In this document: in pieces, positions 1 to 64,000 of the stretch
Layout of the letters: each line of letters opens with the position of its first letter
Numbering within the stretch: the stretch's first letter is position 1
Source: Bacilli bacterium
GTDB taxonomy: Bacteria > Bacillota_I > Bacilli_A > RF39 > UBA660
Assembly: GCA_017433415.1 (NCBI GenBank)
Contig: JAFRHI010000009.1
Location: 1,723 to 65,722, forward strand
Length of the DNA: 64,000 nucleotides
Direction: 5' to 3'
The notes under the pieces: model-generated
What the model saw: the letters and a program-made list of their open reading frames with translations, nothing else
Database searches by the model: none
Told to the model about the DNA's origin: nothing
Translations under genes and position numbers: made by a program

Positions 1-83
1 ATCACTATTTTGCTCTTTTTCTAAATTTATTAGTTTAAAGGAGGATGATATAATGTATTTTATTAAATTTAGGAGGATGTCTA

Positions 84-395
84 TTGTTTAAATTCGTAGG
101 TACTTCCCTTACTAATTTAGGGAACTCTATGAATTTATTAGCAATTAATAAATTAGATGGTGGTAACTATAATATTGATTCAATATTAAAAGCCATCAAA
201 ACTCTTACAGATTGGTGTTTAAGAGTTGGAATTGCCCTAGCAGGTGTTTCACTTGTTATAGGTTTTGTTATGTATGCAGTTGCAGATGTAGATAGAAAAG
301 CCCATGTAAAGCAAAGAATCATCCAAACTATGTTTGGTATAGTTGGAATTATATTAGCCATTTCATTAGTAAACTTAATTATCAGTCTATTCTAG
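84..395 (+). CDS. VirB2/TrbC-like conjugative pilin
   Basis: 103 aa, two hydrophobic helices with a basic linker; AGGAGG RBS before a TTG start; first gene of the conjugation cluster. Confidence 0.65.
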   Translation: MFKFVGTSLTNLGNSMNLLAINKLDGGNYNIDSILKAIKTLTDWCLRVGIALAGVSLVIGFVMYAVADVDRKAHVKQRIIQTMFGIVGIILAISLVNLIISLF

Positions 396-413
396 GTGAG
401 GTTACTTTAATAT

Positions 414-1790
414 ATGTTAAAAGCACTTGATTTGCTTAGAAGATTAGGTTGGGCAGTAATCGACTTTATATATAGTTTAATTGATACTTTATTTAATATA
501 CTAAAAGAATTAAATTTATATGATATTGTTGATAGTGTTTCAGATAATACGATTTTTAGAAATTTCCATTCTGGAATAATTGCTATTGCCATAACCTTAT
601 TAGCATTGTTTATTGCTTGGAGATTTGTCATGAAAATTCTAGAACCAGATGAGGGTTTATCTACTCATCAAATAGTTATGGAAATTGTTAAATGTAGTGT
701 GCTTGTGTTAATGAGTGTTTTCTTGTTTACACAAGCCAATACTTTATCTATGAAATTAAGTGGTTATACTTCTAATATATTTACTAGTAATGGAACTACT
801 TTATCATCATCCATGCTTACGATGTATGTAAATTATTCTGATGGTTATAAAGCAAGTGATGAATTTAAAAAGGAAGATATTGGTGCTAATATAAAAAATG
901 AAACATTTACTAAGAAAAGGATGTTTAATGATAAATATGTTACTAATTCAAGATGGATTTTACCAGATGAAAAAGATTATAAATATAATATAAATTGGTT
1001 AATGGCTATTATAGTTGGTGGCTTTTTTCTATATGCATTATTCTTTAGTGGTATGATGTTGGCTCGTAGGCAAATAGAATTTTTGTTTCTGTTTCTTATA
1101 AGTCCAATAGTATTTGCAACTTCTATTGGTAATAAACAACGAAGAAGTGCAGTTATAGAACAACTAGTTTCATTAATGTTGCAAGGTGCAGTTGTTATGA
1201 TGATAATTGGAATCACAGTAATAGTGATGCAGTCTATTAATAGTACAACTTTCTTTGCAAATTCTCAATTTAAAGATATGGCTTTAAAATCATTAATGTT
1301 TATTGGATGTGGTACTTTCCTACTTACTGGATCACAAGTTATTAATAGATTTATTGGAGCAAATGTATCTGCTAATTCTGGTCGTGAGCAATTAATGAGT
1401 TTAATGAGTTATGGACATACTATGTCAATGGCTACTCATGTTGGTAGTAATGCTCTTACTGGTGCAGGTGCTTTTGGTCTAGGTGTTGCATCATCAGCTG
1501 TTGGTAAAGTTGGTGGTAATAAAGTTGTTAATAAAGTTGGTAATGCTATTCAAAAATTTGGTAATAGTATTAAAGGATCTGGTGGAACTTCTAGTAGTCC
1601 TATTGGAAATATGGTTAGAGGTGGTATTGGAAATACTATTGAAAAATTTGGTGGTAAAGTCAAAAATTCTACACCATCTAATCTTGGTAAATCTATGAGA
1701 ATGAGAGGTCGTGAAAATATGGGAGAAGCAGTTAGTTCCATAATGCCACAAAGAAATATGTATCGTAGAAGATATAGGTCAAGGGAGTGA
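414..1790 (+). CDS. VirB6-like polytopic conjugation membrane protein
   Basis: Multiple TM segments, RQIE..FL...SP motif, Gly-rich low-complexity C-terminus; lies upstream of the VirB3/VirB4 genes. Confidence 0.7.
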   Translation: MLKALDLLRRLGWAVIDFIYSLIDTLFNILKELNLYDIVDSVSDNTIFRNFHSGIIAIAITLLALFIAWRFVMKILEPDEGLSTHQIVMEIVKCSVLVLMSVFLFTQANTLSMKLSGYTSNIFTSNGTTLSSSMLTMYVNYSDGYKASDEFKKEDIGANIKNETFTKKRMFNDKYVTNSRWILPDEKDYKYNINWLMAIIVGGFFLYALFFSGMMLARRQIEFLFLFLISPIVFATSIGNKQRRSAVIEQLVSLMLQGAVVMMIIGITVIVMQSINSTTFFANSQFKDMALKSLMFIGCGTFLLTGSQVINRFIGANVSANSGREQLMSLMSYGHTMSMATHVGSNALTGAGAFGLGVASSAVGKVGGNKVVNKVGNAIQKFGNSIKGSGGTSSSPIGNMVRGGIGNTIEKFGGKVKNSTPSNLGKSMRMRGRENMGEAVSSIMPQRNMYRRRYRSRE

Positions 1791-1796
1791 TAAGTT

Positions 1797-2114
1797 ATGT
1801 ATATAACAATTAAAAGTATAAAAAAGACTTTAGGTAAATTTATAGAAATGACAGACTTATATATTGGACTTCCTATACTTATGATTTTTTTAGTATTGTT
1901 TGCTTTTACTAATTTAAAAATTGAAGCATTAATGTTCTTATCTGTTTGTGCATTTTTATTAATACCTATAAATCTTTCTAAGAAGAATCGTATGTATAAA
2001 GTTGTGATTCTTCTTTTTAATTATTTATTTAGAAACAAAAATTATTGTTTCTTTAATGAAGAACTTAAAGATAGTAAAATTAAAACTTTAAGTAAATATA
2101 TAAAAGCAAATTAA
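1797..2114 (+). CDS. PrgI/VirB3-like small membrane protein
   Basis: Two TM helices; directly upstream of VirB4. Confidence 0.6.
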   Translation: MYITIKSIKKTLGKFIEMTDLYIGLPILMIFLVLFAFTNLKIEALMFLSVCAFLLIPINLSKKNRMYKVVILLFNYLFRNKNYCFFNEELKDSKIKTLSKYIKAN

Positions 2115-2134
2115 AAAGAAAGTAAGGTGATAAT

Positions 2135-4603
2135 ATCGGGTTATTCCCTAAAAAAGAGAAAAAATCAAATAAAGATCAAGTTTTAGATAAAGAAAAGAAA
2201 AAACTTGATAAACAACAACCTAAGTTTGTAATTAAAAAACGAATGAAAAAAAGAATTAAAAACTCTCAAATGTTTTCAAATGTTAAGTCAGTTGCAGATG
2301 ATGGTTTAATAAATTTAAAAACTGGTGAAGTTGCATCTTTAATAGAAGTTAAGGCTATTGATTTGTCCTTAACTTCTAAATCAGAGAAGCAAAACTTTTT
2401 TTATGCTCTAAAAAGTTTATATCAAGTAAAAGGACTTAACCTTAAATGTTATAAGTTAGATCAAAAAATAAATCTTAATAATAACAAAATTAATTTAGAT
2501 GAATTAATTGATTATTATAAGGAAGATACACAAAAACATAAATTACTTGATGAAAGTAAAAGATTAATAGAAGAATTGGAAGAAAATCACTATACCATAT
2601 CTAGTGTATATTATTTAGTTGTAATTGCTAAAGACTTAAATATCTTAGAAAAACAATTAGATGAAATTGAAGATATTATTTCAAATATACAACCTAGATT
2701 AAATATGGAAGTAATAGATAACAGATTAGAAATATATAAATTTTTAACTAATTTATATATGAATCCTAAAGCATTGGATGATTTAATCTGGAGTGATTTA
2801 CCATCATTACTTTCCCCACTAAATATACAAGAAAGAACTAATATGCTTAAAATTGATGATATAGAGGCTCAAATGGTTACTATTAAAAATATTCCACCTT
2901 TTGTTGATGAGTTATTCTTTGAAGAAATATTTAATGTTCCAGATGTAAGGGCTTGTATAAGTATTAAAGATGCTATTAGTCAAGATGAGCTAGTTCGTTG
3001 GGTAAATTCACAATATCAGTTTTTACTATCTGATAGAAGTACTACAAAAAAATTAAGTGATGCTACTGAGTTAGATACACAAAAGGAAAACTTCCAACAA
3101 TTAATGTTAGAAATAAAAAATGGTGATGAAAAGATTAAAGAAGTTTCTTTAACTCTTATTATTACTGGTAATAGAAAAGAACGAGATACCGCTTTAAGAG
3201 ATTTAAAAAGACTTGTAGATAGATACCAAATAAAACTTGATGTTCCAAAGTTAAGACAAATGGAGTGTTGGCAAAACTTTGATATTACTACATTATCTTT
3301 AAATGACTATTCTATCTATTTACCTACTTTAACATTAAGTGCAGGTTTTCCATTTACCAAAACTTATTTTAATGATTCTAAAGGCTATATGTTAGGTGTA
3401 GATTTACATACTTCTTTACCTATATTCTTTGATCCATTCACTTTAAATAATCAAAGAACTTCTCATAATATAGCAATAGTTTCATCTACTGGTGGTGGTA
3501 AAAGTTTTACTATGAAAAAAATGATTATTAACGAATATGCTCGTGGTACTAAAATTTTTATTTGGGATGCAGAAAACGAATATAAAAATTTAGTTACTTC
3601 AAATGGTGGTGAATATATAGATCTCTACTCTAAAAAGGGTGGTATTATAAATCCACTTCAAATAAGATATATTCCTAGTGATGATGAAGATAAAGAAACA
3701 AAAGAAACAGATTGTCCTTTAGCAAAGCATTTAGGTTTTCTAGAGGCATTCTTTAAAACTGCTTTTGAGAATATTACTGAAAAAGAATTAGTAATGTTAT
3801 TATCAGTAGTTGAGTCTTTATATAATACTAAGGGTATATTTAAAAATACATCTATTAATACTTTACAAAGTTTAAGTCCTACTGATTATCCAATATTTAG
3901 TGAGCTATATGAATATTTACCAGTTTATAAAAAGCAATTAGATAGTAATGAGAAAAAGAAATTAATAGATCAATTAGAAATATTAGTTTCTAGGTTTTTA
4001 ACTGGAACTGATTCATTCTTATTTGATGGTCATACTAATATTGATTTATCAAATGATTTAATTGCTTTCAATTTACAAGAATTATTATATAGTGGAAATC
4101 AAAGATTAATTAATACTCAAACATTGAATTTACTTACTTACCTAAATAATAGTATTGTTGCTAACAAAATACAAAATGAAAAATCTGGTAATAAGAAAAA
4201 ACATATAAGTATTGTTGTTGATGAATTCCATTTATTTATTGATGAAAACAATAACGAAGTTCTTAAAAACTTTGGACAACTTGCCAGAAGAGTTCGCAAA
4301 TATTCCACTAATCTGGTTGTCAGTACCCAAAGTGTAAAAGACTTCGTAGGTAATGCTAGTGTATTAAGACATGCAACAGCTATTTTTAATAACTGCCAAT
4401 ATACTATGGTTGGTATGTTAAAAGAAGATGATTTACTAGCATACTTAGAATTATTTAAAAATAATCCACTTACAGATACACAAAAAGCATTCTTATTATC
4501 TGCTAAACGAGGTGAATTCCTACTTAATGTAGATAATAAAAATAGACTTAGAGTTTGGATTCGTGCTACTGAATTAGAACGAACTATGATGGGAGAAAAC
4601 TAA
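2135..4603 (+). CDS. virB4: VirB4-like conjugation ATPase (first ATG at 2243; probable ATC start at 2135)
   Basis: Walker A SSTGGGKS, Walker B IVVDEFH, RRVRKY and STQS motifs; frame open back to 2126 with an AAGGTGAT RBS. Confidence 0.9.
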   Translation: MGLFPKKEKKSNKDQVLDKEKKKLDKQQPKFVIKKRMKKRIKNSQMFSNVKSVADDGLINLKTGEVASLIEVKAIDLSLTSKSEKQNFFYALKSLYQVKGLNLKCYKLDQKINLNNNKINLDELIDYYKEDTQKHKLLDESKRLIEELEENHYTISSVYYLVVIAKDLNILEKQLDEIEDIISNIQPRLNMEVIDNRLEIYKFLTNLYMNPKALDDLIWSDLPSLLSPLNIQERTNMLKIDDIEAQMVTIKNIPPFVDELFFEEIFNVPDVRACISIKDAISQDELVRWVNSQYQFLLSDRSTTKKLSDATELDTQKENFQQLMLEIKNGDEKIKEVSLTLIITGNRKERDTALRDLKRLVDRYQIKLDVPKLRQMECWQNFDITTLSLNDYSIYLPTLTLSAGFPFTKTYFNDSKGYMLGVDLHTSLPIFFDPFTLNNQRTSHNIAIVSSTGGGKSFTMKKMIINEYARGTKIFIWDAENEYKNLVTSNGGEYIDLYSKKGGIINPLQIRYIPSDDEDKETKETDCPLAKHLGFLEAFFKTAFENITEKELVMLLSVVESLYNTKGIFKNTSINTLQSLSPTDYPIFSELYEYLPVYKKQLDSNEKKKLIDQLEILVSRFLTGTDSFLFDGHTNIDLSNDLIAFNLQELLYSGNQRLINTQTLNLLTYLNNSIVANKIQNEKSGNKKKHISIVVDEFHLFIDENNNEVLKNFGQLARRVRKYSTNLVVSTQSVKDFVGNASVLRHATAIFNNCQYTMVGMLKEDDLLAYLELFKNNPLTDTQKAFLLSAKRGEFLLNVDNKNRLRVWIRATELERTMMGEN

Positions 4604-4605
4604 TT

Positions 4606-5367
4606 ATGAGTTGTCGTTCTAATATAGTTATGAAACAAAAAGATGGTATTTACAAATCTATTTATTGCCATAATGATGGTAATCTGGAACATAATGGAGT
4701 TATGCTTTACTATCATTATTCAGATCCAATTAAAGTAGAATTATTAACTAGTCTAGGTGATATTTCTTTATTAGAAGAAAATGTTTTTCCAGATACTACT
4801 AAGGAACATACTTTTGATAATAGACAAGATTTTGTAACAGTTGCATATCATCGTGATCGTGGTGAAGATTTAAGATTTGATGTTTATAATTCAAAAGAAA
4901 AATTATTAGATGATTTTTCTAAATCTAATATAAACTATTTATATCTTTTTGAAGATGATAAATGGTATGTTGTAGATAAAGAAAAAGGTCTTAATTTAGA
5001 ATCTTTAGAAGATAATTTGTTAAAAGAAAATTTAATTGATAATCCATCTATTCCATATAGTTATGAAGATGAATTAGCAGTAGAATTAATGAATTATGTT
5101 AAAGATTTTGATCCTTATGAATATAATGATGTTTATGATAATGATGATCATGCTTTTAATGATATGAAAAGAAGTTTAGCAACTACATCTGGTATTGATA
5201 CATTAATAGAATCATTATGTAATGATATTCAATGTTTTGCTAGTGAAAATGATTTAAGTAATCATGATATTTCTGATTTATCTAAAAGAGCATTTAATCT
5301 ACTTACTAAACTTAATCAATATTCTAAGGTGTTAGAAAAACAAGAAGATAAAGAGATGGATATTTAA
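4606..5367 (+). CDS. Uncharacterised mobile-element protein with an N-terminal SIYCHxDG domain and an LPD16-like C-terminal part
   Basis: MSCRSNI...SIYCHNDG...NG..L..HY...LGDIS motif seen in phage/ICE proteins; ELAVELMNYVKDFDPYEYND resembles large-polyvalent-protein domain LPD16. Confidence 0.5.
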   Translation: MSCRSNIVMKQKDGIYKSIYCHNDGNLEHNGVMLYYHYSDPIKVELLTSLGDISLLEENVFPDTTKEHTFDNRQDFVTVAYHRDRGEDLRFDVYNSKEKLLDDFSKSNINYLYLFEDDKWYVVDKEKGLNLESLEDNLLKENLIDNPSIPYSYEDELAVELMNYVKDFDPYEYNDVYDNDDHAFNDMKRSLATTSGIDTLIESLCNDIQCFASENDLSNHDISDLSKRAFNLLTKLNQYSKVLEKQEDKEMDI

Positions 5368-6272
5368 TGAAAAAAATATTAGCATTGCTTTTATCTTCTA
5401 CTACTGGACTAATAATAATTGCAATAATTATTTTAGTTCCAATTTTAATGATAATGGATTTTTTTGGTGCTAATATAACAGATGGTTATGTTGAGGATAA
5501 TATGGAATATGCAGATCAATATAAATCTGTCGTAAATAAAAATTTCAAAAAAAATAATGGTTATGTTTCATTAGAAAGAATTTTATATTTCTATCTTGAA
5601 GATGAAAGTCTAACTTTTGATGAAATATATACTGATAATTTAGATAAAGAATCTAAAAAAATGTTGCCCATTAGCGATGTATGTGAACTTACAAAATATA
5701 AAAATTTTGATGTTTGTAAAGAAGAAAATATATCAGAAAGTGGTCAGATAGATGAAGATCAAGCAAAGCCATTTTCCCCACCAATAGATTTTACTAGTTC
5801 AACTATAACTAGTTTTTTTATGGAACAAAGAGTTGTCTTTGGTAAAGATGATGTTCACGAAGCATGGGATATTGCAAATTCAGCCCAGACACCAGTTTAC
5901 TCAACTTGTGATGGAAAAGTTGAATCTGTATCATTTACTCAAAGTCAAAATGTTACTGATACTTCAAATGGTGGTGGTAATCAAATTAAAATTAGTTGTG
6001 AAGTAAATGATTTAACTTACCAAGTTTGGTATGCTCATCTCTTTCCAAATAGTGCAAAAGTTTCTAAAGGACAACCAGTAACAAAAGGACAACAAATTGC
6101 TAGTGTTGGAACTACTGGTTATAGTACTGGTAACCATTTACATTATCAAGTTTCATTAGATGGTAAAACAATAGATGGTATGAGTTTAATAGATTTTACT
6201 TATGAAGATGATAATACTTTTAAACCTAATCTTGATTATCAAGTTCCATCTTTACCATCCTATAAAAATTAA
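5367..6272 (+). CDS. M23 family peptidoglycan endopeptidase (VirB1 analogue)
   Basis: N-terminal TM; HEAWD, YAHL and TGYSTGNHLHY motifs. Confidence 0.88.
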   Translation: MKKILALLLSSTTGLIIIAIIILVPILMIMDFFGANITDGYVEDNMEYADQYKSVVNKNFKKNNGYVSLERILYFYLEDESLTFDEIYTDNLDKESKKMLPISDVCELTKYKNFDVCKEENISESGQIDEDQAKPFSPPIDFTSSTITSFFMEQRVVFGKDDVHEAWDIANSAQTPVYSTCDGKVESVSFTQSQNVTDTSNGGGNQIKISCEVNDLTYQVWYAHLFPNSAKVSKGQPVTKGQQIASVGTTGYSTGNHLHYQVSLDGKTIDGMSLIDFTYEDDNTFKPNLDYQVPSLPSYKN

Positions 6273-6286
6273 TAGAAATAATAATT

Positions 6287-6504
6287 TAGGATGAAAACAC
6301 CTAATATAAACACCCCTAAAATAAAAGGAAAAATAAGATATTAACCTTAATATCAACCTACGAAGTAGGATGAATTTCGTAAGTACGAAATAAGTCTTAC
6401 ACAACACTAAACCCTTATGAAATAAGGACAAGTTTAAGTTTGGTGTGTAAGTTTCTTATCCTGCTTTTTTAGATACCTTACAATTTAGGGGTGTTTTCAT
6501 CCTA
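6287..6504. other. Candidate origin of transfer (oriT)
   Basis: Non-coding region with nested inverted repeats and TATCCTGC (6457-6464), matching the MOBP nic consensus YATCCTG/Y; upstream of the RHH and relaxase genes. Confidence 0.65.
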
Positions 6505-6523
6505 TTTAAAGATTGGAGGTCTT

Positions 6524-6700
6524 ATGAGAAGATTTGATTTTTGGTTGCCAATAGACTTATTTAATAGAATAAGATTAATGGCAAAACATTATAAAGTCCA
6601 TACATCCAAAATGATGATTCAACTATTGGAAATGGGCTATTTAGAAATGATAAAACAAGGAGGTTATGATAATGAAATTAGATCAGAAATTAACGATTAA
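6524..6700 (+). CDS. Ribbon-helix-helix protein (relaxosome accessory or regulator)
   Basis: GGAGG RBS then ATG 6524; RRFDFWLP beta strand followed by two helices. Confidence 0.6.
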   Translation: MRRFDFWLPIDLFNRIRLMAKHYKVHTSKMMIQLLEMGYLEMIKQGGYDNEIRSEIND

Positions 6701-7109
6701 TAAATTAATAGCAAATGATATTGTAAACTATGCTTTAGATGATGCAGTATGTGAAAACTATAATGTATCATTAGAAAGTTACTTAAATAGTTTCGATGAA
6801 GAATCAAAAAAATATATATATGAAAATATTGATACTATATTAGAAGATATTGAAAATCATGAAAGTGTTCTTGATTTGGAAGTTAGAAAAGATGACAAAG
6901 GAACTGAAATTGATATGATTTTTTATATTGATAAATTATATAGCAATGAGGTTGAAAAACGAATTGGTGATACTGCAAAGATAATGGAAATTGAAATTGA
7001 GTTACCAGAAATTCAAGACATGGCAGTCAAAATTTTAGATGATGATGAGTTTAATGATGACTTGATAAATCGTTTAAAATCTTTTGACAATGGAAAGGAT
7101 CTGGGTTAA
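6672..7109 (+). CDS. Acidic hypothetical ICE protein
   Basis: AGGAGG RBS; translationally coupled to its neighbours. Confidence 0.6.
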   Translation: MKLDQKLTINKLIANDIVNYALDDAVCENYNVSLESYLNSFDEESKKYIYENIDTILEDIENHESVLDLEVRKDDKGTEIDMIFYIDKLYSNEVEKRIGDTAKIMEIEIELPEIQDMAVKILDDDEFNDDLINRLKSFDNGKDLG

Positions 7110-7510
7110 TGAAAGTTCGTTTATATACTGATGAAGAAATTGCTAAATTAAAACAATCTGTTTTTGTTAGAAATGTCAAATATAAACGAGAGTTAGAATA
7201 CGAGCCTTTATTCAAATTATGGACTATTATGATGAAACATGATTTTCCAGAACTTAGTGCAAGAGAAATCTTTGCTCGTGGTGGTTTAGATATAAATATA
7301 CTTAATAAAAAACTACCACAACGAAGAATTAAGGAATGGATAGATAATTATAAAAAATTTGGTATAAGATATTTCCTACCAGAAAATGAATACTATAAAA
7401 GTATTACTTATACCAAAGATAATAAAGTTTATTATGATAGTTTAAAAATTCAACTTATGGATTTTGTCTTAAATAGATTAAAGGAAATAAGTAATGAAGA
7501 AAATAGATAA
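7109..7510 (+). CDS. HTH protein resembling the N-terminal domain of IS3-family OrfA
   Basis: YTDEEI..L.....V..V....Y...FK...AREIF...G.DI.IL......R...W pattern; no DDE transposase next to it. Confidence 0.6.
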   Translation: MKVRLYTDEEIAKLKQSVFVRNVKYKRELEYEPLFKLWTIMMKHDFPELSAREIFARGGLDINILNKKLPQRRIKEWIDNYKKFGIRYFLPENEYYKSITYTKDNKVYYDSLKIQLMDFVLNRLKEISNEENR

Positions 7511-7814
7511 ACATATTTATTTTACCCCAGAAGAATTTGCTCGTATTTCTGAATATCAAGAAAGGAACAAAATGTCTTATTCAAGTGCAGTTTGTTCTCT
7601 TTCTATTTCTGCATTAAATAGTGATGATGTCTTAGATAGACTTAGTAAATTAGAATCTAGTTTAAATTATATAATCAAAAAGTTAAAATATATTTCATTG
7701 TTAGATGAGCAAATATATTCTGATATGGATTTTGATAATTTAACAGATCCTAAAAATAGTAAAGCCTTAAATGAATTTCATAAAAAAATAAGGAATAACT
7801 ATATAGATGACTAA
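7494..7814 (+). CDS. MobC-like RHH relaxosome accessory protein
   Basis: KHIYFTPEEF..I.......MSYSSAV RHH pattern; overlaps the relaxase start. Confidence 0.6.
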   Translation: MKKIDKHIYFTPEEFARISEYQERNKMSYSSAVCSLSISALNSDDVLDRLSKLESSLNYIIKKLKYISLLDEQIYSDMDFDNLTDPKNSKALNEFHKKIRNNYIDD

Positions 7815-9114
7815 AAGTCCTAAAGTTATATTTAATTCTATCTTTACTTTTGCTTTAAACAATCCAGATAGCAAATATACTAATCATAATAAAAGTATAA
7901 AGAGAGTTCAAAAAATGTTTGACTATTATACTAATGAAGAAAAAAGAGCTATGTCTATGTTTGATTATTATACTGGTAAACTTACTAAAGAAGATACAAT
8001 GAATTTAGTTACTGAAAATGGGAAATTTGCTACTGAAAAAGAAGTTGAAAAAAGAAAAAAATTAGCAGTCAAATATCTAGAAAATTCTAATTTATGGCAA
8101 GGTGTTTTATCTTTTAATAATGATTATCTAAATAAAAATATAGATATTCATAAATTGGAACAAGAACTTGCTACTAATATTTTACCTAAATTTTTTAAAA
8201 GATGTGGTTTTAAAGATCCAGATAAGATGTTTTATCAATTAGCACTTCATACTGATACAGATAATTTGCATTTTCATTTTTCTTTTATGGAAAAAGAGCC
8301 AAATTATGAATATTCAAAAAAGAAAGTTGGATATCGTAGATCTGGTGAACTATCTCAAAGTGAAATTGATTTTTTAAAAGCACAAGTTATCCATACAATA
8401 GAAAAAGAAAAGATATATACCCCTTTAGTTATAGAAACTAATAAAGAAATTGAAGAATTAAAAAAATACTTTAGTCCTAAAGAAAAAAATTATCTTTTAA
8501 GAAATAAAAAAGATTTAATATTAGAAGAAAAAATATTAAGACTTGGTCAGCTACTTTATAATGATAGACTTGGTAAAGATACTAAAATAAAGTATGGATC
8601 AATTAAGAATAAAGAAATAATATCTTTAACTAAAGATATTAAGAATTATATTTTTTCTAAATCAAATGACAACTTTAAATTGGAATATGATAATTTTAAA
8701 GAAGCATTAAATAAAATTAATGATTATTTCTACAAGATTAATGAAGATAATAACATTAAAGATATTAAAGTAGATACTACTGCTATTGATAATAAAAATA
8801 AGTATGTAGATAATTATATCTATAATGCTATTGTTAATTATGCAGATTATAATTATAAGAAAGAATCTAAAAATATATCTAAAATAAAAGAAAATGATAT
8901 TATTCAAGAAATAATATTGAAACATTATCTTAATAATAAAAAGCAAACTAGAAAAGATATATTAAAAAACTATCTATCTAGTTCTATTCCAAAACAAAGA
9001 TTTAAACATAAACAAGAGATTGAAAATGCTATTAGAAATATTAATGATGAAATGGAAGAAGCACAAAAAGAATTTAGTAAACTATTTCAAAATGATAATT
9101 CATATACAAAATGA
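7807..9114 (+). CDS. Relaxase, MobL/MobP2-type HUH endonuclease
   Basis: FDYY catalytic Tyr motifs, LWQGVLSF, HTDTDNLHFH His triad. Confidence 0.88.
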   Translation: MTKSPKVIFNSIFTFALNNPDSKYTNHNKSIKRVQKMFDYYTNEEKRAMSMFDYYTGKLTKEDTMNLVTENGKFATEKEVEKRKKLAVKYLENSNLWQGVLSFNNDYLNKNIDIHKLEQELATNILPKFFKRCGFKDPDKMFYQLALHTDTDNLHFHFSFMEKEPNYEYSKKKVGYRRSGELSQSEIDFLKAQVIHTIEKEKIYTPLVIETNKEIEELKKYFSPKEKNYLLRNKKDLILEEKILRLGQLLYNDRLGKDTKIKYGSIKNKEIISLTKDIKNYIFSKSNDNFKLEYDNFKEALNKINDYFYKINEDNNIKDIKVDTTAIDNKNKYVDNYIYNAIVNYADYNYKKESKNISKIKENDIIQEIILKHYLNNKKQTRKDILKNYLSSSIPKQRFKHKQEIENAIRNINDEMEEAQKEFSKLFQNDNSYTK

Positions 9115-9128
9115 AAGGATGTGATGTG

Positions 9129-9839
9129 ATGCCTAATTGGACTCATAATAAAATAATATGCAAAAAATCTATCGCAGAAAAATTATTAACACCAGTTGAA
9201 GATACTTATGTATTAGATTTTAATAAATTAATACCCATGCCAAACGAATTAGACTTAACTTGTGGAGCAATTGAAGATATGTCTGTTGCTTGTTATTATT
9301 ATTCTTTAGATGATAATGAAAGAAAAAAAGTAAAAGATTTATTATTTAATACAAAAACTGACTTTTATCACAATTATTGGAATAAATATAGTAATGATAT
9401 TAATAGATTATTAAATGGATCACTAAATATTAATGAAATAAGTAATAATTATGATTCATCAGATGATAAAATGAAAGAAAAATATTCTAGCATTTATGAT
9501 CTTGGTAAAAGATATGTAGATAATATAAAAGACTATGGTTTTCCAAATTGGTATGATTGGAGAATTGAAAACTGGGGTACAAAATGGAATGTGGATGATG
9601 AAGTAAGTGTAATAGATATAGATAAAAATAATTATGAAATAAGATTTGATACTGCATGGAGTTTACCTTATGGAATAATGTTAAAGTTTAGTGAATTATG
9701 TAAAGATAATGAATTCCATTGGGAATTTCAAAATGAAGATTTTGATGGGTATCATACTTTAACAAAAGAAAATGGTAAAATAATAGATAATGTTACTGGC
9801 TATGATGAAGAATATACAGATGATGAAATTGAAATTTAA
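9129..9839 (+). CDS. DUF1281/YubB ferredoxin-like domain protein
   Basis: MPNW, DFNKLIPMP, WYDWRIENWGTKWN and FDTAWS motifs. Confidence 0.8.
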   Translation: MPNWTHNKIICKKSIAEKLLTPVEDTYVLDFNKLIPMPNELDLTCGAIEDMSVACYYYSLDDNERKKVKDLLFNTKTDFYHNYWNKYSNDINRLLNGSLNINEISNNYDSSDDKMKEKYSSIYDLGKRYVDNIKDYGFPNWYDWRIENWGTKWNVDDEVSVIDIDKNNYEIRFDTAWSLPYGIMLKFSELCKDNEFHWEFQNEDFDGYHTLTKENGKIIDNVTGYDEEYTDDEIEI

Positions 9840-9858
9840 TTTATTTAATAATTTATGA

Positions 9859-9887
9859 TTGACAATATACGACAAATTTGTTATATT
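9859..9887 (+). promoter_or_regulatory. sigma-A promoter overlapped by an inverted repeat
   Basis: TTGACA (9859), 17 bp, TATATT (9882) with extended TG; IR TGACAATATA (9860-9869) / TATATTGTCA (9888-9897). Confidence 0.7.
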
Positions 9888-9893
9888 TATATT

Positions 9894-9963
9894 GTCAGTT
9901 AGAGCAGTATAGAAGTACTAACTGATGTAGTATAGCATCTGCTAGTATAGGGATGCTTTTTTT
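9894..9963 (+). ncRNA. Candidate ~70-nt small RNA (two hairpins, intrinsic terminator)
   Basis: GTCAGTTAG/CTAACTGAT stem, AGCATC/GATGCT stem with T-run, three AGTATAG copies; directly after a promoter. Confidence 0.55.
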
Positions 9964-10120
9964 GTGCCTTAATTTATGATATACTATTAATAGAAAAAAA
10001 TATTAGAAAAAATAGTGAAAAAATTGATAAAATGTGATAAAATATTAATATGTGAAAATATAATAATTTACTTTAGGATTGTTCGTTATAGATTTAAAAA
10101 TATTAAGTGAGGGTTGTATT

Positions 10121-12271
10121 ATGAAAAAAGAAAGTCATTCTTCTAAAAAGAAAAAGTTAATAAATTTACATAGCATGAAATCAAAACAAGCATTTATAAT
10201 GCTTATCGTTATGCTAGTTCAAATATTTACACCAATTATGAAAGTTGAAGCAGTTACGCACGCAAATACTGGTAGAAGTAATTTTATAAATACTATTTTT
10301 AAAAAAGGTGATATGATAACAAATGATAGCACTCTTTCAAGGACTTGGTTATCCTATAATGGTGCAAACGCTGGTGGTATTTATAAAGATGAAATATTTT
10401 ATTTTAATTCTAATGGTTACTATGTGGTGTATGATGTTTCTCGAAATTCTTCTGCTTCTACTGTATTTTATACTGATTTATATCAAATCACTTTAAATAC
10501 AAATGGAAGTTCTGATTCTGATTCTACAATGCTTGTTAAGAAAGGAGATAAATATGAAAAACTAGTGCCAACTACATATGAATCTTATGCAACTGGAGTT
10601 GGCTTACCTACTCCAACAAGAGATAGTTATAGTTTTGGTGGATGGTATACTGAAGCAGAAGATGGAACACAAGTAACAAACGATACTACATTCAATGGAA
10701 CAAATAATACTACTCTATATGCACATTGGACATTTACTGGTGCTTCATATACAGTTAATGATAATTTAACATATAATGGAGAAGAACAAACAGGTATAAC
10801 ACTTAATAATTCAACTATTACAGCAGGAACAGATAAAGCAACAAATGTAGGAGATTACACAGCAACAGTAATACCAAATGAAGGATATACTTGGGAAGAT
10901 AACACAACAGAACCTAAAGAAGTAACTTGGAGTATAAGTCCTGCAGAGGTTACTATACCAACATTAAGTAATACTGCAAAATCGTTTACTGATTCTGAAC
11001 AATCTCCAACAATAACTGGTTATGATGAAAATACAATGACACAAACTGGAACAGCGAGTGCAAAAGATGCAGGAAATTATACAATTACTTGGAATTTAAA
11101 AGATAGTAATAATTATAAATGGAATGATGATACAATTACTGAAAAAAATGCTAACTGGAGTATAGGCACTGTTGATATACCAGATAGTATGATTAAGTTT
11201 GAAGATAATGAAGTTACTTATGATGGTGATGAACATTCAATTAAAATTACTGGAAATTTACCAGGTGGAACTATTGAATATTCAACTGATGGTGTAAATT
11301 ATTCTGAAACACTTCCAACATTTACTGATGTAGGAGAATATGCAATTTATTATAGAGCAAGTAAATCAAACTATAATGATAAAGTAGGAAGTAATACTTT
11401 AAAAATAAATCCAAAAGCATTAACTGAATATACAATTATTATTGAAAATCAAGTATATACAGGTGAAGAAATAAAACCTACAATAATTATTAAAGATGGA
11501 GATAGAATTGTTCCAAGTACTGAATATGAATTAGAGTTTGAAGATAATATCGGACCTGGAACTGGAAAAGTTATAGTTAAAAATAAAGATGGTGGAAATT
11601 ATATAATTTCAACTAAAAATGCAACATTTATGATAATAGATCCAGGTAAGGTAGAATTTATTGATCCTACTACTCCTAATTCAAATAATGCCAAAGTTAT
11701 TGAATCAGCTGATGAAGTAATTGCTAAAATAGATTTTACTGATGAAGATTTAGATAAAATAAATCAAGGAAAAAATATTGATGTATATTTAGAAGTAAAA
11801 GATATTAGTAATAGTATTTCAAGTAGTGATAAAAGTAAGATTGAAGAAAAACTTGGAAATGATAAATTAGGATTATATTTAGATGTTAGTTTATTTAAAA
11901 AAGTTGAGGGTGAAGAAGCAACAAAGATTACTGAAACAAAAACACCTATTACAATATCTTTTGAAATACCAGACGAATTAATAAATAAAGATTCAAATGT
12001 AGAAAGAACATTTAAAGTATTAAGATTACATGATGGTAATGTAGAAGAAATAGAAGTTAAAGTAAATGGAAATATTGCTACATTTGAAACTGATAAATTC
12101 TCAACATATGCATTAACTTACAATGATGTTATTACTACAAGTAATCCACATACTGGAGATAATATTGGAACATCATTTGTAATGCTTATTATTTCAAGTT
12201 TAGGTTTAATAAGTATATTAGGTTATACAGTTATTAGTAATAAAAGAAAATTAGTAAAAACTAATAATTAA
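10121..12271 (+). CDS. Sortase-anchored surface protein/adhesin with an InlB B-type repeat and repeated beta domains
   Basis: Signal peptide; LPTPTRDSYSFGGWY...TLYAHW repeat; TYNGEEQ/TYDGDEH/YTGEEI repeats; NPHTG + TM + basic tail. Confidence 0.85.
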   Translation: MKKESHSSKKKKLINLHSMKSKQAFIMLIVMLVQIFTPIMKVEAVTHANTGRSNFINTIFKKGDMITNDSTLSRTWLSYNGANAGGIYKDEIFYFNSNGYYVVYDVSRNSSASTVFYTDLYQITLNTNGSSDSDSTMLVKKGDKYEKLVPTTYESYATGVGLPTPTRDSYSFGGWYTEAEDGTQVTNDTTFNGTNNTTLYAHWTFTGASYTVNDNLTYNGEEQTGITLNNSTITAGTDKATNVGDYTATVIPNEGYTWEDNTTEPKEVTWSISPAEVTIPTLSNTAKSFTDSEQSPTITGYDENTMTQTGTASAKDAGNYTITWNLKDSNNYKWNDDTITEKNANWSIGTVDIPDSMIKFEDNEVTYDGDEHSIKITGNLPGGTIEYSTDGVNYSETLPTFTDVGEYAIYYRASKSNYNDKVGSNTLKINPKALTEYTIIIENQVYTGEEIKPTIIIKDGDRIVPSTEYELEFEDNIGPGTGKVIVKNKDGGNYIISTKNATFMIIDPGKVEFIDPTTPNSNNAKVIESADEVIAKIDFTDEDLDKINQGKNIDVYLEVKDISNSISSSDKSKIEEKLGNDKLGLYLDVSLFKKVEGEEATKITETKTPITISFEIPDELINKDSNVERTFKVLRLHDGNVEEIEVKVNGNIATFETDKFSTYALTYNDVITTSNPHTGDNIGTSFVMLIISSLGLISILGYTVISNKRKLVKTNN

Positions 12272-12319
12272 TCAAGGAGCTAGTAACAACTAGTTCCTTT
12301 TAATTTAGAGGTGGATATA

Positions 12320-13063
12320 ATGAAAAAGAAAAGGAAATTAAAAAAGAAAAATATAATAATTTTAATCATTATAATCATATTATTAGTTATATTTTGTATT
12401 TCATTAACTAATATAATTAATTGGAAAAAAGATAATGATGATAACCTAAAAATACAAGAAGATTTAAACCAGTATATAAAAGAAGAACCTAAAGAAGATG
12501 AAGAATACAAAATAGATTTTAAAGCATTAAAAGAACAAAATTCTGATGTAGTTGCATATTTAGAAGTTCCAAATACAAATATTAAATATGTAGTTGTTAA
12601 AGGAAAAGATAATGATTATTATTTAAAACATAACTTTAATAAAGAATATAATAATGCAGGATGGATATTTGCAGATTATAGAAATAAGTTTAATTTTACT
12701 GATTATAATATAATTATTTATGGTCATAATACAAGAGATGGATCTATGTTTGGAACTTTAAAAAATGTTTTAAATGAAGATTGGTTTAGTAATAAAGATA
12801 ATCACGAAATAGTATTAGTAACTGAAAATAGAATAAATAAATATCAAGTATTTTCAGTATATGAAGATAAAGCAAGTGATTACCCAATTACTACTGAATT
12901 TAAAAACGATAATGAATATCTTAAATTCTTAAAAACAATTAAGAAGAAAAGTAAATATGATTTTAATGTAGATGTATCAGAAGAAAAAAGTATTTTAACA
13001 TTATCAACTTGTGCCACTAATAATCAAAACAGAGTAACATTACATGCAATAAATATAAAATAA
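12320..13063 (+). CDS. srtB: Class B sortase
   Basis: N-terminal TM; DNDYYL, YGHN, TLSTC and catalytic Arg motifs; adjacent to an NPxTG substrate. Confidence 0.92.
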   Translation: MKKKRKLKKKNIIILIIIIILLVIFCISLTNIINWKKDNDDNLKIQEDLNQYIKEEPKEDEEYKIDFKALKEQNSDVVAYLEVPNTNIKYVVVKGKDNDYYLKHNFNKEYNNAGWIFADYRNKFNFTDYNIIIYGHNTRDGSMFGTLKNVLNEDWFSNKDNHEIVLVTENRINKYQVFSVYEDKASDYPITTEFKNDNEYLKFLKTIKKKSKYDFNVDVSEEKSILTLSTCATNNQNRVTLHAINIK

Positions 13064-13143
13064 AAAGCATTGAAATTTTAAGATATTATGATTTATGAGT
13101 AGATAGCCTCTACTCTTTCTTAAACACTTGTATAAAATAACTA

Positions 13144-13172
13144 TTGAAAAAATTGTCGTATTGTGGTATCAT
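13144..13172 (+). promoter_or_regulatory. sigma-A promoter
   Basis: TTGAAA, 17 bp, TATCAT with extended TG. Confidence 0.65.
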
Positions 13173-13178
13173 TAATTT

Positions 13179-13291
13179 GTGGTAAGCAATTACCACTGTT
13201 AAACCATTTTACTTTACTAAGCATCTCACTTCTTATATAGAGGTATGCAGTAAAGCCTTGATTAGTCGCTAGTACAGGACTAATTTTTTTT
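13179..13291 (+). ncRNA. Candidate ~110-nt structured RNA or leader with terminator
   Basis: GTGGTAA-GCAA-TTACCAC tetraloop hairpin, long CTTTACT...AGTAAAG stem, ATTAGTC/GACTAAT terminator with T-run. Confidence 0.55.
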
Positions 13292-13320
13292 ATAAGTGAT
13301 TTGACAGAAAGGCATTCTTT

Positions 13321-13563
13321 ATGGGTAAAAAAACTATTAAAAAAAATTATGAAGTTGAAGAAAGACTATTAGCATTAATCTTAATGGTTGATAATTTTGT
13401 TTTTGAATCATCTGCGTCACTTCCAGAAGAAGTTAGAAGATATACTTTTGATTATTTAAACAAATTAAAAGAATATGCAGGTATTGAAGAAAAGAAATAT
13501 ATTGATTGGGATATAACAGACATTAAGTATAATGTAGAATATGAATTTGAAAAAAATAATTAA
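13321..13563 (+). CDS. Hypothetical 80-aa protein
   Basis: GAAAGG RBS; followed by an AGGCAACT/AGTTGTCT hairpin with T-run. Confidence 0.6.
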   Translation: MGKKTIKKNYEVEERLLALILMVDNFVFESSASLPEEVRRYTFDYLNKLKEYAGIEEKKYIDWDITDIKYNVEYEFEKNN

Positions 13564-13622
13564 TTTATTTTAGGCAACTTTATTAGTTGTCTTTTTTTAT
13601 GCTTGAAAGGAGGAATTATTTA

Positions 13623-13880
13623 TTGAATAAAATTGGCAATATAATAAAACAAGAAAGATTAAAAAATAATTTAACATTAGAATCACTATCTAATATTTCT
13701 AATATATCTATATCTACTCTTAGTAAAATAGAAAATGATAAGATAAGAAATGTTAGTAGTGTTTTTTTATATAGGTTAAGTAAAATTTTAAATATAGATT
13801 ATAATTACTTAACTAGACAAAGGTGGGATATTCTTCCTACCTTTTTATATGAAAGGAATCACAGATTTGCAAGTAAATAA
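13623..13880 (+). CDS. Xre/Cro-family HTH regulator
   Basis: AAGGAGG RBS with TTG 13623; IKQERL...LT...LS....IS...LSKIEN motif. Confidence 0.85.
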   Translation: MNKIGNIIKQERLKNNLTLESLSNISNISISTLSKIENDKIRNVSSVFLYRLSKILNIDYNYLTRQRWDILPTFLYERNHRFASK

Positions 13881-14586
13881 ATTATATAACGAAGATTGTC
13901 TTGTAGGTCTTAAAAAAATACCAGATAATTCAGTAGATTTAGTTATTATAGATCCACCTTATGATATTTGTACTAAAGGTGGTAAAAAAGGATCTGGAAG
14001 ATTATGTTATGACTTAACTAAATTAGAAAATGAATTAAAAGAAAATAATTTAGTTAATGGATATGATTTATCTATACTAGATGAGCTTATTAGAGTTATG
14101 AAAGAAATTAATATCTATATCTGGTGTAATGGCAGACAGATACCTACATACTTAAAATATTTCGTTGATAAACTTGGTTGCAAATTAGAAATTATTATAT
14201 GGGGTAAAACGAATCCTATGCCCTTATATAGTAATAAGTATTTAGGTGATAAAGAATATTGTTTATATTTTAGAAAAGGTGGTTATTGTAAACCTAACTC
14301 TTATGAAGATGCTAAAACAATTTATTTATCTACTTTAAATGTAAAAGATAAGCAAATGTATGGTCATCCAACTATAAAGCCACTTCCTTTAATTAGAAAA
14401 TTAATAAGGAATAGTTCTAAAGAAAATGAAATAGTATTAGATTGCTTTATGGGTAGTGGTACAACTGCAGTTGCTAGTCTTTTAGAAAATAGAAAATATA
14501 TAGGATTTGAAATTAATAAAAAATATTATGATGTTGCTTTAAAAAGAATATCAGAAGTCAATAAGGAGGATGATATAAATGGCTAA
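13867..14586 (+). CDS. Orphan N4/N6 DNA methyltransferase (beta class)
   Basis: DPPY before HPTIKP and DCFMGSGTT; no cognate endonuclease nearby; TTG start after GAAAGGA. Confidence 0.9.
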   Translation: MQVNKLYNEDCLVGLKKIPDNSVDLVIIDPPYDICTKGGKKGSGRLCYDLTKLENELKENNLVNGYDLSILDELIRVMKEINIYIWCNGRQIPTYLKYFVDKLGCKLEIIIWGKTNPMPLYSNKYLGDKEYCLYFRKGGYCKPNSYEDAKTIYLSTLNVKDKQMYGHPTIKPLPLIRKLIRNSSKENEIVLDCFMGSGTTAVASLLENRKYIGFEINKKYYDVALKRISEVNKEDDING

Positions 14587-15034
14587 TAAATATGATGAAG
14601 TCAAAGAAAAACATCAAAAAATAGTTAATGAATTTCCAATGAAATTTGCTTTCTCTGATGAACAATTTAATCAAGGCATGAAAGAATTGGGATTAGATCC
14701 TAAAGATACTGATAAAGTTGTTTCTATTGGTGGAGGTGGTTTTATCAGAAAATCTGATGCTAAAAAGTTTGGTGATATGTGGGATTCACTTAGAAAAGAA
14801 CATAATGATTTAATAAATGCAGATAAAACTGGTGAGGGTTATATTAAAGATATGTTTGTAAGTGAACTTGAAAATCACGAGTATGGTTATACTTATGAAT
14901 TAGATGATACTTTAGATGCTTTAGAATTAACTAGAGAACAAATTGCTAATAGTCCTACTCTAAAACATGGATTAGAACTTGCTAGAAAAGAAGTTTTACA
15001 TAAAGAAAATGAGGTTGATTTAGATTATGAATAA
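14579..15034 (+). CDS. Conserved hypothetical phage/ICE protein
   Basis: FAFSDEQF, IGGGGF and EL.NHEY motifs; AAGGAGG RBS. Confidence 0.65.
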   Translation: MANKYDEVKEKHQKIVNEFPMKFAFSDEQFNQGMKELGLDPKDTDKVVSIGGGGFIRKSDAKKFGDMWDSLRKEHNDLINADKTGEGYIKDMFVSELENHEYGYTYELDDTLDALELTREQIANSPTLKHGLELARKEVLHKENEVDLDYE

Positions 15035-15251
15035 TATTGATGAAATAGATGAGAAATTTGATGATTTACAAACAATTCTACATTCATCTAAAGAATTTAG
15101 TTTTGAAGATGGTACTATCTTAAAATTAAGGCAGTATTATGGTAATAAAGAAGTTTATTTAGATTTATCTAAATTAGATATAGATATGTTTGAAAAACTT
15201 TATTATGATCCAGAAAAAGAATTAGATTCTGAGGAGGACTATGATTTATAG
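15027..15251 (+). CDS. Small acidic hypothetical protein
   Basis: GAGGT RBS; overlaps the previous stop. Confidence 0.55.
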   Translation: MNNIDEIDEKFDDLQTILHSSKEFSFEDGTILKLRQYYGNKEVYLDLSKLDIDMFEKLYYDPEKELDSEEDYDL

Positions 15252-15275
15252 CAATAGATTAACGAGGGATAGATT

Positions 15276-17318
15276 ATGAATTTATCCCTTTTAATTTTAT
15301 TGCTTGTTATTTTTATTTTCATTATAGGTTTTATGTATATAGAGCCTATTATATCTAAACATAAAATAAAAAATAATAATGAATATGGATCTGCAAGGTT
15401 TTCTACTGAAGCAGAAATAAATAAGTATTTTACTAAAGAAAAAATTTCAAATATTAATGAAGTTGGTTTTCCAGTATATTATGATAAAAATGTATCTCAT
15501 GTATGGTTTGATAAAGAAACACCACACTATGTTTATTTAGGATCAAGTGGATCTGGTAAAAGTGTTACTTGTGTTATTAATATGGTAACTTTTATAGCAA
15601 ATGCTAAAAAATCAAGAAGTGTCTTTGTAACTGATCCTAAAGGTGAAATATACCAAACAACTTCTAAAATGTTACATGATAAAGGATATAAAGTTTTAAC
15701 AATAGATTTTAGACATCCAGAATTATCTAATCATATAAATATATTAGAGCCTATCATTCGTGAATATGAAAACTATATTAAATATGAAAAATTGGCTAAT
15801 GAAACAAACGAAGAAAATTTAAAACTAGAATATCAAAATAAATCTATATCTAGTTATGCAGAAACAAATAGATTAATTACATCTCTAGCATCTATGATTA
15901 CTTATGATAAAACACAAGGTAAAGATCCTTTTTGGAATAATAGTGCTAAAAACTTATTAGAGGGTTTAATTGGATTCTTTTTAGAAGAATATAAAGATAA
16001 TAAAATTAAAAGAGAACAAATTACTATGACTTCTATTCGTAAGTTTCAAAACTCTACTATGGAAGATAAAAACTCTAAAAAGTTTAAATTTTATATAGAA
16101 CAAAAACCTTATGGATCTAAGTCTAAAGATAGTTTAATACCTATACTTTCATCTAGTGAAAATACATATAAATCTATTACTAGTGTTTTCTCAGAAAAAA
16201 TGGCAATATTTGATGATGTCAATGTTGCTAATGTTACTAGTAAATCAGATTTTGATTTTGATATTTTAGGTAAAGAAAAATCAGCTATCTTTTGTATCAT
16301 TCCAGATGAAGATAAAATTTATTATTCTTTAGTTACTATTATATTAGGTTTACTTTATAAAGAATTAGTAAAACTTGCTAACTCTACTGATAGTAAAAAA
16401 GTTCCAGTAGAAATTGATTGGATTTGTGATGAATTTAGTAATTGCCCACCATTAATTGAGCCAAGCATAGAGTCCATAATTAGTGTGGCTAGATCCAGAG
16501 GACTTCGTTATCACTTATTTATACAAAGTTTAAGTCAATTAGATAATGTATATGGTAAGGAAGTAGCACAAATAATACTTGATAACTCTGGACTTGCTTA
16601 TCTAAAAACTAATACAATGGATACTGCAGAGGCTATCAGTAAAAGACTTGGTAAGAAAACTATTGAAGCAAATTCTATAAGTCAATCTGTTAGTTTGATG
16701 AATTACAATGGCAATAAATCTACTTCATTAATTGCTCGTGATTTATTAACACCAGATGAAGTTAAGAATCTGCATTATAAAACAATTATATTTCCAAATA
16801 TAGGTTATCCAATATTTAGGGACACTGTCATCTATAAAAAATTGTCTTGCTATTCTAAAGGTGAATTACCTAGAAAAATTACACCTTTAAAAGATTTAAG
16901 CAATACTTATTTTGTAGTTGAAAATATAGAATCTAAATATGATAGATTAACTAGAAATAGAATTAATAAGAGTATATATAAAGAAGAAATATCTGCTTAT
17001 GATAAATTTAAAGAAGAAGAAATTGCAAAATTAAATAACATCGTTGAAGTTATTCAAAATTTACTAAAAGATAAAATTAGTTTATTTGAATATAAAGAAA
17101 ATAATAATCGTACTTTTGCTAGTTTTGAATTAAAAGAAAAATTAACTACAAAAGAATTAACTTTTATAAAAGGTAAAGTAAATAAAGAAGTATTTCATAT
17201 TGAAATAGACAATGGAAATAATACTAAATCTACAATAGAAATTCATTTAAAGAATCCACTTGAAAAAGATAATACTCTACAAAAAGAGCTAATAAATTCA
17301 AGTGGTAATAATGAATAA
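15276..17318 (+). CDS. virD4: VirD4/TraG type IV coupling protein
   Basis: N-terminal TM; YGSARF, GSSGSGKS, TDPKGE, DPFW, DEF and QSLSQL motifs. Confidence 0.93.
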   Translation: MNLSLLILLLVIFIFIIGFMYIEPIISKHKIKNNNEYGSARFSTEAEINKYFTKEKISNINEVGFPVYYDKNVSHVWFDKETPHYVYLGSSGSGKSVTCVINMVTFIANAKKSRSVFVTDPKGEIYQTTSKMLHDKGYKVLTIDFRHPELSNHINILEPIIREYENYIKYEKLANETNEENLKLEYQNKSISSYAETNRLITSLASMITYDKTQGKDPFWNNSAKNLLEGLIGFFLEEYKDNKIKREQITMTSIRKFQNSTMEDKNSKKFKFYIEQKPYGSKSKDSLIPILSSSENTYKSITSVFSEKMAIFDDVNVANVTSKSDFDFDILGKEKSAIFCIIPDEDKIYYSLVTIILGLLYKELVKLANSTDSKKVPVEIDWICDEFSNCPPLIEPSIESIISVARSRGLRYHLFIQSLSQLDNVYGKEVAQIILDNSGLAYLKTNTMDTAEAISKRLGKKTIEANSISQSVSLMNYNGNKSTSLIARDLLTPDEVKNLHYKTIIFPNIGYPIFRDTVIYKKLSCYSKGELPRKITPLKDLSNTYFVVENIESKYDRLTRNRINKSIYKEEISAYDKFKEEEIAKLNNIVEVIQNLLKDKISLFEYKENNNRTFASFELKEKLTTKELTFIKGKVNKEVFHIEIDNGNNTKSTIEIHLKNPLEKDNTLQKELINSSGNNE

Positions 17319-17358
17319 CTTAATTAACTAGTTCATATTTTTAACTGGAGGCTATTCC

Positions 17359-17604
17359 ATGTTAGAAAATGATATAGAAGTTAGATTTAGTACAAAACAT
17401 TTACCTTTTGAATATAAATTACTTGAATATAGATTAATTATTAATAAAGAGTTATACGATGAAAAAGTAATTGATCTTAGAACATATAATGAAATGGAAA
17501 ATTCTATTATATCTAGATTAAAAAAAATTAGAAATGAATATTCCCAAAGTACTGAGGATGATTTGACAATGTTAAACAAGAGAGGTAACATGCAATCATC
17601 CTAG
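17359..17604 (+). CDS. Small helical (SHOCT-like) protein upstream of the recombinase; candidate recombination directionality factor
   Basis: GGAGG RBS; L...KVID...Y..M pattern; position typical of accessory genes of Firmicute serine recombinases. Confidence 0.5.
   Translation: MLENDIEVRFSTKHLPFEYKLLEYRLIINKELYDEKVIDLRTYNEMENSIISRLKKIRNEYSQSTEDDLTMLNKRGNMQSS
17563..17591 (+). promoter_or_regulatory. sigma-A-like promoter for the recombinase, embedded in the upstream ORF
   Basis: TTGACA (17563), 17 bp, TAACAT (17586). Confidence 0.6.
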
Positions 17605-17645
17605 TTATCTTGGGTTTCAAGAACACATGAAAGGAAGTGTTATAT

Positions 17646-19418
17646 ATGGATATAAAAAAAGCAAGAGAAGATTTAAGAAAAGGAAAAACAATTTATGATA
17701 TGCAATTAAAAGTTGCTTATTATGGTCGTGTTTCTACTGATAAAGACGATCAGTTAAATTCTTTGGAAAATCAACAAAATTATTTTGAAGATATGATTAG
17801 AGAAAATAAAAATTGGATTTTTACTCGTGGCTATATTGATGAAGGTATTAGTGGTACTGCAGTTAAAAATCGTGATTCTTTCTTAAAAATGATAGAAGAT
17901 GCTACTTTAGGAAAAATAGATTTAATATTAACTAAAGAAATTTCAAGATTTTCTAGAAACACAGTTGATAGTATAAAATATACTGAATATCTATTAAAAC
18001 AAGGTGTAATTGTTTACTTCCTTTCTGATAATTTAAATACTATTCAAGAAGATGCAGAATTTAGACTTACTATTATGTCTAGTATGGCACAAGATGAAGT
18101 TCGTAAATTATCTGAAAGAGTTAAATTTGGTATTAATAGAATGATTAAAGATAGAAAATTAATAGGTGGTAATTTAACTGGTTACTATAAAAAAGATGGA
18201 AGATATGAAATAAACCCAAATGAAGCACCAATGATTAAATACTTATTTACTACTTATGCTAGTGGTAGTATAGGATTAAAAAAGATTGGTGAAGAACTAG
18301 CAGAAATGGGATATGTTAATTCTAAGGGAAAACCTTATTGTCAAACTACTTTAGCAAAGATGTTATCTAACCCTAGATATAAAGGTTATTATACTGCTAA
18401 ACTTAGTGAAGTTGAGGATTATAAAACTCATAAGAAAAAGAAATTACCTAAGGAAGATAATATTATAGAAAAAGATGATAGAATTCCACCAATAGTATCA
18501 GAAGAATTATGGGATAAGGCTAATTTATTACATGAAAAAAGAAAAAAATTACCATCAAGGCATGTTCTTAATTCTGAAGAACATATTAAAAAATATAAAT
18601 ATTCTGCAAAACTTTTTTGTAAAGATTGTAATAGTATCTTTATTCGTAGTGGTGGATCAAATCGTGCATTAAATCCAACATGGGCTTGTAGAACTTATAA
18701 AGTTGATGGTGTATCTAAATGTGAATCCCCAATAATTAAAGAAAGTTACTTAGATAAAATTTTTGTAGATGTCTTTACTGATTTTATTAAACATAAAAAA
18801 GATTATTTAGGACAAGTCTTATCAGAATATAAAAACATAGTAAAAAACTTTACTACTGATATTGATACAGAAGATATTAATAGAAAAATAGATCAAATTG
18901 AAAAACAAAAAGATAAATTATTAGATTTAAGTTTAAAAGGAATAATTGATGATTTTGAATTTAAGAAAAGAAATGATAAATTTAATCAAGAACTTTTTGC
19001 TTTACAAAAACAAATTGATAATTCACAAAACCAAAATTTAGAGGAAGATAGATTAAGAACTAAATTAAAAGAAATAGAAAACTGCTTAACTACTAAATTA
19101 GACATAAAAGAAAACTTACCATTTTTAGTAAATCTATTAGTAGATAAAGTTATTGTAGAAAAAGTAAATAATGATAGAAAACATGTTAGATTATATATTT
19201 ATTTTGATTTTAATGCACCAGACATTGATATAGATTTAGACATGAACGACAAAATCGAACTTAAAGATAGGACTTTAAAAACTATGGCTTGTCGTAGAGA
19301 TTCTTCTGTCCTAAAGTGTTCGTGTATTGATACAAAGCAATCCAGGGTTTGTAAGACTGGGTCAATTATTGGGGAAAGAGAGGCTTTTTTCTTATATTGG
19401 GAGATTCGGTTTTGGTGA
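17646..19418 (+). CDS. Large serine recombinase (integrase)
   Basis: YGRVST, DEGISG and KEISRFSRN catalytic motifs, recombinase domain, CKDC...C...C zinc ribbon, coiled coil. Confidence 0.95.
   Translation: MDIKKAREDLRKGKTIYDMQLKVAYYGRVSTDKDDQLNSLENQQNYFEDMIRENKNWIFTRGYIDEGISGTAVKNRDSFLKMIEDATLGKIDLILTKEISRFSRNTVDSIKYTEYLLKQGVIVYFLSDNLNTIQEDAEFRLTIMSSMAQDEVRKLSERVKFGINRMIKDRKLIGGNLTGYYKKDGRYEINPNEAPMIKYLFTTYASGSIGLKKIGEELAEMGYVNSKGKPYCQTTLAKMLSNPRYKGYYTAKLSEVEDYKTHKKKKLPKEDNIIEKDDRIPPIVSEELWDKANLLHEKRKKLPSRHVLNSEEHIKKYKYSAKLFCKDCNSIFIRSGGSNRALNPTWACRTYKVDGVSKCESPIIKESYLDKIFVDVFTDFIKHKKDYLGQVLSEYKNIVKNFTTDIDTEDINRKIDQIEKQKDKLLDLSLKGIIDDFEFKKRNDKFNQELFALQKQIDNSQNQNLEEDRLRTKLKEIENCLTTKLDIKENLPFLVNLLVDKVIVEKVNNDRKHVRLYIYFDFNAPDIDIDLDMNDKIELKDRTLKTMACRRDSSVLKCSCIDTKQSRVCKTGSIIGEREAFFLYWEIRFW
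19331..19353. other. Candidate att junction of the ICE
   Basis: PBP similarity starts at (x)GC AAT CCA GGG TTT; short IR TACAAA (19331-36) / TTTGTA (19348-53). Confidence 0.65.
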
Positions 19419-20196
19419 AAAGAGTGGTGTTGATTTAAATGGTGAAGGTAAGGGTATTTTGTTTCCCTTGGATAGGGTTGGTAATGTAGAACTTGCAACT
19501 AGTGCATTTGGTCAAGGTATAAGTGTGACTCCTATACAGCAAGTAATGGCAGTATCAGCTGCTGTGAATGGTGGTTATTTGTATAAACCCTATATTGTTA
19601 AAAATATTAGCGATAATACAAATACGGTTGTTAAGGAATATAATAAAGTTTTAAGAAGGAAGGTAATTAGTTCTAAAACATCTGCTATTATGCGCTATGC
19701 ATTAGAGAGTGTAGTTGCTAAAGGAGGAGGAAAAAGTGCATATATTGATGGCTATAGAATAGGGGGAAAAACAGGAACAGCTCAAAAACAAGAAAATGGC
19801 CATTATTTAGTTAATAATTATATAATGTCTTTTATGGCAGTAGTTCCTGCCAATGACCCGGAAGCAGTTTTATATTTGGCCATAGATAATCCTAAGCATA
19901 CGGCAATGCTTTCTAGTTATACGACTACGCCTATCGCAAGAAGAATTCTTTTAGATATTATTAATGCTTTGAAAATAGAAAAGCAAGATAATGCTTTAGA
20001 AAAAGATTTGGAATGGAATGATAAAGTTACGTACACAGTTCCTAATGTAATTGGGAAAAATATTAATGATGCCAAAAAAGAGCTATGTAATTTTGAAATC
20101 GTAATAGAAGGTACTGGTGATATTGTTTTTGAACAATCCCCTAGAGCTTTACAAAGAATTGAGGATGGTAGTAAAGTGCGTATTTTCGTTAAATAG
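19339..20196 (+). pseudogene. spoVD: 3' part of an interrupted SpoVD-like class B PBP (transpeptidase C-half plus one PASTA domain)
   Basis: NPGFV.LG..LG, AFGQG and KTGTAQK motifs, single PASTA (VPNVIG...QSP); SxxK motif and N-terminus missing; upstream of mraY and ftsW/spoVE. Confidence 0.85.
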
Positions 20197-20244
20197 AGTG
20201 TAATTTATATGAAAAGTGTGGTAGAATTGTTTTGGTGATACTGT

Positions 20245-21780
20245 ATGAATGAAACAATAGGAGCTAGGGGTGGCAAAAACGATCGCCGAAGAGTGCTTAG
20301 AATTAAGAAAAAACAACAAAAGAAACTGCAGGAAATAGCTCATGAAGAAGAAATAAAGCAATTAGAAAAAGAAGTTAAAAAAAAGCAGGTATATACTTTA
20401 ATTAAGACTTTACCTATTGTAATTTTAGGTGGTACAATTAAATCTTTTTTAGACGCTGGAGAGCAAAAAAAAGAAGTCAATCATGATTTAGAAGTAAGTG
20501 AATATGAAGAAGGTGTTACACCGAAGAAAGATACTTCCACAAGAGTTATTACTACACCAGAGGGTAATAAAGTTAGAGTAAAGATTTCTACTGCAAAGAA
20601 GAGTATTTTTGATGTTGTTCCTGATATAGGTAGGCAAGAAGAGTCTAGTGTTAGGGAACAGTTAGAAGATAAGCAAATTGATATGTTTGATACTATTCCT
20701 ATTGATTATACTTTTCCTGTTGATATTAACACCCAAAAAAAAATACATAATTTGAAATCACGTAAATTAGTTGAAGAATATGAAAAAGAACTTAAAAACA
20801 TTAGATATGACTTGAGGCAACTAGTGTTTAAATATAACGTAATAGTTAAACAAGAAGAGAATGTAGTGTTAAGTGAAGATGTTGAAGTCCTTATTGATAA
20901 ACTTAGTGATGTAATAAAAAAAATAGAATCTTTGAAGGATAAGATTAAAATAAAAGATTTGGATAAATATGATGCTAGTTATATTTATATTTTAATTGAA
21001 GATTATTTGCAGGAGTTTAAATATGGAAAAACAGTTAGTGAATTAAAAGATTCACCTCTTTATATTTTGATTGCGGAAAAATTAAATGAATTAGATAAAG
21101 CCAAAGAAAAATTAAATAAAAAATTACAGGAAGATAAAGAAAAATATGAAGAGCGAGAAGAAAATTTTGATGAGTTAAAAGAAAAATATTATGATGTTGA
21201 TAAAATTAATAAAGAACTTATAGATTTTCAAATAGAACAGGAAAAACTACTTGCAGAAATTAGAGAAAAAATTTCAAATAGTATAGATATTAAAGAAAAA
21301 GTAGAAGTACAATTTAAGTCTATGAATAGGCAGAGTAAACGATTACTAGGGATAATGGCTTTACAGATGTTTATTCCTGGAGCTAGAACCGTTAAAGCGT
21401 TAACAACAGCTACAGCTTCATATTTATATTTTATGAGGAATGTTTTAAAACCGGAAACAACAACTAGGAAAATTAAAGTTATTACAGTTAAGGACTATAG
21501 TAAACAAATTGAGAGAAGTATTGAAGCAATAGATGATGCTACTAAATTGCTTGGTAAAACTAGCAAACAAGTTGATAAAATGATAGATGAGATAAAAGAT
21601 AAATTTAAAGATTATATTGGTGTTATAAAAGAATGTGATGAGTTACTAGCTAATCTTTATAAGATTAAAGTAAATCTTAAAGAAAAAGAATATGAAATGG
21701 AATTAATAAAAGAAGAACAAAAGAAGGAATTAGAACGAAATGAAGCTAAAGTTCTACAAAGAGGAGAATATCCAATGTAA
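20245..21780 (+). CDS. Coiled-coil hypothetical protein
   Basis: 511-aa Lys/Glu-rich ORF with GGTGAT RBS and upstream TGGTAGAAT. Confidence 0.7.
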   Translation: MNETIGARGGKNDRRRVLRIKKKQQKKLQEIAHEEEIKQLEKEVKKKQVYTLIKTLPIVILGGTIKSFLDAGEQKKEVNHDLEVSEYEEGVTPKKDTSTRVITTPEGNKVRVKISTAKKSIFDVVPDIGRQEESSVREQLEDKQIDMFDTIPIDYTFPVDINTQKKIHNLKSRKLVEEYEKELKNIRYDLRQLVFKYNVIVKQEENVVLSEDVEVLIDKLSDVIKKIESLKDKIKIKDLDKYDASYIYILIEDYLQEFKYGKTVSELKDSPLYILIAEKLNELDKAKEKLNKKLQEDKEKYEEREENFDELKEKYYDVDKINKELIDFQIEQEKLLAEIREKISNSIDIKEKVEVQFKSMNRQSKRLLGIMALQMFIPGARTVKALTTATASYLYFMRNVLKPETTTRKIKVITVKDYSKQIERSIEAIDDATKLLGKTSKQVDKMIDEIKDKFKDYIGVIKECDELLANLYKIKVNLKEKEYEMELIKEEQKKELERNEAKVLQRGEYPM

Positions 21781-21859
21781 AGTTAGTGCTAATTTTTTAT
21801 TATTTGGAATATTAGTTAAATTATTATGATATAATGAATCAGAGGAATGGAGTGATAAA

Positions 21860-22840
21860 ATGCTACTTTTGACAAAGGCAATTTTCGCTATTATGATTGG
21901 TTTTTTAACTTCAACTGCTTTAGGGCTGGTTATGTTACCAATACTAAAGAAATTTCGAGTTGGCCAAAAAATATCAATCTTTGTTGGTGAAGCACATCGA
22001 AAAAAAGAAGGCACACCAACGATGGGTGGTTTGATTTTTATTATTCCAACAATGCTAGCAACATTGGCTCTTATTTTTATGAAAAAGATAGCTTATACAT
22101 CTAATTTAGGAATAGTTTTACTAGTCTTTTTAGGGTATTCTGCAATTGGATTTTTAGATGATTTTTTATCAATTAGAAAAGGTAATAATGAAGGATTAAC
22201 AACTTATCAAAAACTATTTATGCAAGTTTTAATTGCAATTGGCTTTTTCTATATTTATATGCGTAGTGGAGGGCAAACTGCATGGGTTGTTGGGACACTG
22301 CATATTGATTTGGAATTTGGTTGGTTGTATGGTTTAGCTATATTATTTATTTTAGTTGGTGCTAGTAATGCTGTTAATTTAACTGATGGTTTAGATGGTT
22401 TGGCTGGTGGTTTGTCGGCAATTGCTTTTATTGCTTTTTCACTTATTTCATTATCAGTTGGTTTTGAAGATATTGGAATATTTAGTTTAATTTTAGTTGG
22501 TTCATTAATGGGATTTTTGATATATAATACGCATCCAGCAAAAGTTTTTATGGGTGATACTGGGTCATTAGCCCTTGGAGCTGTTATGGGAGCGATAGCA
22601 ATACTTACGCATAGAGAGTTAACGCTACTTGTAGTTGCTTCAGTATTTGTAATAGAAACGCTTAGTGTTATTATTCAAACATTCTGGGTACAAGTATTTC
22701 ATAGAAAGTTATTTTTAATGACGCCACTTCATCATCATTTTGAAAAACTTGGCTGGGCAGAGACAGATATTGTTAAATTATTTTGGGTAGCTGGTTTAAT
22801 TCTTGCCATGGCTGGTATTATCTTTGGAGTTTGGGTATAA
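21860..22840 (+). CDS. mraY: Phospho-N-acetylmuramoyl-pentapeptide transferase
   Basis: GTPTMGG, GFLDD, NLTDGLDGL, FMGDTGS and PLHHHFE motifs. Confidence 0.97.
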   Translation: MLLLTKAIFAIMIGFLTSTALGLVMLPILKKFRVGQKISIFVGEAHRKKEGTPTMGGLIFIIPTMLATLALIFMKKIAYTSNLGIVLLVFLGYSAIGFLDDFLSIRKGNNEGLTTYQKLFMQVLIAIGFFYIYMRSGGQTAWVVGTLHIDLEFGWLYGLAILFILVGASNAVNLTDGLDGLAGGLSAIAFIAFSLISLSVGFEDIGIFSLILVGSLMGFLIYNTHPAKVFMGDTGSLALGAVMGAIAILTHRELTLLVVASVFVIETLSVIIQTFWVQVFHRKLFLMTPLHHHFEKLGWAETDIVKLFWVAGLILAMAGIIFGVWV

Positions 22841-22894
22841 AAGAACTATTGTTCTTTTTTTTTTGCTCATAAATATAATTTATTAGGTGATACT

Positions 22895-23980
22895 ATGAAG
22901 ATAGATAAAAAATTAATTATAGCAGTAATCTTTTTAGCACTTTTTGGTTTGCTAATGATTTATTCTTCATCTAGTATCTGGTCTTTATATAAATATAATG
23001 ATTCTTTTCATTATTTAAAATATCAAGCTGTTTTTTTTATAATAGGAGTTATTTTAATGATTTATATTTCTAAAATTAATTATAATTTTTATTATAAATA
23101 TTCAAATATAATTATTTTAAGTAGTTTTATATTATTAATTCTTGTATTAATACCAGGTATAGGTAGTATTAGAAATGGTAGTAGGAGTTGGTTTGGAATA
23201 GGATCTTTAGGAATTCAACCTAGTGAAGCGGCTAAATTGGGACTTATAATTTTTACAAGTAAATATTTAGCTAATAATGAAAAGAATATTAATAATTATG
23301 TTAAAGGTGTTTTTCCAATATTATTTGTTTCTTTAATATTTTTTGGACTTATTATGTTACAGCCTGATTTAGGTACAGGAATGATTATTTTTATCTCTGT
23401 TATTGCTCTTTTTTTTGTGGCAGGTGTTCCTCTAAAATTTTTTGCTTTTGGTAGTATATTAGGAATAATAGGGATAATTATTTTAATAGTAATCGCTCCT
23501 TATAGGATGGATAGAATTACGTCTTTTATTAATCCTTGGAAAGACGAACTAGGAACAGGATTTCAAATAATTCAAAGTTTATATGCAATAGGACCAAGTG
23601 GATTATTAGGTACAGGATATTTGAATTCTGTACAAAAGCATTTTTATTTGCCAGAACCACAAACAGATTTTATTTTTTCAGTAATAGCTGAAGAGTTTGG
23701 CATTGTTGGAGCTATTATTGTTGTAGGACTATTTATTATAATATTTTATTTAGGTATTACAATTGCTTGTAAAAGCAATGATAAGTTTGCAAAATATCTT
23801 TCATTTGGTATTATATTTCAGATGATTTTTCAAGCTACTATGAATTTAATGGTAGTTGTTGGTTTGATTCCTGTTACGGGGGTAACACTCCCATTTCTTT
23901 CTTATGGTGGATCTTCTTTGTTAGTATCTATGGCATCTATTGGGATTGTTCTTAATATTTCAAGTAATACTATTAATTAA
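22895..23980 (+). CDS. ftsW: SEDS protein FtsW/SpoVE
   Basis: QPSE, QPDLGT, LPEPQTDFIF and PFLSYGGSS motifs. Confidence 0.93.
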   Translation: MKIDKKLIIAVIFLALFGLLMIYSSSSIWSLYKYNDSFHYLKYQAVFFIIGVILMIYISKINYNFYYKYSNIIILSSFILLILVLIPGIGSIRNGSRSWFGIGSLGIQPSEAAKLGLIIFTSKYLANNEKNINNYVKGVFPILFVSLIFFGLIMLQPDLGTGMIIFISVIALFFVAGVPLKFFAFGSILGIIGIIILIVIAPYRMDRITSFINPWKDELGTGFQIIQSLYAIGPSGLLGTGYLNSVQKHFYLPEPQTDFIFSVIAEEFGIVGAIIVVGLFIIIFYLGITIACKSNDKFAKYLSFGIIFQMIFQATMNLMVVVGLIPVTGVTLPFLSYGGSSLLVSMASIGIVLNISSNTIN

Positions 23981-24077
23981 AAGTATTATGTAAAAAAAGT
24001 GTCAAGTGAATACTACTAATAGATAATAAAATTGAATTAATGTTTTATATGTGATAGATTAAAGTTGGTGATTTGAG

Positions 24078-24629
24078 ATGGAAGGAAATAAAGAAAAAAA
24101 TAGTACATTTTTAGTAAAACTTTTAGTAGGTATTGTTATATTTTTGCTAGGTGTTTTATGTTGTTTTGCTTATTTTAAATTTACTGATACAAAAATAGAA
24201 AGAGAAGTTGATAGTAGTGAAGAGGTTAACGACTCTAACAAAGTTAGTAAGGATAAAGCTAGTGATAATTCCCAAGTAGATACTAATAAGGAAGTTAAGG
24301 ATGATGAAGAGACAACTAATGATACTTCAAGTAATGTTAATGAAACAACTAAACCACTACATACTGAAGAATTTATAAATCAAAATGGTGAAACAGTAAA
24401 AATAACTGCGGAGAAGATTGTTGGTGCTACTGGATATGCGGGATCTTCTAATGATAAATTTTTCTTAAAAGATGGTAATTTATATTATATGGAAATTACT
24501 TCAGCTAAAAAAGAAGTTTTACTAGCAACTTCAGTAAAGGATTTATATCTAGAACAAGATGAAATATGTGCAGAATTAAATAGTGATGGAAAGATAGTTA
24601 ATCAAGAAATACATGTAAAATATAAATAA
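24078..24629 (+). CDS. Membrane-anchored hypothetical protein
   Basis: N-terminal TM, low-complexity linker, small C-terminal domain. Confidence 0.7.
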   Translation: MEGNKEKNSTFLVKLLVGIVIFLLGVLCCFAYFKFTDTKIEREVDSSEEVNDSNKVSKDKASDNSQVDTNKEVKDDEETTNDTSSNVNETTKPLHTEEFINQNGETVKITAEKIVGATGYAGSSNDKFFLKDGNLYYMEITSAKKEVLLATSVKDLYLEQDEICAELNSDGKIVNQEIHVKYK

Positions 24630-24654
24630 TGCTACAAAGTAGCATTATTTTTTT
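24627..24654. terminator. Bidirectional intrinsic terminator
   Basis: TAATGCTA/TAGCATTA hairpin with T-run between convergent genes. Confidence 0.65.
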
Positions 24655-26285
24655 TAATTAACCATATTTATAAAATCTTGTTGTGTAATACTAGCATGAA
24701 TTGGATATCTTGGAATTAAATATTTATTACTAGTTCTAGTGGCTTTTCTGTTCCCACCAACAAAGGCAATTTTGAAACCAGTGTCTTTAATAGCTTTAAG
24801 TGATGTGTCACTGTACATATAGAAAGGAAAACAAAATGAATCACTATTACCAATAACATCAAGTGATTTTTGAAGATCTGCTTTTGCTTCTTCATATGTG
24901 GCACAGTTTAATTGCCCTCGTCCACAAGAACCATATTGGTGCATATCATAGGTATGAGATTGAATATCAAGATATGGTGATGTGTAGTTATTAATATCCC
25001 ACCAGCCGGCAATTAAGAATAGGGTAGCATGCATTTTATATTCTTCAAGAAGAGGGATTAATTTATTACCATTATGTTTACCAGTACCTAATGCTCCATC
25101 ATCTACAGTTATTAAAATAGATTTTTCTGGTAATTCAATTTCGCCATACATCCAACGCATAAATTCATTCATTGTTAAGGTTTTATAATTGTTATTTTTT
25201 AAATAGTCTAGGTGTTCTCTAAATTTTTGTGTATCTAGACAAATACTTTCTCCGCAAGATTCTCCTATACTAGAATCATAGAAAAAATGATAGTTTAAAA
25301 CAGCAATTTTTTGAGTTTTGTTATCTTCAGCAGTTGTTTCTTTTACTTCTTCACCGTTTGCCATTTTAAGGATATTTTCATCAGTAGTATAACTTTTTAT
25401 TTGGTAGCGATTACGGGTTTTAGAATCATCATTTTTAGTAGAGGCTTTATTAGTAGATAAATATAATACTTCTTCATTTGTCTTAGTGATATTTATATTT
25501 AATTCTTTAGAGATGTTTGTTAGATCATCATTTAAAATACTTGTTGTTATAAAAAGAGCTTTATCTTTTAAATTAATATAGTTTTTTAAGAAGTTATTAT
25601 AATCATCTTCAAAAATAGTATAATAACCATTAGTTTTTAATAATTCCATTTGTCTTTTAAAATTATCAATAGTAGTGCAGTTATAATTAGTGCATGTTGG
25701 TTCAATACTATCATAGAATAAGACACTTATTTTAGATGCAGTGTTTTTTTCTATGGTGGCTTTTTCTTCTGTAATGTTTTTATTTTTTTTAATACTTAGT
25801 AAATTATTTGAAAAATATAAATAATAATTATTTTCATCTTCATGATCAACTTTTAATTCAAGATTTTTATTAATAGTGATAACTTTTGTTTTATTATTAT
25901 AAAGAGTTACTTTCTTTTTGGATTTTATTAATTTATTTAGAGGCAAATAATAATTCTCATTTTTTACTTTTTCTTGTTTAGTAGTTTTTTTGACATCTTT
26001 ATAATATACATAGTAATTAGTATTTTTTATATTGAAATATTTAGAATTGTTTTTGTTTGATAGTTCGATTTGAGTATCTTTATTTATTGTTCCACAAGGA
26101 TTATTGTTTTTATCATAGAGATTTGTTTTTTTTGTTGTTACTACATGTTTATTGAAGTGTTTTAGACGATTATTTTCTAATAGTTTTTCAGTCGATATGG
26201 CACCAAAAATGACTATTATGAAAATAATTATAATAAAAATAATACCTTTCTTTTTAATTCTTAATTTTTTCTTACTCTTTTTCAT
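24654..26285 (-). CDS. Membrane-anchored polysaccharide deacetylase (CE4/NodB)
   Basis: VLNYH, ITVDDG, QSHTYDMH and FCFPF motifs; N-terminal TM. Confidence 0.88.
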   Translation of the reverse strand: MKKSKKKLRIKKKGIIFIIIIFIIVIFGAISTEKLLENNRLKHFNKHVVTTKKTNLYDKNNNPCGTINKDTQIELSNKNNSKYFNIKNTNYYVYYKDVKKTTKQEKVKNENYYLPLNKLIKSKKKVTLYNNKTKVITINKNLELKVDHEDENNYYLYFSNNLLSIKKNKNITEEKATIEKNTASKISVLFYDSIEPTCTNYNCTTIDNFKRQMELLKTNGYYTIFEDDYNNFLKNYINLKDKALFITTSILNDDLTNISKELNINITKTNEEVLYLSTNKASTKNDDSKTRNRYQIKSYTTDENILKMANGEEVKETTAEDNKTQKIAVLNYHFFYDSSIGESCGESICLDTQKFREHLDYLKNNNYKTLTMNEFMRWMYGEIELPEKSILITVDDGALGTGKHNGNKLIPLLEEYKMHATLFLIAGWWDINNYTSPYLDIQSHTYDMHQYGSCGRGQLNCATYEEAKADLQKSLDVIGNSDSFCFPFYMYSDTSLKAIKDTGFKIAFVGGNRKATRTSNKYLIPRYPIHASITQQDFINMVN

Positions 26286-26395
26286 ACTATCACCAGTTTA
26301 AGTATAGTATAAGTTTTCATTTTTCTCAATAATATTTTTATAAGTAGTAATATTTTTCTTTTTTTGTTATAATTTAGTTGCATTGGAGGGGTAAT

Positions 26396-27619
26396 ATGTA
26401 TGATGTTGTTGTGGTTGGTGGTGGAGCAAGTGGTGTTACATCTGCAATAAAATCTAAAAAAGGTGATAACAAAGTATTAATATTAGAAAGAAATAGTGAA
26501 TGTTTAAAGAAAATATTAATTACGGGTAATGGAAGATGTAATTATTTTAATGAGAACCAGAATATAGATAATTATTTTTCTAGTAATATTGATTTAATAA
26601 ATGAAATTGTTACTGATAATAATATAAAAATGGTAAAATCTTTTTTTGATAGTTTGGGTATTATTCCTAAAATAAGAGATGGTTATTATTATCCTTTTTC
26701 TAATCAGGCAATTACTATTAAAAATGTATTATTAAGAGAATTAGAAAGAAAAAATATTAAGGTTAAAAATAATTTTTTAGTAACAGAAATTATAAAAGAA
26801 GAAGATATTTTTATAATTAATCCTAATACCGATAATATTAGATGTAAAAAGTTGGTACTTGCTACTGGGTCGTATGCTTATCCTAAGACAGGATCTACTG
26901 GTATGGGGTATGAGTTTTTAAAGAAATTTAACCATAAAATTATTAAGCCTTTACCTGCTCTTGTACAAGTAGAAGCAAATTTTAAATATTTAAAAGAATG
27001 GTCTGGAGTTAGAAGTGAAGTTAAATTAGAATTATATGAAAATGATAAGTTTATTACTAGTGAACTGGGTGAAGCTCAGTTTACTGATTATGGTCTTAGT
27101 GGTATATGTACTTTTAATTTAAGTGTTTTAATTGCTAGGGGTTTAGATATTGGTAAAAGAGAAGTTATAAAGATTAATTTTTTACCTTTTGTTAAGGAAG
27201 ATAGACTTACTTGGCTTGAAGATTATAATAAAGGAGTTTATGGTAGATCTTTATTAGAATTACTGGAAGGATTATTGAATTATAAATTAGCTAAGATTAT
27301 TCTTAATATGGCGGGTATTAATTATAATGCTTTTTTCGATGATCTTACTTTAAATGAAAAGAATTTATTAATTAATAATTTATTTTCAATGGAATTAGAA
27401 ATTACTGGGACAAAGTCATTTGATAATTCACAAGTTTGTAGTGGAGGTGTTTCTCTTACTGATATAGATATTACGACTTGTGAATCTAAATTAGTTAAAA
27501 ATTTATATATAGCTGGAGAATTACTTGATCTTACTGGGAAGTGTGGAGGATATAATTTAACTATTGCTTGGCTTTCTGGGCTATTAATTGGTAAAAGTAT
27601 AGGTGATGATTGTGATTAG
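26396..27619 (+). CDS. HI0933/BaiN-family flavoprotein
   Basis: GGGASG, KILITGNGRCN, P.TGSTG and GGYN motifs. Confidence 0.92.
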   Translation: MYDVVVVGGGASGVTSAIKSKKGDNKVLILERNSECLKKILITGNGRCNYFNENQNIDNYFSSNIDLINEIVTDNNIKMVKSFFDSLGIIPKIRDGYYYPFSNQAITIKNVLLRELERKNIKVKNNFLVTEIIKEEDIFIINPNTDNIRCKKLVLATGSYAYPKTGSTGMGYEFLKKFNHKIIKPLPALVQVEANFKYLKEWSGVRSEVKLELYENDKFITSELGEAQFTDYGLSGICTFNLSVLIARGLDIGKREVIKINFLPFVKEDRLTWLEDYNKGVYGRSLLELLEGLLNYKLAKIILNMAGINYNAFFDDLTLNEKNLLINNLFSMELEITGTKSFDNSQVCSGGVSLTDIDITTCESKLVKNLYIAGELLDLTGKCGGYNLTIAWLSGLLIGKSIGDDCD

Positions 27620-29186
27620 AGTAAGACAAGTAAAAGTTTCTATTAAGAAAGATAATAAAGAGAATATTTTAAAGAAAATTAGTACAAAATTAAAGATTAA
27701 TAGTTCGGAAATACTAAATTATAAAATAGTTAAGAAATCACTTGATGCTCGTGATAAAAAGAATATTTTCTTTGTCTATGAATTTGACGTTTGTTTAAAA
27801 GATGAAAAGAAAATACATTTAACAAATGATATATTTATAGTTAACGAAGAGAATTATAAATTTGAAATTACAGGTAAAGAAAAGTTGAATGATAGAATTG
27901 TTATTGTTGGTAGTGGACCTAGTGGTTTATTTTGTGCTTATATGTTGGCAGAAGCTGGTTATAAGCCATTAATAATTGAACAGGGAGAAATGATTGAGGA
28001 TCGAATTAAAACAGTTGAAGAGTTTTTTAAAACTAATAAATTAAATCCTAATTCTAATGTACAGTTTGGTGAAGGAGGAGCGGGAACTTTTTCTGATGGT
28101 AAACTAAATACGCTTATTAAGGATAAGCTAAACAGAGGAAAAAAAGTATTTGAAATATTTGTAGAAGCAGGGGCTCCTGAAGAGATTATGTATTTGAATA
28201 AGCCACATATTGGAACGGATATTTTACGAAAAGTAATTATAAATATTCGAAAAAAAATAATCAGTATGGGTGGTGAGTTTAAATATAATACTAAGCTTAC
28301 TGATTTGGTAATTGAAGATGATAAGATTTCTGCTATTGAAGTTAATAATAAAGATATTATTAATTGTTCAGTACTTGTTTTAGCTATTGGTCATTCAGCT
28401 AGAGATACTTTTAAATTACTACATGATAAAAATGTTTTAATGAAGGCAAAGAATTTTGCTGTTGGTGTTAGAATAGAGCATCCACAAGAAATGATAAGTA
28501 AAAGCCAATATGGAGATAGTTATAAGTTATTAGAACCAGCTAGTTATAAATTGACGTATCAAACAAAAAGTGGACGAGGAGTATATTCTTTTTGTATGTG
28601 TCCTGGTGGTTTTGTGGTTAATGCATCTAGTGAGGAAGGTAGATTAGTTGTTAATGGGATGAGTAATTATAAACGAGATGAAGAAAATGCTAATAGTGCA
28701 CTTGTAGTTACTGTTACAGCTTCTGATTTTGGTAATGATCCACTTGCAGGGGTTGAGTTTCAAAGAAAATTGGAAGAGAGGGCATACAATTCCGGTAATG
28801 GAAAAATACCTGTACAATTATATAAAGATTTTGTTTCAGGTACTATTACTAAAGAATTAGGAAATGTTGTACCTAATACTAAGGGTGAATTTTGTTTTGC
28901 TGATTTGAATGAGGTGTTGCCAGGATATATTACAGAATCTTTAAAGGAAGCAATTCCTAGTTTTGATAAAAAGATTAAGGGTTTTGCGCGTAGTGATGCT
29001 GTTTTGTTAGGTGTGGAAAGTAGAACTAGTTCACCAGTTATAATAGTTAGAAATGAGTTTGGTATTTCAAATGTTTCAGGAATTTATCCTTGCGGGGAAG
29101 GAGCTGGGTATGCTGGAGGTATTACAACAGCGGCTATTGATGGGATAAAGGTTTTTGAAAATATTATAAGAATGTACAAGATTTAA
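27612..29186 (+). CDS. FAD-dependent oxidoreductase (COG2509-type)
   Basis: GSGPSG, FGEGGAGTFSDGKL, FCMCPGG and GEGAGYAGGI motifs. Confidence 0.9.
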   Translation: MIRVRQVKVSIKKDNKENILKKISTKLKINSSEILNYKIVKKSLDARDKKNIFFVYEFDVCLKDEKKIHLTNDIFIVNEENYKFEITGKEKLNDRIVIVGSGPSGLFCAYMLAEAGYKPLIIEQGEMIEDRIKTVEEFFKTNKLNPNSNVQFGEGGAGTFSDGKLNTLIKDKLNRGKKVFEIFVEAGAPEEIMYLNKPHIGTDILRKVIINIRKKIISMGGEFKYNTKLTDLVIEDDKISAIEVNNKDIINCSVLVLAIGHSARDTFKLLHDKNVLMKAKNFAVGVRIEHPQEMISKSQYGDSYKLLEPASYKLTYQTKSGRGVYSFCMCPGGFVVNASSEEGRLVVNGMSNYKRDEENANSALVVTVTASDFGNDPLAGVEFQRKLEERAYNSGNGKIPVQLYKDFVSGTITKELGNVVPNTKGEFCFADLNEVLPGYITESLKEAIPSFDKKIKGFARSDAVLLGVESRTSSPVIIVRNEFGISNVSGIYPCGEGAGYAGGITTAAIDGIKVFENIIRMYKI

Positions 29187-29267
29187 GTTAGTAGTGTTAC
29201 TAGCTTTTTCTTTACTTTTTAAGGGCTTTATGGTATAATAACGGGCAATTGAAAAGGGGATATAGAT

Positions 29268-31007
29268 ATGAAAAAAGTACGAATTAATAAAAAAGTTGTA
29301 GCTTTATTATTAGCGGCTGGTATTGGTACAGGAGTTATTAGTTTTTCTCTTTCTAAGAAGATGCGTAATGATTCTATTGGTGAAGGAATGGAAAATTCAA
29401 TAGGTTATACTAATATTAATCCAGTATATAATTTTAAGGTTTATCCAGAAGATTTTGTGATTTTAGATGTTGGAGATCATGATAGTATTGGGGTGCATTT
29501 TCAAGGTAAAAAAATGAAAATGTGTAATAATCAAGATATTTCTCTTGGAATAGAAATTTCTTCATCAGCTGAAGATGAAGCTGATATTTATGATGATGCT
29601 TTATATGCTAAAAGTGTATTGGAAGAATATGATGTTAGTTTTCCAGTATTTTTAAATATTGATAAAATAGTTGGTAATGACAATTTATCTACTAAAGAAA
29701 GAGAAATATTAATTAATGATTTTATTAGAAAATGTCAGGAAAATCATATTATAGTTGGTATTAGTGGAACAGATACAAATTTATCGAGATTGGTTAAAAA
29801 TTGTGTAATTGATGATTGTAAGAAATTTTTAATAATGGATGATCAGATAATTAAATATCCTGATCGTGATAGTCTTGATCTTATAAAAGATTTAGATGGA
29901 ATAGTAAGTAGTACATGGCATTATTTATCAGAAGATGTTAATGAAAAAGATAATAATTCTAAATATTTTGTAAATGATTATAGTTATATAGTTCAGAAAG
30001 ATGATGATATTTTAGATATTGCGATGACTGCTAAAATGAGTGTTGATGATTTACTTGAATATAATAGTATGAAAAAAAGAGATATTGTTTCTGGGACTGT
30101 ACTTAAAATTCCAACTAAAAAGGAAATTCGCCAATATAAGGGATTGGAAGATTTTGAAGTATTAGATGAAGCTATTCGAGGTTGTGATTTATCATTATAT
30201 CAAGATGGAGAAATCAATTGGGAAAAAATGGCAGAAAACTTTGATTTTGCAATTTTAAGATGTTCTACTGGACTTGATGTAGATCCTACTTTTGAAGTTA
30301 ATGCTCTTAATTGTAGTCTTTATAATATTCCAATTGGTGTATATTGTTATAATGAAGTTGATAATACAAATATGCTTAATTCAGAAGAATTTGCAAAACG
30401 TTTAGCTAATCAAACAGAAATTGTATTAAATTCATTAAAAGAGAAGGAAGTTAGTTATCCAGTATACTTATGTTTAGAGTATGAAGATGGTGCAAAAGGA
30501 CATTTTACGAAGGCACAAGTTAAGAAAATGGTTGAAAATTGGGCAACTGATATTAGAGAGGTAGGATATATTCCTGGTATTTGTTGTACTCAAAAAGATT
30601 ATGAGTTTTTACAAAGTTGTGTTGATTATCCTGTTTCAGATGTTTTACAAGTATGGATAACTGGTGAGAAAGATTATTCTACTGCTATAGAGGTTGAAGA
30701 TACAAAGCCGTTAGAATTCTTGGGAAGTAGTGAATATAATGCTGGTATTGCTTGTTCAACAAAAGCAGGTGTTAATGCTGGAGCTGGTAATGTTGATGGC
30801 TATTTAGATGTTAATTATTCAGTAGTAGACTACACACATATTCCTATCGATAAAGATAATTATTCAAATAAAGAATTTAAGAGACCAGACTGGTTATTGC
30901 TTGGTGGTGGTTTGGGGCTTATTGTTTTAGTTAATAGTTCTTTAGCTATAAGTGATTTTCTAAAAAAAATTAAAGCTCCTACAAAAAAGAAAAATACTAT
31001 TAAATAG
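29268..31007 (+). CDS. GH25-like / LysM / GH25-like membrane protein
   Basis: GCDLSLYQ..INW...FAILR GH25 start; YIVQKDD...IA...LL.YN...G..LKIP LysM; TM at both ends. Confidence 0.75.
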   Translation: MKKVRINKKVVALLLAAGIGTGVISFSLSKKMRNDSIGEGMENSIGYTNINPVYNFKVYPEDFVILDVGDHDSIGVHFQGKKMKMCNNQDISLGIEISSSAEDEADIYDDALYAKSVLEEYDVSFPVFLNIDKIVGNDNLSTKEREILINDFIRKCQENHIIVGISGTDTNLSRLVKNCVIDDCKKFLIMDDQIIKYPDRDSLDLIKDLDGIVSSTWHYLSEDVNEKDNNSKYFVNDYSYIVQKDDDILDIAMTAKMSVDDLLEYNSMKKRDIVSGTVLKIPTKKEIRQYKGLEDFEVLDEAIRGCDLSLYQDGEINWEKMAENFDFAILRCSTGLDVDPTFEVNALNCSLYNIPIGVYCYNEVDNTNMLNSEEFAKRLANQTEIVLNSLKEKEVSYPVYLCLEYEDGAKGHFTKAQVKKMVENWATDIREVGYIPGICCTQKDYEFLQSCVDYPVSDVLQVWITGEKDYSTAIEVEDTKPLEFLGSSEYNAGIACSTKAGVNAGAGNVDGYLDVNYSVVDYTHIPIDKDNYSNKEFKRPDWLLLGGGLGLIVLVNSSLAISDFLKKIKAPTKKKNTIK

Positions 31008-31061
31008 AGTAGTATTTTTTTAATATTATGATATAATGAACTTAGATTTGGAGATGATATT

Positions 31062-31736
31062 ATGAGTTATGAAATGCTAATAATACTTATTACATTAATT
31101 ATTACTTTTGGTGCTCAGTGGTACATAAATAGTATGTACAAAAGAACAAAAAAAATAAAGGCTGATTCAAGGATGACTGGTTGTGATGTTGCTCGAAAGA
31201 TTCTTGATAAAAATGGTTTAAAAAATGTTAAAGTACTTGAAGTTAGTGGAACACTTACTGATCATTATGATCCAAGAAATAAGACAGTAAGTCTATCAAC
31301 GGATATTTATAATACTAGTACTGTAGCAGCAGTTAGTGTAGCGGCTCATGAATGTGGACATGCTATTCAAGATAAAAATAATTATTTTTTCTTAAGATTT
31401 AGAAATAGTATTGTTCCTGTAGTTAATCTTTCTTCTAAACTTGGATATATTGCTATTATGATTGGTTTATTTACATCATTAACTAGTTTTTTATGGATTG
31501 GTATATTTTTAGAATTTGTTATATTATTATTTCAAGTTGTTACATTACCAGTTGAGTTTAATGCATCGAGTAGAGCTTTGAAACAGTTAGAAGAATTAGA
31601 AATTGTTTCTAAAAGAGAACATAGATTATGTTATAAAATGTTAAAGGCAGCAGCTCTTACTTATGTTGCAGGAGTAGCAACGGCTATTTTACAAATATTT
31701 AGACTTTTATTAATTGCTAGAAGTGATGAGAGGTAG
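31062..31736 (+). CDS. YugP-like membrane zinc metallopeptidase
   Basis: LTDHYDP, AAHECGHA, PVEFNAS and AALTYVA motifs. Confidence 0.92.
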   Translation: MSYEMLIILITLIITFGAQWYINSMYKRTKKIKADSRMTGCDVARKILDKNGLKNVKVLEVSGTLTDHYDPRNKTVSLSTDIYNTSTVAAVSVAAHECGHAIQDKNNYFFLRFRNSIVPVVNLSSKLGYIAIMIGLFTSLTSFLWIGIFLEFVILLFQVVTLPVEFNASSRALKQLEELEIVSKREHRLCYKMLKAAALTYVAGVATAILQIFRLLLIARSDER

Positions 31737-31739
31737 AAT

Positions 31740-32645
31740 ATGATTAAAATAGTAGATAGTATAAATGAAGCAAATTGCATAACCCATAGTGGGACTATGC
31801 ATGCAGATGAGGTTTTTTCAACTGCATTTTTGGAATTATATTTAGGTGATGTAAAGGTTTTTAGGACAAGTAATGTTGATTCTACTGAAGTTAATGATAG
31901 TGTTTTTGTTTACGATATTGGTAGAGGTAAGTTCGATCATCATCAAAATGATGCTTTAAAAAGAGAAAATGGTATTATTTATGCCGCATTTGGTTTATTA
32001 TGGAAAGAATTAGGAAAAGACTTTTTAAAGAAACAAGAATTTGACAATGTTGATGAAATGTTTTTGGCTATTGATAAAGATTTAATAGAAGCAATAGATG
32101 CTGATGATAATGGTCAATTTCCTAAGATTGAGGCTAATTACAAAGTAAAAACTTTAAGTGGTGTTATTAAATTGTTTAATCCTAGTTATGAAGCTTTTCA
32201 GAGTGAGAGTGAGCAATTCTTAAAAGCTGTTAATTTGGCTAAAACAATTATTGAAGAAGAACTATTATATATAAATGGAAAAGTTATTGCTGATAAGAAA
32301 GTTCAAGAAATATTAGATGAATGTGATGGTAGCGAGAAATACTTAATTTTAGATGAATATTTACCATATGAAGAGGTATTACTTAATCACGAAAAAGCGG
32401 CTAATGTATTGTTTGTGGCTTTTCCATCTAATAGGGGTGGTTATGCGGTTAAGACTTTGCCGAAGAGTGTTGAAGATAAAACAGCACGTTTAGAATTTCC
32501 TGAGGAATGGAAGGGACTTACTGGTACAGAATTAGAAGAGGTTTCAGGAATAAAGGGATTAAGATTTTGTCACTCAGCACGTTTTATTATAAATTGTGAA
32601 AATATAGATACAGTTTATGAGGTTTTTGCTAAGATATGTAAATAA
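31740..32645 (+). CDS. MYG1-family DHH-like exonuclease
   Basis: THSG..HADE, DIG, FDHHQ, IDA.DNG and FCH motifs. Confidence 0.9.
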   Translation: MIKIVDSINEANCITHSGTMHADEVFSTAFLELYLGDVKVFRTSNVDSTEVNDSVFVYDIGRGKFDHHQNDALKRENGIIYAAFGLLWKELGKDFLKKQEFDNVDEMFLAIDKDLIEAIDADDNGQFPKIEANYKVKTLSGVIKLFNPSYEAFQSESEQFLKAVNLAKTIIEEELLYINGKVIADKKVQEILDECDGSEKYLILDEYLPYEEVLLNHEKAANVLFVAFPSNRGGYAVKTLPKSVEDKTARLEFPEEWKGLTGTELEEVSGIKGLRFCHSARFIINCENIDTVYEVFAKICK

Positions 32646-32723
32646 TTGTAAAAGTCAGGATTTTTAAAAGATAATTTCTTTAAAAGTAGAATTTAAAATT
32701 ATATTATATTAATGAGGTGGACT

Positions 32724-33299
32724 ATGTATAATCGAAAAAAAGAATTAAGAAAAAATATAATATATAGTGTAGTAATATTATTACTAGCAGTTTTTTCTAC
32801 ATATTATATATATAATAAATTTCAAGGTGATAGGGAAATTGATTTTAGTTCAGAATCACTTGATGTTATTTATCATGAGGGTACTGGAGATAAAATTACT
32901 ATTTCAAAAATGACACCAGTTACTGATTCAGTAGGATTATCTTCTAAATCATATAATGTGTCATTAAAAAACAATTTAACAGAAGATGTTTTATATACTA
33001 TTAAAATAGTAGATGATTTAGAACAGATTGAAGCAGATAGTTGTGGTGATATGCTAATACCTAAAGACAATATAAGAATTTCTGTTAAAATAAATAAGCA
33101 TGAGAATGCTATATATCAATTAGATGAATTAGATGATGGTATATTACTTCATGATACTATTGATGCTTTAGATACTGCAGATATTGCTATTAGAGTATGG
33201 ATTAAACAAGATAGTAATGTACCTGCTGGTAGTAAATTACATTATCATGGTAAAATTCAAGTTGTTGAAGAAGATGGAATGATAGCAATTAATAAATAG
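32724..33299 (+). CDS. Membrane-anchored hypothetical protein
   Basis: N-terminal TM, beta-rich domain, GAGGTGG RBS. Confidence 0.65.
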   Translation: MYNRKKELRKNIIYSVVILLLAVFSTYYIYNKFQGDREIDFSSESLDVIYHEGTGDKITISKMTPVTDSVGLSSKSYNVSLKNNLTEDVLYTIKIVDDLEQIEADSCGDMLIPKDNIRISVKINKHENAIYQLDELDDGILLHDTIDALDTADIAIRVWIKQDSNVPAGSKLHYHGKIQVVEEDGMIAINK

Positions 33300-33307
33300 G
33301 TGATTGG

Positions 33308-33784
33308 ATGGAAATTGATTTAGGACTTTTACATAGTAATGCAATAGAAAATATTGATATTAGTGGTAGTTATTTTCTTGATAAGGCTTATTATGAAAAT
33401 ACAGATATTATAGATTTGAAGGAAATAAAAGTTAAGGGAAATATTACTAAAAAGGATACAGAAGAAGGTTTGAAAGATTATATAGAATGTTCTATTTCTG
33501 GTACTATGGTAATAGAAGATTCTATTTCACTTGAGCCTATAGACTTTCCTTATGAGATATTTTATTCGGATTTTCTTTGGGAAAACTGGTTAAAAAGTGA
33601 AAATATACTTGATATTTTTAGCTTTTTGTGGGAAAATATTGTACTAGAGGTCCCCTTACAATATACTAAGGTCGAAGATCTCAGTAAATTTCATGGGGAT
33701 GGATGGAGATTGGTTAGTGAAGATGATTTAGCACATAATAACAATCCATTTAGTGAGTTATTAAAAGATATAGAAGAGGAGTGA
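33308..33784 (+). CDS. YceD/DUF177 family protein
   Basis: SLEP...ENIVLEVP...NPF..L motifs; conserved position upstream of rpmF. Confidence 0.85.
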
Positions 33785-33788
33785 TAAG

Positions 33789-33998
33789 ATGATGAAATTA
33801 GACATTCAATTGTTTGCAGTTCCTTTCCGTAAAGTTTCAAAAACAAGAAAGAGAATGAGAAGAAGTCACAATGCTATGGAAGTTCCTGGTATGACAAAAT
33901 GTCCTAGTTGTGGCGAAATGATTAAGCCACATAGAGTTTGTCCAAAATGTGGTAGCTACAAAGGAAAAGTAGAAGTTGTTAAAGAAAAAGCAGAATAG
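33789..33998 (+). CDS. rpmF: 50S ribosomal protein L32 with an N-terminal extension
   Basis: [18 protein letters not shown]...CPSCG...PHRVCPKCG zinc ribbon, preceded by MMKLDIQLF. Confidence 0.97.
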
Positions 33999-34010
33999 TC
34001 TGCTTTTTTT
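33986..34010 (+). terminator. Intrinsic terminator of yceD-rpmF
   Basis: AAAAGCAGA/TCTGCTTTT hairpin with T-run. Confidence 0.75.
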
Positions 34011-34062
34011 CTTTATTTATATTTTTATTTAAGTTATAATTGTTTATAGAATAGGTGATATT

Positions 34063-34728
34063 ATGATAGTTGGTTTTAGTGGTAAAAAGATCAGTATTAT
34101 TGAAATTCTTTGTATTATATTAATTTTATTGATTCTTATTGTTATGGCTATTAGTGGAATATCTTCTTTAATAGGTAAGGAAAATATTAATATGTGGAGT
34201 CAAGAGGAAGATTTGCTAATTGCTGAAGCAGAAGAATATGTTATGAAAAACTATAGAGATGACTTGGTTATAGGTGATAGTTTTGATATTCAACTTAGTG
34301 AATTAGAAAGCAAAAATTATTTACATAATAAAGTTTCTGATGTTTGTATTGATAAATCTTATATTTCGGTATATAAAGATATAAATAATGAATATGTATA
34401 TGTTCCTTTTATCAATTGTCTTGTTAATAATTATAGTGATAATAATTTATTATATCCAGTTATTGATGCATCTTTGGATGATGATAATCTTTTAATTAGT
34501 GTTAGAGAAATAAACCATAATCAAAAAGTGTTTATTTACAGTTATATGGTAGAAATATATAAAGGAGATAATATGCTTTTTGATATAAAATCAAATGATA
34601 TTAATTCAAGAGAATATATAAAAAATATTGATTTAAGTACTTATAGAAGTGATAATGAAAAATTAAAAATAATTGTTTCAGCAGAAAACAGTATTGGTTT
34701 TTATACCAAGACAATTATCAATAGTTAA
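34063..34728 (+). CDS. Type IV pilin-like protein with a degenerate prepilin motif
   Basis: KKISIIEIL followed by a long hydrophobic helix; A..YV and L..L....YL motifs typical of Firmicute pilin-like proteins. Confidence 0.55.
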   Translation: MIVGFSGKKISIIEILCIILILLILIVMAISGISSLIGKENINMWSQEEDLLIAEAEEYVMKNYRDDLVIGDSFDIQLSELESKNYLHNKVSDVCIDKSYISVYKDINNEYVYVPFINCLVNNYSDNNLLYPVIDASLDDDNLLISVREINHNQKVFIYSYMVEIYKGDNMLFDIKSNDINSREYIKNIDLSTYRSDNEKLKIIVSAENSIGFYTKTIINS

Positions 34729-34852
34729 AGTTTATAAGATTGTTAACAAAGAATTTGTTGACAATCTTTTTTTTTATAAAATATAATTTATATAGAGGAA
34801 ACTATTATGATATGTGAGGGTTATTAATATGAAGAATAAGCCGATAGGAATG

Positions 34853-36840
34853 TAAGAATGAAGAAATTCATTTTTTTTTGGAATAATTTATTTCTGTTAG
34901 GGAATTATATAAATAAATTATTTATAATTTTTAGTACTTGTTTGCAGGCAATTTATTGACACGTATTTTCTTTTTTTATATAATTATATATAAGGTAGAG
35001 TGTGTATTTTTGGTTTGGAGTGAAGGATATGAATTTTAGAAAAATATTTTGTTTATTAGTATTGGCTTTTGCCGGTGTTTTGCCTTTTAAGGTTTTTGCT
35101 ATTGAACCTGTTTATGACAAAGTTGAATGGGAAGATACTGAACATATATTTTTACGGGCTACTGCTACTAGTGATGGTGGATATGCTGTTATAGTAGTAC
35201 CAAAAGATTTTTTGAGTTCAAGCTCATATACTGGTGATAGGAAATATATAGATATTAATAAGTATTCTAGTAATGGTGAGAATTTGTGGTCTAATAGATT
35301 TTTCCTTCCAGAACAACCAGAAGATTGTAGTAACTATCATTGGCAGTATAATCCACAAACTGGGAGAGATGAACAAGTATGTGATAAGGTTGATTCTACA
35401 CCATTAATGGGATTTACGGAGTTAGATAATGGTCGATTAATTGTAGTTTCTAATTATTTTAGATTGTTAATTGCATCGGATGGAACATTAATTTCTATTG
35501 ATGATATGGGGAGTCAATATTATGACTATAAAGCTTTTAGGTGTGAGAATGAAGGAGAAGGGACAGCTTGTGCTGCAATTGGTGGAGATAAAACAACTAT
35601 TTTTAATATTTTTAATGGAAATAATGTAAGAAATGAGAGGGTAAAGGGACGGATATTTACACTTGCGGATGATGGGTCTATTTCTAACACTTTTGATATT
35701 CCTTGTCTCCCAATAGTTGTGGCAGATAACGCTACAAGTATTGGAGTTCCAGTTAGTATATTTAAAAATGAAGATGATAATTATGTAGTAGAGACTATTG
35801 AATCAGTTATTCCGTGGGTTTATGTGTTTGATAAAAATTTACGACAGATTTCAAAGAAACCGGTTTTAATTCGAAATAGTAGTATTAAAATTCTTGAACA
35901 AATTGGTGATATTTACTGGATAAATGGACAATTTAATAATGGAAATTATTTTGGTGCATATATAAAATATAATGCTAATTTAGCTAATTCTAAGGTTAGT
36001 TATGTTACTTTTAATTCAGCTATGAATGATGTTGTTAATGAAAGAGTATTTGCTGATGCTTTTATTGATATATTGGCAATTCAGCAATCCGGAAGGCCAA
36101 ATGAAGAAGTTATGAATGCGCTATTAGAGGGTGCAATGGCCGGTGTGGTAGGAATATTTGATGGATTCAGAGATGGAAAATATATTTCATTGTTTGATAC
36201 GGAAACGAATTTACCATATGACTTAAATGATATTTCACAAGTTGATTTTAATGCTGATTTTTTAAGGTTAGATTCATCTTTAAATGAATTTGATAGGTAC
36301 AATTTGATTAGTGTTCCTAAAGGTGGTATGAGTGAGCAAATCTTTAATGAATCATTAATAAGATTAATGTTTAGTTCTATTGTAAGATTAGAAGATGGTG
36401 CAGATGTTGTAGTATTAAATGTTAATCAAAATGGTGTACCTGCAACACGACATATTAAATTTGGTAAACAGTTTACAGTATCTGCTGTTCCACAAAATGT
36501 TTCTGATGTTACTTTTACAAGTTCTGTTTATGAACCAGGGGATGTTGTTACAGTACAGCTAAGGCAAAGAGATGGTTATTATATTGATAAGGTTATAGTA
36601 AGAGATGGAACAGGTAAAATAATTGATTTCAATCAAAAAAATCATACGTTTATAATGCCTGATTCTGATGTTACAGTTGAAGTTCAATATAAAAAGATAA
36701 ATCAAGTAGGTACTGGTGCTTTGTTAACAACAATACTATCACTATTGGCTTTAGGTGGTGCTGGCTACTCTGTTTTTAGATTTTTTAAAAAACAACAAGT
36801 AATGAATGTTTAAGAATGAAGAAATTCATTCTTTTTTTTG
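34853..36840 (+). repeat. ~28-bp direct repeat (terminator-like) at 34853-34880 and 36811-36840, flanking a surface-protein gene
   Basis: TAAGAATGAAGAAATTCATT(C)TTTTTTTG occurs twice. Confidence 0.8.
35029..36813 (+). CDS. Secreted or surface-anchored protein with a C-terminal InlB-B-like domain and sorting-signal-like tail
   Basis: Signal peptide ending VFA; TFIMPDSDVTV motif; QVGTG + TM + KK. Confidence 0.7.
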   Translation: MNFRKIFCLLVLAFAGVLPFKVFAIEPVYDKVEWEDTEHIFLRATATSDGGYAVIVVPKDFLSSSSYTGDRKYIDINKYSSNGENLWSNRFFLPEQPEDCSNYHWQYNPQTGRDEQVCDKVDSTPLMGFTELDNGRLIVVSNYFRLLIASDGTLISIDDMGSQYYDYKAFRCENEGEGTACAAIGGDKTTIFNIFNGNNVRNERVKGRIFTLADDGSISNTFDIPCLPIVVADNATSIGVPVSIFKNEDDNYVVETIESVIPWVYVFDKNLRQISKKPVLIRNSSIKILEQIGDIYWINGQFNNGNYFGAYIKYNANLANSKVSYVTFNSAMNDVVNERVFADAFIDILAIQQSGRPNEEVMNALLEGAMAGVVGIFDGFRDGKYISLFDTETNLPYDLNDISQVDFNADFLRLDSSLNEFDRYNLISVPKGGMSEQIFNESLIRLMFSSIVRLEDGADVVVLNVNQNGVPATRHIKFGKQFTVSAVPQNVSDVTFTSSVYEPGDVVTVQLRQRDGYYIDKVIVRDGTGKIIDFNQKNHTFIMPDSDVTVEVQYKKINQVGTGALLTTILSLLALGGAGYSVFRFFKKQQVMNV

Positions 36841-36869
36841 TTTTATGTTATAATAAAGATGGTGATAGT

Positions 36870-39167
36870 ATGCAGAGAATAGTAGTTTGTCCTAATGAAG
36901 AAAAATTAAGAATACTTGCTGATTATGAAAGTGATAAAAATCTTCATAATATTAAATTTATGACTAAAGAAGAATTTATTAGTAATTATTATTTTTCTTA
37001 TGATGAGAATGCTATTTATTATTTAATGAAAAAGTATAATTATAATATTGATGTCTGTAAAGTATATTTGAATAATTTATATATAATTGATTTAGATAGG
37101 GAATATAATAATAGTAAGCTTAACTTTTTAAAATCTTTAAAAAAAGAATTAATAGATAATAAACTATTATATTTTTCACATACTTTTAAAAAGGGTTTAA
37201 TTAATAAAGAAATAGAAGTTAGAAATTATTATGATTTAGATAAATATGAAGAGGAAGCTCTTAATTATAGCTTTTGTATTCCAGAAATTAAATTTGGGCA
37301 TGATGTTTATGAATTTAAAACTATTGAAGAAGAAGTTAATTTTGTTTGTTTAGAAATTATTAAATTAATTAATAAGGGAATTGATATTAATAAGATTTAT
37401 CTTACTAATGTTAGTGAAGATTATTTGTATGTTTTAAAGAAAATATTTTCTTATTATAAAATACCAATTAATATTAATTTTAGAGAAAGTATTTTTTCTA
37501 CTAATATTGTTAAAGATTATTTAGAGAAAGATATTCTTGATTTAGAAGATGAAAGGAAAAAAACTATTAATAGAAAATTAGTTAATGTTCTTAATAGTTT
37601 ATCTTTTCTTGCTAAAGATGATATATATAAAAAGATATTAATTGATAAGTTAAAAAGTACTAGTATTAGTTATAGTAATTTGAATAATGCTGTTAATATT
37701 AAAGATTTCTACAAAGAGAGTTTTAGGGATGATGAATATGTTTTTGTTTTAGGATTTAATCAAGATTTACTTCCTCATGTTTATCAAGATATTAATTATA
37801 TAAGTGATGATATTAAAGATGAGGTAGCATTATATAAGACGGATTATTTAAATAAAAGAGAAAAACAAACTATTATTTATTTACTTAGTAAAATTAAAAA
37901 TTTATCTTTGTCTTATAAACTAAGTACACCATTTAATAAGTATTATAAATCTAGTTTAATTGAGGAATATGATTTTAATATTATTAGTGATTATAAATTT
38001 AATTATAATTATTCTAATATTTATAATAAGATTAAATTAGTAGAGATGCTTGATAAGTATAATTTATATGGTGAAAAAGATAGTGATCTTAATCTTTTAA
38101 ATAGTAATTATACTATTCCTTATTTAACTTATGATAATAGTTTTACGGGTATTGATAATGATTTATATCTTAAGAATTTACCATATCCTTTAAAGCTTTC
38201 TTATACATCACTTAATAGTTATAATGAGTGTAAGTTTAAATACTACTTAAAGTATGTTTTAAAGCTTGATAAGTATGAAGATACTTTCGCAGCTTTTATA
38301 GGATCTCTTTATCATGAAATATTAAGTTTATGGCAGAAATATAATTTTAATTTTGAAGAGGAATATAATAAATATTTAGAAAGAAGAGAACTTAATTTAA
38401 AAGAAAAATTATTGTTAATTAGAATAAAAAGAGAATTATTAAGTTTAATTGAAATCTTAAAAGAACAAAGTAAATATACAAAGTATGATGAAGCTTTATA
38501 TGAAGCTTATGCTGAAGTTGATTTAGAAAAGAGTGTTTCGGTTAAATTCGTTGGTTATATTGATAAGATAATGTATTCTAAAGTAGTAGAAGATACTTAT
38601 TTTTCGATAATTGATTATAAGACAGGTTTGATTGATACACATATTGAACCAATGAAATATGGTCTTCATATGCAGTTACCAGTATATTTATATTTGATTC
38701 ATTATTCAAAACTATTTACTAATCCAATATTTACGGGTATATATTATCAAAATATTTTATTTAATTATCTTAGTTGGAGTTTAAAATTAGATAAAGATTT
38801 AAAAGATAGATATTTACTTAATGGCTATTCTACAGATAATACAGATGTCCTTGAAAAGTTTGATATTACTTATAAGGATAGTAATTTAATTAAAGGTATG
38901 AAATATAGTCCTGATAAAGGATTTGGTACTTATTCTAAGATTATTGATGATAGTACTTTATATAATTTAGTTAAATATACAAAAAAACATATTTCTGATC
39001 GAGTAGATGAGATACTTGAGGGGGATTTTAAAATTAATCCAAAAGTTTATGTTTTAGATAATGTTTCGTGTACATATTGTAAGTTTAATGATATTTGCTT
39101 TATGCGTAAATCACAACTTGAATACTTGGATAAAGTGGATGATTTATCTTTTTTGGGGGGTGAATAG
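36870..39167 (+). CDS. addB: AddB-like PD-(D/E)XK nuclease subunit
   Basis: LSYTSL...CKF, GYIDK, IIDYKTG, QLPVY and C..C.....C Fe-S motifs; upstream of addA. Confidence 0.8.
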   Translation: MQRIVVCPNEEKLRILADYESDKNLHNIKFMTKEEFISNYYFSYDENAIYYLMKKYNYNIDVCKVYLNNLYIIDLDREYNNSKLNFLKSLKKELIDNKLLYFSHTFKKGLINKEIEVRNYYDLDKYEEEALNYSFCIPEIKFGHDVYEFKTIEEEVNFVCLEIIKLINKGIDINKIYLTNVSEDYLYVLKKIFSYYKIPININFRESIFSTNIVKDYLEKDILDLEDERKKTINRKLVNVLNSLSFLAKDDIYKKILIDKLKSTSISYSNLNNAVNIKDFYKESFRDDEYVFVLGFNQDLLPHVYQDINYISDDIKDEVALYKTDYLNKREKQTIIYLLSKIKNLSLSYKLSTPFNKYYKSSLIEEYDFNIISDYKFNYNYSNIYNKIKLVEMLDKYNLYGEKDSDLNLLNSNYTIPYLTYDNSFTGIDNDLYLKNLPYPLKLSYTSLNSYNECKFKYYLKYVLKLDKYEDTFAAFIGSLYHEILSLWQKYNFNFEEEYNKYLERRELNLKEKLLLIRIKRELLSLIEILKEQSKYTKYDEALYEAYAEVDLEKSVSVKFVGYIDKIMYSKVVEDTYFSIIDYKTGLIDTHIEPMKYGLHMQLPVYLYLIHYSKLFTNPIFTGIYYQNILFNYLSWSLKLDKDLKDRYLLNGYSTDNTDVLEKFDITYKDSNLIKGMKYSPDKGFGTYSKIIDDSTLYNLVKYTKKHISDRVDEILEGDFKINPKVYVLDNVSCTYCKFNDICFMRKSQLEYLDKVDDLSFLGGE

Positions 39168-39169
39168 TA

Positions 39170-42100
39170 ATGGCTTGGACAGATGAACAGCAACAAGCAA
39201 TTGATACTGAAGGTAGAAGTATTATTGTTTCAGCGGGTGCAGGTAGTGGTAAGACAGCTGTTTTAACGGCTAGAGTACAAAGAAAACTACTTAGTGGTAT
39301 TCATATTAATGAGTTACTTGTTTTAACCTTTACTAATGCAGCGGCCGCAGAGATGAAAAATAGAATTAGAAAGACAATTAATAATACTTTAGAATTAAAT
39401 CATGAAAAAGATTTAATAGATTCAGCATATATTATGACTTTTGATGCCTTTTCTTTGGCTCTTGTTAAGAAATATCATACTAAACTAAATATATCTAATA
39501 ATATTAAGATTACTGATGAAGTAGTAATTGATCTTAAGAAGAGGGAAATGTTAGATAGTATATTTAATAATAATTATCTTTCTCCTAAAAAAGATTTTAT
39601 GAAATTAATTAATGACTTCGCACTTAAAGATGATGAAGAGTTAAAAGAATATATTTTAAAAGCATATAAAAATATAGAATTAAAATATGATAAAACAGAG
39701 TTTTTAAATAGTTATTTTGATAATTTTTTTACAGATAAAGAAATTAATAAAGTAGTAGATGAATTTATAAAATTATTGAGTGAGAAACAAAATACTATTA
39801 TTAGATTAATAGCTGAATTAAATGATTATTTTGATAGTGATTTTGTGAGTAAAATAGAAAATAATTTTAAGAATTTAGTTAATGCTCGGACTTATGAAGA
39901 GTTTAAGTTAGCTTGTTGCTATAGTAGTATTACTTTACCTAGAAATAGTGCTGGTCAAGGTAAGATAATAAAACAAGAAATATTTTCAGTTGCGAAAGAA
40001 ATTAAGGATTTATGTATTTATTCTTCAGTTAATGAAATAAAAGAAGAAATACTAAATACTTATAGTAATACTAAAGTAATAGTTGATATTTTAAAAGAGT
40101 TTGATTTATTACTTGAAGAATACAAAAGAGAAGAAGAAATATATAATTTTACAGATATTTCTAGAATGGCAATTAAGGTAGTAAAAGATAATCCTGATAT
40201 TAGAGAGGAATTAACTAATAGTTTTAATGAAATATTAGTAGATGAATATCAAGATACATCTGATATTCAAGAGATGTTTATATCACTTATTTCTAAGGAT
40301 AATGTTTACATGGTGGGAGATGTTAAACAGTCAATTTATCGTTTTAGAAATGCTAATCCATATATATTTAAAGCTAAATATGATGATTTTAGAGATAATC
40401 TTAAAGGAATAAAAATAGATTTATTAAAGAATTTTAGATCAAGAGGAGAAGTTCTTAATAGTATTAATTTATTATTTGAATTATTTATGGATGATAAATA
40501 TGGGGGAGCAGATTATAAAGTTAGTCATAAAATGGTTTTTGGTAATAATTCATATATTAATGAAGGTAAAACTACGCAAGATTATAATTTAGATGTTATA
40601 GTTTATGATAAAGAAATATTAGGTAATATTACTAAAGATGAAGAAGAAGCTTTTATTATTGGTAATGATATAAAGAATAAAATTACTAATAAATATCAAA
40701 TATTTGATAAAGATGAATTAATACTTAGAGATGCTCAATATAGAGATTTTGTAATTTTATTAGATAAGAGTAAAAGTTTTGATTTATATAAAAAAGTGTT
40801 TGAATACTTGGATCTTCCTCTTACTATTTTAAAAGAAGAGTCTTTAAGAAAAGATGAAGATGTATTAGTAATTAGAAATTTAATTAGATTACTTATTTGT
40901 ATAAAAGAAAAAAAATATGATGTAGATTTTAAATATAGTTATACATCTATTGCGAGAAGTTTTTTATATAGACTTAGTGATAGTGAAATATATGAGTGCT
41001 TTGTTCATGATAAGTTCCTAGATAGTGATTTATATAAGAAGTGTTTAAAATTAACTGAAATGATGGATATTATGCCTTTAGCAAGTTATTTAGATTATGT
41101 ATTAGATGAATTTTCATATGAAGAAAAATTATTTACTATTGGTGGAATTAAAACTTATAGTGTAAGACGTGAATATCTTTATAATTTATGTCTAGATTAT
41201 CAAGCTCTTGGTAAAACGATATATGATTTTTCGATATATTTAGATCAGATATTTGATAATGATTATGATTTGAAATTTAATGTTAATACAAGTTCTAATA
41301 ATAGTTGTCAGATAATGACTATTCATAAATCTAAAGGATTAGAATTTCCTATTTGTTATTTTGCGGGATTTTCTTCAAAATTTAATATGAGTGAACTAAA
41401 AGAAAGAATTATTTTTGATAATCAGTATGGTTTAATTTTACCTATGGTTAATGATTATTATAAAGATACTATTCTAAAAACACTTTTAAAAGCACGTGTT
41501 AAAAGAGAAGAAATATCAGAAAAAATTAGACTTTTATATGTAGCATTAACTAGAGCAAAAGAGAAAATGATTATTGTTATGCCGAAATGTGAGGAAGAAG
41601 TTGAGGCTTTATCTTTAGTACCTGATTATGCAAGGGATAAGTATAATTCATTCTTAGGAATTATGAAAAGTATTTATTCAGCTCTTCTTCCATATATTAG
41701 AGAAACTGATATTTTAGCGACTAAAGATTATTTAAAAGTTATTTCTAAAGATGATATTAGTAGTAGTAATACTGATAAATTAAATGTTGAAGAATTAAAT
41801 ATTGAAACAGGAGAAATTACTGATAAGCATTATTCTAAAGATAGTCTTCATCTAGCAAATGTAGAAGAGATTAATGTGATGAAATTTGGTACAGATGTTC
41901 ATGCGATTTTAGAAGAGATTGATTTTAATAATTATGATTTAGATGACTATGATATTAGTGATAGTGTTAAAGATAAGATAAATAATTTTGTTAAAAGTGA
42001 CTTTATGAAGGATAAATTAAATTATCAGATGTATAAGGAATATGAGTTTGTTTATAATGAAGATAATACTATATCCCATGGAATAATTGATTTATTAATT

Positions 42101-42277
42101 GATTGTGAATCTTACTATACAATTATTGATTATAAATTAAAAAATATTGATGATGAGAATTATGATAAGCAACTTAATGGTTATAGAAAGTATATTAAGA
42201 ATAAAACCGGTAAGGATACTAAATGTTATTTATATTCTATTATTGATGGTAATGTTAGAGAGGTTTTAGATGTATAG
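39170..42277 (+). CDS. addA: AddA helicase-nuclease
   Basis: AGAGSGKT, DEYQD, GDVKQSIYRFR, TIHKSKGLEF, YVALTRA and C-terminal IIDYK motifs. Confidence 0.92.
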   Translation: MAWTDEQQQAIDTEGRSIIVSAGAGSGKTAVLTARVQRKLLSGIHINELLVLTFTNAAAAEMKNRIRKTINNTLELNHEKDLIDSAYIMTFDAFSLALVKKYHTKLNISNNIKITDEVVIDLKKREMLDSIFNNNYLSPKKDFMKLINDFALKDDEELKEYILKAYKNIELKYDKTEFLNSYFDNFFTDKEINKVVDEFIKLLSEKQNTIIRLIAELNDYFDSDFVSKIENNFKNLVNARTYEEFKLACCYSSITLPRNSAGQGKIIKQEIFSVAKEIKDLCIYSSVNEIKEEILNTYSNTKVIVDILKEFDLLLEEYKREEEIYNFTDISRMAIKVVKDNPDIREELTNSFNEILVDEYQDTSDIQEMFISLISKDNVYMVGDVKQSIYRFRNANPYIFKAKYDDFRDNLKGIKIDLLKNFRSRGEVLNSINLLFELFMDDKYGGADYKVSHKMVFGNNSYINEGKTTQDYNLDVIVYDKEILGNITKDEEEAFIIGNDIKNKITNKYQIFDKDELILRDAQYRDFVILLDKSKSFDLYKKVFEYLDLPLTILKEESLRKDEDVLVIRNLIRLLICIKEKKYDVDFKYSYTSIARSFLYRLSDSEIYECFVHDKFLDSDLYKKCLKLTEMMDIMPLASYLDYVLDEFSYEEKLFTIGGIKTYSVRREYLYNLCLDYQALGKTIYDFSIYLDQIFDNDYDLKFNVNTSSNNSCQIMTIHKSKGLEFPICYFAGFSSKFNMSELKERIIFDNQYGLILPMVNDYYKDTILKTLLKARVKREEISEKIRLLYVALTRAKEKMIIVMPKCEEEVEALSLVPDYARDKYNSFLGIMKSIYSALLPYIRETDILATKDYLKVISKDDISSSNTDKLNVEELNIETGEITDKHYSKDSLHLANVEEINVMKFGTDVHAILEEIDFNNYDLDDYDISDSVKDKINNFVKSDFMKDKLNYQMYKEYEFVYNEDNTISHGIIDLLIDCESYYTIIDYKLKNIDDENYDKQLNGYRKYIKNKTGKDTKCYLYSIIDGNVREVLDV

Positions 42278-42710
42278 GATATGTTTTATTTGTCATGGGA
42301 ATATCTGTCGTAGTCCAATGGCAGAGTTTATGTTAAAAGATAAAGTAAAAAAACTAGGCAAGAGTGATGAATTTATAATTGATTCTATGGCAGTTAGCAG
42401 GGAAGAAATTGGTAATGATATCTATCCTCCTGCTAAAGATAAGTTAAAAGAAAAAGGAATAGATTTTAGTAAGAGAAGGGCAAGACAAATTACTAGTAAT
42501 GATTATCAAAATTATGATTATATTATTTGTATGGATAAAAGTAATTTAAGATATCTTAGTTATTTAATTGATGATTATGATCATAAAGTTAGTATGCTTC
42601 TAGATAGAGATATAGCTGATCCTTGGTATACTGGGGATTTTGAAGCTACATATAAAGATTTGGATGAGGGTTTAGATGATTTTTTGCAGGAGTTGATATT
42701 TAATGGATAA
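42270..42710 (+). CDS. Low-molecular-weight protein tyrosine phosphatase
   Basis: CHGNICRS and DPWY motifs. Confidence 0.95.
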   Translation: MYRICFICHGNICRSPMAEFMLKDKVKKLGKSDEFIIDSMAVSREEIGNDIYPPAKDKLKEKGIDFSKRRARQITSNDYQNYDYIICMDKSNLRYLSYLIDDYDHKVSMLLDRDIADPWYTGDFEATYKDLDEGLDDFLQELIFNG

Positions 42711-44202
42711 ATATTCTAATTTAGAGATAAGTAAAAATTTAAGAAAATATATGACTGCATTAATGGCAAGAGCAGATATTACAAGTAGATGTTTTGGTAA
42801 AGAAATGTTGGATTTTAATAGGTATTTATATGAACCAGAAACAAAAATACCGGAAAATTATACAATATCATCTATTAATTTCCCAGCATTATATTATAGA
42901 GTAAATATGATGCCATTTGATCATGGAACTGATTTTTTTGAAGCTTATAACATTAATGTATTATATGTATTTCTAAAACAATTTTGTCTGCTTTATGATG
43001 AGCATATAGCATATATTAATATTGGAAATAGAATTGTTATGGAAGATAGTTGTTTTGATAATCCAAATGATGCAAAATATTTTTCACAGGATAAAAGATT
43101 GTTATATTTAAGAAATTGTTTAGCTCATTATGGTGGAAATAATAGTAATTCTTGTTATTTAGATAAAAATCTAAATTTACATATTAAAAATGATATGACT
43201 TCTAGTGATGTACCACCATTTGAGATAACATTGGATGAAGAAAAGATAAATCATATTTTAACAGAATTAACGTTCGTTAATTATTTTGATTTTGTATATT
43301 TCCCTTTTTTATTAAATGACTATACTGATATTAATGATGATATAAATAATTTTGATATTGTTAGACTTTTTTCTAAAAGTAAAAGTATTGATAAGTTTTC
43401 AAAGTATTTTGGTAAGCGTGATTTATATAGTATAAATAAAAATCCTTTTGATTTTTCTTTGAAAAGCTTAAGTGACAAAAGTGGATTTGAAGAAGATCCT
43501 GATTTATATTTTCATGATTATACAGCAAATATAAGAAGAGATGATTTAAAAAAACAATATACATATTTAATTAATTTTTGTAGATTAGATGAAGAAGAGA
43601 GTAAGAGATCAGTTTTAGTGGCGGCCATGACAGGATCAATGCCAATAGCTTTTTTTACATGGAAGAGATATTTATCTTATAATCACCTAATCGCTAATGG
43701 ACTTTGTACGCGTTATGATCTAAGTCTTAGAGATTTATCAATTGAATTACATAATAATGTTTTAGAAGAATTTAAAAAAACTGATGAAAAAAATGATGTT
43801 GATAATAGTCTTATAATTGTTGATAATAGTCTTATAATTATGGAAAGAATGCTTGGGGTTTCCGATGCAAGAGGACATGCTATGATAGCTATAACAAATT
43901 ATATTGATAGTGTTATAAAGTTAGATTATGATGGTTTACTTGATATAGATGAAGAAGATTTATTAAAGCTTTTTAGAGATGCAATTACACATGGTACATG
44001 GTCAATTGTTGGCGATGATAAAATAAGGCTATGCACTTGGCAACCAAAATCTAAAAAAATAGATATAGAACAAGAATTACCAAACGATATGAAAGATGAA
44101 ACTGTTTCTATAATTGATTTGTTAAAAATTGCTGATAGAATTCTTGAGTATAATGAGAAAAAAGAAATAGAAAAAGAAGAAAGTTCTGGAAAAAGACAAT
44201 AG
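42703..44202 (+). CDS. Hypothetical protein with two HEPN-like RxxxxH motifs
   Basis: RNCLAH and RDAITH(G). Confidence 0.55.
   Translation: MDKYSNLEISKNLRKYMTALMARADITSRCFGKEMLDFNRYLYEPETKIPENYTISSINFPALYYRVNMMPFDHGTDFFEAYNINVLYVFLKQFCLLYDEHIAYINIGNRIVMEDSCFDNPNDAKYFSQDKRLLYLRNCLAHYGGNNSNSCYLDKNLNLHIKNDMTSSDVPPFEITLDEEKINHILTELTFVNYFDFVYFPFLLNDYTDINDDINNFDIVRLFSKSKSIDKFSKYFGKRDLYSINKNPFDFSLKSLSDKSGFEEDPDLYFHDYTANIRRDDLKKQYTYLINFCRLDEEESKRSVLVAAMTGSMPIAFFTWKRYLSYNHLIANGLCTRYDLSLRDLSIELHNNVLEEFKKTDEKNDVDNSLIIVDNSLIIMERMLGVSDARGHAMIAITNYIDSVIKLDYDGLLDIDEEDLLKLFRDAITHGTWSIVGDDKIRLCTWQPKSKKIDIEQELPNDMKDETVSIIDLLKIADRILEYNEKKEIEKEESSGKRQ
43798..43839 (+). repeat. Perfect 21-bp in-frame tandem duplication (VDNSLII x2)
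   Basis: GTTGATAATAGTCTTATAATT twice. Confidence 0.95.
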
Positions 44203-44327
44203 CTCATTTTTTATGAGCTGTTTTTAATTTAATAAATTTATTGATAGAAATTTGAATTTATTTATATTGATTATAATGAAAGTTATGTTATAATCTTAGT
44301 AAGAATAATTAATAATTGGAGGTAGTT

Positions 44328-44609
44328 ATGAATATTTATAAAATGAAATATAAGGAATATGATGAGGCAAGAAAAGAGTTTCTTAGAATACCATTTGGGG
44401 TAGGAGTTACTGTCTTTTCATTATTACCTGCTGTTTTTGCATTTGTATTATTGTTATTTTCTATTGTCGATTTTGCTGTCGAAGAAAATGAAGTTGCTGG
44501 TGTTGTAGCTATGGTTGGAGCAGGTTGTTCTTTTGCTTGTTTCTGTATTACACAATTACTATATTCTATGTTATTAAAGGATTTTGTTAATTCTAAAGAA
44601 AAAAAATAG
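44328..44609 (+). CDS. Small two-TM membrane protein
   Basis: GGAGG RBS, TG-TATAAT promoter, two hydrophobic helices. Confidence 0.7.
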   Translation: MNIYKMKYKEYDEARKEFLRIPFGVGVTVFSLLPAVFAFVLLLFSIVDFAVEENEVAGVVAMVGAGCSFACFCITQLLYSMLLKDFVNSKEKK

Positions 44610-44630
44610 TTCAATTTATTGAACTATTTT
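44601..44630. terminator. Bidirectional terminator
   Basis: AAAAATAGTTCAA/TTGAACTATTTTT hairpin between convergent genes. Confidence 0.75.
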
Positions 44631-45334
44631 TATTTTTCAGAAACTAGTGTTCCGATATTTTCGTTTTCTAAAACATTTTTTAGATTGCCTTTTTCTAAGA
44701 TATTAAAGACTAGTATTGGGATATTTTCTTCCATACATAAGCTTATGGCAGTAGAGTCCATAACATTTAACTTTTTATTTAAGACATCAATATAAGTTAT
44801 TTCTTGATATTTTTTAGCATCATCATATTTTTTAGGATCTTTATCATAAACACCATCTACTTTAGTTGCTTTTACTAGGATATCGGCATTTATCTCAGCG
44901 GCTCTTAGGCTTGAGGCAGTATCAGTTGAGAAGAAAGGAGAACCTGTTCCACAACCAAATATTACTACTCGTCCTTTTTCTAGGTGACGAATAGCTCTGT
45001 CTTTGATATAAAATTCAGCAATTTGACGCATTTCAACTCCAGTTTGTACTCTTACTGGAACACCAAGTTGTTTAAAAGCATCTCCTAGAGCTAAGGCATT
45101 CATAGTAGTTGCGAGCATGCCGATATAATCACTTGTTGCCCGATCCATATATTCATTACTTTTTCCACGCCAGAAGTTACCTCCACCAACAACAATTGCT
45201 ATTTCATAGCCAATATTTGCACATTCTTTTATTTCATTAGCTAATTCAAGTACTCGATCAAAATCAATTCCACTTTTTTCTTTTCCAGCTAAAACTTCAC
45301 CGCTAAGTTTTAATACTATTCTTTTATACTTCAA
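44630..45334 (-). CDS. pyrH: Uridylate kinase
   Basis: [19 protein letters not shown] and DGVYDKDP motifs; TTG start after AAAGGAG. Confidence 0.97.
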
Positions 45335-45425
45335 AATAACATCTCCTTTAGAATAGTTTATCATGAAATGATTGCAAAAAAAAGGAAAATGTGGTATAAT
45401 ATAGGCGCTTTAAGGGGGTAGGCAT

Positions 45426-46397
45426 ATGTTGTTTGAAGAAATTGATATAACAGACATTAGTGATAAAGATTTATTAGGAGTAATTGAAACTAATGCTAGA
45501 AAGGCAGCTGCAACACGAGGACAAATAGAAAGACTTAAGGAACAAGCAAAACAATCTAGATTTTTTGAAGAAGAATCATTATCTACTTGTGATGAGGAGT
45601 ATATTGTAGATGAGATTGTTGATGAAGATGATTCATTTGAGGATGAAGTTGCTTTTTATTTAAACTTAATGCTTGATTTAGGAGAAGATTTTACAGAAGA
45701 AGAATTATTAGAAATTTTGCCTCCTAAAAACAATTATAATTATGAAAATATCATTAAGCGATTAATTGTAGAGGCTTTAAAAGAAATAAAAGAATATACC
45801 GAATTATCATTAACTGATGAAACATTAGAAGAAGATGATTTAATAGAGTGTAAAAGATTAATTCAGGTGGCAAGAAAAAAGATTAGCAATTTAGAGAAAA
45901 TTTTAAATACTAAAGAAGAAATTGTAGAAGAGGTACATAGAAATAAAATAGTTCTTGTTCCGACAAGTTATGGAAATATTCGAATTACTAATGAATTAGA
46001 ACATATTCCACAAGAATACTATCCAGGTTTCTTAGAGCTTATTAACTCAATAATTGATGGCTCTTTTAAAAATGTTAAACCGCTTACGAGAGATGGGTTT
46101 AATGGAATATATGAAGTTAAAGATTTTAAAATACGTGTTTTATTTGCTAGACTTACTCATGACACATACGCACTTATTTCGGCTTTTGTGAAAAAGTTTG
46201 ATACTGATAAGTTTTATTCTGAGAGTCTTGATAATAAATATGCAGAGTATAAAAAAATGAAAAGTAAACTACTTAAAAATCTTAATAATCCAGACTTTAT
46301 TACACAAAACGAAGAAAATGTTATTGAGCTTTTTAGAGTTTTAGGTGTTACTGAAGATAAGGCAAAGAAATTTATAAAGGGTGGTAAAAATGACTAG
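45426..46397 (+). CDS. Acidic helical protein with a C-terminal RelE/HigB(Gp49)-like domain
   Basis: PTSYGN...VKPL...GIYEVKDFKIRVLF...LISAFVKK. Confidence 0.55.
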   Translation: MLFEEIDITDISDKDLLGVIETNARKAAATRGQIERLKEQAKQSRFFEEESLSTCDEEYIVDEIVDEDDSFEDEVAFYLNLMLDLGEDFTEEELLEILPPKNNYNYENIIKRLIVEALKEIKEYTELSLTDETLEEDDLIECKRLIQVARKKISNLEKILNTKEEIVEEVHRNKIVLVPTSYGNIRITNELEHIPQEYYPGFLELINSIIDGSFKNVKPLTRDGFNGIYEVKDFKIRVLFARLTHDTYALISAFVKKFDTDKFYSESLDNKYAEYKKMKSKLLKNLNNPDFITQNEENVIELFRVLGVTEDKAKKFIKGGKND

Positions 46398-48261
46398 AAG
46401 TGAATTAGAGGTTTTGATTACAAAACGTAAGTTAGAACTTGAAAAACCATTTGAAAGATCAGTTGAATATGAAATGTTTAGTGATTTCTGTAAGAATCAT
46501 TTTATTGCGAAGGCGGAAGATTTAATTGGTTATGATATGGAGTATTGTTTAAAATTGTTATATTTTGCTCAGACTAAATATACTCCGTGTGAAGAAGATG
46601 CCAAAAAAATTGTTAATGATGTAGTTTTACCAATCATTTCAAGTTTAGAATTACCGGCACTTGATCGCCTTATCAAAACCTGTAGTGTAGTTACAGCTAG
46701 TGATGAAAAAGATAAAGTACTTCAATTTCTTCGTGAGAAAAGTACAATTAAATCAAAATTACTTTATTACAGTTTAAATCTTGATCCAAATATTATTGCT
46801 GATTTAGATGAGTTTAGAAAATTTTGTTCTAAAAAAGATTTGTTACTAGGAGATTTATTTGAGTTGTATTTTGATGATTCACTCTTGATTAATAATATGA
46901 TGAGTATATATTTAATGGCAAAAGCTATTGAAGAAAATATAAAAGAGATAGATAGTGTATATGAAGAGACACTTAGTGATTTAGATGTTTCTAGAAGAGA
47001 AGCTAAATTATTAGAAAATAAGAAGAAAAAGCATCTTAAAAAGGGTTTGGCAAAGATAGAAGGAATTAGTATAGCTTTAGGTTTATTTTCAAAAATAGCA
47101 GAAGAAGTTAGAAAAGAAGAAAAAAAAGAGAGTGACTATAATAAAAATCGTTATAAAGAAATTGCTAATTTAGATCAGGTTATGCTTCTTTTAGATGAAG
47201 GATTAGAAACACCAGAAATTAAAGATGTAAGAAGAATTATTGGTTTAATTAAAGATTCAGAAATAAAACGAGCTGTTTTGGAAATTATTTATGAACATAA
47301 TATGAAATATTATAAGAAACTTTCAAAAGAGTTTGAGCAATTAAATGGGAATAATAGTGTTAAGTACCAAACTCTTTTAAATAACTTTGGATTAGTTATT
47401 GATAGTAAAAGTATTGAAGCTGTTATGTATAATAGTTTAGAGGATGTTGAGACTATTCTTAAAATAATATCTGGAATAGGATATGATTCTACTACATTAT
47501 TTAGAATTTTAAAAAATACTGATATCGAAACTGTTAAAATGATCAAGTCATATATTGATAGAGGTATATTAACTGATAGTTTTATCTTAAATAATTATGA
47601 CATATTCTGTAGTGATTCAACAAAAACTTTACTACTAAAAAATAATATATTATTATTTGAAAGTTATAATTTAAATCCAAATATGTTTAGTAATAATGGT
47701 AATATCTTAATAAGCAATAGTTTAGTTTTACAAAATAATTTTGAAGTACTTAAAAATTATGATTTATTAAGTTTTTTGAAGACTACTGATAACTATCAAT
47801 TTTTAATTGATAATGAATTGTTAGTTAAAATTGAACGCTTACTTGAACTAGGATATGAAAAGCTTTTAGAAGAAGATTTAGGTATACTTAATGTTTGTGA
47901 TATTAAGCGATTAGAGGTATTAAATTCTTTAAATATGCCTGTACAAGATCTAGAAACATTTTATGGTGTATGTCAAAGTAAGAAATTCTTTATTAGAGAT
48001 GATGAAATAGATAATTATTTATTAAATGTTTTAGACTTTAATGAAGAAGTTGCTTTAGATATTGATTCTAGTGATTTAGAAAAATATCGAATTAGTACTA
48101 GATTATATAATATTAATGGTATTAATGTTGCCTCTAATAAAGTGTTGAGAAATATTTCAGAAGGTATGAGTATGTATCAAGCTATATTTAGGGGAATGAT
48201 TCTTAATGAAGAAGAATATAGTGCTGTTATAGGTGAATTAAAACCTATTCAATATCAATAA
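46390..48261 (+). CDS. Hypothetical helical protein
   Basis: ~620-aa ORF coupled to the upstream gene; no recognised motif. Confidence 0.7.
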   Translation: MTRSELEVLITKRKLELEKPFERSVEYEMFSDFCKNHFIAKAEDLIGYDMEYCLKLLYFAQTKYTPCEEDAKKIVNDVVLPIISSLELPALDRLIKTCSVVTASDEKDKVLQFLREKSTIKSKLLYYSLNLDPNIIADLDEFRKFCSKKDLLLGDLFELYFDDSLLINNMMSIYLMAKAIEENIKEIDSVYEETLSDLDVSRREAKLLENKKKKHLKKGLAKIEGISIALGLFSKIAEEVRKEEKKESDYNKNRYKEIANLDQVMLLLDEGLETPEIKDVRRIIGLIKDSEIKRAVLEIIYEHNMKYYKKLSKEFEQLNGNNSVKYQTLLNNFGLVIDSKSIEAVMYNSLEDVETILKIISGIGYDSTTLFRILKNTDIETVKMIKSYIDRGILTDSFILNNYDIFCSDSTKTLLLKNNILLFESYNLNPNMFSNNGNILISNSLVLQNNFEVLKNYDLLSFLKTTDNYQFLIDNELLVKIERLLELGYEKLLEEDLGILNVCDIKRLEVLNSLNMPVQDLETFYGVCQSKKFFIRDDEIDNYLLNVLDFNEEVALDIDSSDLEKYRISTRLYNINGINVASNKVLRNISEGMSMYQAIFRGMILNEEEYSAVIGELKPIQYQ

Positions 48262-48336
48262 ATATATTATATGGAGTGTTTTGCTGATACACTCTTTTTA
48301 TTATAAATATCTTATTTTTTGAATTGTTGATTCAAC

Positions 48337-48365
48337 TTGACAAAGATTATTTCATATGATAGAAT
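48337..48365 (+). promoter_or_regulatory. sigma-A promoter of the rplU operon
   Basis: TTGACA, 17 bp, TAGAAT with extended TG. Confidence 0.8.
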
Positions 48366-48371
48366 CTAGAT

Positions 48372-48445
48372 GTTTGACGCCTCATGCTCAAACCGCATTG
48401 AAAAGGTAAAAACGTATTTACGTACCTTAAGAGCGAGTCTTAGTT
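48372..48445 (+). ncRNA. L21 leader (ribosomal protein leader RNA)
   Basis: Structured 5' UTR of rplU with CCGCA, AGGT/ACCT stem and GCGAGTC. Confidence 0.65.
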
Positions 48446-48465
48446 TAAAAAAAGGAGGTAAATAT

Positions 48466-48768
48466 ATGAACGCTGTAATTAAAGTTGGTGGAAAGCAATA
48501 CTATGTTACTGAAGGTTCTGAAATTTTCGTTGAAAAGTTAGAATGCGAAGCAGGTGATGTAGTTAACTTTGATCAAGTATTAATGCTTGACTCTAAAGTT
48601 GGTAATCCTTATCTTACTAATGCTACTGTTCAAGGTGAAGTTTTAAAGAATGGTAAAGCTAAGAAAATTAAAGTTTTCAAATATAAAAGTAAAGATAGAT
48701 CTAATCGTAAGACTCAAGGACATAGACAACCTTATACAAAAATTAAAATTACTAAGATTAATGGTTAA
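48466..48768 (+). CDS. rplU: 50S ribosomal protein L21
   Basis: GGKQY and GHRQPYT motifs; AAGGAGG RBS before ATG 48466. Confidence 0.97.
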   Translation: MNAVIKVGGKQYYVTEGSEIFVEKLECEAGDVVNFDQVLMLDSKVGNPYLTNATVQGEVLKNGKAKKIKVFKYKSKDRSNRKTQGHRQPYTKIKITKING

Positions 48769-48770
48769 TT

Positions 48771-49073
48771 ATGATTGATGTAAAAGTTGTTAAAGAAAAA
48801 GCTAAATACAAAAAAATTACAATTCTTGGTCATGCATTATATGATGATTATGGAAAAGATATTGTATGTAGTGCTTGTAGTAGTATAGTTACAACTACAG
48901 TAAATGGTATTTTAGCACTTAATAAGGATAGTCTAAGTTACTTAGTTAGTAAGAAGGGTATGAGTATAGATATTAAAAGTACTGATACTACTACACAAAT
49001 ACTAATTAATAATATGGTTAGTCTTTTAAAGGAACTGGAAGGTAATTATCCAGAAAATATTCAAGTAAAATAA
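48771..49073 (+). CDS. prp: Ribosomal-processing cysteine protease Prp (YsxB)
   Basis: GHA...G.DIVCSA catalytic His/Cys; between rplU and rpmA. Confidence 0.95.
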   Translation: MIDVKVVKEKAKYKKITILGHALYDDYGKDIVCSACSSIVTTTVNGILALNKDSLSYLVSKKGMSIDIKSTDTTTQILINNMVSLLKELEGNYPENIQVK

Positions 49074-49085
49074 GGAGGAAAGTTT

Positions 49086-49376
49086 ATGAAATTTTTGAAA
49101 TTAGATATTCAATTGTTTGCACACCATAAAGGTCAAGGATCAACATCTAATGGTCGTGATTCTGCAGGACGTAGACTTGGAGCTAAAGCAGCTGATGGTG
49201 AATTTGTAACAGCAGGTTCTATTATATATCGTCAAAGAGGAACTAAAGTTTTCCCTGGTGTAAATACTCGTCGTGGTAATGATGATTCTATTTATACTAC
49301 AGTTGACGGAATTGTTAAATTTGAACGTTTAGGAAGAGATAAGAAAAGAGCTTCAGTTTATCCTGAAGGTAAATAG
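49086..49376 (+). CDS. rpmA: 50S ribosomal protein L27 with Prp-cleaved extension
   Basis: KLDIQLF|AHHKG, NGRDS and RQRGT motifs. Confidence 0.98.
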
Positions 49377-49462
49377 ATTTTAAGAGCCATAATATGGCTC
49401 TTTTTTCTTGCTAAAATAAGAATTTTGTGGTATAATATGCACTGTTTAAAGGGGAGTTTAAA

Positions 49463-50662
49463 ATGAGTGTGAATATAGAAGCAATTTTACATCCAGATGA
49501 AGCATTTTTGGATTATGTTCCAAATCTTTTTAGCTTGTATTCACATGATTATGGAATAGAATATATTCCTAAAATGACTGATAGATTTTATGATACTATG
49601 TATTTTTTTGATTCTGATCCTATTAGTACATATAATTTTTGTGCTAAATTGAAACGTTTTGATATTCCTAAATACGTTGAAGAAGAATATTTTGATTATA
49701 TTAAAGTGGCTAAAAAAAGTCATAAGCATATATATTCTAATTATCATTCAACTCTGATTAGTTTTTTTAAACCGAAGAAAGTACCTATAGCTGAATTAGA
49801 ACAACTTGATTATTCTTGCTATAGTACTAAAAATGTTAGTATGTTAAGTAATAGCCAAGTTCCTAGATATGTGAAAAACCAGATATTAAAAAGGCAGAAG
49901 GATTATTTGAAAAAATGTGTTAATTTAGGAGTTAAACCTTTAACTGATAGTTCTTATATTAGCATTTTGGAAAGTAATAAAAGAAATGCTGAAAGAGAAG
50001 AGAAGCGCTATCTTTTGCAAAATACTAAATGGGGTAAGAGAATTACTAGAAAGTTTTCTAATTGGTTTAATGAAATTAGTGTTGATAATATTATTAATAT
50101 TTTAAGTCTTGATTCTTCAGGAGCAACTGGAAGAATAGTTTCTTCTGGAGGAGTTAGATATAGTTTTGTTTATTTACCAGTTATTGAAAGGTTAAAATAT
50201 CAAGCTCTTGATAATATAATTTTTCATGAATTAAGACATGTTGTTGAGCTTGGTGATTTAACAGCAGGTCTTAGTGTAGATGTTGGTGATCAGTATGAAC
50301 TAATTAATGAACTTAGAACAGAAAAAAATGCTCTTCGTGATTTAGAAGCACTTAAAGGACAAGTCTTATGGTCTCAAGAACCATTACCTAGTAGATATAG
50401 AAATGAATATAAATATATTTATTCAAATTTGAATTTAGAAGAGTTTTTTGATGATTATTGTGCAGTTTTAAATGGTTTGGCAGTTAATGGCGCTATTAGT
50501 TCTTTTGAAGCTTCTTTTGGAAAAGATAATTTAATCAAATTTGAAGAATTATTAAAAAGGGCTTATTCTTTAGAAAAACAAAGAACTATTTTTTCTGAAG
50601 AGTTAAAAGATGAAAGTGCAGTATTGGTTAAAAAATTAAGAGAAAATTTTGAGGGAAAGTAG
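49463..50662 (+). CDS. HExxH metalloprotease-like protein (paralog 1)
   Basis: FHELRH...LINE..TE.NA. Confidence 0.65.
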   Translation: MSVNIEAILHPDEAFLDYVPNLFSLYSHDYGIEYIPKMTDRFYDTMYFFDSDPISTYNFCAKLKRFDIPKYVEEEYFDYIKVAKKSHKHIYSNYHSTLISFFKPKKVPIAELEQLDYSCYSTKNVSMLSNSQVPRYVKNQILKRQKDYLKKCVNLGVKPLTDSSYISILESNKRNAEREEKRYLLQNTKWGKRITRKFSNWFNEISVDNIINILSLDSSGATGRIVSSGGVRYSFVYLPVIERLKYQALDNIIFHELRHVVELGDLTAGLSVDVGDQYELINELRTEKNALRDLEALKGQVLWSQEPLPSRYRNEYKYIYSNLNLEEFFDDYCAVLNGLAVNGAISSFEASFGKDNLIKFEELLKRAYSLEKQRTIFSEELKDESAVLVKKLRENFEGK

Positions 50663-50671
50663 GTGATATAT

Positions 50672-51859
50672 ATGGCAGTTAATTATGAAAATGCTTTGTA
50701 TCCAGAAGAGGCAGTTTTAGATTATCAAGAAAATTTACTTGATATTTATATTGAGGACTATGGAGAAGAGCATCGAGATATAATTGAAGAACGTCTTAGA
50801 AATACATTGTGTTTATTTGATGTTGATCCTGTTGAGACTGTTGTTAAACTTTATGAACATGCTAAAGGAGACGCAAAACTTGCAAAAAGAATGACTGATG
50901 AAGCTTGTAATTTTTCAAGATTACAGAGTAGGGCTATTAGAAAATTTAGAAAGCCATATATTGATCTTTTAAGTAGTACTTTTAATGTTCGTCGTGGAGC
51001 TAAAAAGTTATTAGAACTAGATTATTCATTTTTACTAGATGAGACACTTAGTGAGGAAGATAAAGCAATATTTGATGCAGAATACAGAAGAACTTGCAAA
51101 AGACTTAGAGTAAGTCCAATATACAATATTGAAACTATAAAGGCATTAAATAGTACAATGGAAATGTTAAAGAAGAATTGTGATTTGTATGTTTTAGAAA
51201 AATCACTTTGGGGTAAAAGAGTTACTGCTAAGGTTAGAGAAAAATTTGGTCGTTTGTCAACTTTTGAAATACTGTCAATATTTCAATCGGCAACTTATCC
51301 TAATCTTGCTACTACGACACAAGTCCTTAGTAATACTGATGAAAATGTTGGAAGTATATTATATTTTCCATTAGTTTCTTTATTAGATGTTGGTGATATT
51401 GATCATAACTTTTTTCATGAACTAAGACATGCCGTAGAAACAGGAGATAATGGTTGTGGTTTGAAGATAATACATGATGAACTTTACAGACTTATTAATG
51501 AGGTTCACACTGAAGAAAATGCTGTTAATGACTTAAGCCGTTTACAAGGAAAAATTCTTTGGGCCCAGGATGAGGCTAATCTTAATAATTCTTATCAGAA
51601 TTTATTTAGTTATGTTTTAGATTTTTTTCAGGATAATAGGGATTTACTTAATTATTTAGCTTTATATAATGATGCTGAATTGTTTGAGAGTATTTTTGGA
51701 GTTAGTGATCTAATGCAACTTGAGTTTTTTTTGAAAGATTTACATGAAAAAATTATGCAAGATGAAGATTTTTATGACTCTAGTGAAGTTGTTAGAGGTA
51801 AAAAGTTAATTAAAAAATTAGATGATAATGCTTATAGTTATTTTAGAAGTATAGATTAA
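50672..51859 (+). CDS. HExxH metalloprotease-like protein (paralog 2)
   Basis: FHELRH...LINE..TE.NA; N-terminus aligns with paralog 1. Confidence 0.65.
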   Translation: MAVNYENALYPEEAVLDYQENLLDIYIEDYGEEHRDIIEERLRNTLCLFDVDPVETVVKLYEHAKGDAKLAKRMTDEACNFSRLQSRAIRKFRKPYIDLLSSTFNVRRGAKKLLELDYSFLLDETLSEEDKAIFDAEYRRTCKRLRVSPIYNIETIKALNSTMEMLKKNCDLYVLEKSLWGKRVTAKVREKFGRLSTFEILSIFQSATYPNLATTTQVLSNTDENVGSILYFPLVSLLDVGDIDHNFFHELRHAVETGDNGCGLKIIHDELYRLINEVHTEENAVNDLSRLQGKILWAQDEANLNNSYQNLFSYVLDFFQDNRDLLNYLALYNDAELFESIFGVSDLMQLEFFLKDLHEKIMQDEDFYDSSEVVRGKKLIKKLDDNAYSYFRSID

Positions 51860-51899
51860 AGTATTAGATATTTGATATAATAAGATAGGTGGTGATTTT

Positions 51900-53174
51900 A
51901 TGTTTGTAGATGAAGTGGAAATTAAAGTTGAAGCCGGTAAAGGTGGCGATGGTTGTACAGCTTTTCGTCGTGAGAAATATATCGAAATGGGTGGACCTTA
52001 TGGTGGCAATGGGGGACATGGTGCAGATATTATCTTTAAGGTTGATGAAGGACTACATACTTTACTTGACTTAAGATATCAAAAAACAATTAAAGGTAAT
52101 AATGGTGAAGCTGGTCGTGGAAAAAATCAACATGGTAAGGGAGCTAGCCCTTTAGTTGTTAAAGTACCACTTGGAACAGTTGTTACGGATTTAGATACAG
52201 GTTTAGTTATAGCTGATTTATCACATAAAGATCAAGAAGAAGTGATTGCTAAAGGTGGTCGTGGTGGACGTGGAAATACAGCTTTTAAAACACAGACTAA
52301 TACTGCTCCGGATTATTCTGAAAAAGGAGAAGAAGGAGAAATTAAAAATTTAAAAGTGGAAGTTAAGATGCTTGCTGATGTTGGTTTAGTTGGCCTTCCT
52401 AGTGTTGGAAAAAGTACAATTATTTCTTGTGTTTCTAGGTCGCGTCCGAAAATAGCAGCTTATCACTTTACAACATTAAATCCAAATCTTGGAGTTGTTA
52501 AGACAAGCGATGGTAGAAGTTTTGTTATGGCTGATTTACCAGGTTTAATTGAAGGTGCTAGTCATGGTGAAGGCTTAGGAGATAAATTCTTACGTCATAT
52601 TGAAAGAACACGAGTAATTGCTCATGTTATAGATATGAGTGCTAGTGAAGGAAGAGATCCTTATGAAGATTTTGTTTTAATCAATAAAGAATTAAAGGCT
52701 TTTAATGAAAAACTAATTAAGAAGCCAATGATTATTATTGCAAACAAGATGGATATTCCAGGGGCAAAAGAGAATTTAGAAGAATTTAAGAAAAAAGTTG
52801 ATTTGGAAATATTTGAAGTTAGTGCTGCTACTAATAGTGGTCTTGAGAGAGTAATTGATAGATTAGCAGATATTTTAGATACTATTCCAAGTAATCCACT
52901 TTATGATGAATCGCAAATAGAAAGTCATGTTCTTTATAAATTTAAAAAAGAAGAGCCATTTACTATTACTAAAGAAGAAGATGGTTTATGGGTTGTTAGT
53001 GGTAAGGAAGTTGAACGAATATTTAAAATGACTAAATTTTCTAGTGATGAAGCAGTTTATAGATTTGCAAAAAAATTAAGAAGAATGGGAATTGATGACA
53101 AATTACTTGAAATGGGTGCTAAAGAAGGAGATCAAGTTCGTATTTTAGATTTTTACTTTGATTTTAAAGAGTAA
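51900..53174 (+). CDS. obgE: GTPase Obg/CgtA
   Basis: MFVD, Gly-rich Obg fold, GLPSVGKS, DLPG and NKMD motifs, C-terminal OCT domain. Confidence 0.98.
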   Translation: MFVDEVEIKVEAGKGGDGCTAFRREKYIEMGGPYGGNGGHGADIIFKVDEGLHTLLDLRYQKTIKGNNGEAGRGKNQHGKGASPLVVKVPLGTVVTDLDTGLVIADLSHKDQEEVIAKGGRGGRGNTAFKTQTNTAPDYSEKGEEGEIKNLKVEVKMLADVGLVGLPSVGKSTIISCVSRSRPKIAAYHFTTLNPNLGVVKTSDGRSFVMADLPGLIEGASHGEGLGDKFLRHIERTRVIAHVIDMSASEGRDPYEDFVLINKELKAFNEKLIKKPMIIIANKMDIPGAKENLEEFKKKVDLEIFEVSAATNSGLERVIDRLADILDTIPSNPLYDESQIESHVLYKFKKEEPFTITKEEDGLWVVSGKEVERIFKMTKFSSDEAVYRFAKKLRRMGIDDKLLEMGAKEGDQVRILDFYFDFKE

Positions 53175-53217
53175 TGTGCTATTATATTCTCTAATATTGT
53201 TTATGGGTGGTTAATAT

Positions 53218-53883
53218 ATGGATTATAAACAACAAATACGAGAATATTTAGAACAATATCCAGAACTATTTACGGATTATGAAAAAAAGTTAATTTTGAA
53301 TTATACGATTACTGGACAATTTATACCAGCAGATGTTAGAGAAGTTTATGATCAATTAGGGATTTTACCAAATAATTTAAATATCTATGATGGCTTTTTT
53401 CAGTTATTAAAAGATAATTTTCATCTTAATGGTCGAAGAATTATTGAAGTAGGTGGAGGAGTTATTCCTTGTTTGGCAAAAAGAATTGAGGCTGAATTAG
53501 ATACTGGTAAAATAATTGTTTATGATCCACGTTTAAGTATATATGAAAAAGATACTATGAGCTTAAAACTTGTTAGAGAAAGATTTACTAGGAGTAGTTT
53601 GCTTGCTGACTGTAATCTTTTAATTGGGTTAATGCCAGAGGATGCAGCCGAATTATTAATTGATAGGGCAATTGATGCACAAATTGATTTTATGGTGGCA
53701 TTAGGTGCTGGAGGTCCACATGGTGATGGCTTTGATTTTTATGAAGATGCAGATGAGTGGGCTCATGGTGTTATTTGCGCTACTGAAGAGTTAGTTGAAA
53801 GAAAAGAAATGGGTAAGTTGATGGTAAAAACTATGGAGGAGTTTGGAAATCCTTATCCAATTATTTATAATAAGAGAGGGTAG
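53218..53883 (+). CDS. Putative SAM-dependent methyltransferase-fold protein
   Basis: IIEVGGG motif I, VYDP. Confidence 0.5.
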   Translation: MDYKQQIREYLEQYPELFTDYEKKLILNYTITGQFIPADVREVYDQLGILPNNLNIYDGFFQLLKDNFHLNGRRIIEVGGGVIPCLAKRIEAELDTGKIIVYDPRLSIYEKDTMSLKLVRERFTRSSLLADCNLLIGLMPEDAAELLIDRAIDAQIDFMVALGAGGPHGDGFDFYEDADEWAHGVICATEELVERKEMGKLMVKTMEEFGNPYPIIYNKRG

Positions 53884-53889
53884 GTTGTG

Positions 53890-56106
53890 ATGTTAATTAG
53901 TGTTTTAGAGACTATTAGAGATAATGGTGTGATTTCAAAGGATGAATGTATCGATATTGGGTTTAGTTTAGATGAAATTTATTGTTTTGTTTTAGATGGT
54001 TTTTTAAAACCAATAAGTGACGAATTGTTTTCATTGACAAGTGTTGATGAATTGTTTTACTATGCTACAAAAAAATGTCCAGATGATGAGGATTTTATTA
54101 AAAAAATAATGGATATTTGTTATGCTATTGATAGATATAATACAAATGTAAATTTATGGTTTTTAAATAATTCTATTGAAGATGAAAATTTAGCTGTATT
54201 TAGGGAACATTTGGAGAATTTAGAAAAAGTTTATAGTTGTAATAAAGAAAATAGTAAAGATATTAATTTTTTATATTTATTAATGACTAAAGCTTTTAAT
54301 AATGTTGATTATGACACAATAAAAAGAGTAAAAGAGTTATCTTTTGGTGATATTTCTGTTGATTATGATAATCCAAATTATCAGCAACCAATTTTTGAAA
54401 ATTCAATGCGACGAGCTATTTATGAAAATTACACGATAGAAGCAGATATTAAAAATGATCGTAAATTTGGTTTATTAAGTCGAATTACTGTTTTTGATAG
54501 TGTTTCTAGTAAGCTTATTAAAAAAGCTAATACTAGATATAAAATGTTTGATAAAGAAATAATGGCTGAGTTAGAGAAAGGTAATTATGAGGCAGTTAAA
54601 GAGTTTTTATTAAAAAAACAAGAATTAGGACAAGCTACAAGAGCCGATCTTTATACACTTAAAGTTCTTGATGCTTATTTGGAAATTAGTGAGACATTAC
54701 GTATTCCTAAGTATAAAATTATGGCTAATGCTAGTATTTATAATCATATCGATAATAATGATTTTAAAAGAGCTTTTATGTCTTATAAAACGAATAATCC
54801 TAATGATATCTTATTCTTTATGCTTAAAAAGATTAATGAATTAATTGATTCTATTCTTGATTATAGGAAAGAAAAAAAAGATGTTTGTACAACTTTAGAT
54901 GATGCTATCAGTGCTATTTATATGGGAGATTATCAAGCCATAAATGAATATCTACAAGCAATTGATATGGAAGAGTATTATTGTCTTGTACGCGATACTA
55001 TTATGCTTTGTGTTATGGAAGATGATCAAACATTTACTAAGGCTATCGATTTAGTAATGGATTTGAGTCATGGTAATTTTACTTTTGATAGTAAAAAACA
55101 CATTGATTTATATAATGAAGCTATATATAATAAGAAATTTAAAAAAGCTAAATTGTATTATGATATGTTAGAAAATAGTCAAGCATTTATTTTAAATCCT
55201 GGGTTAAAAGAAATACTAGTTGAACAATATGAAAGGGTTAATGGTAAAAATATTGGTAGTATTGTTGTTGATGAGGAATATGGATTATTATCAGTAAAAA
55301 ATTATGTTCGTTTAAAGATAAAAGAATTAGCCAATGGTAAAAGTATTGTTGTTTTACCACATATGGAATATGAAAAGTCTAAAGAAGTTTATGAAATGAT
55401 TACGCATTTTGATAATGTTATTTGTTTTACCATTGAGGATGAAGGTAAATGGAGAGTTGTTTTAAGAAAAAAGAAGTCAATTGATGATTTTGTTAATATT
55501 TCTCAATTGATTGAAAACTTTCAAACTCAATATGTTTTTCATAATAATCGTGAGGCATTAGAATATGGAAGAGAATTATTAGCAATAGGAAAACCTAATC
55601 CAGGGATATATGGTAAATGTGGGTTGATACTATATTATCTTGGTGAATATAATGAGGCAATAGATTGTTTAACTGTTGCTAATGCTATGAATAGAAGAAA
55701 AGGTTGGGCTACTAATTATGATACTTTATTAGAACAGTGTAAGAAACGTAGAAGACAATCTTTTCAATCAAAATTTGGAGGAAGCTTCAAAGAATTATTT
55801 AAAAGTGAATCAGGACTTATTAATTCATTAATTGAACTTTCACGTGATGGTGATTTTGATATAAAAGAAGCTGTCGAAAAACTAGGATTGGATATGGAAA
55901 AAATAAGTTATGCAAAACTAGTTTATGCCAGAGATTGTTATGCTGATGGAGATTTTGAACTTGGTGATAAATATCTGCGTGAAGTAATTAAGAGTAGGGA
56001 TAAATCTGATCTTTTGAAACTATTAATAAAGAATATACGTACTAATAGATTGTTCTATTGTCATCGTAAAAATCAACATATGAATTGTTTGGTTATTAAA
56101 AGATAG
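53890..56106 (+). CDS. TPR-containing hypothetical protein (paralog 1)
   Basis: YGKCGLILYYLGEYNEAIDCL TPR. Confidence 0.65.
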   Translation: MLISVLETIRDNGVISKDECIDIGFSLDEIYCFVLDGFLKPISDELFSLTSVDELFYYATKKCPDDEDFIKKIMDICYAIDRYNTNVNLWFLNNSIEDENLAVFREHLENLEKVYSCNKENSKDINFLYLLMTKAFNNVDYDTIKRVKELSFGDISVDYDNPNYQQPIFENSMRRAIYENYTIEADIKNDRKFGLLSRITVFDSVSSKLIKKANTRYKMFDKEIMAELEKGNYEAVKEFLLKKQELGQATRADLYTLKVLDAYLEISETLRIPKYKIMANASIYNHIDNNDFKRAFMSYKTNNPNDILFFMLKKINELIDSILDYRKEKKDVCTTLDDAISAIYMGDYQAINEYLQAIDMEEYYCLVRDTIMLCVMEDDQTFTKAIDLVMDLSHGNFTFDSKKHIDLYNEAIYNKKFKKAKLYYDMLENSQAFILNPGLKEILVEQYERVNGKNIGSIVVDEEYGLLSVKNYVRLKIKELANGKSIVVLPHMEYEKSKEVYEMITHFDNVICFTIEDEGKWRVVLRKKKSIDDFVNISQLIENFQTQYVFHNNREALEYGRELLAIGKPNPGIYGKCGLILYYLGEYNEAIDCLTVANAMNRRKGWATNYDTLLEQCKKRRRQSFQSKFGGSFKELFKSESGLINSLIELSRDGDFDIKEAVEKLGLDMEKISYAKLVYARDCYADGDFELGDKYLREVIKSRDKSDLLKLLIKNIRTNRLFYCHRKNQHMNCLVIKR

Positions 56107-56134
56107 GAATTAAAATAAAATAGGGGATGATAAA

Positions 56135-57973
56135 ATGGTTGAATTATTTCAAAAAATAAAAAAAGAAGGTAAAGTTTCTATTGAACAAATTAATATTTCA
56201 CATGCTATACTAAGTGATTTAGTTTTAGGAGAGGTATTGGTTTGTGATGAGGATAAGATGGTATCTTTAGGAGATGATTTTTCTTTAGCTTTATATGCTA
56301 CAGAATGTTATAGAAATTCGGAAGTAGAAGTAGCTGATTATTTATTTGATTTATTACTAAAAAAAGATGATAGTAGTATTTTCTATGTGTTTCTAGATTA
56401 CTTTATTGAAAGTGATAATTTACTAAAAATCAATTTATTATTAGATAGATATTTTAATAGTTTAAAAAGTGAACCAGATTTTAATTATAAGTTGTATATT
56501 TTAAATTATATTTATGATTTAGATACTAAATATAAAGAATATGTAACAAAATTAAGTATTGATGATTTATTATTAGAAGATAATCAAGAGTTTGAAAAGA
56601 TGAATGATCTTCGAAAAGAAGTCTATCATAATGAGTATATGTTTGCTTATAAATCTAGTAGTAAAGTCCCTGCTTCAGGAGTTAGTAGTTTTTCGATTTC
56701 AACTGATTATAAATTATTATATAAGGCTAGTGTAAGACAAAAAGAATTTATTAAAGATGTAGCAACTTTGATAAAAAATGATGATTTAATAAAAGCTAAG
56801 AAATTGCTTGAAGAAAAGGATAGTAGTTTATTATCTAAACAGGAATCCAAAATTTTATATATTTTAGAAGTTTATTTTGATGTTTTAGATAGAGGAGTAA
56901 TTCCAGAAAAAATATCTGAATTTGATAAAAATGATTTAACGGAAAGTCTTTATAATAATCATTTTGAAGATTTAATTAAAGTGATATATTTAAAAAATGG
57001 TGAAAATGCTAGTAAAAATATTATCTATGTTCTTTTAGTGAAACTAATTGAACTTATTGATAGTAAAAAAGATAATTCTAGAAAAGAAACAAGTGTTTTA
57101 GAAAAGAAAATATCATTTGATTTAGCTACTATCAAAGAATATTTAGTAGCTATTAATAAAAGTGAGTATTTATTCTTATTCGAGAATTATTTACTTCTAG
57201 CAAAAAGAACTAGTGGTATAAAGAAACGTATTAAGAGAGATTTGGATAGTATTAAAAATGGTAATTATAAATTCGATTTAGATTATTATTTAACTAAATT
57301 TCAAGAAGCAATTTCTGATAATGATAATGAGAAAGCGAGAATCTATCTTAGAATAATCTATGGAGCAAAAGCAATAGGCGTTAATTATCCATTTATATCT
57401 AAACTTGTTGAGATGTTTGAGGATATGGGTACTAATAGTGTACAAGATGATAAACCTAATCGGGAAATAAAAAAAGGTCTTACTGATGAAATTTTAGATG
57501 TTATTAATACTGGAAGATGTGTTTATCTAGTTCCAGATTTAACTCTAAAAGCTACTAATAAAGTTTATAGTGAATTATTTAATCATCGCAGAGAAGTAGA
57601 ATCTTTTAGAATAAAATATCAAGGAAGAAATAGAATAGCAGTCAGAAAAGTTAGTAGAGATTATGTTGATTTTAAGGAAAAGTTTTATATAGGCAAAAAG
57701 GCTTTTGAAAAAAATAGAATAGAAGAAGCATTTGCTATTTTTAAAGAATTAATAAAATCAGGAAATCCTAATGAATTAGTATATTATTATTATGGAATGT
57801 GTTTGTATATTTTAGGACAATATGATGAAGCTCTTGATACAATGATTATTGCGAATGCTTTAGCAAATAAGTCTGGTTATAATAGAGATTTTTCAAAATA
57901 TATAATTAAAATAGAAGAAGCTATTGGGTCAGGACGAGAAAATGAAAGAAATTATACACTTATTAAGAAATAA
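56135..57973 (+). CDS. TPR-containing hypothetical protein (paralog 2)
   Basis: YYYYGMCLYILGQYDEALDTM TPR; shares domain order with the upstream gene. Confidence 0.65.
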   Translation: MVELFQKIKKEGKVSIEQINISHAILSDLVLGEVLVCDEDKMVSLGDDFSLALYATECYRNSEVEVADYLFDLLLKKDDSSIFYVFLDYFIESDNLLKINLLLDRYFNSLKSEPDFNYKLYILNYIYDLDTKYKEYVTKLSIDDLLLEDNQEFEKMNDLRKEVYHNEYMFAYKSSSKVPASGVSSFSISTDYKLLYKASVRQKEFIKDVATLIKNDDLIKAKKLLEEKDSSLLSKQESKILYILEVYFDVLDRGVIPEKISEFDKNDLTESLYNNHFEDLIKVIYLKNGENASKNIIYVLLVKLIELIDSKKDNSRKETSVLEKKISFDLATIKEYLVAINKSEYLFLFENYLLLAKRTSGIKKRIKRDLDSIKNGNYKFDLDYYLTKFQEAISDNDNEKARIYLRIIYGAKAIGVNYPFISKLVEMFEDMGTNSVQDDKPNREIKKGLTDEILDVINTGRCVYLVPDLTLKATNKVYSELFNHRREVESFRIKYQGRNRIAVRKVSRDYVDFKEKFYIGKKAFEKNRIEEAFAIFKELIKSGNPNELVYYYYGMCLYILGQYDEALDTMIIANALANKSGYNRDFSKYIIKIEEAIGSGRENERNYTLIKK

Positions 57974-58028
57974 GTAATTGTAATTTCTTTTTTTGTGTTA
58001 TATAATTTATTTAAGATAGAGGTGTTAT

Positions 58029-58829
58029 ATGAAGAGTATTAAATTTTTAGAAGAACATGGTGTAGATATTCAAAGTAGTATGAATGTTTTTGGTGATGAA
58101 GAAACTTATAATAGTACACTTGGAGAGTTTTTAGTAGGTATTCATACTAAAATTAGTCAGTTAATTAAATTGTTTGAAGCAAATGATTTATTTACTTATG
58201 AGGTTTATGTTCATTCTATGAAGAATGATGCTAAAAGTTTTGGTTTTAAAAAATTAGCTGAAATTGCTTATGAACATGAAAAGAAAAGTAAGATAGGTGA
58301 TTTGGTATATATTTCTGAGCATATTAATGAACTTATTGAAGAAACAAATAAAACTATTGTTTTAATTCAAGAATATATGAATGGCGATGATAACTTAAAG
58401 GTTAATGATATTGAAGTAGAAGCAAATGATGTTTTTGATAAAAAAACAATACTAGTTATTGATGATTCTAATATTGTTAGAAACTTTGTTAAGAGGATAT
58501 TTAGCGATAAATATACTGTTGGTGTTGCTAAAGACGGAGAAGAGGCAATTGCTGTTTTAAATGCTAATAAAGATAATGAGTTGATTGAGGCAATACTACT
58601 TGATTTAAAAATGCCTAAAGTAGATGGCTTTGGAGTACTTGAATATATGAGACAAAATGATTTGCTTAAAAAAATGCCAGTATCAATCATATCTGGTGAC
58701 TCTTCAAAAGAAACTATCGATAGAGCTTTTACATATGAAATTGTTGATATGTTAGAGAAACCATTTAATGATCAAACTATAAAAATGATAGTTGAAAAGA
58801 CTATAATGTATAAAAATATGAATAAATAA
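58029..58829 (+). CDS. Hpt-receiver domain signalling protein
   Basis: VHSMK..A...G Hpt motif; IDDS, LLDLKMP.VDG and KPF receiver motifs. Confidence 0.85.
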   Translation: MKSIKFLEEHGVDIQSSMNVFGDEETYNSTLGEFLVGIHTKISQLIKLFEANDLFTYEVYVHSMKNDAKSFGFKKLAEIAYEHEKKSKIGDLVYISEHINELIEETNKTIVLIQEYMNGDDNLKVNDIEVEANDVFDKKTILVIDDSNIVRNFVKRIFSDKYTVGVAKDGEEAIAVLNANKDNELIEAILLDLKMPKVDGFGVLEYMRQNDLLKKMPVSIISGDSSKETIDRAFTYEIVDMLEKPFNDQTIKMIVEKTIMYKNMNK

Positions 58830-58848
58830 TAAGAATCCTTAAGGATTC

Positions 58849-59169
58849 TTATTTTTTTATTTTTAAAATATCATTTATTCTAAAATTTTCAGCTGTTTTT
58901 AAAGGTAAAAAATATGTATTTTTGGCTTTTATATTTATAATATATTTTTCACTGGCAACATCTTCATAAATAGCTATTATACGATTAAGTTCATCAGTAA
59001 TTATAATATCTATTCTTTGACAATGAAAGTTTGTTGTAATAAATTTTTTGTTTTTAAAAAGGAGTCCATAATCAATAGTTTTTAAATTAAATTTTAAGCC
59101 TTTAAATTTATCCCAAAAAGAAGTTAACTCTTTTATTTCTATTTTTTTCTTGTTTACAAGTATATACAT
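58849..59169 (-). CDS. DUF192-like small protein
   Basis: SFWDKFKGL, GLLF, IDII motifs; GGTGAT RBS. Confidence 0.55.
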   Translation of the reverse strand: MYILVNKKKIEIKELTSFWDKFKGLKFNLKTIDYGLLFKNKKFITTNFHCQRIDIIITDELNRIIAIYEDVASEKYIINIKAKNTYFLPLKTAENFRINDILKIKK

Positions 59170-59284
59170 ACTATCACCAAATCTATTATAACTTATTATA
59201 AATTTAATTTAAAGTATAATATGTTATTGGACAAATTCATTATTTATGATATTATAATTACGTAGAAAAGCGAGGAGGAATAGA

Positions 59285-60007
59285 ATGAGTGGACATTCAA
59301 AATGGGCAACAATCCATAGAAAAAAAGGATTGTTAGATCAACAAAGAGGTAAAATATTTCAAAAATTAGCTAAAGAAATTATGGTGGCAGCAAAAGGTGG
59401 TAGTCCAGATCCTAATCAAAATGCAGCTTTGAGATTGGCAGTTGATAAAGCAAAAGCACAGAACATGCCAAAAGATAATATTCAGAAAGCAATTGAAAAG
59501 GCAACTGGAGGAGCAGATGGCGCTAATTATGAAAGTGTGCGCTATGAAGGATATGGTCATGGTGGGGTTGCTTTTATGGTCGATTGTTTAACTGATAATA
59601 GAAACAGAACAGCTTCACAGGTGAGAAGTTCTTTTACAAAGGCAGGAGGGAATCTTGGTACTGATGGATCAGTTAGTTACATGTTTGAACGCCGTGGTTC
59701 TATTGTAATTCCTGCCGAATATGATGAAGAGGAAATGATGATGACTTCACTTGATGCTGGTGCACTTGATTTTGAAAAAGTTGAAGATAATTATATTATT
59801 TCAACTGATCAAAGTTCATTCACAAGTGTTAGAGATGCTTTAGAAACTGCCGGTGTTAAGGAGTTTTTAGAATGTAATTTGACTTATGTACCAAATATGG
59901 AAGTTGAACTAGACAGTGAAGGACAAGAGAAAGTAATGAAACTTGTTGATGCTTTAGAAGATTTAGATGATGTACAAGATGTTTATTATAATTTAAAAGA
60001 AGATTAA
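59285..60007 (+). CDS. yebC: YebC/PmpR family protein
   Basis: MSGHSKW, YEGYG, TDNRNRT and DDVQDVY motifs. Confidence 0.96.
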   Translation: MSGHSKWATIHRKKGLLDQQRGKIFQKLAKEIMVAAKGGSPDPNQNAALRLAVDKAKAQNMPKDNIQKAIEKATGGADGANYESVRYEGYGHGGVAFMVDCLTDNRNRTASQVRSSFTKAGGNLGTDGSVSYMFERRGSIVIPAEYDEEEMMMTSLDAGALDFEKVEDNYIISTDQSSFTSVRDALETAGVKEFLECNLTYVPNMEVELDSEGQEKVMKLVDALEDLDDVQDVYYNLKED

Positions 60008-60016
60008 GGGGAAAAT

Positions 60017-60565
60017 ATGATTGATGAAGCTAAGTTAAATAAAATTAATAATGAATTAAAAGTATATATGAATGAATCTGGTTTTATTTCAAATAAATGT
60101 CGAAATAAAGTTATTAAAATACTTTCTGAAGAATTTAACATTAATTTTAAGATTGATAATTATGCTAATGTAGATGTAAGTGTACAATCAGATGGAAAGT
60201 TTTTATATCGTGGTGATTTATATCAGTCTGCTGATAATATTTCTAGTTATGATGAATTTATAGAACGTTATAAACGTTTTACAGAGCGAGCTGATAAATT
60301 GCTTTCTAAGAGAGAAATTGATTTTGAAAATTTGAGTAATTTTAAAAATATATCTAATTTAATTGTTGTTTTATGTCTTTTATTATTTGCGGTAGCAGTA
60401 GTTATATTAGGAATTCATGCTTTCTTAGTTGGTAATTATTTTGATTGCCTATGGTTAGTAGTATTTATTATACCAGCAGTATTTCCAAGACTTAAGAGTA
60501 GTTTAGAAGTTAGAATAACGCAAGCAAAGAATTATTTGAAGAGATTAATGAAGAAAGTTAAATAA
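60017..60565 (+). CDS. Hypothetical membrane protein
   Basis: Two C-terminal TM helices. Confidence 0.7.
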   Translation: MIDEAKLNKINNELKVYMNESGFISNKCRNKVIKILSEEFNINFKIDNYANVDVSVQSDGKFLYRGDLYQSADNISSYDEFIERYKRFTERADKLLSKREIDFENLSNFKNISNLIVVLCLLLFAVAVVILGIHAFLVGNYFDCLWLVVFIIPAVFPRLKSSLEVRITQAKNYLKRLMKKVK

Positions 60566-60652
60566 CTTTCTTTTTTTGTCAATTGACATTTTTTTTAAGC
60601 AAATTAATTGTATTTAAATAATAGTTTTATATAATTAATTTGAGGTGAAAAA

Positions 60653-61378
60653 ATGGAAACGAAAGAAAAGAAAAAAGGTAATGGTGGTTTGGTTTTCTTA
60701 GTAATTTTATTATTATTAATTTGTTGTGGGCTAGGAGGATTTATCTTTGTCAATAAAGATAAGATATTTAGTGACGGAGAAGTTGTTACAACAAAGACTA
60801 GTAGTGAGAAGAGCGAAGTTAATGATAAAACTGTTATGAATACTGTAGAATATGGTTTGAAAGATTGTTTGAATGGTGATGAAAATGTAGTATATCGTCC
60901 TAATTCAAGTTTTTCAGCAATAAATTTATCTGTTAGTGTTCAAGAAGATTTAAAGACAGCTATTGTTGAATATGATGGTATCAAACTATGCGGAATATAT
61001 GGTGGAGAATGTGGTGGTACTTCTGATGGTACTCGTTCAAGAGTAACAAAGAATTTTGATAAAAAAATCACACAAGTTTTAGTTACTGGTTATGGACAAG
61101 CAGTAGGTCATGAAGTTATTTTATATTTAATGGAAGATGGAACTGTTCAATATACTCCATTATATAAAGATGTAAAATATCCTCCACAAGATGAAAATCA
61201 AAGATTTAATTCTTATGGTACACTTGAAGGTGTAGAAGATGTAGTTAGTCTTATGGAGGTTGCTTCTGGTGTCAAAGAAGGTGCCGGTTGGGGTATGAAT
61301 ATCATTGCTAAAAGAAGTGATGGAAATTATTATGATTTATCTAAAGTTTTACAAGCAACTGGTAATTTTGAAGCGTAA
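60653..61378 (+). CDS. Membrane-anchored hypothetical protein
   Basis: N-terminal TM; LMEDGTV beta-rich domain. Confidence 0.7.
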   Translation: METKEKKKGNGGLVFLVILLLLICCGLGGFIFVNKDKIFSDGEVVTTKTSSEKSEVNDKTVMNTVEYGLKDCLNGDENVVYRPNSSFSAINLSVSVQEDLKTAIVEYDGIKLCGIYGGECGGTSDGTRSRVTKNFDKKITQVLVTGYGQAVGHEVILYLMEDGTVQYTPLYKDVKYPPQDENQRFNSYGTLEGVEDVVSLMEVASGVKEGAGWGMNIIAKRSDGNYYDLSKVLQATGNFEA

Positions 61379-61450
61379 TTACAATCGTAATTACGTTTTT
61401 TTTTGTATATTTTTAATTGTATATATAGTACAATTAAAAAGGTGGTATTT

Positions 61451-63166
61451 ATGGTAAAGAATGTTAAAACACCTTGGTATAAATATTATGATGGTGTAAA
61501 AGAACATATTGATTATCCAGATGTTTCTATTTATGAATTGCTGGAGAGAGAAGCTAATAAACATCTTAATAATATTAGTTATAGTTATTTTGGTAGAAAA
61601 AGAACATATAAAAACTTTTTGAAAGAAATTGATGATTGTGCAAAAGCATTTCGACAATTAGGTGTAAAAAAAGAAGAATGTGTAAGTATTTGTATGCCAA
61701 ATACTCCTGAAGCTATTATTGCTTTTTATGCTTTGAACAAAATAGGGGCAATTGCTAATATGATACATCCTCTTTCATCTGAAAAGGAAATTAAGTATTA
61801 TATTGATCTTTCAGAGAGTAAATATATTGTTACAATAGATTTAGCTTTTAATAAGATTAATCATGTGGCAAAAGAAACAGGTTTGAAAAAAGCAATTGTT
61901 GTTTCTGTAAAAGATTCTATGCCTTTGAGTTTATCTATTGGTTATCAATTAAGTCAAGGTAGGAAAGTTCAAATAGAAAAATCTGATTTGATTATAAAGT
62001 GGAAAAACTTTATCAAAAATGGTAAAAATTATACTGGCAAAATTAACTCTCATAACGCTGGGTTTGAAGCTGCTGCTATTTTATATAGCGGTGGTACTAC
62101 TGGTTATCCAAAAGGCATTGAATTAACTAATTTAAATTTTAATGCTTTGGCAATGCAAAGTTTTGAAGCTTGTGCCACTTTGAATGAGAAGGATACAGTT
62201 TTAGCTATTATGCCAGTTTTTCATGGCTTTGGATTAGGAATTTGTATTCATACTGTTCAATATTTTGGTGGAACAAGTATTCTACTTCCAAAATTTGATG
62301 CTAAAACGTTTGATAAACTGATATTAAAAAACAAACCTAATATTATTGCTGGAGTTCCTACTTTATATGAAGCACTTTTAAAGAATAAAGGATTAGAGGG
62401 AAAAGATTTATCTTTTTTGAAATGTGTTATTTCAGGAGGAGATTCTTTATCAGTAAGTTTGAAGAAAAAAATTGATAAATTTTTAAAAGCTCATGGAGCT
62501 AATGTACAAATTAGAGAAGGGTATGGTTTGACTGAGTGTGTTACGGGTAGTTGTTTAACACCTGTTGATTATTATCGTGAAGGAAGCATTGGGATACCAT
62601 ATCCAGATACTTATTATAAAATTGTTAAACCAAATACTATTAAAGAACTTCCTTATGGAAAAGAAGGAGAGATTGTTATTAGTGGTCCTTCTGTTATGAA
62701 AGGATATTTAAAGGATAGAGAAGAAACAAAGAAGATATTAAAAAAACATAAAGATGGTTTAATTTGGATGCATACGGGTGATATTGGTTTTATGGATCCG
62801 GATGGATTTGTTTATTTTAAGCAACGCTTAAAAAGAGTGATTGTGAGTAGTGGTTATTGTATATATCCACAATATATAGAAAATGTTATAGATTCACATC
62901 CAGATGTATTAATGAGTTGTGTTATTGGTGTTCCTCATAAGTATAAAAAAGAAGTTGCCAAAGCATTTATTGTTTTGAAGGATAAAAGTGCAGAAAGTGA
63001 AGAAATAAAAAAATCTATTAAAAGGTTATGTGAAGAAGAATTAGCAAAATATTCTTGGCCATATGAATATGAATTTCGTGATGAGCTACCTAAAACATTA
63101 GTTGGTAAAGTAGCATATAATGAATTGGTTAAAGAAGAACTAAAAAAGCAAAAAGATACTAAGTGA
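61451..63166 (+). CDS. Long-chain acyl-CoA ligase (AMP-binding family)
   Basis: YSGGTTGYPKG, EGYGLTE, HTGD and LPKT.VGK motifs. Confidence 0.93.
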   Translation: MVKNVKTPWYKYYDGVKEHIDYPDVSIYELLEREANKHLNNISYSYFGRKRTYKNFLKEIDDCAKAFRQLGVKKEECVSICMPNTPEAIIAFYALNKIGAIANMIHPLSSEKEIKYYIDLSESKYIVTIDLAFNKINHVAKETGLKKAIVVSVKDSMPLSLSIGYQLSQGRKVQIEKSDLIIKWKNFIKNGKNYTGKINSHNAGFEAAAILYSGGTTGYPKGIELTNLNFNALAMQSFEACATLNEKDTVLAIMPVFHGFGLGICIHTVQYFGGTSILLPKFDAKTFDKLILKNKPNIIAGVPTLYEALLKNKGLEGKDLSFLKCVISGGDSLSVSLKKKIDKFLKAHGANVQIREGYGLTECVTGSCLTPVDYYREGSIGIPYPDTYYKIVKPNTIKELPYGKEGEIVISGPSVMKGYLKDREETKKILKKHKDGLIWMHTGDIGFMDPDGFVYFKQRLKRVIVSSGYCIYPQYIENVIDSHPDVLMSCVIGVPHKYKKEVAKAFIVLKDKSAESEEIKKSIKRLCEEELAKYSWPYEYEFRDELPKTLVGKVAYNELVKEELKKQKDTK

Positions 63167-63234
63167 ATTAGTATCTTTTTTGACTTTTTGGTAAAAAAAT
63201 GATATAATATGCCGTGTTTAAGGGGATGGTTGTT

Positions 63235-64000
63235 ATGAAGAGCAAACGAGTGGTAGATATGCCTTCTAGAACTAATAATGAATACTATTATAAAGATGGT
63301 GTTTATCTGTCATTAAAAGAGGATATCTTATATTTTTATGCTGACAGTTTTCAATGCTTTGATGAATCTATTATTGATTATATTAATTCTTTGAGTAATC
63401 AAGTAAATATAGTTGTTTTTAGAGGTAAAGCTGAACAAAATGAAACTGCAAGTTTTAATATGTTTTGTGATCTTTTAACAAGATATTCATGTAATAAAAG
63501 AATAGTGGTAGATGTTGGTGAAAATGCGTTAACTTTTGGCCAGGGAGCAGATTTATATTTTGAAGATTTACCTGAGTATGTTAAATTATCTAATGTTTAT
63601 GATTTTATTGGATCAAATATTTATATTGGTAAAAACTCGTTTGATTGGTGGTGTTTAAATTTAAGTGAAGAGAGATTTAATAAATTACTTACAAAAGTGA
63701 CACCATTAACAAGAGATAGGATGCTTAAGTTAGATTATTTGGCCAAAGAGGCAAAAAGATTATTCTATAGTCAAACTCTTCATTTGGATTCAAAAGATAA
63801 AATGGATTATGTTTTTGCTTGGTTTAGAAAAAACATCGGTTTAGATAAAAAAGCTATTAAGCCTGGTGGTGGAATAAAATCGGGACATTCTTATTCACAG
63901 GATCAATATCAAACTTATAAACGAAAGTTGGGTGTTTGCGCAGGAAGGGCAAGACTTTTAAAAACAATGTTAAATAACCGTTATATGAAAGTACCTTGTT
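63235..64000 (+). CDS. Transglutaminase-like protein (runs off the window end)
   Basis: Open frame from ATG 63235 (not in the ORF track); ...WFRKNI...GVCAGRARLL..ML catalytic Cys motif. Confidence 0.65.
   Translation, partial: MKSKRVVDMPSRTNNEYYYKDGVYLSLKEDILYFYADSFQCFDESIIDYINSLSNQVNIVVFRGKAEQNETASFNMFCDLLTRYSCNKRIVVDVGENALTFGQGADLYFEDLPEYVKLSNVYDFIGSNIYIGKNSFDWWCLNLSEERFNKLLTKVTPLTRDRMLKLDYLAKEAKRLFYSQTLHLDSKDKMDYVFAWFRKNIGLDKKAIKPGGGIKSGHSYSQDQYQTYKRKLGVCAGRARLLKTMLNNRYMKVPC

What the first reader, a model, noticed from the sequence alone, without database searches (positions are those of the whole stretch)
15276..20196. Conjugative element splits spoVD at its catalytic SxN motif: a possible skin-like, developmentally excised ICE
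Seen: directly after the serine recombinase the sequence becomes the C-terminal half of a PBP, starting at ...NPGFV.LG..LG. Known (from recall): Bacillus SpoVD reads NSCNPGFV here, where SCN is the SxN active-site motif. SpoVD has one PASTA domain, sits upstream of mraY/spoVE and is a mother-cell cortex-synthesis enzyme. Serine-recombinase elements interrupting sigK (skin), spsM (SPbeta), gerE and spoVFB are excised during sporulation to rebuild the gene. Inference: this apparently complete ICE inactivates spoVD while integrated and must excise precisely in the mother cell for cortex synthesis, coupling conjugative mobility to host development. I do not know of spoVD as a described ICE target.
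Basis: partly seen in the sequence, partly recalled or inferred. Interest (0 to 1): 0.85.

Follow-up and report, generated by a model that had tools for sequence, protein, structure and literature searches.

The report
Conjugative element splits sporulation gene spoVD
A conjugative mobile element sits exactly inside the active-site codons of a spore-cortex enzyme gene in an uncultured gut bacterium, and relatives show this gene is a widespread hotspot for such removable insertions, probably cut out when the cell makes a spore.

Summary
A large serine recombinase (LSR, 17637..19418) is followed directly by the 3' part of a SpoVD-like class B PBP. The gene resumes at Asn349 of the S347-C348-N349 motif, with the crossover at the AA at 19339-19340. 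The window and its contig hold only the right ~21 kb of the conjugative element (ICE). The left ~10 kb and the 5' gene half are not in this 1.2-Mb MAG.

Two other genomes carry the same ICE (LSR 88% and 97% identical) with both junctions. Joining their pieces in silico gives 633- and 636-aa ORFs with SCNPGF restored.

Of 80 homologous LSR loci, 69 of the 72 evaluable sit at this same codon. They include 2.5-6 kb mini-elements that keep only the LSR, a conserved 66-81-aa ORF and a little cargo.

Within the genus the gene is also split at other sites, one of them the SxxK codons. Up to three elements occupy one gene.

This genome also has spoIVA and cotE split by LSR elements.

One metagenome contig carries an attP junction.

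Developmental excision in the mother cell, as for skin and SPbeta, is the best-supported reading but is not shown.

spoVD as a natural target was not found in the literature searched.

The parts
1..19340 (+). Right-hand part of the ICE. It runs on to the contig start 1722 bases before the window, giving about 21 kb in contig C4. About 9.8 kb of the left part is missing, judged against the 29.3-kb copy in G059.
   Evidence: C4:1-21781 is collinear with G059:C39:114997-135247 at 90-96% nt identity
84..395 (+). T4SS pilin-like protein
   Evidence: PF18895, E 2e-06
2243..4603 (+). VirB4-type conjugation ATPase
   Evidence: P-loop_TraG, DUF87, AAA_10
5367..6272 (+). M23 peptidase, a likely cell-wall hydrolase of the transfer apparatus
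   Evidence: PF01551, E 1.9e-20
7807..9114 (+). MobL-family relaxase
   Evidence: PF18555 E 2.3e-14; PF03432
15276..17318 (+). Type IV coupling protein (T4CP)
   Evidence: T4SS-DNA_transf E 2.7e-58; TraG-D_C
17334..17337 (+). Conserved CATA box 13 nt upstream of the ribosome-binding site (GGAGG) of the small ORF. It may be the -10 element of a mother-cell sigma factor. This is weak evidence.
   Evidence: CATA at this place in 37 of 59 distinct upstream regions, against 8.6% of background windows. The sigma assignment is recalled, not tested.
17359..17604 (+). 81-aa ORF directly upstream of the LSR. Candidate recombination directionality factor. No known family.
   Evidence: a homolog lies upstream of the LSR in 69 of 80 loci, including 2.5-kb mini-elements; no family match.
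17637..19418 (+). Large serine recombinase. The likely true start is the ATG at 17646. The last 26 codons and the stop codon lie in host DNA beyond the crossover.
   Evidence: R31, S33 and other columns invariant in 26 sequences
19313..19340 (+). attR: the P arm of attP (19313-19338) plus the crossover dinucleotide AA (19339-19340)
   Evidence: In L045 attL and attR share only AA. P and P' arms form an imperfect inverted repeat.
19339..20196 (+). 3' part of the SpoVD-like class B PBP, Asn349 to the stop codon. It holds the rest of the transpeptidase domain and one PASTA domain.
   Evidence: TIGR02214 profile positions 346-634, 328.9 bits
20245..21780 (+). Conserved coiled-coil protein with no family, lying between spoVD and mraY. 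Host gene.
21860..22840 (+). mraY (host)
22895..23980 (+). FtsW/SpoVE-type SEDS protein. It is the only one found in this genome.

Best explanation
The element is an ICE of about 30 kb. It carries a Firmicute-type T4SS, a MobL relaxase, a T4CP, adhesins with sortases, methylases, a small conserved ORF and a large serine recombinase at its right edge. The recombinase integrated it into the Asn349 codon (crossover AA) of the SxN active-site motif of a SpoVD-like PBP. That PBP is specific to sporulating species. The host is a small-genome, uncultured gut bacterium (Bacilli incertae sedis).

Shown:
- The integration, the exact site and the family-wide specificity of this LSR clade for that codon.
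- In-frame restoration on in-silico excision in relatives.
- One attP junction of a related element in a metagenome.
- Dispensability of the intact gene for growth.

Inferred:
- In the sporulating cell the LSR, with the small upstream ORF acting as directionality factor, recombines attL with attR in the terminally differentiating mother cell.
- That excision rebuilds spoVD for cortex synthesis.
- The forespore chromosome keeps the element. This is the logic of skin and SPbeta.
- The same recombination unit also serves conjugative transfer.
For: 1) Exact site. Host sequence resumes at N349. attL and attR of the same ICE in G039 and G059 share the AA core, and attP has dyad symmetry.
2) Three-piece joins give ORFs of 633 aa (G039) and 636 aa (G059) with STFK and with SCNPGF at position 347. 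All 11 validly computed joins of small elements give 633-636-aa ORFs with SCNPGF.
3) Of 80 LSR homologs (43-97% identity), 64 have the 3' part starting at aa 347-349 within 600 nt downstream. Three more have it 1.4-3.8 kb downstream. Two abut the 5' half in inverse orientation. Eight contigs end too early to judge. That makes 69 of 72 evaluable.
4) Gene pieces are intact: 51 of 52 complete 3' parts and 16 of 16 complete 5' halves have no stop. Mini-element LSRs are intact.
5) SpoVD identity. TIGR02214 scores 682.2 bits on the intact ortholog, against 338 for the next family. In the genus 34 genomes have both this PBP and spoIVA, 11 have neither and 2 incomplete genomes are discordant.
6) The genome has spo0A, a SigG-like and a SigF-like factor, spoVAC/spoVAEB and a SASP-like hit.
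7) In this same genome spoIVA and cotE are also split, each with an LSR gene next to the 3' piece.
8) The gene is split at three further sites by sister LSR clades: the SxxK codons, about Q415, and about aa 406.
9) The small ORF upstream of the LSR is kept in 69 of 80 loci, including 2.5-kb elements.
10) One of 20 metagenome contigs holding the P arm continues into the ICE left end, which is an attP junction.
11) In the source run the junction contig has the same depth (35) as the flanking host contigs (33-34). Growth with the split gene is therefore normal.
Against: No read-level or experimental evidence for excision in this organism, and none for its timing or cell type.

The 5' half and the ICE left end are absent from this MAG, so nothing could be rejoined in the genome itself.

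sigE, sigK and spoIIGA were not found in this assembly. The loss of their flanking genes points to a gap.

The LSRs are much more alike than the host genes: 97% against 64% for G000/G059, and 92% against 75-77% for G007/G052. The elements therefore move horizontally and many insertions may be recent. This weakens the argument from intact gene pieces.

Twelve of 47 genus genomes lack the gene, and most of those also lack spoIVA and sigE. Sporulation is therefore being lost in part of the genus, and selection may be relaxed.

TIGR02214 falls just under its cut-off of 688.

The small ORF matches no known RDF family. The CATA box is absent from the second LSR clade.
Confidence: 0.6

Rival explanations
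1. Safe-harbour insertion only. The ICE family uses the conserved spoVD codons as attB because the gene is not needed for growth. Carriers cannot sporulate while the element is integrated. Excision happens only for transfer and has no developmental programme.
For: The elements move horizontally: LSR identity far exceeds host-gene identity. Sporulation genes are lost in about 11-12 of 47 genus genomes. G040 has a stop or frameshift inside spoVD without any element. No timing data exist.
Against: Element-bearing genomes keep the rest of the sporulation set open. For example, spoIVA and sigE in G039, G037, G050, G005 and G052 have no stops. Mini-elements without transfer genes keep an intact LSR plus the small ORF, and their gene pieces are intact. 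Four related LSR clades all chose this one gene. The other two identified LSR targets in this genome are spoIVA and cotE, which are mother-cell genes in B. subtilis (recalled).
Confidence: 0.25
2. Stochastic population switch. Excision and reintegration in vegetative cells set the fraction of cells able to complete sporulation (bet-hedging). It is not a mother-cell-specific event.
For: Contig ends coincide with the crossover in several assemblies (G035, G058 and G005; X3 and X5). An attP contig exists. Both fit mixed populations.
Against: In the source run the junction has the same depth as the flanks, so the integrated form dominates. Assembly breaks at a mobile-element border are expected anyway. 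Loss of the circle after vegetative excision would cure the element.
Confidence: 0.1
3. The split PBP is a vegetative FtsI/PBP2B-type enzyme, or the junction is a chimeric assembly.
For: TIGR02214 scores 682.2, under the cut-off of 688. Only one SEDS protein is present in the genome.
Against: The next-best family scores half as much. A separate 709-aa class B PBP on C18 best matches PBP2B. The gene's presence or absence across the genus follows spoIVA. The junction is bridged in a second sample and recurs in 64 other assemblies and 19 metagenome contigs.
Confidence: 0.03

Closest known systems
skin element in sigK (SpoIVCA recombinase plus an RDF) of Bacillus subtilis and Clostridioides difficile
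   Same: [quoted passage not shown] Galperin's survey of 15 skin elements describes the same arrangement (passages read). The element interrupts a sporulation gene. Elements range from a few kb to tens of kb and share only the recombinase.
   Different: The target is spoVD at its SxN codons, not sigK. This element carries a full conjugation module. The gene has at least four insertion sites and up to three occupants. Excision has not been shown.
SPbeta prophage in spsM (SprA/SprB)
   Same: An active mobile element that also acts as a developmentally excised intervening element, with an LSR and a small RDF (abstracts and passages of PMC4191935; PMC5499854 seen in the search listing only).
   Different: The mobility module is conjugative, not viral. 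The small ORF has no detectable similarity to any known family.
gin element in gerE of Bacillus cereus (GirC/GirX)
   Same: Non-prophage minimal intervening elements. The 2.5-6 kb spoVD mini-elements resemble it in content (passages of PMC5595907).
   Different: Different target gene. Here the mini-elements sit beside ICE-borne copies of the same recombination unit, which suggests how such elements spread.
Heterocyst nif-gene elements of cyanobacteria (XisA, XisC, XisF)
   Same: Several elements interrupt one gene or gene cluster needed only in a terminally differentiated cell (PMC4874684 and PMC11249958 seen as abstracts in the search listing). NCBIfam's XisF model gives weak hits to these LSRs.
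   Different: Different phylum, developmental programme and genes. No conjugation genes.
ICEBs1 forced into spoVD of B. subtilis (secondary site in a strain lacking attB)
   Same: An ICE inside spoVD (passages of PMC3715440).
   Different: That is a laboratory artefact of a tyrosine-recombinase ICE. Excision was undetectable and the site differs from its natural attB at 8 positions. Here spoVD is the dedicated primary attB of an LSR family.

Membership tests
Sporulation-gene intervening element (skin-like) | Lies inside the coding sequence of a sporulation gene | tested here: met
Sporulation-gene intervening element (skin-like) | Site-specific recombinase encoded at the element's edge | tested here: met
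   The same arrangement occurs in 64 of 80 loci.
Sporulation-gene intervening element (skin-like) | Precise excision restores an intact ORF | tested here: inconclusive
   Met in silico in relatives. Not testable in this genome because the 5' half is missing.
Sporulation-gene intervening element (skin-like) | Excision occurs during sporulation, in the mother cell only | not testable with these tools
   Only one attP contig of a relative and a conserved CATA box.
Sporulation-gene intervening element (skin-like) | Cognate recombination directionality factor | tested here: inconclusive
   A conserved 66-81-aa ORF lies upstream of the LSR in 69 of 80 loci. It has no family.
Integrative and conjugative element | Relaxase, coupling protein, VirB4 ATPase and other T4SS parts | tested here: met
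Integrative and conjugative element | Both ends (attL and attR) present | tested here: not met
   Only attR is in this assembly. Both ends are present for the same ICE in G059 (29.3 kb) and G039.
Integrative and conjugative element | Excised circular form and transfer | tested here: inconclusive
   One attP junction of a related element among 20 metagenome contigs. Transfer cannot be tested. Horizontal spread is implied.
SpoVD (TIGR02214 equivalog) | Score over the curated cut-off on the full-length protein | tested here: inconclusive
   682.2 bits against a cut-off of 688 on the intact G009 ortholog. It is by far the best family.
SpoVD (TIGR02214 equivalog) | Class B PBP with a transpeptidase domain and one PASTA domain, near mraY and a SEDS gene, distinct from the division PBP | tested here: met
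SpoVD (TIGR02214 equivalog) | Present only in sporulating lineages | tested here: met
   34 genomes have both this PBP and spoIVA, 11 have neither and 2 are discordant, out of 47 genus genomes. Related genomes are not independent.
Large serine recombinase | Resolvase catalytic domain with the conserved Ser, Recombinase domain and zinc ribbon | tested here: met
   (S33 invariant)

The most novel reading that the evidence does not exclude
In this lineage of uncultured gut Bacilli, completing a spore requires several programmed DNA excisions in the mother cell. In this one 1.2-Mb genome spoVD, spoIVA and cotE are all split, and one spoVD gene elsewhere holds up to three elements. The parallel is heterocyst nif rearrangement. 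A radiating LSR guild has specialised on the active-site codons of spoVD (SxxK and SxN). Its ICE members couple conjugation to sporulation. The LSR gene itself is rebuilt on excision: its frame runs on across attP for 306-309 codons into a DUF5655 ORF. That would give different recombinase forms in the integrated and excised states, a built-in directionality switch.
Probability: 0.35. Interest if true: 0.9.

Novelty: new variant of a known kind. Interest (0 to 1): 0.8.

Why it matters
Known sporulation-gene intervening elements are prophage-like or minimal. The targets named in the papers I read are sigK, spsM, spoVFB, spoVR, gerE, yabG, cotJC and spoIIID.

This finding would add three things:
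- A peptidoglycan synthase cut at its catalytic motifs.
- A self-transmissible conjugative element as the interrupter.
- One gene used by four related recombinase clades.

It also gives a natural set of orthogonal LSR/attB/attP pairs, each with a candidate RDF, aimed at one conserved gene. And it suggests how mini-elements such as gin or small skin elements arise and spread: as remnants or passengers of ICEs.

Finally, it bears on how spore-based transmission of abundant uncultured gut bacteria is controlled.

Tried and rejected
- 5' half in the own genome. tblastn with the intact G009 ortholog found only the 3' part and the paralog on C18. PF03717 found only C18.
- Linking contigs. The left end of C4 shares no 25-mer with any other contig end.
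- ICE left part. ORFs of the G039 left part gave no specific match in G000.
- Reads. Only Logan contigs were served, so no read-level attB or attP evidence was possible. A 656-nt contig of X5 matches 19339-19571 and runs on unlike the window to the left of 19339, but its letters were not shown, so I cannot tell an empty site from another insert. A contig of X3 ends at 19343.
- Own genome. No SpoIIGA match and no sigE- or sigK-type sigma factor. I rejected this as evidence of absence because the neighbouring genes of both loci in G039 and G009, thymidine kinase among them, also have no match in G000.
- The small ORF. No Pfam family, only chance-level PHROG hits with E 0.03-0.05, and Atlas hits that are unnamed clusters under 0.9.
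- The sigma-70 promoter and terminator scan was not above shuffles.
- Tree. The careful search did not finish, so a quick tree was used. Row L065 was mistranslated by my coordinates (92 stops) and should be ignored.
- In-silico joins. Nineteen loci had both sides. Eleven were computed validly. L070 and L112 suffered offset errors and were not redone. L089 is limited by its contig. Five loci (L046, L067, L088, L109, L113) held only a middle piece, so my start coordinate was wrong.
- I dropped the argument from long vertical inheritance after one search showed horizontal movement.
- Literature. 'intervening element' + sporulation + spoVD gave 0 papers. spoVD + attB gave 1 paper and spoVD + integrative + conjugative gave 4; of these I read only the ICEBs1 laboratory insertion paper, which is no natural case, and saw the other three only in the listing. 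Supplements are closed. Tables S3 and S7 of the Galperin preprint may list further split genes that I could not see.

Full report
WHAT IS IN THE WINDOW. The window is G000:C4:1723-65722 of a 1.21-Mb MAG with 31 contigs, 27-30% G+C and 91.5% completeness. From the contig start to window position 19340, all genes lie on the + strand and form a conjugation set. They are a T4SS pilin (84..395), a VirB4 ATPase (2243..4603), an M23 peptidase (5367..6272), a MobL relaxase (7807..9114), a surface adhesin with a sortase, a DNA methylase, DUF7659, and a coupling protein (15276..17318). Next come an 81-aa ORF (17359..17604) and a large serine recombinase, LSR (17637..19418), with Resolvase, Recombinase and Zn-ribbon domains. 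Directly behind it, in another frame, lies the 3' part of a class B PBP (to 20196). It matches Pfam Transpeptidase profile positions 103-298 plus one PASTA domain. After that come a coiled-coil protein with no family, mraY and a SEDS gene.

THE JUNCTION. Eight intact orthologs from the same genus read ..QNSCNPGFV.. at this place. The window matches them from AAT CCA GGG onward (19339..) and carries unrelated DNA before that. In the numbering of the intact 633-aa G009 protein, the motif is S347-C348-N349. The LSR reading frame crosses the junction, so its last 26 codons and its stop are host DNA. A contig of a second sample bridges 18825-20948. In the probable source run the bridging contig has depth 35.3, and the flanking contigs have 34.3 and 32.8. 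The junction is therefore real, the integrated form dominates, and the organism grows with the gene split.

WHAT IS MISSING HERE. That cannot be done in this genome.
- tblastn with the intact ortholog finds only the 3' part and a paralog.
- The left end of C4 overlaps no other contig.
- The ICE left part known from relatives is not in the assembly.

THE SAME ICE WITH BOTH ENDS. G039 is another species of the genus. G059 is a more distant host, with SpoVD 64% identical. Both carry the same ICE: LSR 88% and 97% identical, T4CP 87% and 96%.

In G059 everything lies on one 141.7-kb contig, in this order:
- the 5' part, aa 1-297;
- an 18-kb element;
- a middle piece, aa 291-349;
- the 29.3-kb ICE;
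- the 3' part.

The left end of G000's C4 corresponds to a point 9.8 kb inside that ICE.

attL reads ..TGT AA|TCTTGGA.TAAATACAGGAACA.. and attR reads ..AAAGTGTTCGTGTATTGATACAAAGC AA|TCC.GG... The element arms form an imperfect inverted repeat. In locus L045 the only letters shared by attL and attR are AA, which fixes the crossover. Joining the three pieces gives ORFs of 636 aa (G059) and 633 aa (G039), with STFK present and SCNPGF at position 347.

SURVEY OF HOMOLOGOUS RECOMBINASES. A scan of species-representative genomes found 202 relatives of the LSR, and the best 80 were kept (43-97% identity). The hosts are gut MAGs labelled Bacilli, Tenericutes/Mollicutes or Candidatus genera that NCBI files under Bacilli incertae sedis. 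A few contigs sit in bins with unrelated names.

The 80 loci divide as follows:
- 64 have the SpoVD 3' part beginning at aa 347-349 within 600 nt after the LSR.
- 3 have it 1.4-3.8 kb further on.
- 2 have the LSR abutting the 5' half in the inverse orientation.
- 8 contigs end too soon to judge.
- 2 are at another site, near aa 403-409.
- 1 shows no spoVD.

Other features of these loci:
- 25 of the 80 have a T4CP gene upstream, so they are ICE-type.
- Others are elements of 2.5-6 kb.
- 11 of 11 validly computed joins gave 633-636-aa ORFs with SCNPGF.
- 51 of 52 complete 3' parts and 16 of 16 complete 5' halves carry no stop.
- The LSRs of the mini-elements are intact. Their only stops lie in the C-terminal tail.

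A metagenome scan with the 28-nt P arm plus core found 20 contigs. Nineteen continue into spoVD, in 10 different host sequence backgrounds. One (L158) continues into the ICE left end, 71-76% identical over 116 nt to the element side of attL in G059 and G039. That is an attP junction, and so an excised circle or a tandem copy.

ONE GENE, SEVERAL SITES. Among the 47 genus genomes the gene has these states:
- 20 have it intact (634-656-aa open frames).
- 12 lack it.
- 12 have it clearly interrupted.
- 2 show it broken only at contig ends that coincide with the crossover (G035, G058).
- 1 has an internal stop or frameshift (G040).

Besides the SxN site there are three more:
- One lies in the S-T-F-K (SxxK) codons (G037, G039, G050, G047, G059).
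- One lies at Q415, with crossover CA and a perfect 13-bp inverted repeat in attP (G007, G052, G048, G005 and others).
- One lies near aa 406 (L118, L119).

Two elements in one gene are common (G005, G039, G050, G059; also loci whose 3' part stops at aa 415-418). Locus L067 has three. In a quick tree the spoVD LSRs form one group apart from the other LSRs of G000 (support 95). Inside that group they fall into clades by site, with the SxN site held by two clades (the careful search did not finish).

IS IT SpoVD, AND CAN THE HOST SPORULATE? The intact ortholog scores 682.2 bits on NCBIfam TIGR02214 (spoVD), just under the cut-off of 688. The next family scores 338. The second class B PBP of G000 (C18, 709 aa) best matches a PBP2B model.

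Across the genus, the SpoVD-like gene and spoIVA are both present in 34 genomes, both absent in 11, and discordant in 2 genomes under 80% complete. The genomes that lack them mostly lack sigE as well.

G000 has these sporulation genes:
- spo0A;
- a SigG-like and a SigF-like factor;
- two spoVAC/spoVAEB genes beside the SigF-like gene;
- a borderline SASP hit.

sigE, sigK and spoIIGA were not found in G000. In G039 and G009 these loci exist, with a spoIIGA-like ORF upstream of sigE. Their neighbouring genes are equally absent from G000, so whole regions are unassembled. Only one SEDS gene is present.

MORE SPLIT SPORULATION GENES IN THIS GENOME. G000 has five LSR genes. Besides the ICE:
- One lies directly upstream of the 3' part of spoIVA on C16. 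The 5' part is on C29 next to mobile-element genes. spoIVA is split at the same profile position in G007 and G031.
- Another lies directly upstream of the 3' part of cotE on C22 (aa 51-169 of the intact G009 CotE, Pfam PF10628).

In B. subtilis, spoVD, spoIVA and cotE are all mother-cell genes. I recall this and did not test it.

THE RECOMBINATION UNIT. The 81-aa ORF upstream of the LSR has homologs in 69 of 80 loci, including the smallest elements and the distant LSR clade. It belongs to no known family. By position and conservation it is the candidate directionality factor.

In the main clade this ORF is preceded by a terminator-like hairpin and then a CATA box, 8-32 nt before the ribosome-binding site. 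CATA occurs there in 37 of 59 distinct sequences, against 8.6% of background windows. Mother-cell sigma -10 elements begin with CATA, which I recall from memory. The sequences are related, so this is only a hint.

MECHANISM AND ODDS. Integration by the LSR at AA in codon 349 is shown. So are precise in-frame restoration on excision (in silico, in relatives) and the existence of an attP form of a related element.

Excision in the mother cell is inferred from four things:
- the parallel with skin, SPbeta and gin;
- the persistence of intact recombination units in elements that have no transfer genes;
- the intact gene pieces and intact remaining sporulation genes in carriers;
- the fact that all three identified LSR targets in this genome are mother-cell morphogenetic genes.

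Against this, the elements clearly move horizontally: LSR identity is 92-97% where host SpoVD identity is 64-77%. Insertions may therefore be young. Part of the genus has also lost sporulation. I put about 0.6 on programmed excision, 0.25 on a plain safe-harbour insertion and 0.1 on a stochastic switch.

KNOWN OR NEW. The papers I read in passages name these targets:
- sigK, spsM, spoVFB and gerE (PMC10747680);
- spoVFB and spoVR (PMC4191935);
- gerE (PMC5595907);
- sigK, cotJC and spoIIID (bioRxiv 10.1101/2022.02.25.481979).

None names spoVD or spoIVA, and cotE was not among the terms I searched for. The only ICE-in-spoVD report found is a forced, non-excisable ICEBs1 insertion in the laboratory (PMC3715440).

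I rate this a new variant of a known kind: skin-like logic with a new target, a conjugative carrier and multi-site occupancy.

Noticed in passing
L027/L131 (G000:C16:24163-26934) and L026 (G000:C29:3951-4331): spoIVA is split in this genome. A 528-aa LSR gene lies directly upstream of the 3' part on C16. The 5' part (126 aa) on C29 abuts mobile-element genes. G007 and G031 show the same split position.
   Followed up: partly
L161 (G000:C22:46088-48245): cotE is split. A 546-aa LSR gene is followed by the 3' part of CotE (aa 51-169 of the intact 202-aa G009 protein). The 5' 50 aa were not found. The element to its left carries SSB, relaxase-like and sortase genes.
   Followed up: partly
L125:1216-2142 (G059), L031 (G039), L063, L158: The LSR reading frame stays open across attP for 306-309 codons in ICE-type elements and runs into a DUF5655 ORF at the ICE left end. 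The excised form would therefore encode a much longer recombinase than the integrated form. In mini-elements this extension has decayed to 3-57 codons.
   Followed up: partly
L067:122-7894: One spoVD gene is cut into four pieces by three elements, at the SxxK, SxN and Q415 sites. Each of the two complete elements is about 3 kb.
   Followed up: partly
L070:4054-4646, L075:4934-5537, L087:4793-5395: The spoVD mini-elements carry a pair of small ORFs (91-95 aa and 103 aa) that look like an antitoxin-toxin module. This is judged by eye and no family search was run.
   Followed up: no
L078:7657-8748, L117:7558-8706: In two loci the LSR gene abuts the 5' half of spoVD in convergent orientation. The recombinase module sits at the other end of the element, on the other strand.
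   Followed up: partly
L132, L133 (G000:C9:31395-35673): Two adjacent, unusually long RpoD-like sigma proteins (770 and 625 aa). NCBIfam lists the MzaA anti-phage sigma model among their matches, below its cut-off.
   Followed up: no
window 20245-21780: A 511-aa lysine- and glutamate-rich coiled-coil protein with no family lies between spoVD and mraY here and in most genus members examined.
   Followed up: no
window 22895-23980: This is the only FtsW/RodA/SpoVE-family gene found in the genome. It scores about equally on the spoVE and ftsW models. One SEDS protein may therefore serve both division and cortex synthesis.
   Followed up: partly
L040 (G040:C23:10765-12646): The spoVD of G040 is in two adjacent pieces (aa 2-367 and 370-633) with a TAA between them and no element. 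This looks like a pseudogene or a sequencing error.
   Followed up: no
G035:C50 end, G058:C8 start, G005:C59 end and C49 start: Contigs of three other MAGs end or begin exactly at the SxN crossover. A mixed population of occupied and empty sites would split the assembly graph this way.
   Followed up: no

Follow-up and report, generated by a model that had tools for sequence, protein, structure and literature searches.

The ribosomal protein L32 encoded in the window (the whole 64,000-nucleotide stretch of DNA that was analysed) is probably a second ribosomal protein trimmed by the cysteine protease Prp before ribosome entry. In the reading favored here, which is likely to be correct, L32 is made as a precursor with a 9-residue propeptide that is cut by Prp at Phe9|Ala10, an event that would time its entry into the large subunit. 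The traits that support L32 as a second Prp substrate, as an earlier note on this DNA had proposed, are (i) a ribosome-binding site placed before the leader, (ii) conservation of the leader, (iii) its fit to the Prp motif, (iv) covariation at leader position P4, and (v) a predicted complex with Prp. The proposal fits less well in one subclade of the family, which departs from the motif at P3.

The rpmF and rplU-prp-rpmA loci

The source genome of the window comprises 1.21 Mb with 28% G+C in 31 contigs (assembly 91.5% complete) and has a single L32 gene, the rpmF of the window. Since no other L32 gene is present in the genome, the precursor must yield a working protein. The elements relevant to processing fall into two groups, one around rpmF and one around rplU-prp-rpmA.

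33308..33784, + strand: yceD/DUF177-like gene, directly 5′ of rpmF (open reading frame; weak Pfam YceD match, E 9.8e-4, under the curated cut-off)
33776..33781, + strand: Shine-Dalgarno box GAGGAG, 7 nt 5′ of the rpmF ATG
33789..33998, + strand: rpmF, the leader-bearing L32 gene (Pfam L32p model starts at residue 10)
33789..33815, + strand: L32 leader MMKLDIQLF, 9 codons (predicted Prp cut after Phe9, 33815|33816)
33816..33998, + strand: mature L32 (AVPFRK..., 60 residues, CxxC...CxxC zinc ribbon) and stop codon (Pfam PF01783, residues 10-61, E 5.5e-24)
33983..34010, + strand: terminator-like hairpin and T run at the rpmF end (1 found vs 0.1 expected in shuffles)
48381..48450, + strand: L21 leader RNA 5′ of rplU-prp-rpmA (Rfam RF00559, 38 bits vs gathering score 36)
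48466..48768, + strand: rplU, encoding L21 (Pfam PF00829, 2.9e-35)
48771..49073, + strand: prp, encoding the cysteine protease Prp, with His21, Asp30, Cys33, and Ala as residue 35 (PF04327, 1.6e-22)
49086..49376, + strand: rpmA, encoding L27 (Pfam L27 model starts at residue 12)
49086..49118, + strand: L27 leader, 11 codons, preceding the start of the Pfam L27 match
49119..49376, + strand: mature L27 and stop codon (Pfam PF01016, residues 12-89)

L32 scores 84.5 bits against PF01783, whose curated cut-off is 21.3, and is thus a bL32; its zinc-ribbon residues C38, C41, C51, and C54 are invariant among 45 aligned sequences and define it as the zinc-binding type. Prp scores 79.9 bits against PF04327 (cut-off 27), which places it in the Prp family, and it matches the S. 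aureus Prp structures 4PEO/7KLD at 3.8e-10. Residues G20, H21, D30, and C33 are invariant in 40 Prp sequences, the last three aligning with His22, Asp31, and Cys34 of S. aureus Prp. What the earlier note had read from this DNA is borne out on several counts, namely that rpmF encodes an N-terminal extension like that of L27 behind a strong ribosome-binding site, that no ATG or ribosome-binding site is found at the usual L32 start (no ATG separates the leader from the GCA codon), and that prp is encoded at 48771.

The ribosome-binding site of rpmF falls inside the final codons of the yceD-like gene. The yceD-rpmF pair is flanked by two + strand open reading frames (32712-33299 and 34063-34728) with hydrophobic N-terminal segments and without an assigned family. 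The L21 leader RNA is the sole Rfam match at the gathering threshold in the 64-kb window, and no tRNA or rRNA genes were reported there by the same search at that threshold.

Translation, conservation and distribution of the leader

The rpmF start and the rplU-prp-rpmA region were retrieved from 76 other genomes of the same family and parsed, and the rpmF start was also parsed in 22 genomes of the same genus and in 7 genomes of other families. In leaderless relatives, ATG-GCA-GTN-CC begins a few bases behind a Shine-Dalgarno sequence (AGGAG, GGAGTG, or GAGGTG); such an ATG-GCA start directly behind the Shine-Dalgarno sequence is present in 19 leaderless family genomes and the 7 other-family genomes. 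In leader-bearing genomes, the equivalent Shine-Dalgarno sequence precedes the leader ATG by a few bases, and GCA lies 8-9 codons further on. From this placement in relatives with and without the leader, the latter corresponds to an in-frame insertion of 8-9 codons after the start codon. The residues past the junction are identical to those of leaderless L32, whose start is M|AVP. The pattern of substitution indicates that the leader is translated, because upstream of P2 its amino acids are conserved while codons change synonymously.

Across the 79 L32 leaders tabulated, Leu at P6, Gln at P3, and Phe at P1 are each present in 79/79, with varying codons at these invariant positions (TTA/CTA/CTT for Leu, CAA/CAG for Gln, and TTT/TTC for Phe). 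The remaining positions are nearly as constrained: P5 is Asp, Asn, or Glu in 78, P4 is Ile, Leu, or Val in all 79, and P2 is Leu or Met in 78, with Gln at P2 in a single case (G240). The leader measures 8-9 residues before AVP/GALP in all 79 and is thus an N-terminal extension within the 8-12 residues typical of Prp substrates. In the S. aureus Prp-peptide structure, hydrophobic pockets receive P1, P2, P4, and P6, and only a small P1′ residue is accommodated; the P3 Gln is buried and hydrogen-bonded, P5 is occupied by an Asn with a helper role, and substrates with Ala or Glu in place of the P3 Gln are no longer cut (PMC9261936). The window leader, L-D-I-Q-L-F|A, matches the Prp motif from P6 to P1′ and, at the level of sequence, satisfies every specificity position published for Prp in the available text of PMC9261936 and of the review PMC9405229.

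The search of other N-termini for the motif, which had been suggested earlier, leaves only the two ribosomal genes. A six-frame scan of the 1.21-Mb genome with [DNE][ILVM]Q[LMFIY][FY] returned 66 matches, 13 of them with at least 30 open codons downstream, and only those in rpmF and rpmA sit just behind a start codon and precede Ala. The peptide likeness of the L32 and L27 leaders exceeds chance. Five relatives give one motif match each where the L32 leader is absent and two where it is present, one unrelated extra match aside. That match, LNIQSFG at G166:C7:200791-200810 in a genome without the L32 leader, carries Ser at P2 and is thus an unlikely substrate.

The leader is found in 58 genomes representing 26 of the 39 genera of the family examined, and L32 starts as M|AVP, leaderless, in 19 genomes from the other 13. 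All 77 family genomes have the L27 leader, and Prp adjoins rpmA in each of the 76 relatives fetched. Because 13 genera are without the L32 leader yet keep Prp and the L27 leader, the L32 leader is dispensable rather than essential to the family. The leader is present in 119 of the best 120 protein-database homologues of L32 (74-95% identity). The relatives, members of a large family placed in the RF39 group, are named as uncultured gut or rumen “Bacilli,” “Mollicutes,” and “Tenericutes” bacteria and are represented by metagenome-assembled genomes, one of which is Candidatus Onthousia faecipullorum, Bacilli incertae sedis.

A scan of 401 genomes of the class, from 31 families, with the pattern Q-x-F-[AG]-x-P-x4-S-K matched 17 of 50 family genomes in addition to the source genome's own match. 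Outside the family, the scan gave 3 pattern matches, none of which is an L32 gene, and the reversed control pattern gave 5. Among the sampled genomes, all of one class, the L32 leader is confined to one family; a phylum-level draw supplied same-class genomes only (0.5-3.8 Mb) and nothing new, as the phylum seems to be single-class in the taxonomy used. A profile of the first 32 residues of L32 searched against 1.84 billion representative proteins retrieved 134 matches at E ≤0.001, of which 28 align from the leader, and all 28 of these show the family-type mature N-terminus (the library is without taxonomy). The same representative library contains P0140, a predicted protein of 136 residues in which a stretch similar to the N-terminal region of L32 occurs four times in tandem (...ALPLHKVSRTRKSENK...).

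On a weakly resolved tree of Prp and mature L27 from the 39 genera, the distribution of the leader requires six changes, and well-supported branches force at least two of them. The leader is clustered on this tree (0 of 500 shuffles are as low in changes), and gain is indistinguishable from loss.

The nucleotide identity of the two leaders is as first described, with 25 of 26 nt shared between 33793-33818 and 49096-49121 and a single differing base (GAC/GAT). At shared leader residues, codons are shared at a rate of 66% within a genome (241/364) and 65% between genera (12150/18569), and from this rate 7/8 identical codons are expected in ~17% of cases. Codons are thus shared no more often within a genome than between genera, and the 25/26 identity is at the level that codon bias gives and adds nothing beyond the identity of the peptides. 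The accompanying suggestion that the leader was possibly copied from rpmA is not sustained by this comparison, nor does the comparison support a recent copying event or gene conversion linking the two leaders (0.66 within vs 0.65 between genera).

Covariation with Prp and the predicted complex

The L32 and L27 leaders of the same genome share 4.92 of 6 positions, as opposed to 4.55 when shuffled; the comparison uses a single genome for each genus (n=26), and sharing this high arose in 8 of 10000 shuffles. Most of this signal resides at P4, where the pairs are Ile/Ile in 19 genera, Leu/Leu in 5, and mixed in 2. The same position covaries with Prp residue 35 (window 48873-48875), located two residues past the catalytic Cys33, in a set of 76 genomes (one genome was left out, its motif having been missed by the search pattern). 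Gly35 is present in 10/76 genomes, with Leu at P4 of L27 in 10/10, and Ala or Ser35 in 66/76, with Ile at P4 of L27 in 64 and Leu in 2. The L32 leader follows the same trend: P4 is Leu in 7/7 genomes with Gly35, and the 50 with Ala or Ser35 comprise 47 with Ile, 1 with Val, and 2 with Leu at this position. Two g115 genomes are mismatched, combining Leu at P4 of L32 with Ser35 in Prp and Ile at P4 of L27.

Five leader-bearing genera, located in different parts of the tree, show the Gly/Leu combination. After correction for kinship, 2-3 independent pairs remain on branches with good support (the best tree gives 5), and none runs in the opposite direction (sign test p 0.25-0.5); a sign test needs six, so that these pairs are too few for a phylogenetically corrected statistical proof of covariation. 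Beyond the family, S. aureus Prp has Gly at the residue-35 site together with Leu at P4, and the site is Ala in S. mutans Prp and Ser in S. pneumoniae Prp. The L27 leader has Leu at P4 in S. mutans, S. oralis, and S. pneumoniae (PMC9405229). A general Gly35-Leu rule therefore fails for the S. mutans (Ala) and S. pneumoniae (Ser) Prp structures, both with P4 Leu, and the rule is local to the family, given these Ala/Ser-site streptococcal enzymes. There, residue 35 of Prp is a candidate for the determinant of substrate specificity.

In one subclade (LF|GALPARR), which accounts for 13 of 401 family genomes and 8 genera, L32 carries Gly at P1′. Among its 13 L32 leaders, P3 is Gln in seven, Thr in four, and Cys in two, so that 6/13 depart from the Prp motif at this position. 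The L27 leader was read in 10 of these 13 genomes, including all six with Thr or Cys at P3 of L32, and its P3 residue is Gln in nine of them and Cys in the tenth. Accordingly, 5 of the 6 departing L32 leaders sit beside an L27 leader that keeps its P3 Gln, and strict P3 covariation between the two leaders was not found, with 5/6 unmatched. Either Prp tolerates small P3 residues in this subclade or the departing L32 leaders are no longer cut. In the one exception, G946, Cys also occupies P3 of the L27 leader (NICLF|A), a departure from the otherwise invariant Gln. The occurrence of Cys at P3 of the essential L27 leader in that genome is offered in favor of small-residue tolerance of the subclade Prp.

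A complex of the Prp dimer with residues 1-40 of pre-L32 was predicted from self-built alignments alongside 3 controls. It scores 0.65 (runs 0.65, 0.69, 0.65), and the best control reaches 0.03. In a benchmark of this score, the mark was reached by 58/80 solved complexes and 2/110 mismatched pairs. At least 73% of contacts are common to the runs; the partner pLDDT is 48-51, at which the fold of the partner is uncertain. Residues 1-12 of L32 are predicted to contact Prp residues 20-23, 30, 33-34, and 36-38, and Prp residue 35 is predicted to touch L32 residues 4 and 6, which correspond to P6 and P4. The high score may reflect likeness to the solved Prp-peptide complex 7KLD. As a model, the predicted complex puts the L32 leader in the Prp active site and supports binding.

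Proposed processing, known systems and alternatives

In the proposed mechanism, the propeptide MMKLDIQLF, which carries the recognition string of the same genome's L27 propeptide, would be bound in the active-site cleft of the genome's single Prp and cut between Phe9 and Ala10, freeing L32 with an AVPFRK... N-terminus. Leaderless L32 is expected to show the same N-terminal Ala after removal of the initiator Met, as E. coli L32 does. The uncut leader would keep the N-terminal tail of L32 from engaging 23S rRNA until Prp acts, as has been proposed for L27, so that Prp would set the time at which two proteins join the large subunit. It may be inferred that Prp cuts the L32 leader, that the cut precedes assembly, and that it has a gating role.

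A broader interpretation is possible, albeit doubtful. The Prp propeptide would be a portable assembly-timing tag that was put on bL32 in this family and gained or lost several times, such that Prp licenses the uL22/bL32 step as well as the late L27 step of 50S assembly, the S4 pocket (residue 35) and both leaders coevolve, and the system forms a bacterial, sequence-specific counterpart of the m-AAA/MrpL32 checkpoint. In E. coli, bL32 adjoins uL22, uL2 binds only once both are in place, and domain IV of 23S rRNA can misroute without uL22 and bL32 (PMC11723945).

The closest known system is the processing of pre-L27 by Prp (YsxB) in the Bacillota, which involves the same protease family, with prp between rplU and rpmA in both. 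The short propeptide, the motif L-(D/N)-(I/L)-Q-(L/M/F)-F|A, and a free Ala N-terminus are also shared, the cut being predicted in the case of L32. Unlike L27, bL32 is a zinc-ribbon protein that lies beside uL22 and not at the peptidyl transferase center (PMC11723945). Furthermore, the L27 leader is universal in the family (77/77 genomes), whereas that of L32 occurs in one family and in part of its genera. Known or proposed Prp substrates comprise L27, the phage 80alpha proteins gp46 and gp47, and FlhB (PMC9405229). The scaffold (gp46) and capsid (gp47) proteins are non-L27 proteins that bear the same N-terminal motif and use the host Prp (PMC9405229); these are phage structural proteins, whereas in the present case the borrower is one of the cell's own core ribosomal proteins, the second after L27. 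FlhB was likewise proposed as a substrate from the likeness of its N-terminal motif but, unlike L32, is a flagellar export protein, and no Prp covariation is reported for it in the available text of the review (PMC9405229). The same text mentions L32 once, as a tunnel protein (PMC9405229). A literature search found no report of L32 as a Prp substrate, motif scans in supplementary material lying outside that search.

Removal of an N-terminal region from a bL32 protein before large-subunit assembly is known from mitochondrial MrpL32 (bL32m), a member of the same protein family (PMC5438985). There, the ATP-dependent membrane-bound m-AAA protease removes 71 residues, the folded zinc domain setting the stop, and the presequence also serves import, whereas the L32 leader has 8-9 residues and a sequence-specific cysteine protease is proposed to act on it (PMC5438985). 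Judged as an analogy, the likeness of the L32 leader to MrpL32 is convergent. Ubiquitin-fused eukaryotic ribosomal proteins such as eS31 are likewise precursors with an N-terminal part (PMC5027506). Unlike the L32 leader, the eS31 tag is a whole folded ubiquitin handled by other proteases in another domain of life. Ubiquitin is removed from such ribosomal fusions.

Work on Prp as an antibiotic target assumes that the enzyme has a single essential substrate in the cell, L27. If L32 is cut as proposed, a natural second ribosomal substrate would imply that the propeptide can move between ribosomal proteins. The 26 genera with and 13 without the leader, all of which have Prp and the L27 leader, provide a ready comparison for leader function, and the three-way covariation of Prp residue 35 with P4 of L27 and of L32 names a testable specificity determinant. 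From the parallel with MrpL32, control of large-subunit assembly seems to recur at the N-terminal tail of L32.

Other readings of the leader differ in how much of the evidence they accommodate. A leader that is translated but kept, as a lineage-specific extension of mature L32 that merely resembles the L27 propeptide, is unlikely: the conserved positions are those that Prp reads (P6, P4, P3, P1, and a small P1′) and form no new structural motif, P4 tracks the Prp pocket residue, and past the junction the sequence is that of leaderless L32. As judged from known ribosome structures, L32 inserts its N-terminal tail into rRNA, and a hydrophobic nonapeptide would be hard to fit on this tail. What does agree with a leader unread by Prp is the LF|GALP subclade, in which P3 is not Gln in 6/13 leaders even though L27 retains it in 5/6. 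Removal by a protease other than Prp, for which the second L27-processing enzyme reported to rescue processing in S. pneumoniae TIGR4 offers a precedent (bioRxiv 10.64898/2026.08.10.744006), is somewhat less probable still, as the leader fits its own genome's Prp motif, varies together with a residue of Prp, and is placed in the Prp active site by the predicted complex. Very little weight falls on a wrong start, with initiation at an ATG or TTG at P2 or with the leader as untranslated 5′ sequence. P2 is encoded by ATG in 32 of the 79 leaders and by TTG in 11, as in the window, but by the non-start codons TTA, CTT, CTA, or CAA in 36/79, and the ribosome-binding site stands before the leader ATG with none 5′ of P2; on these two grounds a start at P2 is rejected. 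Conserved amino acids encoded by varying codons upstream of P2 argue against an untranslated sequence.

Equally improbable is the idea that the leader offsets the loss of methionine aminopeptidase, with Prp exposing Ala in place of Met removal. The source assembly has no PF00557 match (controls 14/14) and no tblastn match, and the usual adk-infA slot for map is empty in this genome, but PF00557 is found in 227/231 genomes of the order, among them a congener as well as genera that carry the leader. Aminopeptidase loss is therefore rejected as a general reason for the leader. The congener carries its methionine aminopeptidase gene ~31 kb beyond rpmA on the same contig, and the source contig ends ~19 kb beyond rpmA. 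Because the congener gene lies past the point at which the source contig ends, its absence from the source genome is probably an assembly gap. On contig C19 of the source genome (C19:44183-45161), beyond the window, adk and infA lie 109 nt apart with map missing between them.
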